Origin: Bacteroidales bacterium
Lineage (GTDB): Bacteria > Bacteroidota > Bacteroidia > Bacteroidales > UBA7960
DNA length: 43,724 bases
Assembly: GCA_046484145.1 (NCBI GenBank)
Contig: JAWOBS010000285.1
Location: 1-43,724, forward strand
Direction of reading: 5' to 3'
This document shows, piece by piece, positions 1-43,724 of the stretch. The translations under genes and the position numbers were made by a program. Under the pieces are notes generated by a model. That model had not been told where the DNA came from. It ran no database searches and saw nothing but the letters and a program-made list of their open reading frames with translations. Position 1 is the first letter of the stretch; the number at the start of each line of letters is the position of its first letter.

Positions 1-1
1 G

Positions 2-196
2 GTCGTAGTTTCCGACCATAGGGATCTTGATTTTGGTTTAAAATACGGCTTACTAATTGAAGAGCACAGGTTATTGGCAAGGGCAGTTATAGTAATTGAC
101 CGGGATGATGTTGTGAGATATGTTGAAGTAGTAAAAGAAATTGGCGAGCATCCTGATTATGATAAAGTTTTTGAGAAAGTTAAAGAGTTAATATAA
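2..196 (+). CDS. tpx: thiol peroxidase (Tpx), 3' fragment; the 5' end lies left of the window
   Basis: Open frame from nt 2 to TAA at 194-196. It translates to VVVSDHRDLDFGLKYGLLIEEHRLLARAVIVIDRDDVVRYVEVVKEIGEHPDYDKVFEKVKELI, matching the conserved C-terminal block of Tpx-type peroxiredoxins (FG..YG..I....LLARAV.V.D ... EPDY). Absent from the ORF track because it has no start in the window. Confidence 0.85.
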   Translation, partial: VVVSDHRDLDFGLKYGLLIEEHRLLARAVIVIDRDDVVRYVEVVKEIGEHPDYDKVFEKVKELI

Positions 197-220
197 AAGC
201 AAGAGTCAATTTTAAATACA

Positions 221-259
221 AAAAAAACGGGGATTAAATTAATAATCCCCGTTTTTTTT
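221..259. terminator. bidirectional Rho-independent terminator shared by convergent tpx and dnaK
   Basis: AAAAAAA-CGGGGATT-aaattaat-AATCCCCG-TTTTTTTT. Perfect 8-bp GC-rich stem (228-235 with 244-251), with an A-run on one side and a T-run on the other, lying between two convergent stop codons. Confidence 0.85.
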
Positions 260-272
260 GTAAATCAACAAA

Positions 273-2201
273 TTATTTGACTTCCTCGTAATCAACATCT
301 GTTACATCTCCGTCATCACCCTTTTTATTGGATTTGCTGTCTTTTCCGGATTGTTCATCCGCTCCGGGAGCTTGTTCACCCTGTTCACCTTGCGCGCCTT
401 GTGTGTCTTTATACATATCTGCACTAGCAGCTTGCCATGCCTGGTTTAGCTTATTCATTGCAGCATCAATAGCTTCAAGGTTTTTGTTTTTATGAGCTTC
501 CTTCAGTTCCGCCAAAGCTTCATTAATAGGAGCTTTTTTATCTTCCGGAATCTTGTCGCCAAATTCGCTTAATTGTTTTTCTGTTTGGAAGATAAGGCTA
601 TCAGCAGCATTCACTTTTTCAGTTTCTTCTTTTACTTTTTTGTCAGTTTCAGCATTTTCTTCGGCTTCTTTTCTCATTTTTTCTATTTCTGTTTCACTTA
701 AGCCACTTGAAGCTTCAATCCTGATATTTTGTGATTTACCGGTAGCTTTATCTTTTGCAGAAACATTAAGAATACCATTTGAATCAATGTCAAAAGTAAC
801 TTCAACCTGTGGCACTCCTCTTGGTGCAGGTGGTATTCCATCAAGATGGAATCTTCCAATACTACGGTTATCCTTTGCCATTGGCCTTTCACCCTGCAAT
901 ACATGTATTTCTACTGATGTTTGATTATCGGCTGCAGTTGAAAATGTTTCCGCTTTTTTCGTTGGTATTGTTGTATTTGCTTCAATCAGTTTAGTCATTA
1001 CTCCTCCAAGAGTTTCAATACCAAGAGACAATGGAGTAACATCAAGTAACAATACATCTTTTATATCACCACTTAAAACAGCACCTTGTATTGCTGCACC
1101 AATAGCAACAACTTCGTCAGGGTTAACTCCTTTAGAAGGTTTCTTGCCGAAGAAGTCTTCAACAAGTTTTTGTATGGCAGGTATCCTGGTTGATCCACCT
1201 ACTAAAATAACTTCGTCAATATCACTTGCTTTTACGCCTGCATCTTTTAATGCCACTTTACATGGTTCCAAAGTTGCCTGTATATATTTATCGCAAAGTT
1301 GTTCAAATTTTGAACGTGATAATGTGCGTACAAGGTGTTTTGGAACTCCATCAACCGGCATAATATATGGCAGGTTAATTTCAGTTGAAGTAGAGCTGGA
1401 GAGTTCAATTTTTGCCTTTTCTGCAGCTTCTTTTAAACGCTGTTTAGCCATCGGATCTTTCCTGAGGTCAATATTTTCATCTTTTTTGAACTCTTCGGCC
1501 AACCAATTGATTATTGCATCATCAAAGTCATCACCACCTAGGTGGGTGTCTCCATTTGTTGATTTAACTTCAAATACACCATCACCAAGCTCAAGGATTG
1601 AGATATCAAAAGTACCGCCACCTAAGTCAAATACTGCGATACGAATATCTTTGTCCTTTTTATCAAGGCCGTATGCCAATGAGGCAGCAGTAGGCTCGTT
1701 TATGATCCTTCTTACTTTTAAACCTGCAATTTCACCGGCTTCTTTGGTTGCCTGTCTTTGGCTATCATTAAAATATGCCGGAACTGTAACAACAGCTTCT
1801 GTAACTTCTTGTCCCAGGTAATCTTCAGCTGTTTTTTTCATCTTTTGAAGTACCATTGCAGATATTTCCTGGGGAGTATACAATCTGTCATCAATTTTTA
1901 CTCTCGGTGTATTATTGTCTCCCTTTTCAACAATATATGAAACCCTATTGCGGTCTTCAGCAATTGAGTCAAAAGATTCTCCCATGAACCTTTTTATTGA
2001 ATATATGGTTTTTGTAGGGTTAATAATTGCCTGTCTTTTTGCAGGGTCACCTGTTTTTCTTTCTCCATTTTCTGTGAAAGCTACAATAGAAGGAGTAGTA
2101 CGACGTCCCTCACTGTTTGGTATAACAACAGGTTCGTTACCTTCCATTACAGCAACGCATGAATTTGTTGTTCCTAAATCTATTCCTATAATTTTACCCA
2201 T
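273..2201 (-). CDS. dnaK: molecular chaperone DnaK (Hsp70)
   Basis: 642-aa ORF with Hsp70 signatures [24 protein letters not shown] and [11 protein letters not shown], plus an acidic low-complexity C-terminal tail. Confidence 0.99.
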
Positions 2202-2404
2202 TTTTGATTTGTTTTTTATTGTGTTCTTAAAAATAATTTCATTTTTGGCTATAGCTACTCAATGATTATGCCAATAGGTTTTAAAGGCATTTTCTTGCAA
2301 TTATGACATGAAATATAATAAGGAGAAGTTCTTTTGGCAGTATTGGAAAGGCTCATTACAAGCATATTTTGCTGTAATAAGATTGTTATGACAAAAAGTC
2401 AGTG

Positions 2405-4852
2405 CTAAAAATTAGCAGCCAGTTTTAAATTAATTAATCTTGAAGTTAGGTAGTTAGGAACAGCCATTAGCCTGTTTTCAACATCTCTTACCCACATATA
2501 CGATATAGTGTTGTTAATCTTAAATAGATTAAAAACTTCTAAAGATATCCAGGCTGAATTGATTAATCGAAGGGGGTTTTTCTCGGAAAACTTTGTGTTT
2601 TCTCCTATTAATTGTTTTGAAAAACCTATATCCACTCTTCTATATGAAGGCATTCTAAGAGTGTTTTTATATCTTTCGGAGTCAGGAGGGCCAAATGGCA
2701 AGCCGGTTCCATATACCAGGCCAAGATGCACCTTGTAGGTTGGGTTACGAGGCAGGAAATCCTGGAAGAATAAATTAAAATTAAATCTTTGATCCGTTGG
2801 CCGTGGTATATATCCTGTGCTTACAAGGTTTCCTTCATCATCTTCATAATAACTGCCTTCAATTTTCTCTTCAGTTTTCATTAATGACACACTTGCCCAT
2901 GAGTCAATTCCCGGGACAAACTCTCCATGAATTCTCATGTCTAGTCCTGTTGCATAACCCTCTGATGAGTTTTCAGCGTGGTATCGAATCCTTACATTAT
3001 CAATTTCATATGGGATAAGATTCTTAAGTATTTTATAATATATTTCTGTAGTATATTTGAAAGGCCTGTCCCATGCCCTGAAAACATATTCAGAGCCCAG
3101 AACAAAATGATAAGACTCCTGGGCTTTTATGTTTGGATTTAGGTTTCCTTCAAGATCTCTTAATTCCCTGTAAAAAGGAGGCTGGCTATAATGGCCTGTA
3201 GATGCTCTGAAGGTAAACTTTGGAGCCCAATAAGGCTTGTAAAGAGCAGTTAATCTCGGACTGATTATAAATTGTTCTGAGTAATTCCAGTAGTTTGCCC
3301 TAACTCCCCCGGTAATAGAATATCTTCCATGTGATTTTTCCAACTCAAGTGTATTTTGTATATATGCGGAAAATCGTGATGTGCGAAGTATTATGTCAGT
3401 GTATATGCTTTCCTGCATCAGTAATTCGTATTCAGGGCTTCTTGGCAGGGAGTAACCGGCTGAATCCAGCAAAGACCACTCTCTTATTCTATCATATATA
3501 TCTTCATACTGATATTTTATTCCCCAGTCTATTTGGTTATTATCTGATTTATAAAAACCTTTATGTTGCACATTCCAAACAATAGCATTTAAATAATTTC
3601 TGGCATGATTTAGAAATGAGCCAACTCCTAAAGACCTTCCGGTAGGCTGCCCGAAATCATCTTGTCCAAAATCAGTCTGTATCTCCTGTATCCAATACTG
3701 CCCTAATATATCGAATGTTTCTTTTTCGTCGCTCTGAAAAACCGAGCTGATAAACTTTAATGAAAGCTTTTTATGTGGACTATAGTCTAAAGATAAAGCA
3801 CCAAGACCTGTAGTAAAGCGATCTACTTCATGGCCATCGAAGTAAATTGTTAATTCCCTGACATCAGTTAAATGTCCAAATCTTGTTTTTTGAACTTCCG
3901 GTACAAAGAGGTAATTATTTCTTGAGTAGTTTGTTAGCAAGGAGAGGTCGAGTTCATCATTTATTTTCCAGTTAACTAAAGCCTGTACGTCTGTAAATGA
4001 TGGTTTATAGTCACCTTTTGTATCAAAAGTACCAAGTAAATACTGGTTTGATTTATGTCTGAAGCCAAAAAGATAATATATTTTATTGTTTGGTGAGCTG
4101 CCTTCAAAATGCAAGGATCCCTCCAGCAAGCTCATAGATACTGATGCAGCAAATTCTTCAGGTTCTTTATATTTAATGTCGAGTACTGATGACATCTTGT
4201 CTCCATATTGAGCCTTAAATCCTCCTGATGAGAAAGTAATAGAAGATACCAGGTCAGAATTAATAAAACTAAGTCCTTCCTGTTGGCCTGACCTGACAAG
4301 GAATGGACGATATATCTCAATTCCATTTACATATACGAGGTTTTCATCAAAATTTCCACCCCTGACAGAGTATTGAGCTGTGAGTTCGCTTGATGAGCTA
4401 ACTCCCGGCATTGTCTTTACAATATTTTCAATTTTACTGCCCGGGCCGGGTAGAAATTTTGTATTTTTCGGGTCTATCTTAACAAGGTCACCCGACAATA
4501 CCTGCTTGTCCATTATTTCAACCGCAGGAAGATTTGTTGTTGCAGGTTCCAGTATTACATTTATTGTTTTATTTTCTCCTTCATTAATATTTACTAATAC
4601 TGCTTTTTTTGCATATCCAAGTGTTGAAAATTCTATCCTTATGCCGCTTCCCGGCTTAAGCTTTAAGAAATAAAAACCATCGGAATTACTTATTGTACCT
4701 GTTGATGTTCCTTTAACGGCTACAGAGACGTATTCAAGGGCGATACTGTCATTATCCATTACCACACCCTGGACAATAGCCGTTTGAGCATAAGTAAAAT
4801 TAGCAATTAACAGCAGAGAGGTTAGTATTGTAAATATTATTATTTTTTTCAC
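2405..4852 (-). CDS. TonB-dependent outer-membrane receptor with N-terminal CarboxypepD_reg-like domain
   Basis: 815 aa. Signal peptide MKKIIIFTILTSLLLIANFTYAQ; CarboxypepD_reg-like segment VQGVVMDNDSIALEYVSVAVKGTSTGTISNSDGFYFL; plug-like SVRGGNFDENLVYVNGIEIY. Long beta-rich remainder ending in a terminal aromatic residue (LKLAANF), typical of OM barrels. Confidence 0.88.
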   Translation of the reverse strand: MKKIIIFTILTSLLLIANFTYAQTAIVQGVVMDNDSIALEYVSVAVKGTSTGTISNSDGFYFLKLKPGSGIRIEFSTLGYAKKAVLVNINEGENKTINVILEPATTNLPAVEIMDKQVLSGDLVKIDPKNTKFLPGPGSKIENIVKTMPGVSSSSELTAQYSVRGGNFDENLVYVNGIEIYRPFLVRSGQQEGLSFINSDLVSSITFSSGGFKAQYGDKMSSVLDIKYKEPEEFAASVSMSLLEGSLHFEGSSPNNKIYYLFGFRHKSNQYLLGTFDTKGDYKPSFTDVQALVNWKINDELDLSLLTNYSRNNYLFVPEVQKTRFGHLTDVRELTIYFDGHEVDRFTTGLGALSLDYSPHKKLSLKFISSVFQSDEKETFDILGQYWIQEIQTDFGQDDFGQPTGRSLGVGSFLNHARNYLNAIVWNVQHKGFYKSDNNQIDWGIKYQYEDIYDRIREWSLLDSAGYSLPRSPEYELLMQESIYTDIILRTSRFSAYIQNTLELEKSHGRYSITGGVRANYWNYSEQFIISPRLTALYKPYWAPKFTFRASTGHYSQPPFYRELRDLEGNLNPNIKAQESYHFVLGSEYVFRAWDRPFKYTTEIYYKILKNLIPYEIDNVRIRYHAENSSEGYATGLDMRIHGEFVPGIDSWASVSLMKTEEKIEGSYYEDDEGNLVSTGYIPRPTDQRFNFNLFFQDFLPRNPTYKVHLGLVYGTGLPFGPPDSERYKNTLRMPSYRRVDIGFSKQLIGENTKFSEKNPLRLINSAWISLEVFNLFKINNTISYMWVRDVENRLMAVPNYLTSRLINLKLAANF

Positions 4853-4973
4853 CTGGCAAAGATAATAATGTGCAATTAATTATTCCCTGAATTTGCTTTC
4901 AGCCGGAAATTATTAATGATGTTTTTTAGAATTATAAACCCAAATTGGACGGAATTATTGTTTTTGACTGGAA

Positions 4974-5627
4974 TTAATCTTGGCTGCGCTTAAATTTTCC
5001 ATCGCGCCAGGCTTTAAAAAATTCAGCCCATGCAATAGGGTCAAATAGTCGCATAGGAGGGGCCTGGCCTGCATAATATAATTGTTGGTTTTGCTGATTC
5101 ATGTAATTTCTGAAATTCATACTTCCATCCATAGGCAAATTCTGCATTCTCTCTTTCATCTCAGCCCTTGCCAGATTTTTTATAGCCCTGTCATAATCAT
5201 CTTCGGGAATTTTTACATTTAAAAAGGCTCTTTTAAACTGGTCTTTGGTTGGCCACGGGTATATCACTGTCTCCGGAAGAATTAGTGTGTCACGTGTCAT
5301 AACCTGCACAACTGAATACCTGTTGCCGGTTAGTGTGTCTGGTACAATATAAAAAACTTCATCAAAACCAACTGATGAAAAGCGGATAGTGTCATTTTCC
5401 CTTAAAGTAATATTAAAAAAACCATAAAAATCAGATATTGTTCCTCTGCGAGTATTTTTTATCCAAATGTTTGCATATGGCAAAGGCTTTAAGCTGTCTC
5501 CTGTAACAATCAAACCGGAAAGTTGAACGATCTTTCTTTTTTCCTGCTTGTCGTCTTTACCCGGCAATGACAAGCTTATTATACTGATAAGCAAAAAGCT
5601 AATGATAAAGAATGCCGTTTTTTTCAT
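4974..5627 (-). CDS. secreted CarboxypepD_reg-like domain protein
   Basis: 217 aa. N-terminal signal/anchor MKKTAFFIISFLLISIISL, then LSGLIVTGDSLKPLPYANIWIKNTRRGTISDFYGFFNITL, which resembles the carboxypeptidase regulatory-like beta-sandwich. Confidence 0.7.
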   Translation of the reverse strand: MKKTAFFIISFLLISIISLSLPGKDDKQEKRKIVQLSGLIVTGDSLKPLPYANIWIKNTRRGTISDFYGFFNITLRENDTIRFSSVGFDEVFYIVPDTLTGNRYSVVQVMTRDTLILPETVIYPWPTKDQFKRAFLNVKIPEDDYDRAIKNLARAEMKERMQNLPMDGSMNFRNYMNQQNQQLYYAGQAPPMRLFDPIAWAEFFKAWRDGKFKRSQD

Positions 5628-5710
5628 TTATTATTTATATTCAATGCAAAACAAAATTATAATAAAATGCATTTATAGCAATAACAAATACTTGTTATAT
5701 TTATTGCATT

Positions 5711-5750
5711 AAAAAATAAAAGGCTGCCTCATGAGTTGAGACAGCCTTTT
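5711..5750 (-). terminator. Rho-independent terminator downstream of rpmB
   Basis: On the minus strand: AAGGCTGTCTC-loop-GAGGCAGCCTT followed by TTATTTTTT. This is an 11-bp stem containing one G-U pair (5720-5730 with 5738-5748). It sits 23 nt after the rpmB stop. Confidence 0.72.
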
Positions 5751-5772
5751 TGCATATTGCAAAAATCCTTGC

Positions 5773-6009
5773 TTATTTTAAGTGTCCTTGTTCTATTGCT
5801 TTCAAAAGGCTTGCAGTAACACCATTTTTATTGATGTAACGTATTCCTTTAGCAGATACTTTTAATGTTACCCAGCGATTTTCTTCAGGAATAAAAAACT
5901 TCTTCTTTTGTATGTTAGGATAGAATTTCCTTTTTGTCTTAATGTGTGAATGTGAAACATTATTTCCTACTATCGTTTTTTTTCCTGTAATCTGACAAAT
6001 TCTTGACAT
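5773..6009 (-). CDS. rpmB: 50S ribosomal protein L28
   Basis: 78 aa. [32 protein letters not shown] is the canonical L28 N-terminus. Confidence 0.95.
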
Positions 6010-6142
6010 TTTCTTGATCCTTATATTATGATGAATAAATACTTTTACTTTTTAAGGAGTGCAAAAATCGGAATTTTTTTGTTACCATACAAATGTTTTT
6101 ATTGTTTTTTCAAAAAAATGTTTCAAAAAAAATATTTAAAGT

Positions 6143-6150
6143 TAGTTTTG
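6143..6150 (+). promoter_or_regulatory. candidate Bacteroidota -7 promoter box for the MscS-family gene
   Basis: TAGTTTTG matches TAnnTTTG, 54 nt upstream of the ATG at 6204. No clean -33 TTTG was seen. Confidence 0.3.
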
Positions 6151-6203
6151 CTTTAATTCCGGTCAAGGTATTATCTTAGCATTAGTTTTAATTTATTCTT
6201 ATT

Positions 6204-7484
6204 ATGAAAACATTATTTATACTTAAAGTAAGTGATTTAATTACTAAAACCCTTGAAAAAACAGGGATGAGTGAAGAGCTTGTCTATAATGCTAAGGCAG
6301 TAATTCTGGTTTTGATACTGCTTGCTCTTTGTTTTATTGTGTACTGGTTAGTAAAAAATGTTATCCTGGTGTATGTCAGAATTATTGTCAGAAAGCATCC
6401 TAATTTGTGGAGTGTAAATTTACTTGAAAAGAAAGTTTTTCTGAAACTATCTCACCTTGCACCTGTGCTAATTATTTATGCATTAGGCCCCTCGCTTTTG
6501 GCAGAGTATCCTGTATTGGCTGAAAAGACATTTTTGGTTACCAGGATTTATATAATATTAACAGCAATGCTGATATTGTTCGCCTTTCTTAATGTTGTGC
6601 AAGGTGTTTATAATTCATATGAAATTGCGAAAGCAAGACCCATTACAGGTTATGTCCAGGTGATGAAAATTATTATAGGGATTGTTGTCGCCATTCTTAT
6701 ATTATCTGCAATTCTTGGCAGGTCTCCGGTGTATCTGCTTACCGGTCTGGGTGCAATGACTGCTATATTAATGTTGATTTTTAAAGATACTATACTTGGC
6801 TTTGTCGGCGGGGTGCAGGTGACGGCAAATGATATGGTCAGAATTGGAGATTGGATAGAAATGCCTAAATATGGCGCTGATGGCGATGTTATTGATATTT
6901 CTTTGCATACTGTGCGTGTTCAGAATTTTGATAGAACCATTACAACAATACCCACATATGCAATGGTTTCAGATTCATTTAAAAACTGGAGAGGCATGGT
7001 AGATACCAAAGCCAGGCGTATTATGAGGTCGGTTTTTATTGACCTTAAAAGTGTCAAGTTTTGTGATGATCAAATGATTGAGAAATTTGAGAAGATTAAT
7101 AACCTGAAGGATTACATAAGTAAAAAGAAATTAGAAATTGAGGAATATAATAAAAAACACAACATAGATGCTTCAGCAGAGGTTAACGGACGAAAATTAA
7201 CAAACCTGGGAACTTTCAGAGTTTATTTAGAGAAGTATCTTGCTAATCATCCCGATATTCAGACTGATCTTATTTTTATGGTTAGACAGCTTCAATCAGG
7301 GGAACAAGGTGTTGCTCTCCAGGTATATGCCTTTGCTAATGATACAAATTGGAAAAATTATGAGCAAATTCAAGCAAATATTTTTGATCATATTTTTGCT
7401 GTGATCCCTTATTTTGAGTTAAAGATATTTCAGTATCCAACTGATTTGCAGATGCATGTTGAATTAGATAAAATTAGAGAATAG
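6204..7484 (+). CDS. mechanosensitive ion channel family protein (MscS-like)
   Basis: 426 aa. Several N-terminal TM helices, followed by the MscS beta-domain pattern VRIGDWIEMPKYGADGDVIDISLHTVRVQNFDRTITTIPTYAMVSDSFKNW. Confidence 0.85.
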   Translation: MKTLFILKVSDLITKTLEKTGMSEELVYNAKAVILVLILLALCFIVYWLVKNVILVYVRIIVRKHPNLWSVNLLEKKVFLKLSHLAPVLIIYALGPSLLAEYPVLAEKTFLVTRIYIILTAMLILFAFLNVVQGVYNSYEIAKARPITGYVQVMKIIIGIVVAILILSAILGRSPVYLLTGLGAMTAILMLIFKDTILGFVGGVQVTANDMVRIGDWIEMPKYGADGDVIDISLHTVRVQNFDRTITTIPTYAMVSDSFKNWRGMVDTKARRIMRSVFIDLKSVKFCDDQMIEKFEKINNLKDYISKKKLEIEEYNKKHNIDASAEVNGRKLTNLGTFRVYLEKYLANHPDIQTDLIFMVRQLQSGEQGVALQVYAFANDTNWKNYEQIQANIFDHIFAVIPYFELKIFQYPTDLQMHVELDKIRE

Positions 7485-7490
7485 CATTTT

Positions 7491-8012
7491 TTGGCAACTT
7501 ATTATCAAATATTGGAAGTCCCTCGAGACGCCAGCCGGGAAGAGATAAAAAAGGCTTTTCGTAAAAAAGCATTTAAATATCATCCTGATGTTAATAAAGC
7601 TGCTGATGCAAAAAGAATTTTTCAGAAACTAAATGAAGCTTACCAGGTTTTAATTAATCCGTCAAAAAGAAGGCTATATGATCTCAGGCTGAAGCATGGT
7701 ATTGTTGTTACAAAAGTATATTACAGGCCGGCTTCAGGCAGGCAGGGCTACAGTAATATGTACAGCAAAGGCCGGTATGCCAAAAGAAAGCAGGAGGATA
7801 AAAACCCCATAGAAAGTTTAATTGATAGAATAATGTTTTTTTTCCTTTTGTTAATTGGACTTTATGGAATTTTATTTGGTGTTTACAGAGTTTATATTCA
7901 ACCCCCGGAAAATGATGATTTCGATCCAATGCACGGCCTTATCCTTGGGTTGGTATTTACTTTGTTATTACTGCTTTTTTATAAAAAACTAATAGGAGGT
8001 AAAACGAAATAG
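7491..8012 (+). CDS. J-domain (DnaJ-like) membrane protein
   Basis: 173 aa. The J domain starts at the N-terminus ([33 protein letters not shown], with the HPD motif), and there are two C-terminal hydrophobic helices. TTG start at 7491, 7 nt after the upstream stop. Confidence 0.78.
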
Positions 8013-8076
8013 CACTAAATTATTTGGTTTTGGAAAGCGCATATGGCCGGTTTAGTCTTGCATTTTATTAAAAAAA

Positions 8077-8823
8077 TTACTTATTCCATATTTCCCATGA
8101 TTTTTCTGCTTGAAGGTGAAGCATCTTCAAACCATTAAATGTTTTACATCCTTTTTTTTCTCCTTCCTTCAAGAATAAAGATTTTTCCGGATTATAAACC
8201 AGGTCATATAATATTTGATCGGAGCCAAGAGCATGATACGGAATTTGCGGTTTTTCTCCCGAATTAGGATACATTCCACCAGGAGTTGTGTTCACTATCA
8301 TGTCAAACTTGCTTATAACAGCAGGGTTTAGTTCGTGGTAAATGATGGTTTTGCTATTCTTTTTCAAGCGGGAAACCAGTGTGTAATCAGTGCCATATTT
8401 GTTTAGAACATGAACTACAGCTTTAGATGCACCACCTGTCCCCAAAACCAGTACATTTTTTAATCCGGAATCAAGAACATCTTTTATTGATTCTTCAAAT
8501 CCAAACACATCTGTATTATAAGCCTTAATTGAGACTTCATCCTCATAATGTTCGATTTTTAGTGTGTTGGCGGCTTTTGTTTTTTTTGCTTCGTCCGAAA
8601 ACTCATTTAAAAAAGGTATTATTTTTTCTTTGTAGGGAATTGTCACATTTAGGCCTACTATAGATTTATCATTAAAGATGAGCCTGAAAATATTCTCAAC
8701 ACTGTTTATCGGGTATAATTCATATGAAGCATCATTGATGTTTTCATTGATGAATTTCTCCTGAAAATATTTTTTTGACCAGGAGTGTGTTAATGGGTAT
8801 CCTACTAAACCGAATTTTCTCAT
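8077..8823 (-). CDS. aroE: shikimate 5-dehydrogenase
   Basis: 248 aa. N-terminal FGLVGYPLTHSWSKKYF, NVTIPYK, and Rossmann segment VLVLGTGGASKAV, as in short Bacteroidota AroE proteins. Confidence 0.85.
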   Translation of the reverse strand: MRKFGLVGYPLTHSWSKKYFQEKFINENINDASYELYPINSVENIFRLIFNDKSIVGLNVTIPYKEKIIPFLNEFSDEAKKTKAANTLKIEHYEDEVSIKAYNTDVFGFEESIKDVLDSGLKNVLVLGTGGASKAVVHVLNKYGTDYTLVSRLKKNSKTIIYHELNPAVISKFDMIVNTTPGGMYPNSGEKPQIPYHALGSDQILYDLVYNPEKSLFLKEGEKKGCKTFNGLKMLHLQAEKSWEIWNK

Positions 8824-9770
8824 ATTATGTTAGTTTTTTTCGATTTAAGGGATGCTAAGTATTCAAATAAGAATACAATAATAAATCCTGATATTGCAGA
8901 AATTAACACCTGGAAAATCATAGGATCCTGAGAATACAACTCTGAATAATAAAATGGAGATATGCTTTTCTCAATAAAAGGTTCAATTTCTCCATGAGAA
9001 TTAATCCTGGTCTCAATAACTTTTTTCCATGGCCATAATTTATTCAGAGAGCCAATCATAAATCCGGTAAGTAATGCCAGGGTTTGGTTGGGAAAACGTT
9101 TAAACAGCCATGATATTACATTGGCAAAACTAATAAGCCCAACAACACAACCAGCAGCAAAAACAATTAAAACATCTGTTTTTATATCTTTAACAGCATT
9201 AAGTATATATTCATACTTGCCAATTAAAAGTAAAATAAAACTTCCGGAAATACCGGGTAATATCATTGCACAAATTGCAATACAGCCGGCACCAAAGACA
9301 TAAAGCAATGAATCAGGGGTAGACGATGGAGTTGCAATAGTGATGTAGTATGATATTGATGTTCCGATTATAATAAATATTAACCTGATTAAAACAGGCC
9401 CACTGGTTTTTCTCCATATATAAATAGCTGATGCTGAAATTAGGCCGAAGAAGAAAGCCCAAACAAGCAGCCTGTGATTATCCATTAACCAACTTATAAG
9501 CCTTGCAAGAGAAAAGATGCTTATTAATATTCCTGCAAATAAAGCTATTAGAAAGTTACCGTTAATCTTTTTCCAGGCAGCAGCAATGCCTTCTTTGTAA
9601 GCCTGCTTAATTAATGCAGGATTGATTGACTTTATACTAAATATAAGCTTCTCGTATATACCTGTAATTAATGCAATAGTGCCACCAGAAACTCCGGGTA
9701 TTATATCTGCAGCCCCCATGCCTATACCTCTGGCAGAAATTAGTAAATAATGTGTTAACTTTTTAAGCAT
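8820..9770 (-). CDS. DUF368 family integral membrane protein
   Basis: 316 aa polytopic protein with duplicated IPGVSGGTIALITGIYE / LPGISGSFILLLIGKYE motifs characteristic of DUF368. Its stop overlaps the aroE start by 4 nt. Confidence 0.85.
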   Translation of the reverse strand: MLKKLTHYLLISARGIGMGAADIIPGVSGGTIALITGIYEKLIFSIKSINPALIKQAYKEGIAAAWKKINGNFLIALFAGILISIFSLARLISWLMDNHRLLVWAFFFGLISASAIYIWRKTSGPVLIRLIFIIIGTSISYYITIATPSSTPDSLLYVFGAGCIAICAMILPGISGSFILLLIGKYEYILNAVKDIKTDVLIVFAAGCVVGLISFANVISWLFKRFPNQTLALLTGFMIGSLNKLWPWKKVIETRINSHGEIEPFIEKSISPFYYSELYSQDPMIFQVLISAISGFIIVFLFEYLASLKSKKTNII

Positions 9771-9859
9771 TAAAAAACTGAGTATATTATTTTAAGCAAT
9801 CTTGAAAAATTATGCTTATAATTTGAAAAGCAAAAATACAAACTAAAGTATAATAATCG

Positions 9860-11260
9860 TTATTTTTCATAAAATTCTATCAAACTGAGAAAAGATTTGT
9901 TGGAATTTAGTTCAGGATAATTCTTTAGTATCTTTTTATTTTGAAACTCAGGGTCATTCTGCAGTGCTTCCTCCAGGAAGAAATCAGCTTCTTTATTATT
10001 ACCTTTAAGATATAAGCAAATAGCTGCCTGATAGTAAAGGATATTGCTGTCAGGTATTGCGTCGATACTTCTTTTACTAACATCCAGGGCAGCGTCAATA
10101 TCGTTAAAAGCTATCATTGCTTCAATATAATCTATCCAGGTATCTTCATCAATATTGTCAAACAAAATTGCTTTTTCAAAGTATTTAGCACAATTTTTCT
10201 TGTCGGAAGCATTTAAATATGCATCAGCGATAAGGCATAAATAAGTAGTGTTTTCAGGGTCAAGTGCCAAGCCTTTTTGCATGGATTGTATAGCAATCTT
10301 TATATTTCCACACTCTAATTCGCATACTCCAATGCCAATCCATGCATCAATTATTTCCTGGTCGTGTTTTAATGTTTTCCTATAATAATGAATAGCATTT
10401 TCATATTGCTCCATTTTCTCATAGCATTCGCCAATATAATAAAGTGTCATGGGAGAGTCTTCCTCTTCATCAAAGCTTTTTCTATAACATTCAATAGCAG
10501 AAGCATAATCATGTAAAAACGAATATGCGACAGCTTTGTGAAGATACGCCATTGAATAACCTTCATCAATAGCCAGGCAGTAGTCAAAAGCTTCGATAGC
10601 TTTTTCATAAAGCGAAGCATTTATGTAAGAGCTGCCCAGGTTAAACCATGCTTCTTCAGAATATGGATGTCTGTCAATATGTTGTTGAAAAAACTGAATA
10701 CTTTCATCTGTAAGCGATAATAAATCAAAGCAATATGCAGCCTCATGCATTGCAATATTATTATTTGGGTTTAGCTCCAGTGCCTTGTGTAAGTACTCTA
10801 TAGTTTTTTTATAGTCACCCATATTTTCGTATTCAAAAGCAATGTTACAATATATGTAATCAGGGCTTTCTGATTCCGGCAAGGCTTTATTATACTCTTC
10901 AATAGCTTTTTCGTAATGCTTTAACTGGGAATATATGGCTCCTTTAGTCAAGAATAAATCCTGATCTTCTGAGTCTATACCTTCAACTTCCCTGAGAATG
11001 CTTAGTGCATTCTTTTCCTCGTTGTTTAAAGCCAGTACTTTAGCGGTTAAAATTTTGAGTGTTATTGATGAGGGGTGCACTATGATTGCAAATTCTGCAA
11101 CAGTCTTTGCTTTCTTAAAGGATCCGGCCGTCATATAATAATCCAGGATCTCCTCGAAATCATCAACATCAAAATAACTCATCTCACCATCCCTGAACAT
11201 TTTTTCTATCTGTTCAACCTGTGGTGGTTTCAAATCTTCAAAATCGATATTATGATCCAT
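9860..11260 (-). CDS. tetratricopeptide repeat protein
   Basis: 466 aa. Repeated about 34-aa A..Y/A..AL..(D/N)P helical units throughout, e.g. YEKAIEEYNKAL and YKKTIEYLHKALELNPNN. Confidence 0.8.
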   Translation of the reverse strand: MDHNIDFEDLKPPQVEQIEKMFRDGEMSYFDVDDFEEILDYYMTAGSFKKAKTVAEFAIIVHPSSITLKILTAKVLALNNEEKNALSILREVEGIDSEDQDLFLTKGAIYSQLKHYEKAIEEYNKALPESESPDYIYCNIAFEYENMGDYKKTIEYLHKALELNPNNNIAMHEAAYCFDLLSLTDESIQFFQQHIDRHPYSEEAWFNLGSSYINASLYEKAIEAFDYCLAIDEGYSMAYLHKAVAYSFLHDYASAIECYRKSFDEEEDSPMTLYYIGECYEKMEQYENAIHYYRKTLKHDQEIIDAWIGIGVCELECGNIKIAIQSMQKGLALDPENTTYLCLIADAYLNASDKKNCAKYFEKAILFDNIDEDTWIDYIEAMIAFNDIDAALDVSKRSIDAIPDSNILYYQAAICLYLKGNNKEADFFLEEALQNDPEFQNKKILKNYPELNSNKSFLSLIEFYEK

Positions 11261-11353
11261 CTACTATAATTTGATTATCAAATATGCATTTTAAGAACGA
11301 TGCTGTTTTCTTACTATTGTAAAAAAAACTTTTCTTAACACATATTGAGCTTG

Positions 11354-11361
11354 CAAATTTA
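11354..11361 (-). promoter_or_regulatory. candidate -7 box for the TPR gene
   Basis: The minus strand reads TAAATTTG (TAnnTTTG), 94 nt upstream of the start at 11260. Confidence 0.3.
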
Positions 11362-11526
11362 CTCAAAATGTAATTATAAAAAACTTATGTTTTAACAATT
11401 ATAAATTTATAAAAAAAATGAGGTAATGCTTTTGACATAAACACCAACTTATTAACGTTTTATTAACAATAATAAAAGCTTTTTGATGTTTGAGAACTTG
11501 TGTTATGCAAATTGAATAAATAATGA

Positions 11527-11534
11527 TAATTTTG
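11527..11534 (+). promoter_or_regulatory. candidate -7 box for ffh
   Basis: TAATTTTG matches TAnnTTTG, 20 nt upstream of the ATG at 11554. No Shine-Dalgarno sequence is present, as is usual in Bacteroidota. Confidence 0.4.
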
Positions 11535-11553
11535 CAAAAAAATTTATAAAGCT

Positions 11554-12891
11554 ATGTTTGAAAGTTTAACGGAAAAGTTTGACCGCGCATTTAGGCTTCT
11601 GAAAGGGCAGGGGCATATTACAGAAATTAATGTTGCAGAGACGCTTAAAGATATCAGGCGAGCATTGCTTGATGCTGATGTTAGTTACAAAATTGCAAAG
11701 AATTTTACAGAAACGGTAAAAGAAAAGGCGCTGGGACAAAATGTGCTCACAGCCGTGTCGCCGGGACAATTGATGGTTAAGATTGTAAATGAGGAGTTGG
11801 CCAGGTTAATGGGTGAGGAAAATGCAGAGATCAATCTGAAAGGCAGTCCTGCTGTTATCCTTATTGCCGGTTTGCAAGGTAGTGGTAAAACAACATTTTC
11901 AGCGAAGCTTGCAAATTATTTAAAAGGCAAGAAAGGCAAGAAGGTTTTATTAACTGCCTGTGACGTGTATCGCCCCGCTGCTATTGAGCAGCTTAAAGTT
12001 TTAGGCGAGCAAATAGATACTGAAGTTTTTACAATTGATGATTCTAAGAATCCGGTAGATATAGCAAAAAAGGCTGTTTCTCATGCCAAAAACATGGGCC
12101 ACCAGGTTGTAATTGTTGATACTGCCGGCCGTTTGGCCATTGATGAGCAGATGATGACTGAGATTCATAATCTGAAGAAGGCTTTAAACCCGCACGAAAT
12201 ATTATTTGTTGTTGATGCAATGACCGGACAGGATGCTGTTAATACTGCAAAAGCATTTAATGAAAAGCTGGATTATGATGGCGTTGTATTAACAAAACTT
12301 GATGGTGATACAAGGGGTGGTGCTGCTTTAACAATAAGGGCTGTGGTTGATAAGCCAATTAAATTTGTTGGTATTGGAGAAAAAATTGATGCTATTGACT
12401 TATTCCATCCCAAACGTATGGCCGATAGGATTCTTGGAATGGGTGATATCGTATCTCTTGTTGAAAAGGCCCAGGAGCAATATGATGATGAAGAAGCCAG
12501 GAAACTGCAGAAAAAACTTGCAAAAAACCAATTTGGCTTTGATGACTTTTTATCACAGCTTCAGCAAATTAAGAAAATGGGTAATGTTAAAGACCTGATG
12601 GGAATGATACCGGGCATGGGCAAAGCTCTTAAAAATGTTGATGTTGATGATGATGCCTTTAAAAGTATTGAAGCAATCATTCATTCAATGACCCCATACG
12701 AAAGAACAAATCCTTCTGTCATTAATGGCAGCCGCAGAAAAAGAATTGCAACAGGCAGTGGTACATCTATACAGGAAGTTAACAGACTGATGAAGCAGTT
12801 TGAAGATACTCGTAAAATGATGAAGATGATGTCCGGTGGCGGTGGCAAAATGAAAAATATTATGAATGCAATGTCAGGAATGAAAAAATAA
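11554..12891 (+). CDS. ffh: signal recognition particle protein Ffh
   Basis: 445 aa. SRP GTPase motifs GLQGSGKTT, DTAGR and TKLDGD, and a Met-rich M domain and tail. Confidence 0.97.
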   Translation: MFESLTEKFDRAFRLLKGQGHITEINVAETLKDIRRALLDADVSYKIAKNFTETVKEKALGQNVLTAVSPGQLMVKIVNEELARLMGEENAEINLKGSPAVILIAGLQGSGKTTFSAKLANYLKGKKGKKVLLTACDVYRPAAIEQLKVLGEQIDTEVFTIDDSKNPVDIAKKAVSHAKNMGHQVVIVDTAGRLAIDEQMMTEIHNLKKALNPHEILFVVDAMTGQDAVNTAKAFNEKLDYDGVVLTKLDGDTRGGAALTIRAVVDKPIKFVGIGEKIDAIDLFHPKRMADRILGMGDIVSLVEKAQEQYDDEEARKLQKKLAKNQFGFDDFLSQLQQIKKMGNVKDLMGMIPGMGKALKNVDVDDDAFKSIEAIIHSMTPYERTNPSVINGSRRKRIATGSGTSIQEVNRLMKQFEDTRKMMKMMSGGGGKMKNIMNAMSGMKK

Positions 12892-12922
12892 TAAGATTGT
12901 ATAATTTTTTAATGAAAGTCCG

Positions 12923-13804
12923 ATGGAGTTAATTGATGGTAAAAAAATTGCTAACGATATAAAGGAAGAGATTACTAAAGAAGTACAAAAGATCAGGGAT
13001 AATAATGATAAAAACCCTCATCTTGCCGCTATTTTGGTCGGTAACGACCCGGCTAGTGAAACCTATGTCGCCTCAAAAGAAAAAGCCTGCAAGCAGGTTG
13101 GCTTTGATTCTTCTGTTTATAGATTGCCTGAAGATACAACTGAAGAAGAATTACTTGAAACAGTTGGTTTTTTAAATAATGATGATGAGATCGACGGCTT
13201 TATAGTCCAACTGCCGCTGCCTTCTCATATTAATGAAAATAAAATCATCCAATCTATAAATCCGGAAAAAGATGTTGATGGTTTTCACCCTGTTAATGTT
13301 GGTAGAATGTCCATAGGATTACCATCATATGTATCTGCAACTCCATTTGGTATTGTAGAGCTGATTAAAAGATCAGGCGTTGAAACGAATGGCAAAAATT
13401 GCGTAGTGCTTGGCAGAAGCAATATAGTAGGAAGGCCTGTCAGTATTTTGTTGTCCTTAAATAATGAGAATGGAAATGCTACTGTTACCGTTTGTCACTC
13501 CAGGACAAAAAATTTAAAAGAGATAACCTCTTCTGCCGATATACTTGTCGTTGCAATAGGCAAACCAGAATTTGTCACCGGAGATATGGTGAAAAAAGAC
13601 GCTGTTGTTATTGATGTCGGAATTCATAGAGTGAAATCTGATAAAACAAAGTCGGGTTTCAGATTAATTGGAGACGTTAATTTTGATGAAGTGTCTAAAA
13701 AGGCTTCAAAAATTACTCCTGTTCCGGGTGGGGTTGGCCCAATGACAATAGTATCTCTTTTGATGAATACTTTAAAAGCATACAAGAAAGAAATATATAG
13801 CTGA
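12923..13804 (+). CDS. folD: bifunctional methylenetetrahydrofolate dehydrogenase/methenyl-THF cyclohydrolase
   Basis: 293 aa with FolD blocks [47 protein letters not shown] and [10 protein letters not shown]. Confidence 0.95.
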
Positions 13805-13806
13805 TT

Positions 13807-14463
13807 TTGACTCAATACCGACTTTCTAACCTAAGCACAGCACAAAAGGAAAATCTCGATAGAGGGAGGCTCCTTCCTGTTATGGAAGAGTTTTATTCCA
13901 TACAGGGAGAAGGCTATAACACAGGCAAGCCCGCTTACTTTCTGCGTATAGGAGGATGTGATATTGGTTGTAGATGGTGTGATGTTAAAGAGTCCTGGAA
14001 TGCTAGCATACACCCTTTAATTAAAACCGAAGAGATAATAAAGAGGGCGTTGGATTATCCTGCTAAAGCTATTGTTATTACAGGTGGAGAGCCTCTGCTT
14101 TACAACCTCGATCTTTTGTGTGATGGACTGAAAAAAGGAGGTGCTAAAATATTTATTGAAACTTCCGGTGCTTATCCCTTGTCCGGCCGATTTGATTGGA
14201 TTTGTATTTCTCCAAAACCAAATATGCCGCCTACCAAAGATATGTTATTAATGGCTGACGAACTAAAGGTTGTGATTCAGGATAAATCGGATTTTGCCTG
14301 GGCTGAAAAGAATGCAAAACTAGTGAAAGAAAAATGTGTGTTGTTTCTTCAAGCGGAGTGGAGTAAATACAAAACCATAATGCCTGAAATTATTGATTAT
14401 GTTAAAAATAATCCCAATTGGTGCACTTCTCTGCAATCTCATAAATTCATGAATATACCTTAA
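13807..14463 (+). CDS. queE: 7-carboxy-7-deazaguanine synthase (radical SAM)
   Basis: 218 aa. EEFYSIQGEGYNTGKPAYFLRIGGCDIGCRWCD carries the CxxxCxxC cluster motif in the QueE N-terminal context. TTG start as in the ORF track; the exact start is uncertain. Confidence 0.85.
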   Translation: MTQYRLSNLSTAQKENLDRGRLLPVMEEFYSIQGEGYNTGKPAYFLRIGGCDIGCRWCDVKESWNASIHPLIKTEEIIKRALDYPAKAIVITGGEPLLYNLDLLCDGLKKGGAKIFIETSGAYPLSGRFDWICISPKPNMPPTKDMLLMADELKVVIQDKSDFAWAEKNAKLVKEKCVLFLQAEWSKYKTIMPEIIDYVKNNPNWCTSLQSHKFMNIP

Positions 14464-14604
14464 TTATAAGAAATCATTTTTATAATAATTTCTTCTGTGC
14501 TCTTTAAAATATGTATTTTTTGTTGTATATTTATTGCTCAGAAAGCTGTTTTTAAATTGTTTAAGCAGGCTTGTTTATATAATAACTTTTCTAAACTATC
14601 AACT

Positions 14605-17133
14605 ATGATAAGAATTTTTCTAATTGTAATTGCATTTATGCTGTCAGGCATACTTTATTCTATGGAGAATAACGAAATTGACAGCTTACGGCTTGAGCTT
14701 CAAAAAGCGGATGAAGATACTGTTTTGGCCAGGCTAAACATCGATATAGGGATTAAGCTTATTGATTCAAATCCTGACTCTGCTTTTTTTTATTATAACC
14801 GCGCTGAAACATTATTGGCAGGAAATGAAACAGAAATGGGAAAGGCCTTGAAAGCCAGGGCCAATATACGAAAAGCATATATCGTAATTACAAATAATAG
14901 CAATCCCCAGGAAGCTTTAGAAATATTGGATAGTGCACTGCTTATTCTTGATTATCTGGAACAATCTGATAATAGCCGGATCTTTAAAATAGCAGTAAGT
15001 GAAAAAGTTTTTGCTTATAATAATTACGGCAACAGTTATCGAATGTTGGGCCAGTATAATGAAGCCCTGGATTACTACAAAAAAGGCCTTGCTAATGCCG
15101 AGAAGATAGGTGATGATGATATGCTTTTTGGACTTTGTTATTTGCATTTAGGAAATATATACAGGTATATGGGTGAGCTGGATAAAGCTATGGAATATAA
15201 CCTGCTGGCAGCAGATGCTTACGAAAAGATAAATGAAGTGGATAGAATAGCCGCCGTTTATAATAATATCGGTAATGTTTTTCATATACAGGGAAATTAT
15301 GACCAGGCTCTCGATTATTATCATAAAGCCTTGAAGCTTTTTGAAAAGATTGGCGATCAGATACGTTCCGGAACAGGTTATTATAATATTGGAGTAGTAC
15401 ATTATCATTTGAAAAATTTTAGTAATGCAATAGAGTATTTTGAAAAAGCCCTTGAGATTAGGGAGGAAATAGGAGATAAAAAAGGTATGATAAATTCCCT
15501 GATGGTAATGGGAGTTGTAAAAGAACAAGAAGTAGAACTTGATGATGCTTTGAAATATTATTCTACAGCACTGGAACTTGCTGAAGAGCTTAAAGATATG
15601 TCCGGAATAGCACATGGCTATTTTCGCTTAGGTAGTGTTTATGACGTGCAGGGAAACTTTGAAAAGGCTTTGGATTATAATAAAAAAGCACTGGATATCT
15701 TTGAAAAGACAAGTAACATTACAGGTATTTTAGGGGCAGAGAATGCTATTGCTAAAAATTATTTGTCTTTAGGCAAAAATTATAATGCTATAGAATATGC
15801 AGATAAAGCATATACAGTGTCAAAAGAAAGAGGTTTGCTAAATACTCAATTGAAGGCAGCCTTATTGTTGTTAAAAGCAAATGAGAATCTGGGTAATTAT
15901 GAGGCTGCTCTTAATTATTCAAAGGATAGCTATGACTTATCCGATAGTATATTTAATGAAGAGAAAACAAAAACAATATCAGAAATGGAAGCCAGGTTTC
16001 AAACTGAGAAGAAACAGTTGGAAATTGATAATTTGCTGAAAGACCAGGCTCTTAAAGAATCTGAAATAGCAAGGCAAAAAGAAGAAGTGTCAAGACAAAA
16101 GCAGTTAAATAATTCATTGTTAATTGGCATTGTCCTGGTTATAGGATTTTCAATTCTCTTATTCATGCAATACAGAGCCAAGAAAAAAGCGAATATTTTA
16201 CTATCAGAGCAAAATGTAGAAATAAATCAAAAAAATGAAGAGATAAAAGCTCAGCGGGATGAAATTACCACCCAACGGGACTTTGTTATCAGACAAAAAG
16301 AGATGATAGAAGCCAGTCATCAAAGAATAACTGACAGTATTAATTACGCTCAGTTGATACAATCTGCCCTGCTCCCAACAACAGAGGTTATTTCCGAACT
16401 CTTGCCTGAGCATTTGATTTATTATAAACCCAGAGATATCGTTAGTGGTGATTTTTACTGGGTTAAAAAAATTAAAAACTATGTGGTTGTTGTTACGGCC
16501 GACTGTACCGGACATGGTGTGCCGGGTGCATTTATGAGTATGTTGGGAATTGCTTTCTTAAATGAGATTGCAAGAAGAGAAGATGTTAATACAGCCGCCG
16601 ATATATTAAATATATTAAGGCAGGAAATAAAAACTTCCTTATTCCAGAAAAAGCAAGAAGATAAAGCTAATGACGGAATGGATATGAGTGTTTTGTTTTT
16701 TGATAAAGAAAAGATGCAAGCGCATTATGCCGGGGCTAAAAATCCTTTATACATTTTCAGACAAAATCAGAAAGCTGAAAATATAGAAAATTCAGGAAAA
16801 GTAATTGTTAAAGAAAATGATAATAATGTTTTTATTCAGGTTAAAGGAGATTCTCAATCAGTGTCGCTTACACCATCCGAAAAGGAATTTACTAATCATA
16901 AAGTTAAGTTATTGCCGGGTGATATGATATATATGTTTTCTGATGGCTATATCGATCAAATAAGCAGCCTAACAAACCGAAGATATACAACAACCAGGTT
17001 TAATAATCTGCTTTTGGATATTTATAAAGAGCCTGTGGATAAACAATTTTCATTGCTGGAAAAAACTTATAATGAATGGAGAAAAGATAATGAGCAAATT
17101 GACGATATTGTTATTCTAGGCATTAGAGTGTGA
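14605..17133 (+). CDS. TPR-repeat, membrane-anchored SpoIIE/PP2C-family protein phosphatase
   Basis: The ORF track begins at GTG 14497. The ATG at 14605 gives a proper signal/anchor (MIRIFLIVIAFMLSGILYS). Architecture: about 450 aa of TPR units, a coiled coil, a TM helix (LLIGIVLVIGFSILLF), then the PP2C/SpoIIE core (SGDFYWV ... ADCTGHGVPGAFMS ... FSDGYIDQ ... DDIVILGIRV). Confidence 0.85.
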   Translation: MIRIFLIVIAFMLSGILYSMENNEIDSLRLELQKADEDTVLARLNIDIGIKLIDSNPDSAFFYYNRAETLLAGNETEMGKALKARANIRKAYIVITNNSNPQEALEILDSALLILDYLEQSDNSRIFKIAVSEKVFAYNNYGNSYRMLGQYNEALDYYKKGLANAEKIGDDDMLFGLCYLHLGNIYRYMGELDKAMEYNLLAADAYEKINEVDRIAAVYNNIGNVFHIQGNYDQALDYYHKALKLFEKIGDQIRSGTGYYNIGVVHYHLKNFSNAIEYFEKALEIREEIGDKKGMINSLMVMGVVKEQEVELDDALKYYSTALELAEELKDMSGIAHGYFRLGSVYDVQGNFEKALDYNKKALDIFEKTSNITGILGAENAIAKNYLSLGKNYNAIEYADKAYTVSKERGLLNTQLKAALLLLKANENLGNYEAALNYSKDSYDLSDSIFNEEKTKTISEMEARFQTEKKQLEIDNLLKDQALKESEIARQKEEVSRQKQLNNSLLIGIVLVIGFSILLFMQYRAKKKANILLSEQNVEINQKNEEIKAQRDEITTQRDFVIRQKEMIEASHQRITDSINYAQLIQSALLPTTEVISELLPEHLIYYKPRDIVSGDFYWVKKIKNYVVVVTADCTGHGVPGAFMSMLGIAFLNEIARREDVNTAADILNILRQEIKTSLFQKKQEDKANDGMDMSVLFFDKEKMQAHYAGAKNPLYIFRQNQKAENIENSGKVIVKENDNNVFIQVKGDSQSVSLTPSEKEFTNHKVKLLPGDMIYMFSDGYIDQISSLTNRRYTTTRFNNLLLDIYKEPVDKQFSLLEKTYNEWRKDNEQIDDIVILGIRV

Positions 17134-17191
17134 TATTGTAATTTATATTGATGTTTCCCGTTATAGAATAAGATTAAACTTTAGTTAATAT

Positions 17192-18706
17192 ATGAGATTT
17201 TCATTTAGTGTATATTCACGCAAACAGCGATGGAAGTACTTCTTGTTGGGTTTTGCTGCTGTTATTATAATTGCTTCTTTGTGGTACACAAATATTATTG
17301 TAACTAAGATAGCCAGGGAAGAGAGGAAAAAGGTGGCTTTGTGGGCAGATGCAGTCCAAAAACGCGCCAGCCTGGTTAAATATACCGAAGAGTTTTTTAA
17401 TGAAATTAAAGAAGAAGAGAAAAACAGAGTGCAGATATGGGCTGCAGCTTACAGGAAAATATTTGAAGCCGAACTTGATGAGGATATTACTTTTTATTCA
17501 GAAATAGTACTGGGAAATACAACGATACCGGTTGTATTAGTTGATGAAAACAATAATGTAATAACCAGTATGAATCTGGATAAAAAATATAGTGATTACA
17601 AAAAGTTTGAAGGTGAACTTAAAAGTTTATTTTCTGATTATAACCCAATCCCATTTACTGTAGATAATAAGACTGAATATATTTATTACCAGGATTCAAG
17701 ATTGTTTACAGAATTAAGAGCTGTGCTGGATGACTTAATTGAATCTTTTATTTCAGAAGTAGTTATTAATTCTGCAAATGTGCCCGTTATAATTACTGAT
17801 AGTGCACAAACAAAGATAATTGCGCATGGAAATATTGACGATGTTTATTTTTTTGATACTCCTAATACAAAAAAAGTCATCGAAAAAATGTCAGGTAAAA
17901 ATCCTGCAATTTTAATCGATATACCGGGCCATGGAAACTGTTATGTTTTTTATACAAATTCATTTTTACTAACACAATTAAGATATTATCCTCCGGCGCA
18001 GTTACTGGTTATAGCGATATTCCTGGTAATAGCTTACCTGTTATTCAGTACAGCCAGAAATGCAGAGCAGAACCAGGTATGGGTCGGGATGTCTAAAGAA
18101 ACTGCACATCAGCTTGGAACACCACTGTCGTCACTTATTGCCTGGATAGAAATTCTCAAAATGAAAAATGTTGATGAGAAAACGATTAAGGAAATTACTA
18201 AAGATGTTAAAAGGCTGGAAAACATCACAGAGAGATTTTCAAAAATAGGTTCTCCTCCCAAATTAGTCTTTGTTAATGTGGTAGAACTTATTTATGAAGT
18301 CGTTGATTATATGAAGACTCGCACTTCCAAAAAAATCAACTTCAAAATATATCCGTCAAGACAAACAGAAATAATGGCTCATTTAAATAATAATCTTTTT
18401 GAATGGGTAGTGGAGAATATTATAAAAAATGCTGTTGATGCCATGGAAGGTGCCGGAACTATTACTATTTCCGTTGGCCAGGATGATAAACATGCTAAAA
18501 TTGACATAAGCGATACCGGTAAAGGCATGTTAAAATCAAACTTTAAATTAGTTTTTAATCCCGGTTATACCAGCAAAAAGAGGGGATGGGGCTTAGGCTT
18601 GTCTTTGAGCAAGAGGATAATAGAAAATTATCATAAAGGGAAGTTGTTTGTAAAAGATTCATCTATAAATAAAGGCACGACTTTTCGTATAATACTTAAA
18701 AAGTAG
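17192..18706 (+). CDS. sensor histidine kinase (no response regulator in the window)
   Basis: 504 aa. Two TM segments bracket a roughly 230-aa extracytoplasmic region. H-box ETAHQLGTPLSSL, N-box ENIIKNAVDA, G-boxes DTGKGM and GWGLGLS. Confidence 0.85.
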   Translation: MRFSFSVYSRKQRWKYFLLGFAAVIIIASLWYTNIIVTKIAREERKKVALWADAVQKRASLVKYTEEFFNEIKEEEKNRVQIWAAAYRKIFEAELDEDITFYSEIVLGNTTIPVVLVDENNNVITSMNLDKKYSDYKKFEGELKSLFSDYNPIPFTVDNKTEYIYYQDSRLFTELRAVLDDLIESFISEVVINSANVPVIITDSAQTKIIAHGNIDDVYFFDTPNTKKVIEKMSGKNPAILIDIPGHGNCYVFYTNSFLLTQLRYYPPAQLLVIAIFLVIAYLLFSTARNAEQNQVWVGMSKETAHQLGTPLSSLIAWIEILKMKNVDEKTIKEITKDVKRLENITERFSKIGSPPKLVFVNVVELIYEVVDYMKTRTSKKINFKIYPSRQTEIMAHLNNNLFEWVVENIIKNAVDAMEGAGTITISVGQDDKHAKIDISDTGKGMLKSNFKLVFNPGYTSKKRGWGLGLSLSKRIIENYHKGKLFVKDSSINKGTTFRIILKK

Positions 18707-18790
18707 CATAAACTCCTGAAGCTTGCAGGCTCTTTTTCAGGCTGCTATGTTTTTAATAGAAAAGAAAGCCGGGATAATACTTCTCTAATC

Positions 18791-20092
18791 TTATTTATTT
18801 CTTTTGTCAATAAAAGTAATCGGTTTTCTGCTTGATTCAGGGAATTGCAGTTTTTGAATCTCTTTTGGAGTTGAGAAATGAATTTCCGGTGCAACTCTTA
18901 ACTTTGCCCTGAAATGGTCTTTTATAGTTTTTTTAAACAAGTCACCAGACACATTGCTTCCAATTTTGACAATTATATCATCATTTTCAACATTATTTGT
19001 AGAAACTTCTACGATATAATTTTTCACATCAGGTATCTCATTAAGAATTTCAAACAGAGCTGATGGAAATAGCGTAGTTCCTTTATACTTTATCATTTGA
19101 TTTTTTCTGCCAACAACGGGCCCTATTCGTAATGAATTTCTGCCGCATTTGCAGGGCTCTGTGTAATAAGTGCAAATATCACCTGTTCTAAAACGGATAA
19201 GAGGCATGCCTTCAACTCCAAGATTTGTAATTGTAACTTCACCAAGCTCTCCTTCTTTGACGTGATTGTTGTCCTCGTCTAAAAATTCGGCAATAAGCAT
19301 TTCCGGGTGATGGTGACCCCCGACGCCATGCTTGCATTCTGTAAAGGCAGCACCCATTTCTGTTGATGCATAAGTTGAATACAGCTGAATATCCCATTTT
19401 GACTTTATGTTTTGCCCCAGCTTATTCAGCTTGAAGTTATTGTCGCGCAATGGCTCTCCTATACATACTGCAGCCTTTACAGATGTGTTTTTAAAATCGA
19501 TATTATTCTCTTCAGCATATTCTATTAAAGTTAGAATGAAAGAGGGTATGGTAATAATGTATGTAGGTGAAATTCTTTTTATTGTGTCGAATTGCAGTTC
19601 AGGATTTCCGGGGCCTACTCTAACAATTCCGGCACCAAGCCTTCTGAGTCCGAGGAAATATGCTAAGCCGGCCATAAACCGCCGGTCTATCGTAATCATT
19701 AAGTGGTAAATGTCTGCAGGTGTACCATTAGCACAAACAAATGACAAATATTCATTAAAAGCCAGACGCTGAAGGTCTTTCTCTGTGGCAGCAAATGTCA
19801 CAGGATTTCCCAGTGTGCCGGAAGTTGTTATATAATCTACAACTTCATCTTTTGACACACATAAAAAATCCATATTCCTTGTCTGTAAATCTTCCTTTGT
19901 AGTGCAAGGAATATTCTTGAGATCTTCAATGGTTTTTATTTTAGAAATATTTATTTTATGTTTTTGGAATAAGTCTTTATAATATAGTGAGTTTATGGAG
20001 GTATATTTTAAGACTTTTGCAAGCTCTTTTTCCTGGTATTCTTTTATTTCTTTAGCAGGAAGTTTGCCAACTTCAAAATCAGGTACAAACAT
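18791..20092 (-). CDS. PaaK-like (phenylacetate-CoA ligase / F390 synthetase family) adenylate-forming aryl-acid ligase
   Basis: 433 aa. TSGTLGNP (variant of the TSGTTG.P AMP-binding motif), YASTE, and GDICTY...CGR, typical of the short PaaK clade. Last gene of the minus-strand operon. Confidence 0.82.
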   Translation of the reverse strand: MFVPDFEVGKLPAKEIKEYQEKELAKVLKYTSINSLYYKDLFQKHKINISKIKTIEDLKNIPCTTKEDLQTRNMDFLCVSKDEVVDYITTSGTLGNPVTFAATEKDLQRLAFNEYLSFVCANGTPADIYHLMITIDRRFMAGLAYFLGLRRLGAGIVRVGPGNPELQFDTIKRISPTYIITIPSFILTLIEYAEENNIDFKNTSVKAAVCIGEPLRDNNFKLNKLGQNIKSKWDIQLYSTYASTEMGAAFTECKHGVGGHHHPEMLIAEFLDEDNNHVKEGELGEVTITNLGVEGMPLIRFRTGDICTYYTEPCKCGRNSLRIGPVVGRKNQMIKYKGTTLFPSALFEILNEIPDVKNYIVEVSTNNVENDDIIVKIGSNVSGDLFKKTIKDHFRAKLRVAPEIHFSTPKEIQKLQFPESSRKPITFIDKRNK

Positions 20093-20151
20093 ATTTATAT
20101 ATTTATTAAATCATTAATCCGCTACACTTGTTTCCATTCTTTACAAAAGTA

Positions 20152-21846
20152 TTACTTTTTGATTTTTTTTAAAATTTTAGCAATTTTTTCTTTTTCTGAT
20201 TGCCATGGAATTTCTTTTGACAGGGCGGTTTCGTAATGCTCAATTGCTTTGTCTTTTTGTCCCGTGCTTTTATAATAATTGCCGGAAACCACCCATGTAT
20301 TATAAAACTCAGGATTTAGTTTTAAGTAATCTATAATTTCTTCTTCCTTTATTTCTTTATGCTTTTTGGCTTTTAGCAGATCTTCAAATCTTTTTGTCTC
20401 TTCCTTATATTTTAAAAAGTTTTGATATTCTTCTGTGTGGATAAATTCATCCTCAGGAATATTGAGGTCTTCATTATATAATTCAGTAATAAGGTCTGTT
20501 TTAATGTCAAATGTATCTGCAAAAACTTTATTCAAATCATAGGCTACATAGCTTCCAAGTTGAAATGGATTGCTTGAAATCCAGAATTTTAATTCCTGGG
20601 GTTTAAAAATAATTGAATGATGTGCAATAAGCTGGTTAAGTGCTTTCTCATTTCCCATGCCGATATCTTCATCATTTTTTCCTTTTCTGTCTCTGAGTAT
20701 TTCCGCGAAAGTTCTTATATCATGTTTCTCTTGCCTGTCAAGTAATTCCTTTGTTCTTTCCCATCTGTATAAAGATGAACTTTCTTCAATATTTTGAATA
20801 TTCAGGTCCCTGTCTTTTAGTTTTTCTCCCTGGTAATGGTTTGTGAGAATGATCTCATCAGTACCTGTTTCAAACATATCTATTTCTCTCTTGGTTTTTT
20901 CAATTACTACCATTCTGTTTTCTGAAGCTGAACCAATAAGAAAAGAACCCGACACAAAAGTTTTATGGCTGCGGGCAATTTCGTAGGCTTCATCTATAGT
21001 GGATGCATACTGAAGAATTTTCCTTGCAAGTATAGATACAGGGATCTTTGCTGACTTTGGTATATCAGACTTTGCTGAGTTGTAACATATTGTTAAGCCT
21101 TTTTCGTTCATGCCGGATATGGCGCCTATCATTCCTGCCCAGCTTATTGTGCTGAGTTTATATCCATTTTCAGGATTAATAAATGTTACAATTTTATTAT
21201 CTGCAAATTTATCTCCAATATATAAATCAAAATTCCTACCTATTACCATTGTTTCATCAGCAGATCTTTCATTTTTAACTCCAAAGGCAGTACAGTAAAC
21301 CATATTCATATTTTGAAGAGCGTGGCCAATGTCATGTGCAGCATGATAATTTAAAAATCTGTGATAAGGCTTTGAAACAAAGTTGAATTCCGGAGAAGCA
21401 CTCTGTGATACACCATAAATTTCTTTTTGATATTCCAGGGGTACGTGCAGTGCCATATCCCTGTTGAACCAACCAATAAAATATTTTAGAAACTTCAAAT
21501 ATGATTCAGAAGGTACCATGACGCGTATTTGCTCCATAAAAGCCTTTTCCTGGTATTCGGATAATTCTTTTGTTAAAATTCCGTTTTTTGCCCCCATATC
21601 AAAAGGGCTGCCTTCCAGGTACATTTCCCAAAGGTCATATTTGTTTTGTTTCAACCAACTGTCTTTACATACAAATATGCTATCAGTTATTTTTTCCCTT
21701 TCCAACAACAGTGCAGATTTGTCTTCAACCTTGGGAGGGTAAAATCTTTTTAGTATGCTAAAGTATGCCATGGGTGTTAAAATGATTAAAATTAAAAGTA
21801 TTGCTGCAATTTTAAAATAAGTTTTTTTATACAAGGGTTTATTCAT
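20152..21846 (-). CDS. C45-family Ntn hydrolase/acyltransferase (acyl-CoA:6-aminopenicillanic acid acyltransferase-like) with N-terminal anchor and C-terminal TPR
   Basis: 564 aa. TM anchor at aa 11-30. Putative nucleophile Cys185 in MVYCTAFG (nt 21292-21294), followed by VIGRNFD and GMNEKGL, as in C45/IAT-like proteins. C-terminal TPR-like YNTWVVSGNYYKSTGQKDKAIEHYETAL. Overlaps the upstream gene by 8 nt. Confidence 0.78.
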   Translation of the reverse strand: MNKPLYKKTYFKIAAILLILIILTPMAYFSILKRFYPPKVEDKSALLLEREKITDSIFVCKDSWLKQNKYDLWEMYLEGSPFDMGAKNGILTKELSEYQEKAFMEQIRVMVPSESYLKFLKYFIGWFNRDMALHVPLEYQKEIYGVSQSASPEFNFVSKPYHRFLNYHAAHDIGHALQNMNMVYCTAFGVKNERSADETMVIGRNFDLYIGDKFADNKIVTFINPENGYKLSTISWAGMIGAISGMNEKGLTICYNSAKSDIPKSAKIPVSILARKILQYASTIDEAYEIARSHKTFVSGSFLIGSASENRMVVIEKTKREIDMFETGTDEIILTNHYQGEKLKDRDLNIQNIEESSSLYRWERTKELLDRQEKHDIRTFAEILRDRKGKNDEDIGMGNEKALNQLIAHHSIIFKPQELKFWISSNPFQLGSYVAYDLNKVFADTFDIKTDLITELYNEDLNIPEDEFIHTEEYQNFLKYKEETKRFEDLLKAKKHKEIKEEEIIDYLKLNPEFYNTWVVSGNYYKSTGQKDKAIEHYETALSKEIPWQSEKEKIAKILKKIKK

Positions 21847-23341
21847 CTTTTATTTCGTTTATAAGTTTGTTAATATCAACAAAGCCGGAACAAGTTATTA
21901 ATGAGCTAATTGACACACCAAGCATGCCATGTAAGTTTACATTTTGTCCGGTTAAAAATAAATTTGGCACGCGTGTGTTATGAGATACAAAAGTACTTAA
22001 TGGGTCTTTATAATCTTTTATTAAGCCATACATAGAGCCACCGGGCGAGCCTGTGTAATCTTTGAAAGTCAAAGGCGTTGATGTATAAAAGCTGTCAATG
22101 CTTTGCTTTATGCCGGGTATTTTTTCATTTAAAATATGTAATAATTTTTCTGCTTTTTTTGCTTTAAAATCCAGGTAATCATCACCTCTTTTGCCTATCC
22201 TTGTATTATCCCATTTTTTCACTTCTTCAAACTTCATAAAAGTAATAATAGTTGCGCTCTCGGCATAACCCGGATGTTGCTTGCATGGTGTTGTGTAAAA
22301 AATAAAGCCCTGGGGCCATCTGTCAGTATTATAATTATCAATTCCCCAAACGTCATCATAGGTTTTTGAATAGTAAACGTTGGAGTTAATATGTTTAAAA
22401 GATTTCTTTTTCAGTACAATATATATACTAAAAGGAGATATTGAGTTTTCTATTGCGTTAATTCTGTTTATATATGCTTTTCTTAGTATTCCGGGTTCAA
22501 TAAGGCTGTTTGTAAGTGTTGGATGTATGTTAGAAATAAATGATTTTGCTGTAATTTTATTTCCTTGTGATGTAAGTGCTGCAACAGCTTGCTTATCGCG
22601 ACAGATAATTTTTTCTACTTTAGTACCAGTAAGAATTTCTCCTCCCAGGCTTTCGAAAATATTTTGCAATGCTGAAGCGAAGTTTATATTTCTTTCATCA
22701 AGCTTCCACGCACTATTAATGAAAAATTTGTTAATAATAGCATGAGTGTACAATGGTGTTTTGTCTTTTACTCCGGCATAAAGCCCATTGGTTGCAGCAA
22801 GTAATCCTTTAAGTTTATAGTTATCAGTAAGCGAATCAATAAAAGAATATGCCCCGATTTGTTCAAAACCGCCCTTGAAAACTTCAGTATCTGAAACTTC
22901 TCTAAGGTTAATTATTTTAACCTTGTTCCAAATGCTGTCAATTTCGTTCACGTATTTTTCAATGGCAGTTTTTTCATTTGGAAAATAAGATATAAGACGG
23001 TTCTTAAAGTTTTCATTGCCCATCTCATAACAGTATTCATCATCTTCAATTAGTATTTTTTCAAAACAATTATCAAGTTTTTTAACGATGATTTTATCTA
23101 ATATTCCAAGGTATTTGAAAAGCTTGTATAATATCTGACCCTTATCAAGTGAGCCTATATAATGCATTCCTGTAGTAAAAGTGCAGCCTTTCCTGGTAAA
23201 AGTTTGTATGTTTCCACCAATTTGAGAATGTTGTTCAAGAATGCAAACGGAGTAACCATGTTTGGCCAGAATAATTCCGCAGAGCAATCCACCCAGCCCG
23301 GCACCAATTATTACAATGTCATATTTATACATGTCTTTCAT
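21839..23341 (-). CDS. NAD(P)/FAD-dependent oxidoreductase, phytoene desaturase (CrtI)-like, paralogue 2
   Basis: 500 aa. Dinucleotide fold YDIVIIGAGLGGLLCGIILAKHGYSVCILE. Length and C-terminal LFLTGQNVNLHGMLGVSIS resemble CrtI/amine-oxidase-like enzymes. Clear paralogue of the upstream gene. Confidence 0.85.
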   Translation of the reverse strand: MKDMYKYDIVIIGAGLGGLLCGIILAKHGYSVCILEQHSQIGGNIQTFTRKGCTFTTGMHYIGSLDKGQILYKLFKYLGILDKIIVKKLDNCFEKILIEDDEYCYEMGNENFKNRLISYFPNEKTAIEKYVNEIDSIWNKVKIINLREVSDTEVFKGGFEQIGAYSFIDSLTDNYKLKGLLAATNGLYAGVKDKTPLYTHAIINKFFINSAWKLDERNINFASALQNIFESLGGEILTGTKVEKIICRDKQAVAALTSQGNKITAKSFISNIHPTLTNSLIEPGILRKAYINRINAIENSISPFSIYIVLKKKSFKHINSNVYYSKTYDDVWGIDNYNTDRWPQGFIFYTTPCKQHPGYAESATIITFMKFEEVKKWDNTRIGKRGDDYLDFKAKKAEKLLHILNEKIPGIKQSIDSFYTSTPLTFKDYTGSPGGSMYGLIKDYKDPLSTFVSHNTRVPNLFLTGQNVNLHGMLGVSISSLITCSGFVDINKLINEIKDE

Positions 23342-24828
23342 GCTTTTCTGATTTTATTGTACAAATAATCAAATCCGATTAATTCAGAGCATGTCAATGC
23401 TGCACTTATTGAGACACCTAATATTCCATGCATATTTAAATTTTGCCCTGTGAAATATAAATTATTAATTCTCGATTTGGGTGTTATTATGCCTGTTAAT
23501 GTGTTGTTGTAATCCTTTAATATACCATATGATGATCCTTCCGGTGTTGCTGTGTATTCCTTATATGTGAGAGGTGTTGAGGTATAATAATGTTTTACGT
23601 TTTTTCTTATTCCGGGGAATTTCTTTTCTATAGCTTCAAAAAGCTTCTGTGCTTTTTTCTCTTTAAACTCAAGATATTCATCGCCCCTGTTTTCAATTCT
23701 GGTATTTTCCCATTTTTTCACTTCATCATATTTCATATATGTTAAAGCGATAATTCCGTCTGTCCATTTTTCCGACCTGGATGTAGCCGGTGTGTAAAGC
23801 ATGTAATGCTCCGGCCATAATTTCTCATCATAATCTGTTGTCCATGTGTTTACTTTCGCAAAATGATGATGGTTGTAATTCAGGTATGGAAAGCTTTCCT
23901 TTTTCATAACCATGTAAAGGCTAAACATTCCAATTGTATTTTCTAAAGATTTGATACGCTTGAAAAATGCTTTTTTTATCAAGGCAGGATGTACTAGTTT
24001 AAGTGTATTTGCAGGATGGATGTTTGATATGAATTTCTTTGCAAATATTTTTTCGCCATTGTCTAAAACAACATAGTCAACACTGTTGTTCTCGCCGCAA
24101 ATGCCTGTTACTGTGGTTGATCTGAATATTTTGCCGCCGTTTTCTTTAATGACATCTGCTATTCTTGCTGCGAGTTGCGAGCTGCCATCAATGAACCTCC
24201 ACGAACTTCTGATGAATGAATAGTTTATCAGTGCATGTATATATAGTGGCGTTTTATCTCTGACACCTGCATACAATGAATTCATGCCGCTTAGCACCTC
24301 CCTGAGTTTATTGTCATCAGTGATAGACTTTAAAAAGTTATATGCACCAATATTTAAATGCTTATTGTCTTTGGCTGAAAGATCTCCATCGAGTGTATAT
24401 AAAGGAAATTGATTGCAAACTGCTTCCATTTCACTGATGTATCTTTTTAAATTTTGTTTTTCCTTTGGGAAATAATCAGCCAGTGAATTTACAAAATTGT
24501 CATAACCCTGGGCAAAAGGATATTCTGTACTATCTCCATTAAAACTTATCTTGTCAAAATGATTAATGTCAAGCCTTTTTATTTTTATCCTGTCAATAAT
24601 ATCAAAAAATTTAAAGTATTGATTCAGAACTTCTCCTTCACCTAAGCTTTCAGTATAGTTTAATCCTGTGTTAAATATTGTTTTATTTTTAGAGAATGAT
24701 TGAATGCAGCCGCCTATCTTTTTGTTTTTTTCTATCACACATACTTTAAAACCCTCTTTGCTAAGAATATTACCGCAAAGTAGCCCTCCTAATCCACCGC
24801 CTATAATTACAACATCGTAATTGTTCAT
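23338..24828 (-). CDS. NAD(P)/FAD-dependent oxidoreductase, phytoene desaturase (CrtI)-like, paralogue 1
   Basis: 496 aa. YDVVIIGGGLGGLLCGNILSKEGFKVCVIE and LYFTGQNLNMHGILGVSIS. The stop overlaps the next start by 4 nt (ATGA). Confidence 0.85.
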   Translation of the reverse strand: MNNYDVVIIGGGLGGLLCGNILSKEGFKVCVIEKNKKIGGCIQSFSKNKTIFNTGLNYTESLGEGEVLNQYFKFFDIIDRIKIKRLDINHFDKISFNGDSTEYPFAQGYDNFVNSLADYFPKEKQNLKRYISEMEAVCNQFPLYTLDGDLSAKDNKHLNIGAYNFLKSITDDNKLREVLSGMNSLYAGVRDKTPLYIHALINYSFIRSSWRFIDGSSQLAARIADVIKENGGKIFRSTTVTGICGENNSVDYVVLDNGEKIFAKKFISNIHPANTLKLVHPALIKKAFFKRIKSLENTIGMFSLYMVMKKESFPYLNYNHHHFAKVNTWTTDYDEKLWPEHYMLYTPATSRSEKWTDGIIALTYMKYDEVKKWENTRIENRGDEYLEFKEKKAQKLFEAIEKKFPGIRKNVKHYYTSTPLTYKEYTATPEGSSYGILKDYNNTLTGIITPKSRINNLYFTGQNLNMHGILGVSISAALTCSELIGFDYLYNKIRKA

Positions 24829-24830
24829 TA

Positions 24831-27800
24831 TTATTCCTTTCTTAATATATATGTGATGTTTGATGTGAGTTTTGAATTGTCAAATCTCTCAAACGTAAAT
24901 CCATTATTAAGTGCAAAATTTTCAATCTCTTTACTTGGGAAAAATGAGAGTTTATACTTCTTTTTATTGAACCTTACTATTTGTGTGCTTTGAACTTCAG
25001 TAAATTTAGTAAAGAATGTCCTGTTTTTTATATCCGTATCAGCATCCCTGATAATAATCATGCCTTTATTGTTAATCATTTTACTGCATTCCAACAATAG
25101 CTTTAATCTCAGCTCATGAGGGAGATAATGCAATACATCGTTTAAGATGTAAACGTCGGAAGGTGGAATACCTCCTTCTGTAATGTCTTTTAGTTGAAAT
25201 TTTAAGTTATTAGTTTTTGCAGAAATATTATTTGCTATAGCAATTTTTTCTTCATCATAATCAAGGCCGGTAATAATTCTGTCATCGGATGTGCAATGCA
25301 ACATATAAGCTAAATAGCCATATCCGCATCCAATATCTGTTATTGTTGCTTTTTTGGGAATTATATTGTTGTAGAATGTATAATATTTCTCAGCTTTTAA
25401 TTTTGTTCTTACATACCATTCTAATATTGGACCTTTATAAATGTACTGGGCAATTAATCTTCGTGCAAAATATTTAGGTGTTTCTATTTTTTCTCTAAAA
25501 TTATCGTATTCTTTTCTATATAAACTTTTCAATTCTTTGGCTTGTTCTTTATATGTTTCTCCTTTTTCTGTACTGACGCTGCGGACTTTTATTTTGTCCA
25601 GTACTTTTATATGTACACGGCCTGCTTTTAAAAAGAATTCAATTTTTGGCATTACATGATACAAGCCATGTATCATAACCGGCTGTATATCAATATTTAA
25701 TTTGTCTGCCACATATAGCGCGCCCTGGTGGAAACGTTTTATTTCTCCGTCTTCTGTCCTTGTTCCTTCCGGAAAAATCAATACAGAGTATCCTTGCTTA
25801 ATTTTGTTTTTTAGAGCTTCAAAGTCATGGTCAAGGCCTTTAAAAGCAGGGTAGAAGTCAGCAAACCTGATAAAATAACCAAAGAAAGGGCTGTTGTAAA
25901 CCCAGGAATTTGTGAATGCGATAATCTTTGGATTAAGCCCGAGCAAAAACATTAAATCAAGAAATGACTGATGATTTGAAATAATTACTGATGGCTTTGA
26001 AAAATCAAGCTTATATTTATCTATATACTTTGTTCTTACACCATGATTAACGGATGTTATGAATTTTGAAAATCCTTTTATGATATTATGCACAATAACT
26101 TTTTTGTGCCTTTTTTTAATTGGCAACAACAATATAACAGGGAAAAACAATGCCATTAATAATACCCCAAGTAAATAAACTATCAGTGCATTAAGTGAAA
26201 CTGTCAGGTTATATAATGTAACTGGCTCAATCCTGGGTTGCTTTTTGTTGTTTACTATGTATGAGAAAAATAGTGGCAACAAAGTGTATGTAATTATTAC
26301 AACAGACGTAATGCCCAGTATTGAAACAAATGCTATTGATTTTAAAACAGGGTGCTGGGCAAATATCAGCACTCCAAAACTTGTTATTGTAGTTATGGCT
26401 GATAATAAGACAGATAGCTTAAATGGAGCTAGTGGAACATTACCATATTTGTGGTTGTTTATTAGCCCGCTCATTATAAAAATACTGTAATCAATTCCAA
26501 GTCCAAATACAAAAGTTGTAATGATAATATTAAAAATATTGAATTCAAGGCCAAGCAAGCCCATTAACCCGATTGTCCATATCCAGCTTATAAGAATAGG
26601 AAGAAAAGCTATTATTGCAATTTCTATTCTTCCGTATGCTAAAAGTAAGATACTGAATATCAATATCATCGATAGAGTAACAAGCCATCGGAAGTCTTCT
26701 TTAAGAACCTCAAGAAATTGATTAATAAAATACTGGTTGTCAAATACTATTGTTTCCTCATCATGCTTAAAGTTGTCAAATAGTTGTTCTTTGTTGTCCC
26801 GGCTAACCTTTACAATTGTTATTACAGAGTTTATATCTTCATTTTCACTAATGTAATTTTCAAGAAAATTCTTTTTTAGAACCCGGAAGCTGTCAGTTGG
26901 CAAGGCCTCAAATTCTTTATCAAGCAAATTAAAGAATGAGGAAAATGCATTAATGTTAAATCGATATTCTTTTCCTGATTGAAGTAAATTTTCCTGTAAT
27001 TCTTTCTTGGTTTCTTTATCCCAGAATGAATTCCATTTTTTAATTTTTTGCTTTTGGGCTTCTTTTGAAAAAATCAGGTCTGCTGCAGTGCTTATATCTG
27101 ATATAACTTCTTCTTTTTTCAGTTCATTTAATATGTTTAAATTCTTTTCGGTTTTTAGCAAAGCCTTATTTAAACTGGTATCCTGGGTGACTAAATAGAC
27201 AGCGCTAAGAGCTTCGGAACTGATGTCTTTTAGTTTCTTTTCGGCTTTTTCTAATTTGTCAGGCTGGTAGTTTAAGCTTGTGAGGTCGCTGTTAAAACTG
27301 AGCATTCCTGAGGTGTATATGAACAGGCCGGATAAAACAATTATTGCTATTATCAGGTATTTGTTTTTATTGAATTTATATTGAGATATTTTATCAAAAA
27401 ATGTGTAATTATAGTTTGTTGATTTTTTATTATTGGGAGATTTTAGGAAGAACGGAAGAACAATAAGTACTATTAATGCAGTAACAATTATAGCAATTGC
27501 GGCAAATAATCCCAGTTGGTTAAGTGCTTGTGACTTTATAATAAACAAACATAAAAACGCTAATGCTGTAGAAATACTACTAAGCATAACCGGTTTTGAT
27601 ATGTTTTTCAAAGTGTGTTTTACAGAATTGCTGCTTCTAAAGTGAGTAAATGCATGCAATGAGTAATCAAGGGAAATGCCTATTAATACTGCACCTACAC
27701 CTAATGCCATTGCCGATATTGTTCCTTCTATTATAACTAAGATAGCAACTGATATTATTGCTCCAAAGAGTATGGGCGTAAATAACAATATTATGTATCT

Positions 27801-28673
27801 TATTTTTCTAAAAATAAAGAGGAAGAAGAATGCCAGTATAATTAGTGCTATTGAAACAGTTAATATAATATCATTCTTGATTCTTGATGCATTTGCAACA
27901 GCCACAGCTGTTCCTCCGTAATATTGTACGTGAATTGCCGGGTGTTTTTTATTGAATGACTCAAGAGTTTTATCAATGAAATTAATTAAGTGCTTGTTCT
28001 CTTTTGTATTGGATGAAGGATAGGCCGGATCCAGGAATACCAGCAAATTTTTATTGTCCTTTGTGAATATACTTGAGTTATAAATATGAAAATTTTCATC
28101 CAGTTGAAAATTTTCAAGTTTTTTTAATGCTATTGGCGTTAAGTGCAGAGGGTCTTTTTTTACAAAATCTTTAGTTGCAAATCCAACCGGTGAAATCAGT
28201 GTTTTGAAATTGCTTTGCAGTGTTTTGTTAATTTCTCCTGGCTTAATCCTTTTGGATATTTCATCATAATCATCATCAGAAAGAAACAGTGGAAGATTGT
28301 TATAGATAAAATCATAAATATGAAAATAGGATTCATTTTCAATACTGGCCCTGATGGATTTTATATGTGTTGAGTCTTTTATGAGCTCATTAGATAAATA
28401 ATCTGCTGCTTTTATAAGTGTATCAGGCTCAGTCTTTTCATTATCATAAAACGAAAACATAAAGATTAGCCTGTCGGCGAATTCTGATTGTGAAATTACA
28501 TCATTTATCTTCGTTATCCTTTCATCACGGGGAATTATTGCAGATACGTCTTCTTCAAGTTCTAGTTTATAAACAAAAAATGCAGCAACCAGCAATATTG
28601 CTATAAATAATATTGATGAAAATACTTTCCATTTAGAAATAACATGATGTATATTAACAAAGATATTATTCAT
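24831..28673 (-). CDS. tri-domain fusion: MMPL/RND-type exporter + PlsC/LPLAT acyltransferase + class I SAM methyltransferase
   Basis: 1280 aa. aa 1 to about 840: two units of soluble loop plus TM bundle (GAVLIGISLDYSLH, FVFGLGIDYSIF), typical of MMPL proteins. aa about 870-1030: NHQSFLD (H901-x4-D906; nt 25956-25976) and FPEGTR (aa 967-972). aa about 1070-1280: SAM motif I ITDIGCGYGYL (aa 1111-1121; nt 25311-25343). Confidence 0.85.
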   Translation of the reverse strand: MNNIFVNIHHVISKWKVFSSILFIAILLVAAFFVYKLELEEDVSAIIPRDERITKINDVISQSEFADRLIFMFSFYDNEKTEPDTLIKAADYLSNELIKDSTHIKSIRASIENESYFHIYDFIYNNLPLFLSDDDYDEISKRIKPGEINKTLQSNFKTLISPVGFATKDFVKKDPLHLTPIALKKLENFQLDENFHIYNSSIFTKDNKNLLVFLDPAYPSSNTKENKHLINFIDKTLESFNKKHPAIHVQYYGGTAVAVANASRIKNDIILTVSIALIILAFFFLFIFRKIRYIILLFTPILFGAIISVAILVIIEGTISAMALGVGAVLIGISLDYSLHAFTHFRSSNSVKHTLKNISKPVMLSSISTALAFLCLFIIKSQALNQLGLFAAIAIIVTALIVLIVLPFFLKSPNNKKSTNYNYTFFDKISQYKFNKNKYLIIAIIVLSGLFIYTSGMLSFNSDLTSLNYQPDKLEKAEKKLKDISSEALSAVYLVTQDTSLNKALLKTEKNLNILNELKKEEVISDISTAADLIFSKEAQKQKIKKWNSFWDKETKKELQENLLQSGKEYRFNINAFSSFFNLLDKEFEALPTDSFRVLKKNFLENYISENEDINSVITIVKVSRDNKEQLFDNFKHDEETIVFDNQYFINQFLEVLKEDFRWLVTLSMILIFSILLLAYGRIEIAIIAFLPILISWIWTIGLMGLLGLEFNIFNIIITTFVFGLGIDYSIFIMSGLINNHKYGNVPLAPFKLSVLLSAITTITSFGVLIFAQHPVLKSIAFVSILGITSVVIITYTLLPLFFSYIVNNKKQPRIEPVTLYNLTVSLNALIVYLLGVLLMALFFPVILLLPIKKRHKKVIVHNIIKGFSKFITSVNHGVRTKYIDKYKLDFSKPSVIISNHQSFLDLMFLLGLNPKIIAFTNSWVYNSPFFGYFIRFADFYPAFKGLDHDFEALKNKIKQGYSVLIFPEGTRTEDGEIKRFHQGALYVADKLNIDIQPVMIHGLYHVMPKIEFFLKAGRVHIKVLDKIKVRSVSTEKGETYKEQAKELKSLYRKEYDNFREKIETPKYFARRLIAQYIYKGPILEWYVRTKLKAEKYYTFYNNIIPKKATITDIGCGYGYLAYMLHCTSDDRIITGLDYDEEKIAIANNISAKTNNLKFQLKDITEGGIPPSDVYILNDVLHYLPHELRLKLLLECSKMINNKGMIIIRDADTDIKNRTFFTKFTEVQSTQIVRFNKKKYKLSFFPSKEIENFALNNGFTFERFDNSKLTSNITYILRKE

Positions 28674-30207
28674 TTTTTTCTTTGCTTTTTAATAACGGCA
28701 ATAAAACGTATGTTAGTAAACCGGCTGCTAAGCCTGCTAAAGTTGCAAAGACCATACTTCCAACCAGATATTGCAAAAGATTTTCTTTTAATCCTGTAAG
28801 ATTCATTTCAATATCTACATTCCAGGATCCATGGCCCAGCACATAACTGCCGGTAACATAGCTTAAATATAATATAAATGGCATTAGCGGCGGAAGGCTT
28901 ATATTTGCAGCTAAGAATACTACTGCTTTCTTTAGCTTAAGAAAATGAGCCAGCAATAATCCTATGGCCAACTGATATCCCCAGATAGGCGTTATTCCCA
29001 TGAAAACGCCAAATCCAATTGAAATAGCAATTATATGATTTGGTGTTTTACTGCAAAGAATGTCTTCTTTGATTATTTGCTTTAGCTTCCTTTTTCTGAA
29101 CTTGCGGATGAGGTTTCTTGGCTTGTAGTATAAAATGGCTAAAAATGTAAAGATGAAATTAAGAATGCTTATCCTTAGGAAATCCTTAAAAGGCCTGAAG
29201 TGTGTAATCCTTTCTTCTTTTGGCGGATAATATACATCTATAGGAATTGTTTCAATTTTAATCCCCTTCCAGGAAGCCCTTACAATAACTTCAAGTTCAT
29301 ATTCATATTTGCTTGAGAAAAACCGCATTTTCTCCAAAATACGCAATGGGTAAAGCCTGTAGCCACTTTGTGTGTCTTTTAGGCTTAGTCCGGTTTGAAA
29401 TTTATACCAGAAATTAGAGAATTTGTTTGCAAAACTACTTTTTCCGGGAATGTTGGAGTCATTTAAAGTCCTGGTGCCAATGATTATTGAATCCGGATGC
29501 TCTTTTATCTTTTCAAGAAATGTGGGTATTTCTTTGGCCAGGTGCTGCCCGTCAGAATCAATTGTAATGGCATATTCATATCCGGATTTTATTGCCTCCG
29601 AAAAACCGCTTTTTAAAGCAATCCCTTTTCCCTTGTTCTTTTTATGATGTAATACTTTTAAATTATTGAATTCCGTTAAGATTTCAGTTGTGTTGTCAGT
29701 GCTGCCATCGTTGACTATTATAATATTGTCAGTGTAGTTTAATACATCATAAATTACAGCTTTTAGTTTGGCGGCATTATTATAGGTTGGGATTATTATG
29801 CAATAATTTACAGGCTGTAAATCTAAATTGTCAGTGTTTTTTTTTTTAAGATATTCACTTTTTAATTTTAGAAAGTTTGTTTCATCAGAGAAAATATGTC
29901 CCGCGACTTTCATAGTACCTTCCCCGTTACTTTCGTGTGTAATTTTTACAGTAAGATTATTGTCCTTTTTGGGATTAATGAGAGAGAGAAATTTAATTTC
30001 CCGGGCAGACAATAGCATATAGTTATTATTAGTTTCTTTTTCTAAAATTTCTTTAATGATTTGAACCTGGCAAACGCCCGGCACAACAGGTATTGATGGG
30101 AAATGGCCTTTGAAAATAGAATGTTCTTTATTGAAAGTAATCTCTGCAATTATTTCACCCTCAGCCTTGTGCGTAACAATATATGTGTAAAAATCTTTAT
30201 AAAGCAT
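28666..30207 (-). CDS. tri-domain fusion: FabZ/FabA-like hotdog dehydratase + family 2 glycosyltransferase + DUF2062-like membrane domain
   Basis: 513 aa. aa 1 to about 120: FKGHFPSIPVVPGVCQVQ (FabZ-type motif). aa about 135-350: GT2 (YCIIIPTYNNAAKL, IVNDGSTDNT, AITIDSDGQH). aa about 385-513: four hydrophobic helices (GFGVFMGITPIWGYQ...), as in DUF2062. Confidence 0.82.
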   Translation of the reverse strand: MLYKDFYTYIVTHKAEGEIIAEITFNKEHSIFKGHFPSIPVVPGVCQVQIIKEILEKETNNNYMLLSAREIKFLSLINPKKDNNLTVKITHESNGEGTMKVAGHIFSDETNFLKLKSEYLKKKNTDNLDLQPVNYCIIIPTYNNAAKLKAVIYDVLNYTDNIIIVNDGSTDNTTEILTEFNNLKVLHHKKNKGKGIALKSGFSEAIKSGYEYAITIDSDGQHLAKEIPTFLEKIKEHPDSIIIGTRTLNDSNIPGKSSFANKFSNFWYKFQTGLSLKDTQSGYRLYPLRILEKMRFFSSKYEYELEVIVRASWKGIKIETIPIDVYYPPKEERITHFRPFKDFLRISILNFIFTFLAILYYKPRNLIRKFRKRKLKQIIKEDILCSKTPNHIIAISIGFGVFMGITPIWGYQLAIGLLLAHFLKLKKAVVFLAANISLPPLMPFILYLSYVTGSYVLGHGSWNVDIEMNLTGLKENLLQYLVGSMVFATLAGLAAGLLTYVLLPLLKSKEKNE

Positions 30208-30212
30208 TAATT

Positions 30213-30857
30213 CTAATTAAGTTTAATCAAATCCATTTCAAGTTCTAACTTAACACGATCGTTAATAAATACCATGTTTTGCGGTACTTTATTTAAATCG
30301 TAGTTTAATTTAATAGTTATGTCTCCTTTAAGAACTCTTTGATTAACAATTTTATTAACAAAATTGTTTTCGTTGCAAAAATAATAATAGCGGTTTGAAT
30401 TGTGTCTAATTTTAATAACTTTTATGCTATCATTATTATCAGTATATAATTTATTAGTTCGTTCACTATTCCTGTTTATTAATAGCGGTAAGATACAACT
30501 TTTTAAATTGCTGATAAATATTTTATTTTTTAAAAATTCCTGGGAGTTTATAAGTTCGATATTGTCATTTTTATACTTCATTTCAAGAAGATTAAGGCCA
30601 AATTCTGATAAGAAAACAATATTTGTTGCATCCTCTTCTAAGTTTTTTTTAAAAAGGAATATTCCTGTATGATAATGCTTTCCTATACTTATGCTTGTTT
30701 TATATAGTGCAGTACTATAAGCGTTTTCTAATAAAGGTAAATTAATTGAAATCTCTTCCGGCGAAGGTGATTTTTTTAATCCTTTAATTGGAGAACATGA
30801 GTGTAGAATTGCTATTATACTAATTAGTAACAAAAGTGCTATCCGGAATCTGGGCAT
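30213..30857 (-). CDS. putative lipoprotein of unknown function (positional equivalent of the DUF3261 lipoprotein of aryl-polyene loci)
   Basis: 214 aa. Signal peptide plus Cys (LLLLISIIAILHSCS). No catalytic motifs recognised. The functional label comes from gene context only. Confidence 0.6.
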   Translation of the reverse strand: MPRFRIALLLLISIIAILHSCSPIKGLKKSPSPEEISINLPLLENAYSTALYKTSISIGKHYHTGIFLFKKNLEEDATNIVFLSEFGLNLLEMKYKNDNIELINSQEFLKNKIFISNLKSCILPLLINRNSERTNKLYTDNNDSIKVIKIRHNSNRYYYFCNENNFVNKIVNQRVLKGDITIKLNYDLNKVPQNMVFINDRVKLELEMDLIKLN

Positions 30858-31479
30858 TTATTTCTCTGTTTACAAATGAAATTACTGTATAATCTTTTTC
30901 GTTTTCAATCATAATGACCTTTGAAACAGTAAGGCTTTTCTTGTCAAAATATAACTCGGTTTCGCTTATAACCTGTTTAACCTGGGGGTCTTTAGGAATA
31001 AGCTTCAGTAAATATGTGTTTTGGCTCTCAAAAGCAGTGACTTCAAACTTTCCATCGGCCATGAGGTCTCCTCTTGCAGAGCTTACAATTAAGTTGTTTA
31101 CTTCTTTGAAAACCTGGTTTGAGCTAATATCATAACTTGTAAATTTGCCACTGTCATCTTTTGTAATGAATTTTCCATCATGAATTATAATGATATGACT
31201 AAATGGCTCAGTGTATTCCCACCTTAAACTGTTTTCATCTCTTAACCAAAACTTCCCTTTAGATGTTATTTTTTCATCAATAAAATCCAGATGTTTTTCC
31301 TGGATAAAATCTGAAATAATTGAATTAGTCTTTTTTGAGGTTTCAAGTAATAAAATTTCTAAAGCTTTTATATCTTCAACTTGTGTAAAGCTCTGAGAAG
31401 TTGAGTGCTTGCTGATTAGTAGAAATATTAATGTAAATGCAAAAATTAATTTTCTCATATATGGCTTGTTAATTATCAA
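30820..31479 (-). CDS. LolA-like outer-membrane lipoprotein carrier family protein
   Basis: 219 aa. Signal peptide, then FIQEKHLDFIDEKITSKGKFWLRDENSLRWEYTEPFSHIIIIHDGKF, which fits the LolA pattern (F.Q ... G.f ... lrWeY..P ... dG). Its 3' end overlaps the next gene by 38 nt. Confidence 0.72.
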   Translation of the reverse strand: MIINKPYMRKLIFAFTLIFLLISKHSTSQSFTQVEDIKALEILLLETSKKTNSIISDFIQEKHLDFIDEKITSKGKFWLRDENSLRWEYTEPFSHIIIIHDGKFITKDDSGKFTSYDISSNQVFKEVNNLIVSSARGDLMADGKFEVTAFESQNTYLLKLIPKDPQVKQVISETELYFDKKSLTVSKVIMIENEKDYTVISFVNREINAQIPDSTFVTN

Positions 31480-31496
31480 ATTGTGTCAATAATGTT

Positions 31497-32249
31497 TTAA
31501 TTATTAATAATTTCATCAATCCTGACAGCTTTAAGCCTTTTTTTATCCAATTCTTCTAAAAGGTTTTTTAAAAGTTCTGTTGAATTAATGTCATGTAAAA
31601 GAATTATATCACCACCTCTTAGTCTTTTTTTTATTCTGTTAATAATCTTTTGAGGTTCTTTATTCATTGTATCAAAAGAACGTATACTCCAGCCTATTGT
31701 TGTTAGGTTTAAACTTTTAACTGCTGATGCAATTAAGGGATTTGTTATACCAAAAGGCGGCCTGAAATAAATATTTTCTTTGCCGGTATTTTCTTTGATT
31801 ATTTCTTGAGTTCTCAAAATTTCATTACGTATCCTTTTTGTACTCTTTAGAGGAAACACGTTGCTATGGCTGTAGGAATGATTTCCAATCAGATGGCCTG
31901 ATTTGGCAATCAGCTTAACTAATCCCGGATTTTCTTCAGCTTTTTTACCAATTATAAAAAATGTTGCTTTTACGTTATAATTGTCTAATACATTTAGAAT
32001 CTTCAATGTTTTATCAGGATCCGGGCCATCATCAAAAGTAATTGCAACTTTGTTTTTGTCGCTTTTGTTTTTGCATATTGTCCTGAGATAGAATTGAGAG
32101 TTAATATCAACAGATGCCCATGTGAGAATAATAATAAACAACAATGTAGTACTACTGCCAAATATAAACTTTAAGCTTATGTCAATTGGTAGTAGAAAGA
32201 TTATAATTATGGCAATTATATATATAATGCTTGCAGCTAATAATTTCAA
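31497..32249 (-). CDS. membrane-anchored polysaccharide deacetylase (NodB homology domain)
   Basis: 250 aa. Two N-terminal TM helices, then NodB motifs VAITFDDGPD and GNHSYSHSN. Confidence 0.85.
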   Translation of the reverse strand: MKLLAASIIYIIAIIIIFLLPIDISLKFIFGSSTTLLFIIILTWASVDINSQFYLRTICKNKSDKNKVAITFDDGPDPDKTLKILNVLDNYNVKATFFIIGKKAEENPGLVKLIAKSGHLIGNHSYSHSNVFPLKSTKRIRNEILRTQEIIKENTGKENIYFRPPFGITNPLIASAVKSLNLTTIGWSIRSFDTMNKEPQKIINRIKKRLRGGDIILLHDINSTELLKNLLEELDKKRLKAVRIDEIINN

Positions 32250-32271
32250 TATCAGACAATTATTACAGATG

Positions 32272-33495
32272 TTATTTTATAAACCTGGTAACTATTAAGG
32301 TAGAATTTGTTCCACCAAAGCCAAAAGAGTTTGATAGAAATTTATTGATTTTATGTTCAGTTGTTTCCGGGATAATATTCAGATTTCTTACAGCATCATC
32401 GGGGACATTAAAATTGATGTTAGGTGCAATAAATGAGTTTTGCATCATTATAAGTGAATAAATGATTTCACTGGCACCACCCATCCACATTTCATGGCCG
32501 GTCATTGATTTTGTAGAGCTGATAGGAACTTTGTTCTCACCAAAAATCAGATCCAAAGCTTTACCTTCAAATTCGTCGCCAACAGGAGTTGAGGTAGCAT
32601 GGGCGTTAACATAATCAATATCCTTAGCTTTAAGATTAGCAGATTTCAGACATCTTTCAATAGAATTTACAGGTCCTTCAACATTAGGAACAGATATATG
32701 ATCTCCGTTGGAAGAGAAGCCGTAGCCTACTATTTCACCTAATATGGGAGCACCTCTTTTTTGAGCAGATTCCAGGCTCTCAACAACAACTGTAGCTGCA
32801 CCACCGCTTGGTACAAGTCCGTCGCGGGTTTTGTCAAATGGCCTCGATGCCTTTTCAGGTTCTGCTTCCCGTGTGGAGAAAGCACTTAAACCATCAAAAC
32901 TACCCATTGATTCAGCATTTACCTCCTGGCCTCCACCGCAAATAATAATATCTTGCTGGCCGTGTCCTATAAGAAAAAACGCGAGCCCTATAGCATGAGA
33001 ACTACTTGCGCATGCACCACTAATGGTGAAATTTATACCTTTTAATTTCAAGATAACAGAAAGATTCATTGTTATCGTTGAATTCATGGATTGAAAGATC
33101 GAACCCGAACCGATCAGAGTAGTATCTTTCTTTTCTCGTACAATATCAATAGCATTAATAACAGGAATTGAAGAACTATCATTTCCGTAAATTATGCCTA
33201 CTTCGTGAGAATTAAGAAAATCCTGATCAATTTTTGCATTTTGCAGTGCCTCCATTGTAGCCACGTAAGAATACTCACCCTGCTCAGCCATGCCTATTCT
33301 TGATCGGCGCGACAATAATTTTTTTAAATCCGGCCTTTCAATAATGCCTGTGAGTGATGAGCGAAAGCCAAGCTCTTTGCGCCTGGGGTCAATGCCAATG
33401 CCGGAACGCCCTATATATAATGATTCTTTTACTTCTTCGAGGTTTTTTCCAATTGTGGAATAAATACCCATTCCTGTAATAACAACTCTTCTCAT
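32272..33495 (-). CDS. beta-ketoacyl-ACP synthase (FabF/FabB-type elongating KS)
   Basis: 407 aa. Active-site Cys in ISGACASSSHAIG, His in NAHATSTPVGD, and His in KSMTGHEMWMGG (C-H-H triad). Ends GFGGTNSTLIV. Confidence 0.92.
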   Translation of the reverse strand: MRRVVITGMGIYSTIGKNLEEVKESLYIGRSGIGIDPRRKELGFRSSLTGIIERPDLKKLLSRRSRIGMAEQGEYSYVATMEALQNAKIDQDFLNSHEVGIIYGNDSSSIPVINAIDIVREKKDTTLIGSGSIFQSMNSTITMNLSVILKLKGINFTISGACASSSHAIGLAFFLIGHGQQDIIICGGGQEVNAESMGSFDGLSAFSTREAEPEKASRPFDKTRDGLVPSGGAATVVVESLESAQKRGAPILGEIVGYGFSSNGDHISVPNVEGPVNSIERCLKSANLKAKDIDYVNAHATSTPVGDEFEGKALDLIFGENKVPISSTKSMTGHEMWMGGASEIIYSLIMMQNSFIAPNINFNVPDDAVRNLNIIPETTEHKINKFLSNSFGFGGTNSTLIVTRFIK

Positions 33496-33514
33496 AATTA
33501 GTTAAAAAATTTAA

Positions 33515-34246
33515 TTAACTGTACATTCCTCCATTAACTGATATCACTTCTCCGGTGATGTATGAAGCTTTGCCTGAAGCTAAAAATGCAACTACTTCTG
33601 CTACTTCTTCTGATTCACCAAACCTGTTTAAAGGTATTAAAGGTTTTAACTGATTTTCATCTAAATTGTTCGTCATATCTGTTTTTATAAAACCGGGGGC
33701 AACTGCATTTACAGTCACTTTCTTTTTACCTACTTCTTGTGCTAATGATTTGGTAGCAGCTATAACAGCACCTTTAGCTGCTGCATAATTAACCTGCCCG
33801 GGTTGGCCCTTTTGACCTGACAAGGAAACTATATTTATAATCCTGCCATTTTTCTTAACAATCATATCCTGCAATAATAGCTTAGTTACATAAAAGAAGC
33901 TGTGTTGATTTGTATTTATTACAGAATTCCACTCCTCGTCAGTCATAAATACCATTAAGTTATCCCTGGTGATTCCTGCATTGTTCACTAAAACTTCAAT
34001 ATGTTTCTCAGGATTATCTTCTTTCCATTTGCCCAAAATTGACCTTATTTGCTCTGCATCAGAAACGTCAAATTGAATGAGTTCTCCATTGCCATTGTTT
34101 TTTCGTATCTCATCCAAGGTTGATTCCGCTTCTTTTTTACTTGATTTATAGTTTATTAGAACATAAAAACCATCAGCAGCAAGTTTGATGCTTATTGCTT
34201 TGCCAATTCCTCTCGATCCTCCTGTTACTAAAGCGTATTGTGTCAT
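33515..34246 (-). CDS. 3-oxoacyl-ACP reductase (FabG-like SDR)
   Basis: 243 aa. TGGSRGIGKA cofactor motif, NNAG, and catalytic YAAAKGA (YxxxK). Confidence 0.92.
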   Translation of the reverse strand: MTQYALVTGGSRGIGKAISIKLAADGFYVLINYKSSKKEAESTLDEIRKNNGNGELIQFDVSDAEQIRSILGKWKEDNPEKHIEVLVNNAGITRDNLMVFMTDEEWNSVINTNQHSFFYVTKLLLQDMIVKKNGRIINIVSLSGQKGQPGQVNYAAAKGAVIAATKSLAQEVGKKKVTVNAVAPGFIKTDMTNNLDENQLKPLIPLNRFGESEEVAEVVAFLASGKASYITGEVISVNGGMYS

Positions 34247-34259
34247 TTTGCAATATTTT

Positions 34260-35813
34260 TTAATGTATCTCGATATTGTTATTAAACAAATAATTACTTA
34301 TTTGTTCAATCTCTTGGTATTTTGGTTTGTCTTCAACAAACTTTGGAGATATTTTTCTCAATTTCTTATAAATGTTCTTTGTTAGTGGGGAAAGCTTATC
34401 AGAGATGTCTAAATAATCAACAGCCTGAATTAAAGCCATAAGTTCAATAGACAAAACCTGGAATGCATTGTCAATAACTCGTTTAGTCATCATTGCAGCA
34501 TTTGTGCCCATACTTACAATATCCTGATTGTCGTTATTAGTAGGAATGCTATGTACATACATGGAATTTGACAATGTTTGATTCTCAGCAACAGTTGAAG
34601 TAGCAGTAAACTGTATCCCTTGCATTCCCAGATTTAAGCCTAATTTCCCCAGATTAACGAATGGAGGAAGCTTTTCATTTATTTTTGAATTACATAGAAA
34701 TGCCAAATGACGTTCTGACAGCATTGATAATTTTGTGATTGCCAATTTTAATTTGTCCATTTCAAGCGAAACATAATCTCCATGGAAATTGCCTCCGTGA
34801 TATACATTTTTTGTTGCTAAGTCAACAATAGGATTGTCACTTACAGAATTCATTTCGTTAATTAAAACATCTTCTGTATTATCAATTGTGTCCAAAACAG
34901 GCCCTAAAACCTGGGGAACGCACCTTAAAGAATAGTATTCCTGCACCTTCCTGTCTACAATATGCTGGTGGCCATTATGTTTGTATTTATCATTATAAAA
35001 ATGCGATTCTCTTCGGTTAATCATCTTGCTGCTTGAGAGTATATCCCTCATATATTTTGCAACTTTTGACTGTCCGTTATGCTTTTTTACTCCATTTAAT
35101 TCTTCCGAAAAATAATCATCAAAGGATTCTACTATTTCGTTTAGTAATGCAGAAGCTGTAATTGACCAGTTTAAAAGATGTTTGGATTTAATCACATTTA
35201 TAAGCCCGATTCCTGTCATAACCGAAGTCCCGTTTATCAGGGATAATCCTTCTCTTAAAACAACTTTGATAGGCTGTAGATTCAGCTCTTCAAACACTTC
35301 CTTTGTAGGCCTTAACTTGTTTTTGTATGTTACCTGTCCTTCGCCAATCATGTTCAGGGATAAATGAGATAACTGGACAAGGTCGCCACTGGCACCAACA
35401 CCACCATGTTCAGGAATAAAGGGATAAACCTCCTTGTTTATCATCTCTTTAAGAAGCTTAACACAGGAAGGATGAATACCCGAAAATCCCTGTATTATCG
35501 AAAGCATTCTGACAAACATAACAGCTTTAACATATAAATCAGGAATTTTTTCACCAACACCCGCTGCATGGCTTCTTATTAAATTATATTGAAGCTCAAC
35601 CTGGTCTTTGTCATCAATTATATATTGAGCCATAGGGCCAAAACCGGTGTTGATTCCGTAAATTACTTTATCCCTGGAAAACTCGACAAGGAAATTGTAA
35701 CTATTTTCTACAAGTTCCAAACTGTTTTTTTCAATATCAAATTGATTGTTGTCTAATACAATAGATTGGAATTCCTCTATAGAAAAATCTTTTTTGGGGG
35801 ATACTTTTATCAC
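34260..35813 (-). CDS. MIO-dependent aromatic amino acid ammonia-lyase; tyrosine ammonia-lyase inferred from context
   Basis: 517 aa. GGVGASGDLVQLSH carries the MIO-forming Ala141-Ser142-Gly143 (nt 35385-35393). NTGFGPMA and YSLRCVPQVLGP blocks of the HAL/PAL/TAL family. First gene of the minus-strand operon; no hut genes nearby. Confidence 0.9.
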   Translation of the reverse strand: MIKVSPKKDFSIEEFQSIVLDNNQFDIEKNSLELVENSYNFLVEFSRDKVIYGINTGFGPMAQYIIDDKDQVELQYNLIRSHAAGVGEKIPDLYVKAVMFVRMLSIIQGFSGIHPSCVKLLKEMINKEVYPFIPEHGGVGASGDLVQLSHLSLNMIGEGQVTYKNKLRPTKEVFEELNLQPIKVVLREGLSLINGTSVMTGIGLINVIKSKHLLNWSITASALLNEIVESFDDYFSEELNGVKKHNGQSKVAKYMRDILSSSKMINRRESHFYNDKYKHNGHQHIVDRKVQEYYSLRCVPQVLGPVLDTIDNTEDVLINEMNSVSDNPIVDLATKNVYHGGNFHGDYVSLEMDKLKLAITKLSMLSERHLAFLCNSKINEKLPPFVNLGKLGLNLGMQGIQFTATSTVAENQTLSNSMYVHSIPTNNDNQDIVSMGTNAAMMTKRVIDNAFQVLSIELMALIQAVDYLDISDKLSPLTKNIYKKLRKISPKFVEDKPKYQEIEQISNYLFNNNIEIH

Positions 35814-35935
35814 GAATTATTATTTTTAGTAATATTTTCTCAAAATCAAGTGTTTGAAGAAAATTAATTAATTTAAAAAAGAATAACACTTAAAATTAAA
35901 AGGTCTGCTAAGATTTTAAACACAAATTAGCCGTG

Positions 35936-35943
35936 CAAATATA
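35936..35943 (-). promoter_or_regulatory. candidate -7 box for the minus-strand biosynthetic operon
   Basis: The minus strand reads TATATTTG (TAnnTTTG), 123 nt upstream of the start at 35813. No good -33 TTTG. A second candidate, TAAATTTG, lies at 36041-36048. Confidence 0.3.
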
Positions 35944-36348
35944 ATATTTTTTAATTTCTTATTGTTAATAGAATTTCTTAATAAAACTAATATTAAATCT
36001 TTTAATGCTTACCCTGAATTTTGCCTTCTGTTAATTAATTCAAATTTACTTTATGTATTGCTTGTTCAATGTTTGTAAAGGGAATGTAAACATGGTATTC
36101 CGGATAGATGTGATATCGAAAAAATCAAAATAATAAGGATAGTGCTTTCCTGATTGTATAGTGTGAAAATATTGAAGTTTAATTTTATCCCGTCTCTTAA
36201 AAAGAAGAAGGTAGTTCCTTGCTTTATGTCAAACAATTAGCATGCTTTTGTGTTGAATTGTATATAAAAATCAAGGTTCTGATAGAATGATAATTCCCGG
36301 ATAAGATTAGTCAAACACAATAATTACAATCATTTAAAAAATTTTTAT

Positions 36349-36735
36349 ATGAAGTACTATATTAGTAAAACAATAGCTGCAAATTTTGATCAAGCGATAT
36401 CGCTGGTTACAGAAGCATTAAAAACAGAAGGTTTTGGTATATTATCCGAAATTGATATTCAACAGAAGTTGAAAGAAAAGCTGGATGTTGATTTTAGAAA
36501 ATACAAAATTTTGGGTGCGTGCAACCCCCCAAATGCATACAAGGCACTTCAACAGGAAGATAAAATTGGCACAATGCTTCCCTGTAATGTAATAGTACAG
36601 GAAACAGGTGAAAATCAAGTGGAAGTTGCAGCCGTTGACCCGGTAATTTCAATGATGGCTGTTGATAATAAACAACTTGCAGAAATTGCCGGCGATATTA
36701 AGGCAAAACTTGAGCGGGTTATTGAATCATTATAA
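36349..36735 (+). CDS. DUF302 domain protein
   Basis: 128 aa. FGILSEIDIQQKL ... YKILGACNPPNAYKAL ... IGTMLPCNVIVQE ... VAAVDP matches the DUF302 pattern. Confidence 0.85.
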   Translation: MKYYISKTIAANFDQAISLVTEALKTEGFGILSEIDIQQKLKEKLDVDFRKYKILGACNPPNAYKALQQEDKIGTMLPCNVIVQETGENQVEVAAVDPVISMMAVDNKQLAEIAGDIKAKLERVIESL

Positions 36736-36970
36736 AAAAAAGGATCTTATGTGGGTTTTTAATGGATTATTTCATTTGAGAACTTAGTCTGATAAATCGT
36801 TTACAACTTTTCAATCCAGGCCAATTACAATAATCACTATGGTTGGGGTGGTGGATTAAGCGTCAGGTTTTAACAATTAACCTATACTGTAAAACTTAAA
36901 TAGCACGCATCTGTTATATCCCTAGTGCTTTAAGTTTAATTAGATTATAAAATTCTTGTCTTAATAATAT

Positions 36971-37003
36971 TTTGTTTTTTTTTGTCAGTTTTTCTTAACT
37001 TTG
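36971..37003 (+). promoter_or_regulatory. candidate Bacteroidota -33/-7 promoter for the plus-strand biosynthetic operon
   Basis: TTTG (36971-36974), a 21-nt spacer, then TAACTTTG (36996-37003). This fits TTTG-N19-21-TAnnTTTG and implies a 5' leader of about 160 nt before the ACP start at 37172. Confidence 0.45.
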
Positions 37004-37171
37004 CAGATTGAAATATATGTATTTAGAGTGCATGCATATTTTGTTCGTTTTTGATTGATTGCCTAATGTTATTAGAATATAGCGAAGAAAATTAATGAAC
37101 ATATTATTAAAAACATTGTTTAATATTGTGCACTTATAATTTGGAAATATTGTTTTAATTCTGTCAGTGTT

Positions 37172-37414
37172 ATGCAAAAAGAAATTATTGTTGACAAGGT
37201 AAATGCTTTTTTAATTGATGAGTTTGAAATTGAAGATGATCAATTATCTCCCAATGCTTTACTAAAAGATGACCTTGGTATAGAAAGCCTTGATTTTGTT
37301 GATATTGCTGTTATTGTTGAAAAAGAGTTTGGTGTTAAAGTTGTTGGAGAGGAAGTAACCAATGTCAGGACTGTCGATGACCTATACAATTATATTTACC
37401 AAAAACTCAACTAG
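37172..37414 (+). CDS. acyl carrier protein (ACP-1)
   Basis: 80 aa. DDLGIESLDFVDIAVIVEKEFGV, with phosphopantetheine-site Ser39 (nt 37286-37288). Confidence 0.9.
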   Translation: MQKEIIVDKVNAFLIDEFEIEDDQLSPNALLKDDLGIESLDFVDIAVIVEKEFGVKVVGEEVTNVRTVDDLYNYIYQKLN

Positions 37415-37419
37415 AATTA

Positions 37420-38313
37420 ATGGCTTCATGGAGTGGAAAAACCAAAGGAGGAACATTAGGTTATAGAATTTTTATTTTTCTATTAAAATACTTTAATATA
37501 AGAGTTGCATATTTTGTTCTTTTTTTTGTTGCTTCATGGTTTTATCTGTTCATTAAGAAAGAAGGTATTTATTTTTATTTCAGGAAAATTCTTAACTATT
37601 CTGCCGCCAAAACTCAATTGAGTATTTGGCGTAATTTTTATATATTCGGGCAAGTACTTCTCGTTAGAATTGCTATTGCAGCAGGTTTTTCAAAAAAATT
37701 TACATTTAATTTTGAAGGTGAACATTATCTTCATGAAATAGCTGATAAAAAAACCGGCGGTGTTCTTATTGGCGCCCATATTGGAAATTGGGAAATAGCA
37801 GGCAAGCTGCTGGAAAGAATTGATGCAAATATAAATATCCTGATGTATGATGGTGAACAAGAGTATATTAAGGAATTATTATCGTCAGTTATGCAGGAGT
37901 ACAGAATTAAAATAATCTACATAAAAGAGAATGATAATTCCTACCTTTTTGAAATAGCTGAAGCCTTAAAAAGAAAAGATATTATTGCAATGCACGGTGA
38001 CAGGTTTTTGCCGGGTACAAATAATATTGAAAAAACATTTATGGGCCATAAAGCGAAATTTCCAACAGGCCCGTTTTATCTTGCCAGTAAATATAATGTC
38101 CCTGTTATATATGTTTCGGCAATGAAAGAAAAACCTACTCATTATCATTTCTATGCTACCGAACCAAAATATTACAAATACCCTGCAAATCTTAAAACTA
38201 GAAGGAATGAAATAAGTGTCATGATGGACGATTATATTGAAGTCATGGAAAGCATGATCAAAAAGTATCCACTTCAGTGGTTTAATTATTATCAATTCTG
38301 GAAAAAAAATTAA
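37420..38313 (+). CDS. LpxL/HtrB-like lysophospholipid (lipid A-type) acyltransferase
   Basis: 297 aa. N-terminal TM helices, GAHIGNWE (H-x4-E acyltransferase motif of the LpxL family), and HGDRF. Starts 5 nt after ACP-1. Confidence 0.78.
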   Translation: MASWSGKTKGGTLGYRIFIFLLKYFNIRVAYFVLFFVASWFYLFIKKEGIYFYFRKILNYSAAKTQLSIWRNFYIFGQVLLVRIAIAAGFSKKFTFNFEGEHYLHEIADKKTGGVLIGAHIGNWEIAGKLLERIDANINILMYDGEQEYIKELLSSVMQEYRIKIIYIKENDNSYLFEIAEALKRKDIIAMHGDRFLPGTNNIEKTFMGHKAKFPTGPFYLASKYNVPVIYVSAMKEKPTHYHFYATEPKYYKYPANLKTRRNEISVMMDDYIEVMESMIKKYPLQWFNYYQFWKKN

Positions 38314-38326
38314 ATATACAAAGCAA

Positions 38327-39394
38327 ATGAAAAATTACGGATCAGATGAAAAATCAGCAGTGCAGGCTAAATTTGATGCTCAAAAAATTGCCTTTGCACC
38401 AATAATGTTTCAGGCTGCAAAGTCTCTTAGAAATTTAGGCATTTTAGAAACACTTGAAAAAAACAGGAAACAAGGATTAACAATTGAAGATGTTGCAAAA
38501 AATTGCAGTGTACCGGTATATGGAGTTAAAGTTTTGCTGGAAGCTGCTATTAGCCTCGAAATGGTTTTTGTTAAAGACGATAAGTTCTTTTTGTCTAAAA
38601 CCGGTTGGTTTATTCTTAATGATGACCTGACTAAGGTAAATATGGACTTTACCAATGATGTTAATTACCTTGGTTTTCATGAGCTTGAAGAATCTATTAT
38701 AAACGAAAAGCCGGAAGGTCTTAAAGTTTTTGGAGAATGGGATACTGTTTATGAAGCTCTTTCAAAATTGCCTGAAAAGGTCAGAAAAAGCTGGTTTGCT
38801 TTTGACCATTATTATTCTGATATAGCTTTCCCTGAAGTTTTACCTCTTGTTTTCGGAAATAAACCTTCCAAAGTTCTTGATGTTGGAGGAAATACCGGGA
38901 AGTTTTCAATTAAGTGCTGTGAATATGATCCGGATGTTAAAGTTACTATTCTTGATTTGCCCGGACAATTAAATGATGCATATAAGAATATTGAAAAGAA
39001 AGGATTTTCAGATAGAATCGACGGACATGGAATGAATCTTCTTGACCCATCTAAACCATTCCCTAAAGGATATGATGCAGTTTGGATGAGCCAGTTTTTA
39101 GATTGTTTTTCTCAGGAGGATATTTTGCATCTAATCTCAAGGGCAAAAGATGCTCTTAATGAAAATGGCGCATTGTATATCCTGGAAACATTCTGGGATA
39201 AACAAAAATATGATGCTGCAATGTATAGCTTACATGCAACATCTCTTTATTTTACTTGTATAGCTAACGGATGTAGCCAGATGTATCATTCAGATGATAT
39301 GTATAAATTGGTTGATAAAGCCGGTATGTTTGTTGAAAAAACTATCGATAATATTGGAGTTAGCCATACTTTATTTATTTGTAAACCAAAATAA
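38327..39394 (+). CDS. SAM-dependent O-methyltransferase (winged-helix dimerisation domain + class I MTase)
   Basis: 355 aa. N-terminal HTH-like dimerisation region, then SAM motif I VLDVGGNTGKFS and the acidic loop ILDLP, as in small-molecule OMTs. Confidence 0.82.
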   Translation: MKNYGSDEKSAVQAKFDAQKIAFAPIMFQAAKSLRNLGILETLEKNRKQGLTIEDVAKNCSVPVYGVKVLLEAAISLEMVFVKDDKFFLSKTGWFILNDDLTKVNMDFTNDVNYLGFHELEESIINEKPEGLKVFGEWDTVYEALSKLPEKVRKSWFAFDHYYSDIAFPEVLPLVFGNKPSKVLDVGGNTGKFSIKCCEYDPDVKVTILDLPGQLNDAYKNIEKKGFSDRIDGHGMNLLDPSKPFPKGYDAVWMSQFLDCFSQEDILHLISRAKDALNENGALYILETFWDKQKYDAAMYSLHATSLYFTCIANGCSQMYHSDDMYKLVDKAGMFVEKTIDNIGVSHTLFICKPK

Positions 39395-39400
39395 ACAAAT

Positions 39401-39820
39401 ATGCTCGCTGCTGCAGAAGAAATACTGAAATATATTCCACAAAGGCCTCCTTTTGTTTTTATCGATAAGCTGTTTAAAGCTGATGAAGAATCTCTTGTTT
39501 CCGGCTTTTCAATAAAGAAGGATAATCCTTTATTGATAGATAATAAACTCTCAGAAAGCGGGCTTATTGAGAATATTGCTCAAACTGCTGCTGCCGGCAT
39601 AGGATATAAATGTATAGCAAATGGCAAAGCTGTTGTGCCGGGATTTATCGGTGCTGTAAAAAAGCTGAAAGTCAATAGCTTGCCCGAATGTGGCGAAGAA
39701 ATTGTAACTACAGTTAAAGTAGTTAGTGAAGTAATGAATGCAACCATTATTCACGGTGAAGTAGTTTATAATAGTGAAGTTATTGCAGAGTGTGATATGA
39801 ATATCTTTCTCCAGGAATAA
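39401..39820 (+). CDS. hotdog-fold 3-hydroxyacyl-ACP dehydratase (aryl-polyene type)
   Basis: 139 aa. YIPQRPPFVFIDKL, then GLIENIAQTAA, typical of the small FabZ-related dehydratases of aryl-polyene/flexirubin loci. Confidence 0.78.
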   Translation: MLAAAEEILKYIPQRPPFVFIDKLFKADEESLVSGFSIKKDNPLLIDNKLSESGLIENIAQTAAAGIGYKCIANGKAVVPGFIGAVKKLKVNSLPECGEEIVTTVKVVSEVMNATIIHGEVVYNSEVIAECDMNIFLQE

Positions 39821-39870
39821 TAAATGATTATCCGCTTAATTGAAATCTGATGTAATAAATATTTTGTGCC

Positions 39871-40341
39871 ATGAACAGAGTTGTACTTTTTTCAACGAAA
39901 TATGGGAGCACTAAAAGAGTTGCTAAAGATATTGCACGTTTCCTTGATATTGAAAACAATGTCTTTGATGTTGAAAAAGAAATACCTGAACTCACGAACT
40001 TTGACGATATTATTTTGGGTTTCCCCGTTTATGCAGGGAGTACCACAAGAGCTTTCAGGTCTTTTATTAAAAAAAACCGTGATGAAATAATCAATAAGGT
40101 TTCGGGAATTTTTGTTTTATGCTGGGATGATTCAAGACTTAATAATTATATCGAAAATATCTTTCCATCTGAGCTTAGAAGCGATGTTTATATAAAATGT
40201 GTTGGTGGAGAGATTAATCCCAATGATTTATTGGAGGTGGAAAAATCTATTATCTTTAATCTAACCGGGATTGAGAAAAGGACATCATCAATTGATGAAA
40301 AGAAGATAAAAGCATTTGCAGAGAAATTATTGAACAGATAG
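39871..40341 (+). CDS. flavodoxin-domain protein
   Basis: 156 aa. VVLFSTKYGSTKRVAKDIARFL (FMN phosphate-binding loop context) and ILGFPVYAGS. Confidence 0.72.
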   Translation: MNRVVLFSTKYGSTKRVAKDIARFLDIENNVFDVEKEIPELTNFDDIILGFPVYAGSTTRAFRSFIKKNRDEIINKVSGIFVLCWDDSRLNNYIENIFPSELRSDVYIKCVGGEINPNDLLEVEKSIIFNLTGIEKRTSSIDEKKIKAFAEKLLNR

Positions 40342-40431
40342 TTAAATTTTACTGTTCGTGATTTACGAATTGTTTATTATCATTAAATTTGTTTTTTTTA
40401 AGTATTTGTTTACCGAAATCCATTCGAAAAA

Positions 40432-40905
40432 ATGAAGGAAAATGAATTATATGTTGACTTTAAGCCTCAACAAGCTATTTATTACGTTGAAAAAGATGAT
40501 AGCTCTTATGGCCCGATAGTTAGCGGTTCTCAACTTTCTCACGACTATCTGGACGACTTTTATAAAAAGAAAATAGGCCTAGAGAAGGATTTGAGAGATA
40601 AGCTGGCAGATAATAAGATTAGCCCGGTTTATTATTATATGCTTCTGCAAGAGATTGGTGTTGGCGATCTTGCATCAAGGGTAGGTGTTACTAAGAGAAG
40701 GCTTAAGAAGCACTTTAAACCTGAAGTTTTTAATAAATTATCTTTGTCAAAAATTAAAAAATATGCAGAGATTTTTAATGTACCGCTTAGTGCGATGTTT
40801 CAAATTGTCACCGTTAAGGAGGATGATAAAAAGCAACTTAAAATAGAAAACCTAAAGACAAAAAATGATTGCTTTGAATTTTTCAGGATAGGGGTTAAAG
40901 GTTGA
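40432..40905 (+). CDS. hypothetical protein with central XRE-like helix-turn-helix
   Basis: 157 aa. aa about 70-125, IGVGDLASRVGVTKRRLKKHFKPEVFNKLSLSKIKKYAEIFNVPLSAMF, resembles an XRE/Cro-type HTH. The N-terminal 65 aa are unrecognised. The TGA stop is the first unit of the hexamer repeat. Confidence 0.6.
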   Translation: MKENELYVDFKPQQAIYYVEKDDSSYGPIVSGSQLSHDYLDDFYKKKIGLEKDLRDKLADNKISPVYYYMLLQEIGVGDLASRVGVTKRRLKKHFKPEVFNKLSLSKIKKYAEIFNVPLSAMFQIVTVKEDDKKQLKIENLKTKNDCFEFFRIGVKG

Positions 40906-40947
40906 GGTTGAGGTTAAGGTTAAGGTTAAGGTTAAGGTTAAGGTTAA
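40893..40947. repeat. hexanucleotide microsatellite (GGTTRA)n
   Basis: GGTTAA a GGTTGA GGTTGA GGTTAA x6. Eight contiguous perfect-phase units span 40900-40947, with one extra unit at 40893-40898. Read directly from the sequence. Confidence 0.97.
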
Positions 40948-40987
40948 TTGTTAATAATCAATTATATTTTTCTTAATATATTTTACA

Positions 40988-41992
40988 ATGAATAAGGTTA
41001 TTGATTTTAAACATAAAATGGCAGCCCATTGCGAAACGGGAACTTTGACAGCATTGCTTAATTATGGAGGTTTAAATATTACAGAGCCAATGATATTTGG
41101 CATAGCTAACGGGATATTTTTCGGCTATATGGATAGTGATGCTTTTCCATTTCCCACAATAATTGTAAGAAGCAGGCCCGGGCAGGTCAGGAAAAACATT
41201 GCTTCAAGGCTGGGAATTAAGCTTAAGCAGTTTAAATTTAAAAACCGGGAAAAAGGTATTGCAACTTTAGATGAGCTTATTAGTAAAGATATTCCCGTTG
41301 CTGCACAGGTTGATTTTTTCTATATGGATTATATGCCTGATTGGCAAAGAGTACATATCAATGTACATTTTATTATTATTGTTGGGAAAAAGGATGACAA
41401 ATATGTTATTAGTGATAGCTATTTCCCGAAGATTACTGAACTTAATGAAGAATTAATGGAGAAAGCCAGGTGGGCAGGCGGAACTATGGCTCCAAAAGGC
41501 TTTTTATATTATCCTGAAAAGATACCTGCAGAAATTGACCTGAAGAAGCCAATAATAAAAGGAATAAAAACAGCATGCAGAAATATGATAGGCCTGCCTG
41601 TGCCTTTTATTGGCGTGAAAGGTATTTATAAATTTGCAAATAAAGTTAAGGAATGGCCGACAATTGCCCGCGACCAGGAGCATCTTTCTCATGAAATAAT
41701 GAAAATTAATGTTTTACTTGAAGATCAAGGTACAGGCGGCGCCGGATTTAGGTTTATGTATGCGTCTTTTCTGCAACAAGCCTCTGAGGTTCTAAACAAC
41801 AATGACCTGGCTGATATGTCAAAAAGAATGATGATTAATGGTGACGAGTGGAGAAATATTTCTTACTTTGCAGCTAAAATTGGAAAAAACAGAGATCTTG
41901 GAAAAGAGCGTCTTGAAGAACTTAGTGAACTTATCAAAAAAAGAGGCGATGAGGAGAAATCTTTTTTTACTGAATTAAAAAAAATGGTGTAA
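40988..41992 (+). CDS. BtrH N-terminal-like / DUF4872-like protein (papain/C39-like fold, putative ACP-dependent acyltransferase)
   Basis: 334 aa. N-terminal MAAHCETGTLTALLNYGG, with a Cys positioned as I recall for BtrH_N domains. Later blocks INVHFIIIVG and ISDSYF. The call comes from recollected motifs plus adjacency to an ACP, so it needs an HMM check. Confidence 0.68.
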   Translation: MNKVIDFKHKMAAHCETGTLTALLNYGGLNITEPMIFGIANGIFFGYMDSDAFPFPTIIVRSRPGQVRKNIASRLGIKLKQFKFKNREKGIATLDELISKDIPVAAQVDFFYMDYMPDWQRVHINVHFIIIVGKKDDKYVISDSYFPKITELNEELMEKARWAGGTMAPKGFLYYPEKIPAEIDLKKPIIKGIKTACRNMIGLPVPFIGVKGIYKFANKVKEWPTIARDQEHLSHEIMKINVLLEDQGTGGAGFRFMYASFLQQASEVLNNNDLADMSKRMMINGDEWRNISYFAAKIGKNRDLGKERLEELSELIKKRGDEEKSFFTELKKMV

Positions 41993-42013
41993 CAGTTAAA
42001 TTATATATCTGAA

Positions 42014-42301
42014 ATGACAGCTGAAGAAAAGAAAAAACTAAAAAGGGAGATTAAAGAGTTAATTATTGAAAAACTAAAAATCACTCATGTAACTGCTGAT
42101 GAGGTGCCTGATGATGCACCCTTGTTCGGGCAAGATAACCCTCTTGGCCTGGATTCAATTGATGCTATTGAAATAATATTGGCGTTACAACAAACATATA
42201 ATGTTAGAATTGCTGATCAAAACCTTGCAAGGGTTATTCTTGAATCAGTTGATACTATTGCTGATTTCCTTGAAAAAGAAATGGTTCAGCAAGATCAATA
42301 G
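42014..42301 (+). CDS. acyl carrier protein (ACP-2)
   Basis: 95 aa. PLGLDSIDAIEIILALQ, with Ser48 (nt 42155-42157). Confidence 0.88.
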   Translation: MTAEEKKKLKREIKELIIEKLKITHVTADEVPDDAPLFGQDNPLGLDSIDAIEIILALQQTYNVRIADQNLARVILESVDTIADFLEKEMVQQDQ

Positions 42302-42309
42302 TTTTTTGT

Positions 42310-43389
42310 ATGCAACACTCTTACTTACTAAGTGTTATCTCTTTTGGTAATTTATGTAGTTTGATTATCAGAAATAGAGGGGTGTCTTTCAAGTATCTTG
42401 GCAGATTTCTCTTTCTTCTTCAGGGGAGTTTATGGTCTTCCCTTTTTAATATTATTGAAAAGTTAAAAGGCAAAGACAAGTCGCTTAAAAATAACTTTTC
42501 CAATGGACCGGTTTTTATTGTTGGGCACTGGAGGACAGGTAGTACTTTTTTGCACCAGCTTCTTTCTATAGACAAACAGTTTGTCACTCCCAGCGTTGTC
42601 CAGGTTTCTGTACCTGAAAGTTTTCCTGTGTCTCAAAAATATTTTAGAAAAATAATGTCTAAGGTTATTGATGATAAAAGGCCAATGGATAATGTTAAAT
42701 TAGGCCCTGACGAACCACAGGAAGATGAGTATGCAATCGTTAAAATGATAAAAAATACACCCCTGGAAAAACTGTTTTTTCGCAGAAAAAAAACTGACTT
42801 TATTGATGACCTTAGAAATGCTGTGCAAATTGAAAAGATATCAAAGTCATGGAAAGATACTTTTAGTAAGTTTGTTGCACGTCTTACATATAGCAATAAA
42901 AATGCAATACCATTGCTGAAGAACCCGTTTCATTCTTTTAGAATAAAGGAGATTTTAGAGATTTATCCAAATGCTAAGTTTATTCATATATATCGTGACC
43001 CCGTTAATGTAATTCCTTCCACCATAAGGATGTGGAATATTGTCGGGAAACAGAATTTACTTGCAGGAAAGTGGAAAGATGTATCATCCGAAAGTGCTGC
43101 CACAATGTTTAATTTTCTGTGGCAAGAGTTGAAAGAAGGAACTAAGCTTTGTAATGAAAATAATTTTACAGAAATTAGTTTTGAAAAACTTGAAAATGAC
43201 CCTGTTACAACTGTGAAAGATATATATAATAAACTTAATCTGGATTTTTCTGTTGGTTTTGATAATGAGCTTAATGAATATTTGTTAAGCCTCAGGTCTT
43301 ATAAAAAAAATGAATATACACTTGATGAAGATTCAGTCATGTATATAAAAACAGCTTGTGCTGATTTTATTCAGACTTATAATTATTGA
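42310..43389 (+). CDS. PAPS-dependent sulfotransferase family protein
   Basis: 359 aa. 5'-PSB loop VGHWRTGSTFLHQLL and 3'-PB region IHIYRDPVNVIPSTIRMW. Starts 8 nt after ACP-2. Confidence 0.85.
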   Translation: MQHSYLLSVISFGNLCSLIIRNRGVSFKYLGRFLFLLQGSLWSSLFNIIEKLKGKDKSLKNNFSNGPVFIVGHWRTGSTFLHQLLSIDKQFVTPSVVQVSVPESFPVSQKYFRKIMSKVIDDKRPMDNVKLGPDEPQEDEYAIVKMIKNTPLEKLFFRRKKTDFIDDLRNAVQIEKISKSWKDTFSKFVARLTYSNKNAIPLLKNPFHSFRIKEILEIYPNAKFIHIYRDPVNVIPSTIRMWNIVGKQNLLAGKWKDVSSESAATMFNFLWQELKEGTKLCNENNFTEISFEKLENDPVTTVKDIYNKLNLDFSVGFDNELNEYLLSLRSYKKNEYTLDEDSVMYIKTACADFIQTYNY

Positions 43390-43410
43390 TAAATTCTAAT
43401 TGCTTTTGTT

Positions 43411-43724
43411 ATGAAATTTAAACTTATATATCCCAAATGGCCAAAGCTTGAAAGGCAAACAACCTTTAACTTGCCTCCGCACGGGCCTGTTGTTATGGCT
43501 GCTGAAATACCTGATTATGTTGAAGTTGATTTTGTTGATGAAAATGTTGAGCCGCTTATAATTAAAGATGATGCAGATTTTGTTGGAATTTCTGTGATGC
43601 TTACTACACAGATTAAAAGGGGTTGGGAAATCGCAGATCAATACAGAAAAATGGGTAAAAAGGTAATCTTTGGAGGCATTTCAGCTATGTTGCATGCAGA
43701 GGAAACTCTTGAACATGCTGATAG
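43411..43724 (+). CDS. B12-binding-domain radical SAM protein, 5' fragment (continues beyond the window)
   Basis: From the ATG at 43411 the frame is open to the window end. MKFKLIYPKWPKLERQTTFNLPPHGPVVMAAEIPDYVEVDFVDENVEPLIIKDDADFVGISVMLTTQIKRGWEIADQYRKMGKKVIFGGISAMLHAEE fits the N-terminal cobalamin-binding-like domain of class B radical SAM enzymes. Absent from the ORF track because it has no stop. Confidence 0.8.
   Translation, partial: MKFKLIYPKWPKLERQTTFNLPPHGPVVMAAEIPDYVEVDFVDENVEPLIIKDDADFVGISVMLTTQIKRGWEIADQYRKMGKKVIFGGISAMLHAEETLEHAD

Follow-up and report, generated by a model that had tools for sequence, protein, structure and literature searches.

Results

Gene organization around flxU

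The window, by which we mean the whole stretch of 43,724 nucleotides that was analysed, comes from a low-GC Bacteroidota genome and holds a flexirubin-type aryl-polyene gene cluster. Within this cluster, positions 24831..28673 on the minus strand form a single unbroken ORF of 1280 aa. Its ATG start agrees with the homologues, whose alignments begin at residue 1. By sequence comparison the ORF is the orthologue of FlxU, represented by Cpin_1873 of Chitinophaga pinensis and Fjoh_1078 of Flavobacterium johnsoniae, which have the same three domains in the same colinear order and are roughly 1280 aa long. Chitinophaga genomes, a C. pinensis MAG among them, gave full-length matches at 36-39% identity, and identity to Chitinophaga overall was about 37-40%. 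The gene is tightly packed: its 5' end shares 8 nt with the upstream gene, and the next gene begins 2 nt past it. The surrounding genes, with the evidence for each assignment, are as follows:

28666..30207, minus strand: FlxS+FlxT equivalent, upstream and overlapping, a FabA/ApeI-like dehydratase with GT2 and DUF2062 (Pfam, NCBIfam, blastp)
24831..28673, minus strand: flxU orthologue, RND exporter, PlsC-type acyltransferase and class I SAM methyltransferase (ORF, domain searches, full-length homologues)
21839..24828, minus strand: FlxV equivalents directly after flxU, a tandem pair of CrtD/CrtI-like FAD oxidoreductases (Pfam, NCBIfam)
20152-21846, minus strand: FlxW, C45 Ntn acyltransferase/hydrolase (C45_proenzyme, 212 bits in NCBIfam; conserved context)
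18791-20092, minus strand: FlxY, acyl-CoA ligase (NCBIfam FlxY_rubin equivalog, 684 bits, cut-off 520; conserved context)
38327..39394, plus strand: stand-alone FlxJ/ApeB-type methyltransferase (ApeB blastp, NCBIfam)

FlxW and FlxY (18791..21846, minus strand) form the end of the flxU operon, and the curated LolB2 model, like that of FlxY, exceeded its NCBIfam cut-off in the window. As in flexirubin clusters, the ORF sits between FlxT (GT2/DUF2062) and FlxV (FAD oxidoreductase). The protein differs from the FlxU of those clusters in sequence divergence only; among its neighbours, FlxS and FlxT are fused to each other, which is rare. By blastp, the product of this fused gene aligned with E. coli ApeI and, over the N-terminal half only, with ApeJ; its nearest NCBIfam models were the polyprenyl-phosphate sugar synthases PpgS/AglJ. 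Across the FlxU loci compared, the order FlxT-FlxU-FlxV-FlxW-FlxY was conserved, with PKS, LolA and deacetylase genes flanking it. A homologue of the 28666..30207 gene lay within the 10-kb flanks in 71 of 80 loci, directly upstream of FlxU in the gene orders compared, and FlxV equivalents were present in 75. Genes for a GT2, a deacetylase and an LpxL-type acyltransferase were co-conserved with FlxU. In a few loci the module stood with no PKS gene closer than 10 kb, and some FlxU proteins may therefore handle a substrate other than an aryl polyene.

Three modules in one polypeptide

All three domains scored above their Pfam gathering cut-offs, which agrees with the initial annotation in reading the locus as one uninterrupted three-domain ORF. 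The domain positions also bore out the junctions that it had proposed near nt 26150 and 25500, and the HX4D, FPEGTR and DIGCGYG motifs lie where it had placed them. The parts of the protein, all on the minus strand, are:

26256..28673: RND/MMPL transporter module, aa 1-806 (Pfam MMPL, NCBIfam HAE3/HpnN-like, hydropathy, AF2, Foldseek)
27660-27668: 'DYS' proton-relay motif in TM4, D336
26484-26492: 'DYS' proton-relay motif in TM10, D728
26049..26216: PlsC-type two-helix membrane anchor, aa 820-875 (hydropathy, AF2 secondary structure, 5KYM alignment)
25554..26048: acyltransferase catalytic core, aa 876-1040, ApeD equivalent (PF01553, ApeD blastp, PlsC 5KYM)
25956-25973: HX4D motif HQSFLD, aa 901-906 (H901...D906)
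25758-25775: FPEGTR motif, aa 967-972
25440..25553: helical segment joining the acyltransferase to the methyltransferase, aa 1041-1078 (AF2 helices, alignment)
24834..25439: FlxU-specific class I SAM methyltransferase, aa 1079-1280 (Pfam, AF2, Foldseek, conservation)
aa 1080-1091: conserved N-terminal lid KGPxLEWYxRxK of the methyltransferase
25317-25337: motif I DIGCGYG, aa 1113-1119
25125-25142: NDVLHY motif of the methyltransferase
24831-24833: stop codon

In the exporter module, MMPL (PF03176) covered two regions (60.6 bits, cut-off 20.5), and the module is arranged as TM1, periplasmic domain 1, TM2-6, TM7, periplasmic domain 2 and TM8-12. Foldseek ranked HpnN (5KHN, 6WU0) first, followed by MmpL3/4/5, with E-values from 1e-16 to 1e-10. 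These proteins share with FlxU the 12 TM helices, the two periplasmic domains and an Asp-Tyr relay in TM4 and TM10, but identity is about 15%, FlxU falls under the NCBIfam cut-offs for HpnN (114 against 752 bits) and HAE3 (121 against 352 bits), and none of them has a fused acyltransferase or methyltransferase domain. E. coli ApeM was colinear with aa 23-800 (blastp, E 5e-18). The D336 position in TM4 is Asp or Asn depending on the clade. In half of the species Asn stands where the canonical MmpL relay has its TM4 Asp, which counts against the export model discussed below.

The acyltransferase core gave 61.6 bits for PF01553 at aa 892-1001 (cut-off 23), and E. coli ApeD matched aa 834-1010 (blastp, E 3e-17). 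By contrast, the core reached 60 bits against TIGR00530 AGPAT, under the cut-off of 103, which argues that it is no housekeeping PlsC; the E. coli housekeeping model PRK15018 gave just 15.6 bits. The core is therefore nearer to ApeD than to housekeeping PlsC, and it is embedded between two other domains. It shares HX4D and FPEGTR with the T. maritima PlsC (5KYM; LPLAT/AGPAT family), whose residues 40-213 matched aa 855-1026 with E 3e-15. Just N-terminal to the aligned region stand a hydrophobic 30-residue helix and an amphipathic helix (AF2: aa 820-849 and 854-875), bordered on both sides by basic clusters (NNKKQPR ... KKRHKK). The unaligned N-terminal residues of 5KYM (about 1-39) would coincide with aa 820-849, from which we infer that this helix corresponds to the membrane-embedded helix of PlsC. 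Because the prediction gives this hydrophobic segment a single helix of 30 residues, it might be a 13th membrane pass.

The fused methyltransferase matched the Pfam families Methyltransf_31/25/12/11, with Methyltransf_31 at aa 1107-1218 (41.1 bits, cut-off 27). Its AF2 model had a pLDDT of 89.5, and Foldseek returned generic small-molecule methyltransferases only (TM 0.5-0.7), a mixture of O-, N- and C-methylases. This is the best conserved module of FlxU, with 26 of 202 positions invariant across 81 species. In 228 clusters at 50% identity its clade was seen solely in FlxU proteins, always as their C-terminal part, and BLAST gave no match to E. coli ApeB; on this sequence evidence it is a FlxU-specific clade without a counterpart in the E. 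coli Ape system. By the same kind of comparison, the true orthologue of the aryl-ring methylase ApeB is the product of 38327-39394 (48% identity over 352 aa, E 6e-124; 527 bits for NCBIfam FlxJ_fam_MTase, under the cut-off of 560), and the cluster thus has the fused methyltransferase besides this stand-alone enzyme, as had been proposed.

Across the 81 species, the catalytic signatures of all three modules were kept in the alignment. Invariant residues were D728 in the exporter, H901, P968, E969 and R972 in the acyltransferase, and D1113, G1115, G1117, G1119, D1138, H1182 and Y1183 in the methyltransferase.

Integrity and breadth of the fusion

The doubt that a sequencing or assembly frameshift had joined three separate genes, raised in the initial annotation, can be set aside. 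Residues 1-1279 were matched colinearly by at least 120 database proteins and at 80 loci in independently assembled genomes, some of them from isolates of Chitinophaga, Mucilaginibacter, Carboxylicivirga and Labilibaculum, and homologues at 42-72% identity had essentially no indels in either linker, which excludes a frameshift join and makes the chance of an artefact negligible. The linker between the RND module and the acyltransferase has 13 residues and a fixed length, and the one at aa 1041-1078 showed 0 inserted residues and 0 gaps in 37 sequences. Among hundreds of Bacteroidota genomes we found no naturally unfused FlxU. Apparent short or split database entries were all contig-edge fragments or frameshifts, and so are artefacts themselves.

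The full-length fusion occurred in at least 355 species-representative genomes, all of them Bacteroidota; the nearest database protein was 72% identical. The novelty implied initially did not hold. Many Bacteroidota share the architecture, which Schöner et al. had described under the name FlxU in 2014 (PMC3992019, Table S4) and which carries the RefSeq/UniRef product name 'trifunctional'. This database annotation is domain-level, not experimental, and no experiment on any FlxU was found in the searched literature. The 1280-aa protein is an ordinary member of FlxU, with a known architecture.

Discussion

Comparison with the Ape pathway helps to interpret the fusion. In E. coli CFT073, ApeM and ApeD are encoded by separate, non-adjacent genes, as the initial annotation had stated for exporter and acyltransferase, whereas the window has one fused protein. 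Conversely, E. coli ApeJ joins a GT2 to an LpxL-type acyltransferase, and these are two genes in the window. The starter unit also differs, with a tyrosine ammonia-lyase (TAL) and FlxY in place of the E. coli ApeH ligase. Common to the window and the pathway of E. coli CFT073 and Xenorhabdus doucetiae are a LolA-like carrier, a GT2, an LpxL-type acyltransferase, ACPs, a KS and a KR. Pathway roles have been proposed for ApeD, ApeJ, ApeB and ApeM, among them sn-2 acylation of a lysophospholipid and RND export (10.1101/2020.12.19.423268; PMC8253772).

On balance, we think it probable, though well short of certain, that the FlxU fusion seats the last lipid-tailoring steps at the exporter entrance. 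The helix at aa 820-849 would act as a PlsC monotopic anchor in the cytoplasmic leaflet, which would put both enzymes on the cytoplasmic side, within reach of acyl-ACP/CoA and SAM. The acyltransferase would put an ACP-bound acyl or polyene chain on a lysophospholipid-type acceptor, as proposed for ApeD, and the fused methyltransferase would modify the same lipid intermediate, leaving aryl-ring methylation to FlxJ/ApeB. Powered by the proton relay at Asp728 of TM10, the RND module would then pull the completed lipid out of the inner membrane and hand it to the LolA-like and LolB2-like carriers of the cluster for the outer membrane. Covalent fusion would set a 1:1:1 stoichiometry of the three modules. 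That acylation and methylation are coupled to export is thus a plausible idea, and conservation and analogy support it indirectly through the fixed linkers, the invariant catalytic residues, the lack of split forms and an MmpL precedent. In M. tuberculosis, the last acyl-transfer/polyketide steps are attached to MmpL at the cytoplasmic face in MmpL7-PpsE and MmpL8-Chp1-Sap (PMC1238737; PMC3318749). Those are non-covalent complexes with unrelated enzymes, whereas the putative coupling in FlxU would come from gene fusion to a PlsC-type acyltransferase and a methyltransferase. Against this whole reading stands the known flexirubin end product, an aryl-polyene ester of a dialkylresorcinol, which can be made with no acylation of a glycerolipid and with a single methylation.

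The fusion might instead serve co-expression only, giving equal amounts and membrane localisation without substrate hand-off; the enzymes would use the bulk inner-leaflet lipid pool and their products would diffuse laterally to the RND module. Proteobacteria do run the same activities as separate proteins, adjacent or not (PMC3949708), and PlsC-type enzymes use membrane-dissolved substrates in any case. However, a mere tether should tolerate indels and fission, and we saw length-invariant linkers and no natural split form; the AF2 model (pLDDT 85, pTM 0.75 for a 1200-residue multidomain protein) also suggests a defined arrangement. We therefore regard co-expression alone as possible but distinctly less likely than coupling.

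The two remaining alternatives assign the enzymes to the pigment itself. That the acyltransferase transfers the aryl-polyene acyl group to the dialkylresorcinol hydroxyl, with the RND module exporting finished flexirubin, seems unlikely to us. It would fit the DarG-like and DarH-like genes in the window, from which a dialkylresorcinol ester is probably made, as well as the subthreshold AGPAT score, and FlxW has merely been suggested for the ester-forming step (PMC3992019). But the closest specific relative is ApeD, a proposed lysophospholipid acylase from a system that produces no dialkylresorcinol (10.1101/2020.12.19.423268), and a glycolipid anchor is suggested by the genes co-conserved with FlxU, namely those for the GT2, the deacetylase and the LpxL-type acyltransferase. 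Still less credence can be given to the fused methyltransferase as a methylase of the pigment aryl ring (or phenol), redundant with FlxJ/ApeB or replacing it. Flexirubin of the Chitinophaga/Flexibacter type does carry a ring methyl derived from methionine, and aromatic O- and C-methyltransferases were among the Foldseek neighbours. Yet the cluster already contains the ApeB/FlxJ orthologue, to which the fused enzyme has no detectable similarity, and deletion of ApeB alone gave desmethyl products in Xenorhabdus (10.1101/2020.12.19.423268). Moreover, the fused methyltransferase was present in every FlxU examined, but an ApeB-like one lay within the 10-kb flanks at only 22 of the 80 loci.

Beyond what was known of FlxU, our analysis adds the fused methyltransferase as a clade specific to this family, together with a search that found no natural unfused form. 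It also pairs the RND module with ApeM, the acyltransferase with ApeD, and the stand-alone methyltransferase of the cluster with ApeB.

Integrity and domain organization of the fused ORF

The ORF at 24831..28673 (-) is a single uninterrupted frame in the ORF list, as the initial annotation had claimed, with an ATG start and a product of 1280 aa. Pfam models scoring above their gathering cut-offs covered all three modules: MMPL in two stretches, PF01553 at aa 892-1001, and several class I methyltransferase models at aa 1107-1218. The previously reported motifs were also found in place, with HQSFLD at 901-906, FPEGTR at 967-972 and DIGCGYG at 1113-1119. The nearest NCBIfam models, all below their curated cut-offs, were HAE3/HpnN RND transporters for the N-terminal part and AGPAT-type acyltransferases for the middle.

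A frame of this length could be an artefact, in which a sequencing or assembly error joins separate genes through a frameshift. The homologues refute this. A homology search returned at least 120 proteins of 1260-1304 aa with 42-72% identity and the same three Pfam domains throughout. In a scan that represented each GTDB species by one genome, a relative was encoded at no fewer than 355 loci, of which the best 80 all aligned over residues 1-1279. These 80 loci come from isolates that include Chitinophaga, Mucilaginibacter, Carboxylicivirga, Labilibaculum and Terrimonas, and from MAGs that include Bacteroidales, Marinilabiliaceae, Cytophagales and Saprospiraceae. Both linkers, between the RND module and the acyltransferase and between the acyltransferase and the methyltransferase, were essentially indel-free in a 37-sequence alignment. 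The colinear relatives and the indel-free linkers exclude a frameshift join, and the alignments show three modules, predicted to be catalytically intact, whose order and spacing are fixed.

Searches with the acyltransferase alone and the methyltransferase alone matched many proteins of 200-430 aa. We considered these as naturally split forms and rejected that reading, since each short protein examined was either a contig-edge fragment or the product of a frameshifted or degraded gene. Database proteins of the "AT+MT" or "MT-only" type fell into these two groups: locus L082, with a frame already open at nt 1 and TM11-12 encoded in it, is a contig-edge fragment, and loci L086, L087 and L088 are frameshifted or degraded genes. 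Broken genes of this kind give rise to spurious records named "methyltransferase domain-containing protein". Three loci (L008, L038 and L087) lie on long-read MAG contigs in which nearly all cluster genes are in pieces, a pattern that resembles indel errors. In the Niabella ginsengisoli isolate (L086), the fusion and the FAD oxidoreductase gene are both fragmented, and the cluster may be decaying.

The fusion is FlxU of a flexirubin-type cluster

The genes surrounding the fusion form a minus-strand operon and a set of divergent plus-strand genes.

Genes of the cluster and its surroundings in the window
Minus-strand operon: tyrosine ammonia-lyase (TAL), KR, KS, polysaccharide deacetylase, LolA-like, LolB2, the next three entries, C45 Ntn acyltransferase and FlxY ligase
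28666-30207 (-): upstream gene, itself a fusion of FabA/ApeI-like dehydratase (DH), GT2 and DUF2062 (FlxS+FlxT equivalent)
24831-28673 (-): the fusion, FlxU
21839-24828 (-): two tandem CrtD/carotenoid-isomerase-like FAD oxidoreductases
Divergent genes (+): ACP, LpxL-type acyltransferase, FlxJ-type methyltransferase, FabZ-like, DarG-like, BtrH_N protein
40432-41992 (+): DarG-like gene (below the NCBIfam cut-off) and BtrH_N/DUF4872 gene (DarH-like)
36349-36735 (+): DUF302 protein, in or beside the cluster
39871-40341 (+): flavodoxin-like protein, in or beside the cluster
42310-43389 (+): sulfotransferase, in or beside the cluster
1-18706: unrelated to the cluster; DnaK, TonB-dependent receptor, MscS-like channel, shikimate dehydrogenase, VCA0040-like protein (PF04018), TPR proteins, Ffh/SRP54, TPR-SpoIIE phosphatase, histidine kinase

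The fusion is the FlxU orthologue of a flexirubin-type aryl-polyene cluster. It is flanked by FlxT (GT2/DUF2062) on one side and FlxV (FAD oxidoreductase) on the other, followed by FlxW and FlxY, in the same cluster as the TAL, KS, KR and ACP genes. This order agrees with Table S4 of Schöner et al. 2014 (PMC3992019), in which flxU of Chitinophaga pinensis (Cpin_1873) lies between flxT and flxV. The FlxY equivalog (FlxY_rubin) and LolB2_flexi both passed their NCBIfam cut-offs in the window. The full-length homology to Chitinophaga FlxU is shown by seven Chitinophaga loci (L023, L025, L029, L034, L041, L055 and L065), which matched residues 1-1279 at 36-39% identity.

The initial annotation had implied that the fusion was new. 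The observation was accurate, and its novelty is low: many genomes share the architecture, which has domain-level annotation, has been recorded since 2014 and is named in RefSeq. A 2026 taxonomy paper assigns the "trifunctional" product name, in full, to slot U/78 of the flexirubin cluster. For Fjoh_1078, the Flavobacterium johnsoniae gene, the 2014 table (PMC3992019) mentions only the exporter and acyltransferase domains; a BLAST coverage of 91% and the "trifunctional" name for the U/78 slot suggest that it carries the methyltransferase domain as well. According to work cited in PMC3992019, Fjoh_1078-1089 restored pigment in a pigment-negative F. johnsoniae mutant, which is indirect evidence that FlxU may be needed to make or localise flexirubin. 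Our literature searches found no functional work on FlxU or Fjoh_1078.

Correspondence with the aryl-polyene pathway of E. coli

We compared every Ape protein of the E. coli CFT073 ape locus with every ORF of the window.

Matches of E. coli Ape proteins in the window
ApeM: FlxU aa 23-800, colinear (ApeM residues 19-765); E 5e-18, 19% identity
ApeD: FlxU aa 834-1010; E 3e-17
ApeB: stand-alone methyltransferase, 38327-39394 (+); 48% identity, E 6e-124
ApeI and N-terminal half of ApeJ: upstream DH+GT2 gene, 28666-30207 (-)
C-terminal half of ApeJ: separate LpxL-type acyltransferase, 37420-38313 (+)

As judged by sequence, these alignments show the RND and acyltransferase parts of FlxU to be orthologous to ApeM and ApeD. 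In the model proposed for Xenorhabdus, the sn-2 acylation of a lysophospholipid is assigned to ApeD and ring methylation to ApeB, while ApeJ attaches both GalNAc and the aryl polyene, and ApeM exports the product (10.1101/2020.12.19.423268; PMC8253772). In E. coli ApeJ (locus L001, 41212-42888), GT2 and an LpxL-type acyltransferase form one protein, whereas in the window they are two genes on opposite strands (28666-30207 - and 37420-38313 +). The two lineages have fused different neighbours of one pathway.

Because ApeB corresponds to the stand-alone methyltransferase, the E. coli cluster has nothing equivalent to the fused one. The stand-alone enzyme matches both ApeB and the FlxJ model; by contrast, the fused domain gave no match to ApeB at E 1e-2, and the FlxJ model NF053543 is absent from its NCBIfam list. 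This bears out the earlier statement that the fused methyltransferase is additional to the stand-alone OMT at 38327-39394. On these comparisons the fused domain is an extra enzyme and not ApeB; it is also FlxU-specific and highly conserved, as described with the modules below.

Features of the three modules

The N-terminal module belongs to the MMPL family (PF03176, 60.6 bits vs the gathering cut-off of 20.5). Hydropathy predicts a canonical layout of 12 TM (1+5 / 1+5) with two large periplasmic domains. For aa 81-1280, AF2 gave a model with a pLDDT of 85.4 and a pTM of 0.75, and the nearest solved folds by Foldseek were HpnN, followed by MmpL3/4/5, NPC1, Patched and Dispatched. The module is related to the HpnN equivalog TIGR03480 (114 bits vs a cut-off of 752) and the HAE3 equivalog TIGR00921 (121 bits vs 352) but is a member of neither. 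Its colinear homology to ApeM and its setting in an aryl-polyene cluster, with LolA-like and LolB2 genes adjacent, identify it as an ApeM-type exporter, putatively of the RND family to which 10.1101/2020.12.19.423268 gives the name "APPE". The proton-relay pairs in the window are D336-Y337 in TM4 and D728-Y729 in TM10. All 81 species compared keep Asp728. Residue 336 (DYS, nt 27660-27668) is Asp in 40 of these, Asn in 40 and Thr in 1, and the split follows clades: Asp in the Bacteroidales/Marinilabiliales group and the window, Asn in Chitinophagales, Sphingobacteriales and Cytophagales. Asn in half of the species is unexpected if both Asp residues are required, as they are in MmpL3.

In the acyltransferase module, PF01553 scored above its cut-off, and HX4D and FPEGTR (motif III) are invariant in the 81 species. 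The 1-acyl-G3P acyltransferase subfamily model TIGR00530 stayed below its cut-off (60.2 bits vs 102.95), so lyso-PA cannot be assumed to be the acceptor. Residues 40-213 of T. maritima PlsC (5KYM) aligned with FlxU aa 855-1026. Since the alignment starts at aa 855, the hydrophobic helix at aa 820-849, which has basic clusters on both sides, sits at the unaligned N-terminal residues of PlsC; we infer that it is probably equivalent to the membrane-embedded first helix of PlsC. The AF2 model shows helices in this putative two-helix anchor region. The 5KYM position and the basic flanks favour a monotopic anchor with a cytoplasmic acyltransferase, a placement also expected because the downstream methyltransferase needs SAM.

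The methyltransferase is a class I SAM enzyme by its DIGCGYG motif I and D1138, the acidic residue following beta-2, both invariant in 81 species, and its AF2 model (pLDDT 89.5) has a Rossmann-like beta/alpha alternation. It is the most conserved module: 12.9% of its positions are invariant in the 81 species, and the acyltransferase and the RND module reach 5.0% and 3.3%, respectively. Conserved residues also include an N-terminal lid (P1082, E1085, Y1087, K1091 and Y1098) and D1179/H1182/Y1183. When 1.84 billion representative proteins were searched with this domain, 228 clusters matched at E <= 1e-30; in every match listed it lay at the very C-terminus, either of a protein as long as FlxU or of a fragment. 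Foldseek matched it at probability 1.0 to many class I methyltransferases, which were generic small-molecule enzymes mixing O-, N- and C-methylases. PDB sequence matches were weak, the best being an uncharacterised methyltransferase at E 2e-7. The resemblance to NodS-like or phosphoethanolamine-N-methyltransferase-like enzymes was too unspecific for an assignment. We also rejected a BfaA/BfaB-type lipid methylation-reduction with the adjacent FAD oxidoreductases, as Pfam gave no match to the CMAS family.

Gene context across related loci

The order [DH]-[GT2-DUF2062]-FlxU-FAD oxidoreductase(s)-Ntn-ligase was near-universal among the 80 loci, and most loci with full flanks had KS, ACP and thioesterase genes or TAL-KR-KS genes. 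The dehydratase and GT2 fusion seen in the window is rarer: it occurred at one other locus (L003; 1/80), while a separate GT2 gene was found at 71/80 and a separate dehydratase ORF at 43/80. A FAD oxidoreductase homologue lay inside the 10-kb flanks at 75/80 loci, in most gene orders directly after FlxU. The window has two such genes in tandem; the C. pinensis table has one FlxV. Here they may act on a non-isoprenoid polyene.

A few loci (L002, L014, L039, L062 and the Bacteroidales locus L083) had no PKS gene within 10 kb. Their polyketide genes may lie elsewhere in the genome, or the FlxU module may in some cases serve another lipid and not an aryl polyene. At L083, from a Bacteroidales MAG, 10001-18858 is a compact module, also seen at L084 and L085, of LPLAT, C45 Ntn, GT2 (275 aa, no recorded DUF2062 match), FlxU and FAD oxidoreductase. 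The LPLAT is an extra stand-alone lysophospholipid acyltransferase of 253 aa, and neither polyketide nor TAL genes occur within 10 kb.

The sulfotransferase, the flavodoxin-like protein and the DUF302 protein of the window had no homologue near FlxU in the 80 related loci. These three genes may serve lineage-specific tailoring, leading for example to a sulfated product. Neither darA nor darB is visible within the window; the DarG-like and DarH-like genes suggest that dialkylresorcinol genes extend past its right end.

Proposed coupling of lipid tailoring to export

A plausible mechanism is that the acyltransferase and the methyltransferase, both facing the cytoplasm, would complete a lipid intermediate within the inner leaflet, and that the attached RND module would pull the finished lipid out for transfer to the outer membrane. 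The cluster includes LolA/LolB-like carriers, and coupling of lipid synthesis to MmpL has a mycobacterial precedent (PMC1238737; PMC3318749). Synthesis-export coupling in FlxU would also agree with the idea of the initial annotation. A rival explanation is that the fusion secures co-expression alone, with no hand-off of substrate between the modules.

The roles of the two enzymes can also be read differently. The acyltransferase might be the enzyme that forms the flexirubin ester, rather than an ApeD-like acylase of a lipid. The fused methyltransferase might be the ring methylase, which is disfavoured because FlxJ/ApeB is already in the cluster. We regard as rather unlikely the full scheme, in which FlxU is a self-contained "acylate, methylate, export" machine whose family-specific methyltransferase would modify the lipid anchor or the head group and not the aryl ring. 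A phospho-sugar or amine that the co-conserved deacetylase would expose is one candidate for the methyl target. Within this scheme, Rosetta-stone logic applied to the fusion also predicts an ApeM-ApeD complex in Proteobacteria.

What our analysis adds is annotation-level insight rather than discovery: the mapping of the ApeM and ApeD domains, the extra FlxU-specific methyltransferase, and the finding of no natural unfused forms among the proteins examined. Few bacterial biosynthetic gene clusters are as widespread as the aryl-polyene/flexirubin ones, and the lipid attachment and outer-membrane delivery of their products are still largely a model. In a whole phylum, one polypeptide of fixed geometry combines the exporter with the ApeD-type acyltransferase and with an extra methyltransferase, whose predicted methylation step has no counterpart in the characterised E. 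coli/Xenorhabdus pathway. FlxU thereby offers a one-gene genetic handle for asking if RND export and the late tailoring steps are coupled. If the full scheme is true, flexirubin-type clusters of Bacteroidota would yield an undescribed methylated aryl-polyene (glyco)lipid, beside or instead of a simple dialkylresorcinol ester.

Follow-up and report, generated by a model that had tools for sequence, protein, structure and literature searches.

What can a sulfotransferase and a B12-domain radical SAM enzyme contribute to a pigment pathway whose published schemes include neither? The question is posed by the last genes of the window, a 43,724-nucleotide stretch of DNA from an uncultured Bacteroidales bacterium. 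The host is probably anaerobic: the cluster contains several genes for radical SAM enzymes as well as a flavodoxin and a desulfoferrodoxin-like gene, and sediment and groundwater Bacteroidales MAGs are among the sources of its relatives, all of which are hints in that direction.

The cluster and its distal arm

Positions 1-18700 of the window are taken up by housekeeping genes. The core flexirubin-type block follows on the minus strand (18791..35813) and is collinear with Fjoh_1075-1088 (Table S5, PMC3992019). It encodes, in order, the FlxY aryl-CoA ligase, a C45 acyltransferase/hydrolase, two CrtD-like FAD oxidoreductases, a fusion of MMPL exporter, PlsC-acyltransferase and methyltransferase, a dehydratase-glycosyltransferase, LolB2, LolA2, a deacetylase, a ketosynthase, the FlxB reductase and the FlxA tyrosine ammonia-lyase. 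FlxY, FlxA, FlxB, LolA2 and LolB2 all pass their NCBIfam cut-offs (684 bits against 520, 822 against 700, 390 against 340, 203 against 125, and 67 against 60, respectively), which bears out the pigment-locus setting originally proposed.

A predicted operon opens on the plus strand with ACP1, an AcpP-like acyl carrier protein (37172..37414; PF00550, 36 bits, and AcpP-type NCBIfam matches). It continues with an LpxL/ApeD-type acyltransferase (37420..38313; PF03279, 62 bits), a FlxJ-like SAM methyltransferase with Methyltransf_2 and dimerisation domains (38327..39394; NF053543, 527 bits, slightly below the cut-off of 560), and a hot-dog, ApeP/FabZ-like dehydratase (39401..39820), one of two hot-dog dehydratases in the cluster. 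The dehydratase has a weak FabZ match, and the identical gene on contig L001, which differs from this window by 21 mismatches in 6595 nt, matches the ApeP-like PF22817. Profile searches thus find the upstream block as it had been described.

The arm at 39871-43724 is the distal portion of this predicted operon, which starts at 37172 in a flexirubin/aryl-polyene-lipid-type cluster. The ORF listing and a reading of the sequence give six co-directional plus-strand genes, where the original prediction counted five; their products are a flavodoxin, a DarG-like protein, an acyltransferase of the BtrH type, an ACP, a sulfotransferase of the PAPS type and the N-terminal part of a radical SAM enzyme with a B12 domain. 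The common strand and the short spacing at the 3' end are as predicted, with gaps of 21 nt (41993-42013), 8 nt (42302-42309) and 21 nt (43390-43410); further 5' in the series the gaps are 50, 90 and 82 nt. A single operon with the upstream genes is made somewhat less certain by a promoter-like motif of Bacteroidetes -7 type, TAAATTTG (40384..40391, plus strand), 48 nt upstream of darG. Motifs of this type occur at 0.69 per kb, corresponding to a chance of about 6% for one inside a 90-nt gap, so that the motif is weak evidence for what may be an internal promoter. A tandem hexamer, (GGTTRA)x8 (40900..40947, plus strand), spans the darG stop codon, and its in-frame reading is a repeated Gly-stop; the copy number is equal in L001, and other loci lack the hexamer.

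The flavodoxin-fold protein is short (156 aa; 39871-40341, plus strand; PF12724, Flavodoxin_5, 71 bits). Orthologues are limited to 7 of the 80 related loci, each time between the dehydratase and darG. This argues against its having been placed among the integral members of the module; judged by this distribution it is a lineage-specific accessory, a local add-on, for which the role of electron donor to radical SAM enzymes is plausible.

A known accessory set

Profile searches upheld the flavodoxin, BtrH-like, ACP, sulfotransferase and B12-radical SAM calls of the original prediction; its weakest domain call was 'XRE-like', for the second gene of the arm (157 aa; 40432-40905, plus strand). That identity was dropped in favour of DarG-like: a Pfam search gave no match for the protein, helix-turn-helix resemblance is marginal, and there is a sub-threshold match to the DarG family (NF053536, 62.6 bits against a cut-off of 70).

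The next gene encodes DarH, a predicted BtrH-type papain-fold acyl-ACP acyltransferase (334 aa; 40988-41992, plus strand; NCBIfam equivalog NF053550, 326 bits, above the cut-off of 300), with the Pfam domains BtrH_N (127 bits) and DUF4872 (156 bits). Residues H14-C15-E16, H123, H127 and D143 are at least 97% conserved among 71 orthologues and invariant in a 35-sequence subset, and Cys15 (41030-41032) is the putative nucleophile. The carrier protein paired with DarH, ACP2 (95 aa; 42014-42301, plus strand; PF00550, PP-binding, 35 bits), has its phosphopantetheine site at Ser48 (42155-42157), and D47-S48 is at least 97% conserved in 64 orthologues.

DarG and DarH are conserved beside darB/darA as Cpin_6848/6849 in C. 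pinensis and as Fjoh_1097/1098 in F. johnsoniae. The two proteins therefore belong to a known gene set and, together with the dedicated ACP, make up the 'dar' accessory set of flexirubin clusters. What had looked exotic in the BtrH-like and 'XRE-like' genes is thus part of the dialkylresorcinol sub-cluster known from characterised producers of flexirubin. The second ACP is no departure from the canon either: aryl-polyene-lipid clusters ordinarily have two, of which ApeE bears the aryl polyene and ApeF a conjugated fatty acid.

Of the activities that the original prediction set outside the accepted schemes, then, the DarG/DarH/ACP2 part falls away and the sulfotransferase and radical SAM enzyme stay. 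Both are absent from the published cluster tables of F. johnsoniae (Table S5, PMC3992019) and C. pinensis, and from the aryl-polyene-lipid scheme. Among the papers open to the literature search, none pairs flexirubin with either enzyme. The non-canonical parts of the locus are the sulfotransferase, the radical SAM enzyme with a 130-aa partner and an outer-membrane barrel, and the missing DarA/DarB.

Sulfotransferase and radical SAM enzyme in related genomes

The sulfotransferase lies directly behind ACP2 (359 aa; 42310-43389, plus strand) and is of the Stf type (PF13469, Sulfotransfer_3, 115 bits). Its 5'-PSB motif (GHWRTGST, residues 72-79; the loop is at 42508-42555, plus strand) and 3'-PB motif (R229..P231..P236 S237; 42994-43020, plus strand) are invariant in 35 orthologues. 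Orthologues carry an Stf3 orthology name in JGI labels.

Only the N-terminal 104 residues of the radical SAM enzyme are in the window (43411..43724, plus strand), beginning at the ATG at 43411 and running past the window end. They form a Rossmann/B12-binding-type domain (PF02310, 34 bits against a cut-off of 32.1). The remainder of the gene was found on the near-identical L001 (L001:6282-7547), and the complete gene of 421 aa was confirmed to encode B12-binding plus Radical_SAM domains, with an invariant CX3CX2C motif at residues 173/177/180. The enzyme forms a unit, extending past the window, with an obligate 130-aa partner (p130) and the outer-membrane barrel.

We surveyed 80 species-level GTDB genomes with an orthologous sulfotransferase, nearly all of them Bacteroidales MAGs, kept from 87 relatives confirmed by genome scan. 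ACP2 is present in 76 of the 80 loci, in each case immediately upstream of the sulfotransferase, DarH in 74, and DarG in 71, adjoining DarH; the radical SAM gene was found within the cluster in at least 53, p130 in 50 and the barrel in 49. FlxY, present in 45 loci, follows a short way downstream of the sulfotransferase, at a median distance of about 780 nt. With ACP2 on one side and an aryl-CoA ligase on the other, the sulfotransferase is tied to the aryl pathway. Dozens of species share the gene order although identity between their sulfotransferases is only 33-67%, a conservation far above chance. The survey thus binds the sulfotransferase and the radical SAM enzyme to the cluster, as had been supposed. 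The radical SAM unit follows the sulfotransferase directly in 24 loci; in 27 it is upstream of darG, with the C45 gene on one side and the LpxL-type acyltransferase on the other. The radical SAM gene is missing from at least 7 loci having full 10-kb flanks, and, as judged from gene order, its link to the sulfotransferase is looser than that of ACP2 and DarH.

The inferred product and its alternatives

We put at about one half the probability that the dar set, the dedicated Stf-type sulfotransferase and the radical SAM unit build and tailor a resorcinol-free pigment-lipid; a sulfated aryl-polyene-type lipid of the outer membrane, lacking a resorcinol, is the most likely product. In such a pathway, FlxA and FlxY would make and then activate 4-coumarate, and the ketosynthase, FlxB and the hot-dog dehydratases would lengthen the chain on a carrier protein. 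The ACP2-bound acyl chain would pass via Cys15 of DarH to a hydroxyl or amino acceptor, here not a dialkylresorcinol and probably an anchor of the glycerolipid or aminosugar-lipid kind, whose assembly would fall to the LpxL-type and PlsC-type acyltransferases together with the glycosyltransferase and the deacetylase. PAPS-dependent O-sulfation of a lipid hydroxyl, comparable to that by mycobacterial Stf enzymes, would yield an anionic pigment-lipid. The radical SAM enzyme and its 130-aa partner would carry out O2-independent radical tailoring, either AprD4-like dehydration/deoxygenation or C-methylation, with electrons from flavodoxin in this lineage, and MMPL, LolA2, LolB2 and the barrel would deliver the product to the outer membrane. 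The loci without a radical SAM gene count against this reading.

Sulfate may also be a leaving group and not part of the product, as the sulfotransferase profile matches the 'activating' enzymes of CurM (4gbm, 1e-11) and OLS (4gox, 2e-10). An enzyme of this type would sulfate the beta- (or another) hydroxyl of an ACP2-bound intermediate, and elimination or ring closure would leave a sulfur-free product, consistent with the 8-nt spacing and near-constant adjacency of ACP2 and the sulfotransferase, and with the 3-hydroxyacyl intermediates that ride on ACPs in aryl-polyene-lipid pathways. We find this unlikely: in a profile search against PDB the nearest relatives are the mycobacterial, product-forming lipid enzymes, with Stf9 (2z6v, 4e-16) and Stf1 (2zq5, 3e-14) ahead of CurM, the module has no conserved alpha/beta-hydrolase thioesterase partner, and the two hot-dog dehydratases are already available for dehydration.

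Somewhat less credible is the scheme of the original prediction, in which ACP2 would hold a separate acyl unit, to be C-methylated by the cobalamin radical SAM enzyme with flavodoxin, transferred by the BtrH-like enzyme and O-sulfated. In its favour, the four enzyme classes it calls for all lie side by side, and the aryl-polyene-lipid pathway does use a second ACP to build another acyl chain. Most class B radical SAM enzymes are methylases; the AF2 model (pLDDT 90) has significant fold matches to MgmA, TsrM and CysS, and a second B12 radical SAM gene, HpnR/BchE-like, lies downstream. The best match by fold and by profile, however, is AprD4 (6fd2, TM 0.78, against about 0.6 for the methylases), a non-methylating diol dehydratase, which makes C-methylation insecure. 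The N-terminal Rossmann domain of AprD4 is not known to bind cobalamin. The rarity of the flavodoxin and the separability of the radical SAM gene from the DarH-ACP-sulfotransferase unit also speak against this scheme, and the position of FlxY just downstream of ACP2 and the sulfotransferase in 45 loci suggests that ACP2 may bear the aryl chain itself.

The resorcinol-free reading further depends on DarA/DarB, which were not found in the window, in a 10-kb downstream extension (L083), so that about 54 kb around the cluster were covered, or in 73 of the 80 loci. They may be encoded elsewhere, as flx and dar genes are split into two loci in C. pinensis, and every characterised DarG/DarH case is linked to dialkylresorcinol genes. 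The pigment would then be an ordinary dialkylresorcinol flexirubin, decorated by the sulfotransferase and radical SAM enzyme, for example by sulfation of a free phenol or resorcinol hydroxyl. A distant StlD/DarB-family ketosynthase adjoining darG in 7 related loci is a possible resorcinol or cyclohexanedione partner, but scores 101-126 bits against cut-offs of 450-550. Moreover, DarG/DarH accompany DarA/DarB, not flx genes, in C. pinensis, whereas here they accompany the sulfotransferase, and we hold the ordinary flexirubin to be improbable.

We give hardly any weight to the sulfotransferase and radical SAM enzyme being independent neighbours, for example in a separate sulfolipid or cell-envelope pathway: the promoter-like motif before darG and the shifting radical SAM unit would fit, but the surveyed loci are nearly all in cluster context (the exceptions are L051, L071 and loci on contigs that end early), the sulfotransferase is flanked by ACP2 and FlxY, and the alternative placement puts the radical SAM unit between two genes of the cluster itself.

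The variant recurs in at least 80 species. In it, a dedicated sulfotransferase and a radical SAM enzyme occupy the usual position of the resorcinol-making genes in a flexirubin/aryl-polyene-type cluster.

The flexirubin-type cluster and its plus-strand module

The region 39871-43724 carries six co-directional genes on the plus strand: a flavodoxin (39871-40341, 156 aa), a DarG-like protein (40432-40905, 157 aa), the BtrH-like enzyme DarH (40988-41992, 334 aa), the acyl carrier protein ACP2 (42014-42301, 95 aa), a sulfotransferase (ST; 42310-43389, 359 aa), and a radical SAM enzyme (rSAM) whose ATG lies at 43411 and whose gene continues past the window end. The original prediction had the co-directional order right and counted five genes; its last three intergenic gaps (21, 8 and 21 nt) are borne out by the ORF coordinates, and the earlier gaps measure 50, 90 and 82 nt. 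Upstream of the flavodoxin, on the same strand, stand ACP1 (37172-37414), an LpxL-type acyltransferase, an FlxJ-like methyltransferase and a hot-dog dehydratase (39401-39820). Pfam searches recovered Flavodoxin_5, BtrH_N with DUF4872, PP-binding, Sulfotransfer_3 and B12-binding.

A Bacteroidetes-type -7 motif, TAAATTTG, at 40384, ahead of darG, is a putative promoter, with a random chance of about 6% in that gap. Scans for terminators and sigma-70 promoters (35800-43724 and L001, a near-identical contig extending the locus) found no terminator between genes and no more signals than shuffled sequence has, and are thus uninformative. A tandem hexamer, (GGTTRA)x8, at 40900-40947 crosses the darG stop codon and reads in the darG frame as Gly-stop eight times; its copy number is identical in L001, and the repeat is missing from the 80 related loci described below.

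The core block (18791-35813, minus strand) encodes FlxY, C45, two CrtD-like oxidoreductases, an exporter/acyltransferase/methyltransferase fusion, a dehydratase-glycosyltransferase, LolB2, LolA2, a deacetylase, one ketosynthase, FlxB and FlxA, in the same order as in the flexirubin cluster of F. johnsoniae (Fjoh_1075-1088). The NCBIfam families matched are those of a tyrosine ammonia-lyase for FlxA (822 bits, cut-off 700), a ligase for FlxY (684, cut-off 520) and a reductase for FlxB (390, cut-off 340); LolA2 (203, cut-off 125) and LolB2 (67, cut-off 60) also exceed their curated cut-offs, and on these scores the cluster is predicted to be of the flexirubin type. The 1280-aa fusion (24831-28673, minus strand) joins an MMPL/HAE3 exporter and a PlsC-type acyltransferase to a C-terminal UbiG-like methyltransferase, whereas its F. 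johnsoniae counterpart is described as exporter plus acyltransferase only. The LolA2 and LolB2 ORFs, as called mechanically, overlap by 38 nt (30820-30857), and overlaps of 4-8 nt occur at the two CrtD-like genes and the C45 gene; such overlaps suggest a minus-strand operon under tight translational coupling.

Contig extension, as originally proposed, was productive. L001, which has 21 mismatches to the window in 6595 nt, supplied the whole rSAM (421 aa), a 130-aa protein (p130) whose gene starts 5 nt after it, and a TonB-receptor-like outer-membrane protein. L083, a second near-identical contig, reaches 10 kb further downstream. There, a desulfoferrodoxin-like (superoxide-reductase-type) gene (L083:4807-5175) lies between the outer-membrane barrel and a gene for a 196-aa secreted protein, and L083:6137-11326 holds a second B12 rSAM (HpnR/BchE-like, 135 bits), an uncharacterised 231-aa protein, a FabD-like transacylase, an AcpS-type phosphopantetheinyl transferase, a third carrier protein (ACP3) and a FabF-like ketosynthase. 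The second rSAM, FabD and ACP3 were found again in 9-10 other loci, and the desulfoferrodoxin-like gene only in the closest relatives (L003-L005). The latter gene is compatible with an anaerobic host and with a role of the pigment in oxidative stress; several features suggest that the host is an anaerobe.

DarH, the sulfotransferase and the radical SAM enzyme

DarH scores 326.2 bits against NCBIfam NF053550 (equivalog cut-off 300) and consists of PF14399 (BtrH_N, 127 bits) and PF16169 (DUF4872, 156 bits). Across 71 orthologues, residues H14-C15-E16, H123, H127 and D143 show at least 97% conservation, and a subset of 35 sequences has them without exception; DarH appears to keep a papain-type nucleophile, with a putative catalytic role. 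Its domain architecture, its conserved N-terminal Cys and its position next to a dedicated ACP are those of BtrH/BtrI of butirosin biosynthesis, which implies ACP-to-acceptor acyl transfer. The similarity to BtrH is at the family level only, the acceptor here would not be an aminoglycoside, and a BtrG-like deprotection partner is absent. The small neighbour, originally called XRE-like, has no Pfam match and gives marginal helix-turn-helix matches to PRK04140 (E 0.006) and PDB 3fym (E 0.024). Its nearest NCBIfam model is DarG, and it falls below both the subfamily model NF053536 (62.6 bits, cut-off 70) and the equivalog NF053545 (64.7, cut-off 170), so the name 'DarG-like' rests on its position beside DarH. 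An exact-protein look-up with the DarH of the window returned no record, and DarH and DarG profiles found nothing significant in the PDB; matches to AziU3/Azi29 (E ~0.4) and to designed repeats were set aside as not significant.

The sulfotransferase matches PF13469 (115 bits), and its 5'-PSB (GHWRTGST) and 3'-PB (R229/P231/P236/S237) residues are invariant in 35 orthologues; with the domain and both motifs in place, the protein is predicted to be PAPS-dependent. The orthogroup comprises at least 1,703 sequence clusters, every one derived from metagenomes or MAGs, and has no NCBIfam model. As an annotation label, JGI gives many of its members the orthology name Stf3 (omega-hydroxy-beta-dihydromenaquinone-9 sulfotransferase). 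Profile searches of the PDB place mycobacterial Stf9 (2z6v, 4e-16) and Stf1 (2zq5, 3e-14) on top, followed by the sulfotransferase domains of CurM (1e-11) and of olefin synthase (2e-10), and then by tyrosylprotein sulfotransferases. Like Stf1, Stf9 and Stf3 (sulfomenaquinone), ST has a helical N-terminal extension and PAPS motifs; the mycobacterial enzymes act on lipids or glycolipids. The N-terminus was rejected as a simple membrane anchor, because it aligns with the extension of Stf1. ST matches the Stf proteins only locally (E 1e-14 to 1e-16); unlike them, it has an invariant family-specific motif, RPMDNVKxGxDEPQEDEY, and is encoded next to an ACP.

This last trait is shared with CurM and the olefin-synthase sulfotransferase-thioesterases, where the ACP neighbour likewise occurs in a polyketide or fatty-acid setting, and the main rival explanation is that ST acts in the CurM manner, with sulfate merely a leaving group. 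CurM-type function is defined by coupling to a dedicated thioesterase for decarboxylative elimination. ST is a stand-alone protein and its match to CurM is weaker than that to Stf; no alpha/beta-hydrolase thioesterase occurs among its conserved neighbours, and a 4HBT thioesterase is found in L012-type loci only (described below). The gene context thus does not appear to be of the CurM type, and a sulfated lipid product is the preferred reading.

The rSAM scores 37.7 bits with PF02310 (cut-off 32.1) and, marginally under the cut-off, 27.9 with PF04055 (29.5); the CX3CX2C cysteines C173/C177/C180 are invariant, and the protein is predicted to have class B architecture, with an N-terminal B12-binding-type domain ahead of the radical SAM core. 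It is unusually conserved: the best 120 database matches are all at least 73% identical, none with a functional name, and no NCBIfam family scores above its cut-off. AprD4 is the non-methylating radical SAM 1,2-diol dehydratase of apramycin biosynthesis, and is not known to bind cobalamin. It is nearest to rSAM both by sequence profile (6fd2, 3e-5) and by the AF2 model (pLDDT 90; TM 0.78/0.73, E 2e-18), ahead of the cobalamin methylases MgmA, TsrM and CysS (TM ~0.6). All these enzymes share the N-terminal Rossmann/B12-type domain, the radical SAM core and a C-terminal helical domain, and AprD4 is also of similar size. The likeness to AprD4 seen in the model appears to be one of fold: sequence identity is 16%, the NCBIfam AprD4 model NF033070 gives 19.1 bits against an equivalog cut-off of 500, which puts rSAM outside that family, and an AprD3-like reductase is absent, with the 130-aa partner of no known fold in its place. 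Since AprD4 is the best match by both profile and fold, the C-methylation originally proposed is possible and is not the best-supported chemistry.

The p130 gene (L001:7553-7945) follows rSAM in every case. The family (~128-130 aa) numbers 1,076 homologues, none of them annotated as anything but hypothetical; a Cys and the motifs PSxCG, NPGT and HxPD are invariant. It has no Pfam or NCBIfam match, a PDB sequence search gave nothing significant, and no Foldseek match of the AF2 model (pLDDT 82.5) surpassed E 0.04 or TM 0.37. The partial likenesses to GNAT that turned up were insignificant and were rejected. p130 is an orphan family without a Pfam model or structural relative.

Distribution of the module and apparent absence of DarA/DarB

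We scanned one genome per GTDB species with ST, confirmed 87 relatives and searched the DNA around the best 80 loci with the window proteins by tblastn. Nearly all of these loci are from Bacteroidales MAGs (Prolixibacteraceae, Draconibacterium, Rikenellaceae and unclassified), with ST identity of 33-67%. Because the survey was seeded with ST, the counts describe the companions of ST and not the fraction of DarH loci that have it. ACP2 (76/80), DarH (74/80) and DarG (71/80) are the most constant neighbours, followed by rSAM orthologues (53/80; 61-88% identical, mostly 72-88%), p130 (50/80), the outer-membrane barrel (49/80) and FlxY (45/80). Flavodoxin, found in 7/80 loci, is a non-conserved part of the module. 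The flavodoxin fold is clear (PF12724, 71 bits, cut-off 27); its identification as HemG was ruled out (31 bits, cut-off 142).

Two arrangements recur. Twenty-four loci have the window order ST, rSAM, p130, barrel; another 27 have C45, rSAM, p130, barrel, LpxL-acyltransferase, O-methyltransferase, ABC-2 permease, DarG, DarH, ACP, ST, a small outer-membrane protein and FlxY. Either way, the rSAM unit is embedded amid cluster genes. Most of the 27 loci without rSAM are on incomplete sequence, and at least seven with full flanks genuinely do not have it. A full module also occurs in a MAG labelled Alphaproteobacteria (SACF01000019.1), probably a binning error, and a Myxococcales MAG (CAZEFW010000051.1) has an ST homologue (33% identity) next to a ketosynthase, an ACP and FabD, without DarG/DarH.

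DarA and DarB, which make the dialkylresorcinol of characterised flexirubin producers, were found neither in the window, L001 and L083 (~54 kb together) nor in 73 of the 80 related loci, and clustering of all 1418 ORFs of the loci gave no such family among the conserved neighbours. Within this range, the cluster appears to lack the resorcinol-forming pair. A flexirubin proper is the ester of an aryl polyene with a dialkylresorcinol and changes colour in KOH. Concealment of the two genes in window positions 1-18700 was rejected, as that region is occupied by housekeeping genes (DnaK, SusC-like protein, AroE, Ffh, FolD, histidine kinase). The remaining seven loci, of the L012 type, have a distant StlD/DarB-family ketosynthase by darG, at 101-126 bits against cut-offs of 450-550. 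In L012:320-7903 and its six counterparts, it is accompanied, immediately upstream of darG, by two crotonase-family genes, a 4HBT thioesterase, FabD-like, ACP and two more B12 rSAM genes; this set may serve to form, by an anaerobic route, a lipid partner that is branched or resembles a cyclohexanedione or resorcinol.

Relation to known clusters and the proposed product

The cluster shares with those of F. johnsoniae (Fjoh_1075-1110) and C. pinensis (flx and dar loci) FlxA, FlxB, FlxY, the C45 protein, a CrtD-like reductase, the exporter/acyltransferase, a glycosyltransferase, LolA2/LolB2, a deacetylase, an LpxL-type acyltransferase plus ACP, an FlxJ-like methyltransferase, and DarG/DarH with a nearby ACP. 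Unlike them, the window has no DarA/DarB, ABC transporter or halogenase and far fewer ketosynthases; its additions are ST, the AprD4-like rSAM with its 130-aa partner, the TonB-receptor-like barrel, flavodoxin and the downstream second B12 rSAM. The hosts also differ, being uncultured anaerobe-type Bacteroidales here and aerobic Flavobacteriia and Chitinophagia for the known flexirubin clusters. In C. pinensis, darB/darA have as immediate neighbours darG and darH, the latter listed as a BtrH-like peptidase, and the F. johnsoniae orthologues of darH and darG are Fjoh_1097/1098 (Schöner et al. 2014 supplement, PMC3992019); the Azoarcus arcuflavin cluster has the pair under different letters.

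With the aryl-polyene-lipid (APEL) cluster of Xenorhabdus doucetiae and E. coli CFT073 there are in common two ACPs, an ApeD-like LpxL acyltransferase, an ApeB-like methyltransferase, an ApeH-like ligase, hot-dog dehydratases, a glycosyltransferase, an MMPL exporter and LolA/LolB-like proteins, and its product is likewise a complex outer-membrane lipid, not a simple ester. In Xenorhabdus two ACPs are standard: the aryl polyene sits on ApeE, and a conjugated 3-hydroxy fatty acid on ApeF. A GalNAc-phosphoglycerol lipid is then put together by an LpxL-like acyltransferase and by a glycosyltransferase/acyltransferase. APEL clusters have no DarG/DarH, ST or rSAM, and APELs bear phosphate, not sulfate. 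Thus, DarH, the small protein encoded beside it and the second ACP, thought at first to be non-canonical, belong to a known gene set. The sulfotransferase and rSAM do stand as non-canonical; together with flavodoxin, they are missing from the F. johnsoniae and C. pinensis cluster tables (PMC3992019). The literature searched held no paper linking flexirubin or aryl polyene to a sulfotransferase or radical SAM enzyme, and nothing relevant on flexirubin in Draconibacterium.

In the scheme that we hold most likely, FlxA and FlxY would start an aryl chain, to be extended on a carrier protein; DarH would take up the chain from ACP2 on Cys15 and pass it to a lipid anchor, here not a dialkylresorcinol, at a hydroxyl or amine; the Stf-type enzyme would O-sulfate the lipid; rSAM and p130 would perform oxygen-independent tailoring; and MMPL, LolA2/LolB2 and the barrel would export the product. 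This scheme is suggested by the position of ST, which lies beside ACP2 and has FlxY just downstream in 45 loci; by the ST/rSAM/p130 set adjoining DarG/DarH in place of the DarA/DarB of aerobic producers; and by the several features that point to an anaerobic host. We put at roughly one in three the probability that Bacteroidales of anoxic sediment, groundwater and similar habitats make an undescribed class of outer-membrane compounds in this way, that is, a resorcinol-free, flexirubin-like aryl-polyene lipid, O-sulfated by the dedicated Stf-type sulfotransferase and remodelled by the AprD4-like rSAM and p130 with no need for oxygen, with ST, rSAM and p130 replacing DarA/DarB beside DarG/DarH.

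Few families of bacterial gene clusters are more widespread than those for aryl polyenes and flexirubins; full products are known from very few organisms and from no anaerobe. The cluster is a real, widespread and apparently undescribed variant within the flexirubin/aryl-polyene-lipid family, and an abundant one, with more than 1,700 metagenome sequence clusters in the ST orthogroup and at least 80 species that carry the module. Sulfation and radical SAM tailoring are two chemistries new to the published schemes for these pigments. Should a sulfated pigment-lipid prove to be the product, it would add a new component to the cell envelope, be a possible biomarker of anoxic Bacteroidales, and offer the first functional handle on DarG/DarH and on the large orphan family of p130.

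Follow-up and report, generated by a model that had tools for sequence, protein, structure and literature searches.

Is the hexanucleotide array that separates two genes of an uncultured Bacteroidales genome a regulatory element of these genes, or a repeat that the locus tolerates? The array lies in a 43,724-nt stretch of DNA (in the following called the window), which is contig C46 of a 2.77-Mb MAG with a completeness of 77% and a G+C content of 35%. A sequence-only reading of this window had offered three answers. The array could tune a downstream promoter through slippage, it could serve the XRE-like protein encoded immediately upstream as an iterated operator, or it could be a neutral microsatellite. 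The following features of the window bear on the question.

40432..40905, plus strand: 157-aa gene with weak Cro/C1-type HTH hints; its stop codon TGA at 40903-40905 is the TGA of array unit 1
40893..40898, plus strand: out-of-phase GGTTAA, 1 nt off the array phase, within the native last codons GGG GTT AAA (Gly-Val-Lys)
40900..40947, plus strand: (GGTTGA)2(GGTTAA)6 tandem array, established by sequence, TRF and shuffles and identical in the independent contig L066
40948..40987, plus strand: AT-rich spacer of 40 nt between array and start codon, with two TATATTTT words
40988..41992, plus strand: BtrH_N + DUF4872 gene (Pfam BtrH_N 5.4e-37, DUF4872 1.2e-45)

The GGTTRA array and its flanking genes

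The array was read directly from the sequence of the plus strand, where two GGTTGA units are followed by six GGTTAA units in strict phase. A single extra A at position 40899 separates it from the GGTTAA at 40893-40898. TRF described the tract with a period of 6, 9.0 copies and 93% matches, and its score of 87 was the top score in the window. The composition that had been reported for the array and for the additional GGTTAA was thus confirmed. As a control, the window was shuffled 100 times. A search for (GGTTRA)3 with up to 2 mismatches gave 7 overlapping matches in the window, all of them at the array, against 0.03 expected. With head-to-tail units in the range of 5-11 nt and a length beyond chance, the tract is a long simple sequence repeat (LSSR).

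The array is in phase with the stop codon of the 157-aa ORF, and therefore the frame of ORF 40432-40905 reads Gly-stop eight times, beginning with the TGA of the first unit. This had been noted from the letters and it holds. The stop codons of the array are confined to this one frame. It had also been argued that gain or loss of units would be unable to alter the upstream ORF. This is correct, because the unit is a multiple of 3 and each unit brings an in-frame stop. The G-rich strand of the array is the sense strand of both flanking genes. A coding repeat was considered and rejected: no ORF of at least 40 aa runs across the array, and the Val-Lys/Glu frame stops at 40952-40954.

For the 157-aa protein, no Pfam family was found above threshold. 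Residues 78-124 matched HTH_19 with E=0.019, and homologues of the protein gave sub-threshold matches to HTH_26, HTH_3 and HTH_60. On its 3' side the BtrH_N/DUF4872 gene is followed by ACP, sulfotransferase and B12-binding radical-SAM genes (Pfam PP-binding, Sulfotransfer_3 and B12-binding). The array site is the junction of two sub-arms of the cluster, with polyene-lipid genes upstream and the BtrH-like/ACP/sulfotransferase/radical-SAM arm downstream. Between 37172 and the end of the window there are ten plus-strand genes with only 5-90 nt between neighbours, an arrangement consistent with one long operon. A 139-aa ORF at 39401-39820 gave no Pfam match in our scan. The precomputed annotation of a conspecific contig assigns it to PF22817 (ApeP-like), which supports a cluster of the aryl-polyene lipid type.

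Orthologous junctions carry no array

We compared the region where the 157-aa gene meets the BtrH-like gene in four congeners (G001-G004), in three sister-genus genomes and in about 25 metagenome contigs with a BtrH-like protein of 48-81% identity. None of these 7 genomes and about 25 contigs has a tandem array at the orthologous junction, where the genes either overlap or leave a gap of at most 45 nt. The congeners have a spacer of about 25-36 nt, which is near the length of the 40-nt spacer that follows the array in the window. In the sister genus and in many of the metagenome contigs, stop and start codons overlap or nearly touch. Such tight junctions free of arrays indicate that the two genes are an old, tightly coupled pair. 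They likewise indicate that the array is a recent, species-specific addition inside the putative operon.

The ends of the orthologous proteins locate this addition. They read ..IGVKK* in G002, ..IGLKK* in G001 and ..VGLKGKE* in G003 at the same place, and the window protein ends in ..IGVKG*. Thus, the first array unit provides both the last sense codon of the 157-aa gene and its stop codon. The GGTTAA at 40893-40898 is native coding sequence, is also present in relatives and may have been the proto-unit from which the array grew; the matching coding sequence is GGGTTAAAA in G001 and GGAGTTAAG in G002.

Conservation of this pairing, a small HTH-like gene next to a BtrH_N/DUF4872 gene, is wide, and in many cases the stop codon of one overlaps the start codon of the other. 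A paralogous second pair, with 38-40% identity, was seen in the same genomes (loci considered besides the window: L068-L098, G009:C249, G023:C153 and G002:C80). The pairing suggests that the HTH-like small protein works with the BtrH-like enzyme and is not simply a regulator of the cluster.

The array in conspecific assemblies

An independent MAG contig (L066) carries the identical 2+6 array and agrees with the window at 99.8% identity (7 mismatches in 3474 nt). Therefore, the array is not an assembly artefact. The unit number at this site is the same in the two MAGs. We then named the unit types in Logan contigs by position 5 of the unit (A or G). Contigs from SRR31660263 and SRR31660264 open with A,G,A,A.. 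and the contig from SRR29699989 opens with A,A,A.. at the array. All Logan contigs from SRR31660263, SRR31660264, SRR29699989 and SRR29700000 end inside the array. The site thus carries an array in no fewer than five further conspecific samples, and three or more unit patterns were seen. The pattern differences between strains (1 in 28 nt) are not above the flank divergence of 1.3%, and alone they are therefore no proof of hypermutation.

Outside these samples, no conspecific was found in JGI metagenomes, where the best match was 81% identical. Exact-protein look-ups for the genes that flank arrays at C81 and C182 of the same MAG gave no matches.

Promoter and structure signals at the array

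We scanned the locus for signals through which the array could act. No TTTG-N17-23-TAnnTTTG pair was found on the plus strand of the window downstream of 36971-37003. The site at 36971-37003 (plus strand) holds the only promoter-like pair on the plus-strand arm, TTTG-N21-TAACTTTG. Overall, the TTTG-N17-23-TAnnTTTG pattern was observed 6 times against 5.2 expected, which is not above chance. The AT-rich spacer contains TATATTTT at 40963-40970 and again at 40977-40984; both words are without the conserved final G of TAnnTTTG. A sigma-70-type scan of the spacer at 40948-40987 gave a match on the minus strand only. These scans gave no canonical Bacteroidetes promoter pair near the array.

No terminator-like site was found at the array. 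RNA folding was not better than for shuffled sequences (z=0.79), DNA folds were at about 0 kcal/mol, and no Rfam family was found in the window. A terminator, a hairpin or a structured RNA is not supported. With the G-quadruplex option of ViennaRNA, no quadruplex was predicted for the array, whose unit has GG tracts only; (GGGTGAT)8 was predicted positive in the same way. A telomere-like end was rejected as well, the arrays being internal to contigs.

Repeat arrays across the genome

The array had been described as having nothing comparable elsewhere. This is true within the window, but it fails for the genome as a whole, in which 2-3 other GGTTRA arrays were found, a degenerate one included.

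C131:11214-11249: GGTTRA array of 6 units
C244:15688-15741: GGTTRA array of 9 units (5 GGTTAA, then 4 GGTTGA)
C182:10420-10462: degenerate GGTTRA array

A conspecific MAG contig at the C244 locus starts just beside the array. When the whole MAG was analyzed with TRF, 86 non-overlapping arrays with units of 6-9 nt and at least 4 copies were detected. Heptamers, mostly G-rich, dominate among them, with 14 arrays of GGGTGAT, 10 of GGTATCA, 7 of GGGTATC and 5 of GGGTGAC. Examples of the 86 arrays lie at C12:4786-4880, C22:2012-2130, C65:15762-15862, C81:1007-1128 and C131:12113-12172. The arrays are intergenic in 70 of the 86 cases (81%), compared with a genome of which 89% lies in called ORFs and 11% is non-coding. 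For this count ORFs were called crudely, as the longest non-overlapping frames. Arrays were found in housekeeping contexts, namely at lptB, ispF and groEL. The convergent spacer after groEL (C182:10124-10727, about 600 nt) alone holds at least five different short tandem arrays, including CAGATCA/CCGATCA, TAACCT/TAGCCT, CGTCACC and AGGTATC. Within 150 nt of a contig end lie 27 of the 86 arrays; in practice such arrays break short-read assemblies.

GGTTRA repeats in the family and beyond

To place the unit in a wider frame, related genomes were searched for four GGTTRA units with at most one mismatch. Such arrays turned up in 29 of the 61 family genomes, which belong to 7 of the 11 genera. The reversed GGTTRA pattern, used as a control, gave 0 matches in every genome. 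The arrays in family genomes reach about 40 units. Within one genus the number of pattern matches ranged from 0 to about 200 between sister species. This patchy genus is g4, with G042, G070, G072 and G068 set against G007, G016, G046, G050 and others. The spread suggests burst-like proliferation or loss. Five GGTTRA units in a row were found in 4 of 300 other sampled genomes of the phylum, and three of these 4 have several loci. GGGTGAT arrays were found in the window MAG alone among the 61 family genomes. Their absence from the 60 others makes the heptamer repertoire species-private, in contrast to the shared GGTTRA.

In a census of 609 units from 58 arrays, 315 were GGTTAA and 193 were GGTTGA, with no other variant exceeding 15; the census is partly biased by the search pattern. 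Among 2.9 million viral contigs (IMG/VR), 23 contained six GGTTRA units (L145-L167). These matches include several giant-virus MAG contigs with the array at the contig end. Coding sequence can carry the unit too: at one locus (L062, G003:C82) a GGTTGA/GGCTGA array falls within an ORF of 686 aa on the other strand, where its product would be a Ser-Thr/Ser-Ala repeat. Searches for literature on GGTTAA/TTAACC arrays in Bacteroidetes found none. As far as these searches reach, the GGTTRA unit and the arrays of this Bacteroidales family are undescribed.

The same genomes allowed us to ask for the 157-aa protein. A homologue is absent from 13 array-rich genomes, and 4 genomes with a homologue carry 0-1 arrays. 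The occurrence of the arrays is independent of the HTH-like protein.

Arrays follow a positional rule and turn over quickly

The position of 58 GGTTRA arrays from 12 genomes was surveyed, with ORFs taken as the longest non-overlapping frames. Of the 36 arrays that have an ORF on either side, 29 lie closer to it with the 5' edge of the G-rich strand than with the 3' edge (p=3e-4). The median distance from edge to ORF is 7 nt on the 5' side and 70 nt on the 3' side. When the 5' neighbour is a co-oriented gene, the edge lies at most 10 nt from its stop codon in 11 of 19 cases, the window array among them. When it is a leftward gene, the edge lies at most 10 nt from its start codon in 11 of 22 cases, which places (TYAACC)n just before the ATG. 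In contrast, a sense-oriented GGTTRA array stands at most 10 nt before a downstream ATG in only 1 of 22 cases. Arrays at loci L050, L053, L057, L104, L118, L126, L127 and others of the relatives were noted alongside this contrast. At other loci, sense-oriented arrays often leave 10-29 nt before the ATG. The RNA of (TYAACC)n before an ATG would be C-rich and free of G, and a role in initiation or Rho loading is conceivable.

All strand-skewed arrays of the window genome, taken together, have the same polarity (25 of 33, that is 25 versus 8; p=0.005). Divergent spacers contain 5 arrays versus 12.6 expected by spacer length and are thus depleted, but when spacers are counted instead, the shortfall does not reach significance (p=0.055). 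Convergent spacers are enriched in arrays by DNA length; by number of spacers this is again not significant. Of 65 array edges that look towards the 3' end of a gene, 19 come to within 5 nt of its stop codon; for edges facing a start codon the count is 0 of 44. Nucleation at stop codons is not claimed as a special rule, since most spacers are about 40 nt long and part of this closeness is expected anyway.

The heptamer array before an lptB-like gene (C131:12113-12172) has 8.6 units in the window MAG. In contigs from SRR31660262 and SRR31660263 it has about 3 units, and two further samples show other unit orders. The LptB protein is identical in all samples compared. Similar changes were seen between species in the convergent spacer of lptB and ispF. 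This spacer contains (TTAACC)6 in the window genome (G000), (GGTTAA)2.5 + (GACTTAC)5 in G001, (GGTTAAT)5 + (GACTTAC)3 in G002, another repeat in G017 and no array in G003. The differences between strains and species point to a quick turnover of arrays and to some spacers that are prone to repeats. The proposal of a slippage-prone tract that tunes a promoter thus stands in part. The microsatellite nature is borne out by a class of arrays found throughout the genome and by the heptamer with about 3 versus 8.6 units, whereas a promoter role is not.

Comparison with known repeat systems

Cyanobacterial STRR heptamers are short tandem repeats comparable to those described here. A close match in behaviour was found with the GGGNATC and GGGGA(C/T)T heptamers of Xanthomonas and Nostoc, whose arrays also stand closer to the ORF to which the 5' end of their G-rich strand points (Rehm et al. 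2015, PMC4692102). Both GGGNATC and GGTTRA form dispersed arrays of short units that are strongly non-coding, prefer gaps between co-oriented ORFs and are under-represented between divergent ORFs. Both lie nearer to the 5'-side ORF whatever its orientation, including overlaps with stop codons. Length and sequence vary among close relatives in the Xanthomonas and Nostoc arrays and, here, in the heptamer array before the lptB-like gene and in the lptB-ispF spacer. In both systems arrays flank unrelated genes, without an assigned role. The GGGTATC heptamer of the window genome is itself of the GGGNATC type. GGTTRA differs in being a hexamer with GG tracts only and no predicted G-quadruplex, and in its uncultured Bacteroidales host. 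As its unit is a multiple of 3, it also has stops in only one frame per strand. The quadruplex subclass of Rehm et al. (2015) has at least four G3+ tracts, and the GGTTRA array is predicted to fall outside it.

TAACTGA direct repeats occur in marine Beggiatoaceae, some Cyanobacteria and five Bacteroidetes, with a sporadic spread (MacGregor 2015, PMC4679880). Like them, the GGTTRA units contain TAA/TGA, are intergenic and are scattered across lineages. Both systems include long arrays in Bacteroidetes, and in both some arrays lie over an upstream stop codon while facing the downstream gene. TAACTGA places stops in three frames and its forward arrays mostly end a few nt before start codons. In contrast, GGTTRA has stops in one frame, and its sense orientation lies at least 10 nt from start codons, the reverse orientation being the one near an ATG. 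With GGTTRA as unit and a gap of 40 nt to the start codon, the array of the window lies outside the TAACTGA family.

As far as the account in PMC4679880 goes, LSSR with 5-11-nt units are phylogenetically scattered, and polymerase slippage has been proposed for them (Mrazek et al. 2007). The window genome agrees with this picture, being rich in arrays of 6-9-nt units in which heptamers are dominant. Loci with the same GGTTRA unit are dispersed in the own genome and in related genomes, and they share the non-coding bias and the 5'-side polarity. A different type of repeat is known from Moraxella catarrhalis, where the AGAT tract of uspA2 and the poly-G of uspA1 are phase-variable repeats in the promoter or 5'-UTR (cited in PMC4679880). 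Like the window array, these tandem repeats precede a start codon, and in either case the number of units could in principle tune expression. They differ in that the window array stands at a junction within a putative operon and belongs to a class that flanks housekeeping genes.

Weighing the explanations

The array could be a tunable spacer, that is a contingency locus or rheostat. By gain and loss of units it would change the intercistronic distance, or the geometry of a weak internal promoter, and so set the expression of the BtrH-like/ACP/sulfotransferase/radical-SAM arm relative to the upstream polyene-lipid genes. Its location exactly where the two sub-arms of the cluster meet fits this proposal, as do its persistence in five or more conspecific samples, among which three or more unit patterns were seen, and the length differences among arrays of its class between strains of the species. 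The AGAT tract of uspA2 is a documented precedent for a repeat in a 5'-UTR (cited in PMC4679880). Two TATATTTT words also lie 3' of the array, but they are without the final G of TAnnTTTG, no canonical Bacteroidetes promoter pair follows 36971-37003 on the plus strand, and the junctions of relatives leave no room for a promoter. Moreover, arrays occur in the housekeeping contexts of lptB, ispF and groEL, as Rehm et al. found for their repeats, and divergent spacers, which bear promoters, hold fewer arrays than expected by length (5 versus 12.6; p=0.055 by number). We consider a tunable spacer unlikely on balance. Less probable still are iterated sites for a family-wide trans-acting DNA- or RNA-binding factor, of which this locus would be one target in a post-transcriptional or nucleoid-level regulon like that proposed for TAACTGA repeats. 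A unit with a restricted R dimorphism is conserved across genera and distant lineages, its orientation is constrained ((TYAACC)n near start codons in 11 of 22 cases versus 1 of 22 for sense GGTTRA), and its spread within genera is patchy and burst-like. These observations would agree with a shared reader. Yet no candidate factor was identified, the functions of the flanking genes are unrelated and array positions are not conserved between species. Moreover, the positional rule extends to units of unrelated sequence, both within this genome and in other phyla. This argues for a general mechanism or a general tolerance, and against a reader specific to one unit.

The proposal of an operator for the 157-aa HTH-like protein drew on the array adjoining its gene and on weak, sub-threshold hints of a Cro/C1-type HTH. 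It did not survive the comparison of genomes. The orthologous pairs in 7 genomes and about 25 metagenome contigs are free of arrays, and protein and arrays do not co-occur, with 13 array-rich genomes devoid of a homologue and 0-1 arrays in the 4 genomes that have one. The array also consists of direct repeats without dyad symmetry. These findings largely refute the operator, and we give it hardly any credence. At this locus, both the promoter-geometry and the operator stories are unsupported. An assembly artefact would account for the 27 of 86 MAG arrays within 150 nt of a contig end and for Logan contigs that end inside the array. We regard it as practically negligible, because an independent MAG contig runs through the whole array and shows the same structure, the left flank leads into the array in five more assemblies, and its 48 nt are below the typical read length. 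Of the answers offered at the outset, the neutral microsatellite comes closest, but it misses the recurrence of the unit across the family and the positional rule.

A probable slippage-generated repeat tolerated at a stop codon

We therefore favour, with reasonable though limited confidence, the reading that the tract is a slippage-generated LSSR whose presence at a stop codon is tolerated, and one copy of a GGTTRA repeat family scattered through this genome and about half of its family. A dedicated switch or operator is improbable. On this reading, replication slippage in this species would have created the array, probably with the GGTTAAAGG proto-repeat among the final codons of the 157-aa gene as its seed. 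The array would thereby have replaced the last sense codon and the stop codon of this gene. It would be tolerated because the unit is a multiple of three with an in-frame TAA or TGA in each copy, so that the upstream protein is unchanged by gain or loss of units, and because the AT-rich region of about 40 nt before the next start codon is left intact. The array would be transcribed as an unstructured (GGUURA)n spacer inside the polycistronic unit. The sole local effect would be a wider intercistronic gap, from about 30 nt to 82 nt, and the array would be close to neutral.

Neutral slippage alone does not explain why GGTTRA, with its A/G dimorphism at position 5, is found at many loci, in several genera and in distant lineages. 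It does not explain the 0 to about 200 pattern matches among sister species either. That the array is kept at its site in at least five conspecific samples counts against the neutral reading as well. The recurrence of the unit and the bursts are reasons to keep a tunable-spacer role in view as an outside chance, and a shared reader as a fainter one. On a bolder reading, GGTTRA arrays throughout the family would be active elements, hypermutable spacers of constrained orientation that either are recognised by a common trans-acting factor or act directly on translation initiation or Rho access. This is doubtful. If it were true, (UYAACC)n would sit before start codons and (GGUURA)n after stop codons. 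The array of the window would then be a strain-variable valve that uncouples the BtrH-like/ACP/sulfotransferase/radical-SAM arm from the polyene-lipid operon.

For the gene cluster, preferring a tolerated slippage repeat removes a regulatory story that was tempting but unsupported: the array is no conserved operator, and no promoter element can be demonstrated in it. For the uncultured Bacteroidales family, the analysis describes a shared GGTTAA/GGTTGA hexamer family that exists alongside species-private heptamers. The polarity of such arrays is found across phyla and is followed here by a unit without a predicted G-quadruplex, which argues that the polarity is independent of quadruplex formation. 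Ideas on what such repeats do are thereby constrained in a modest but useful way.
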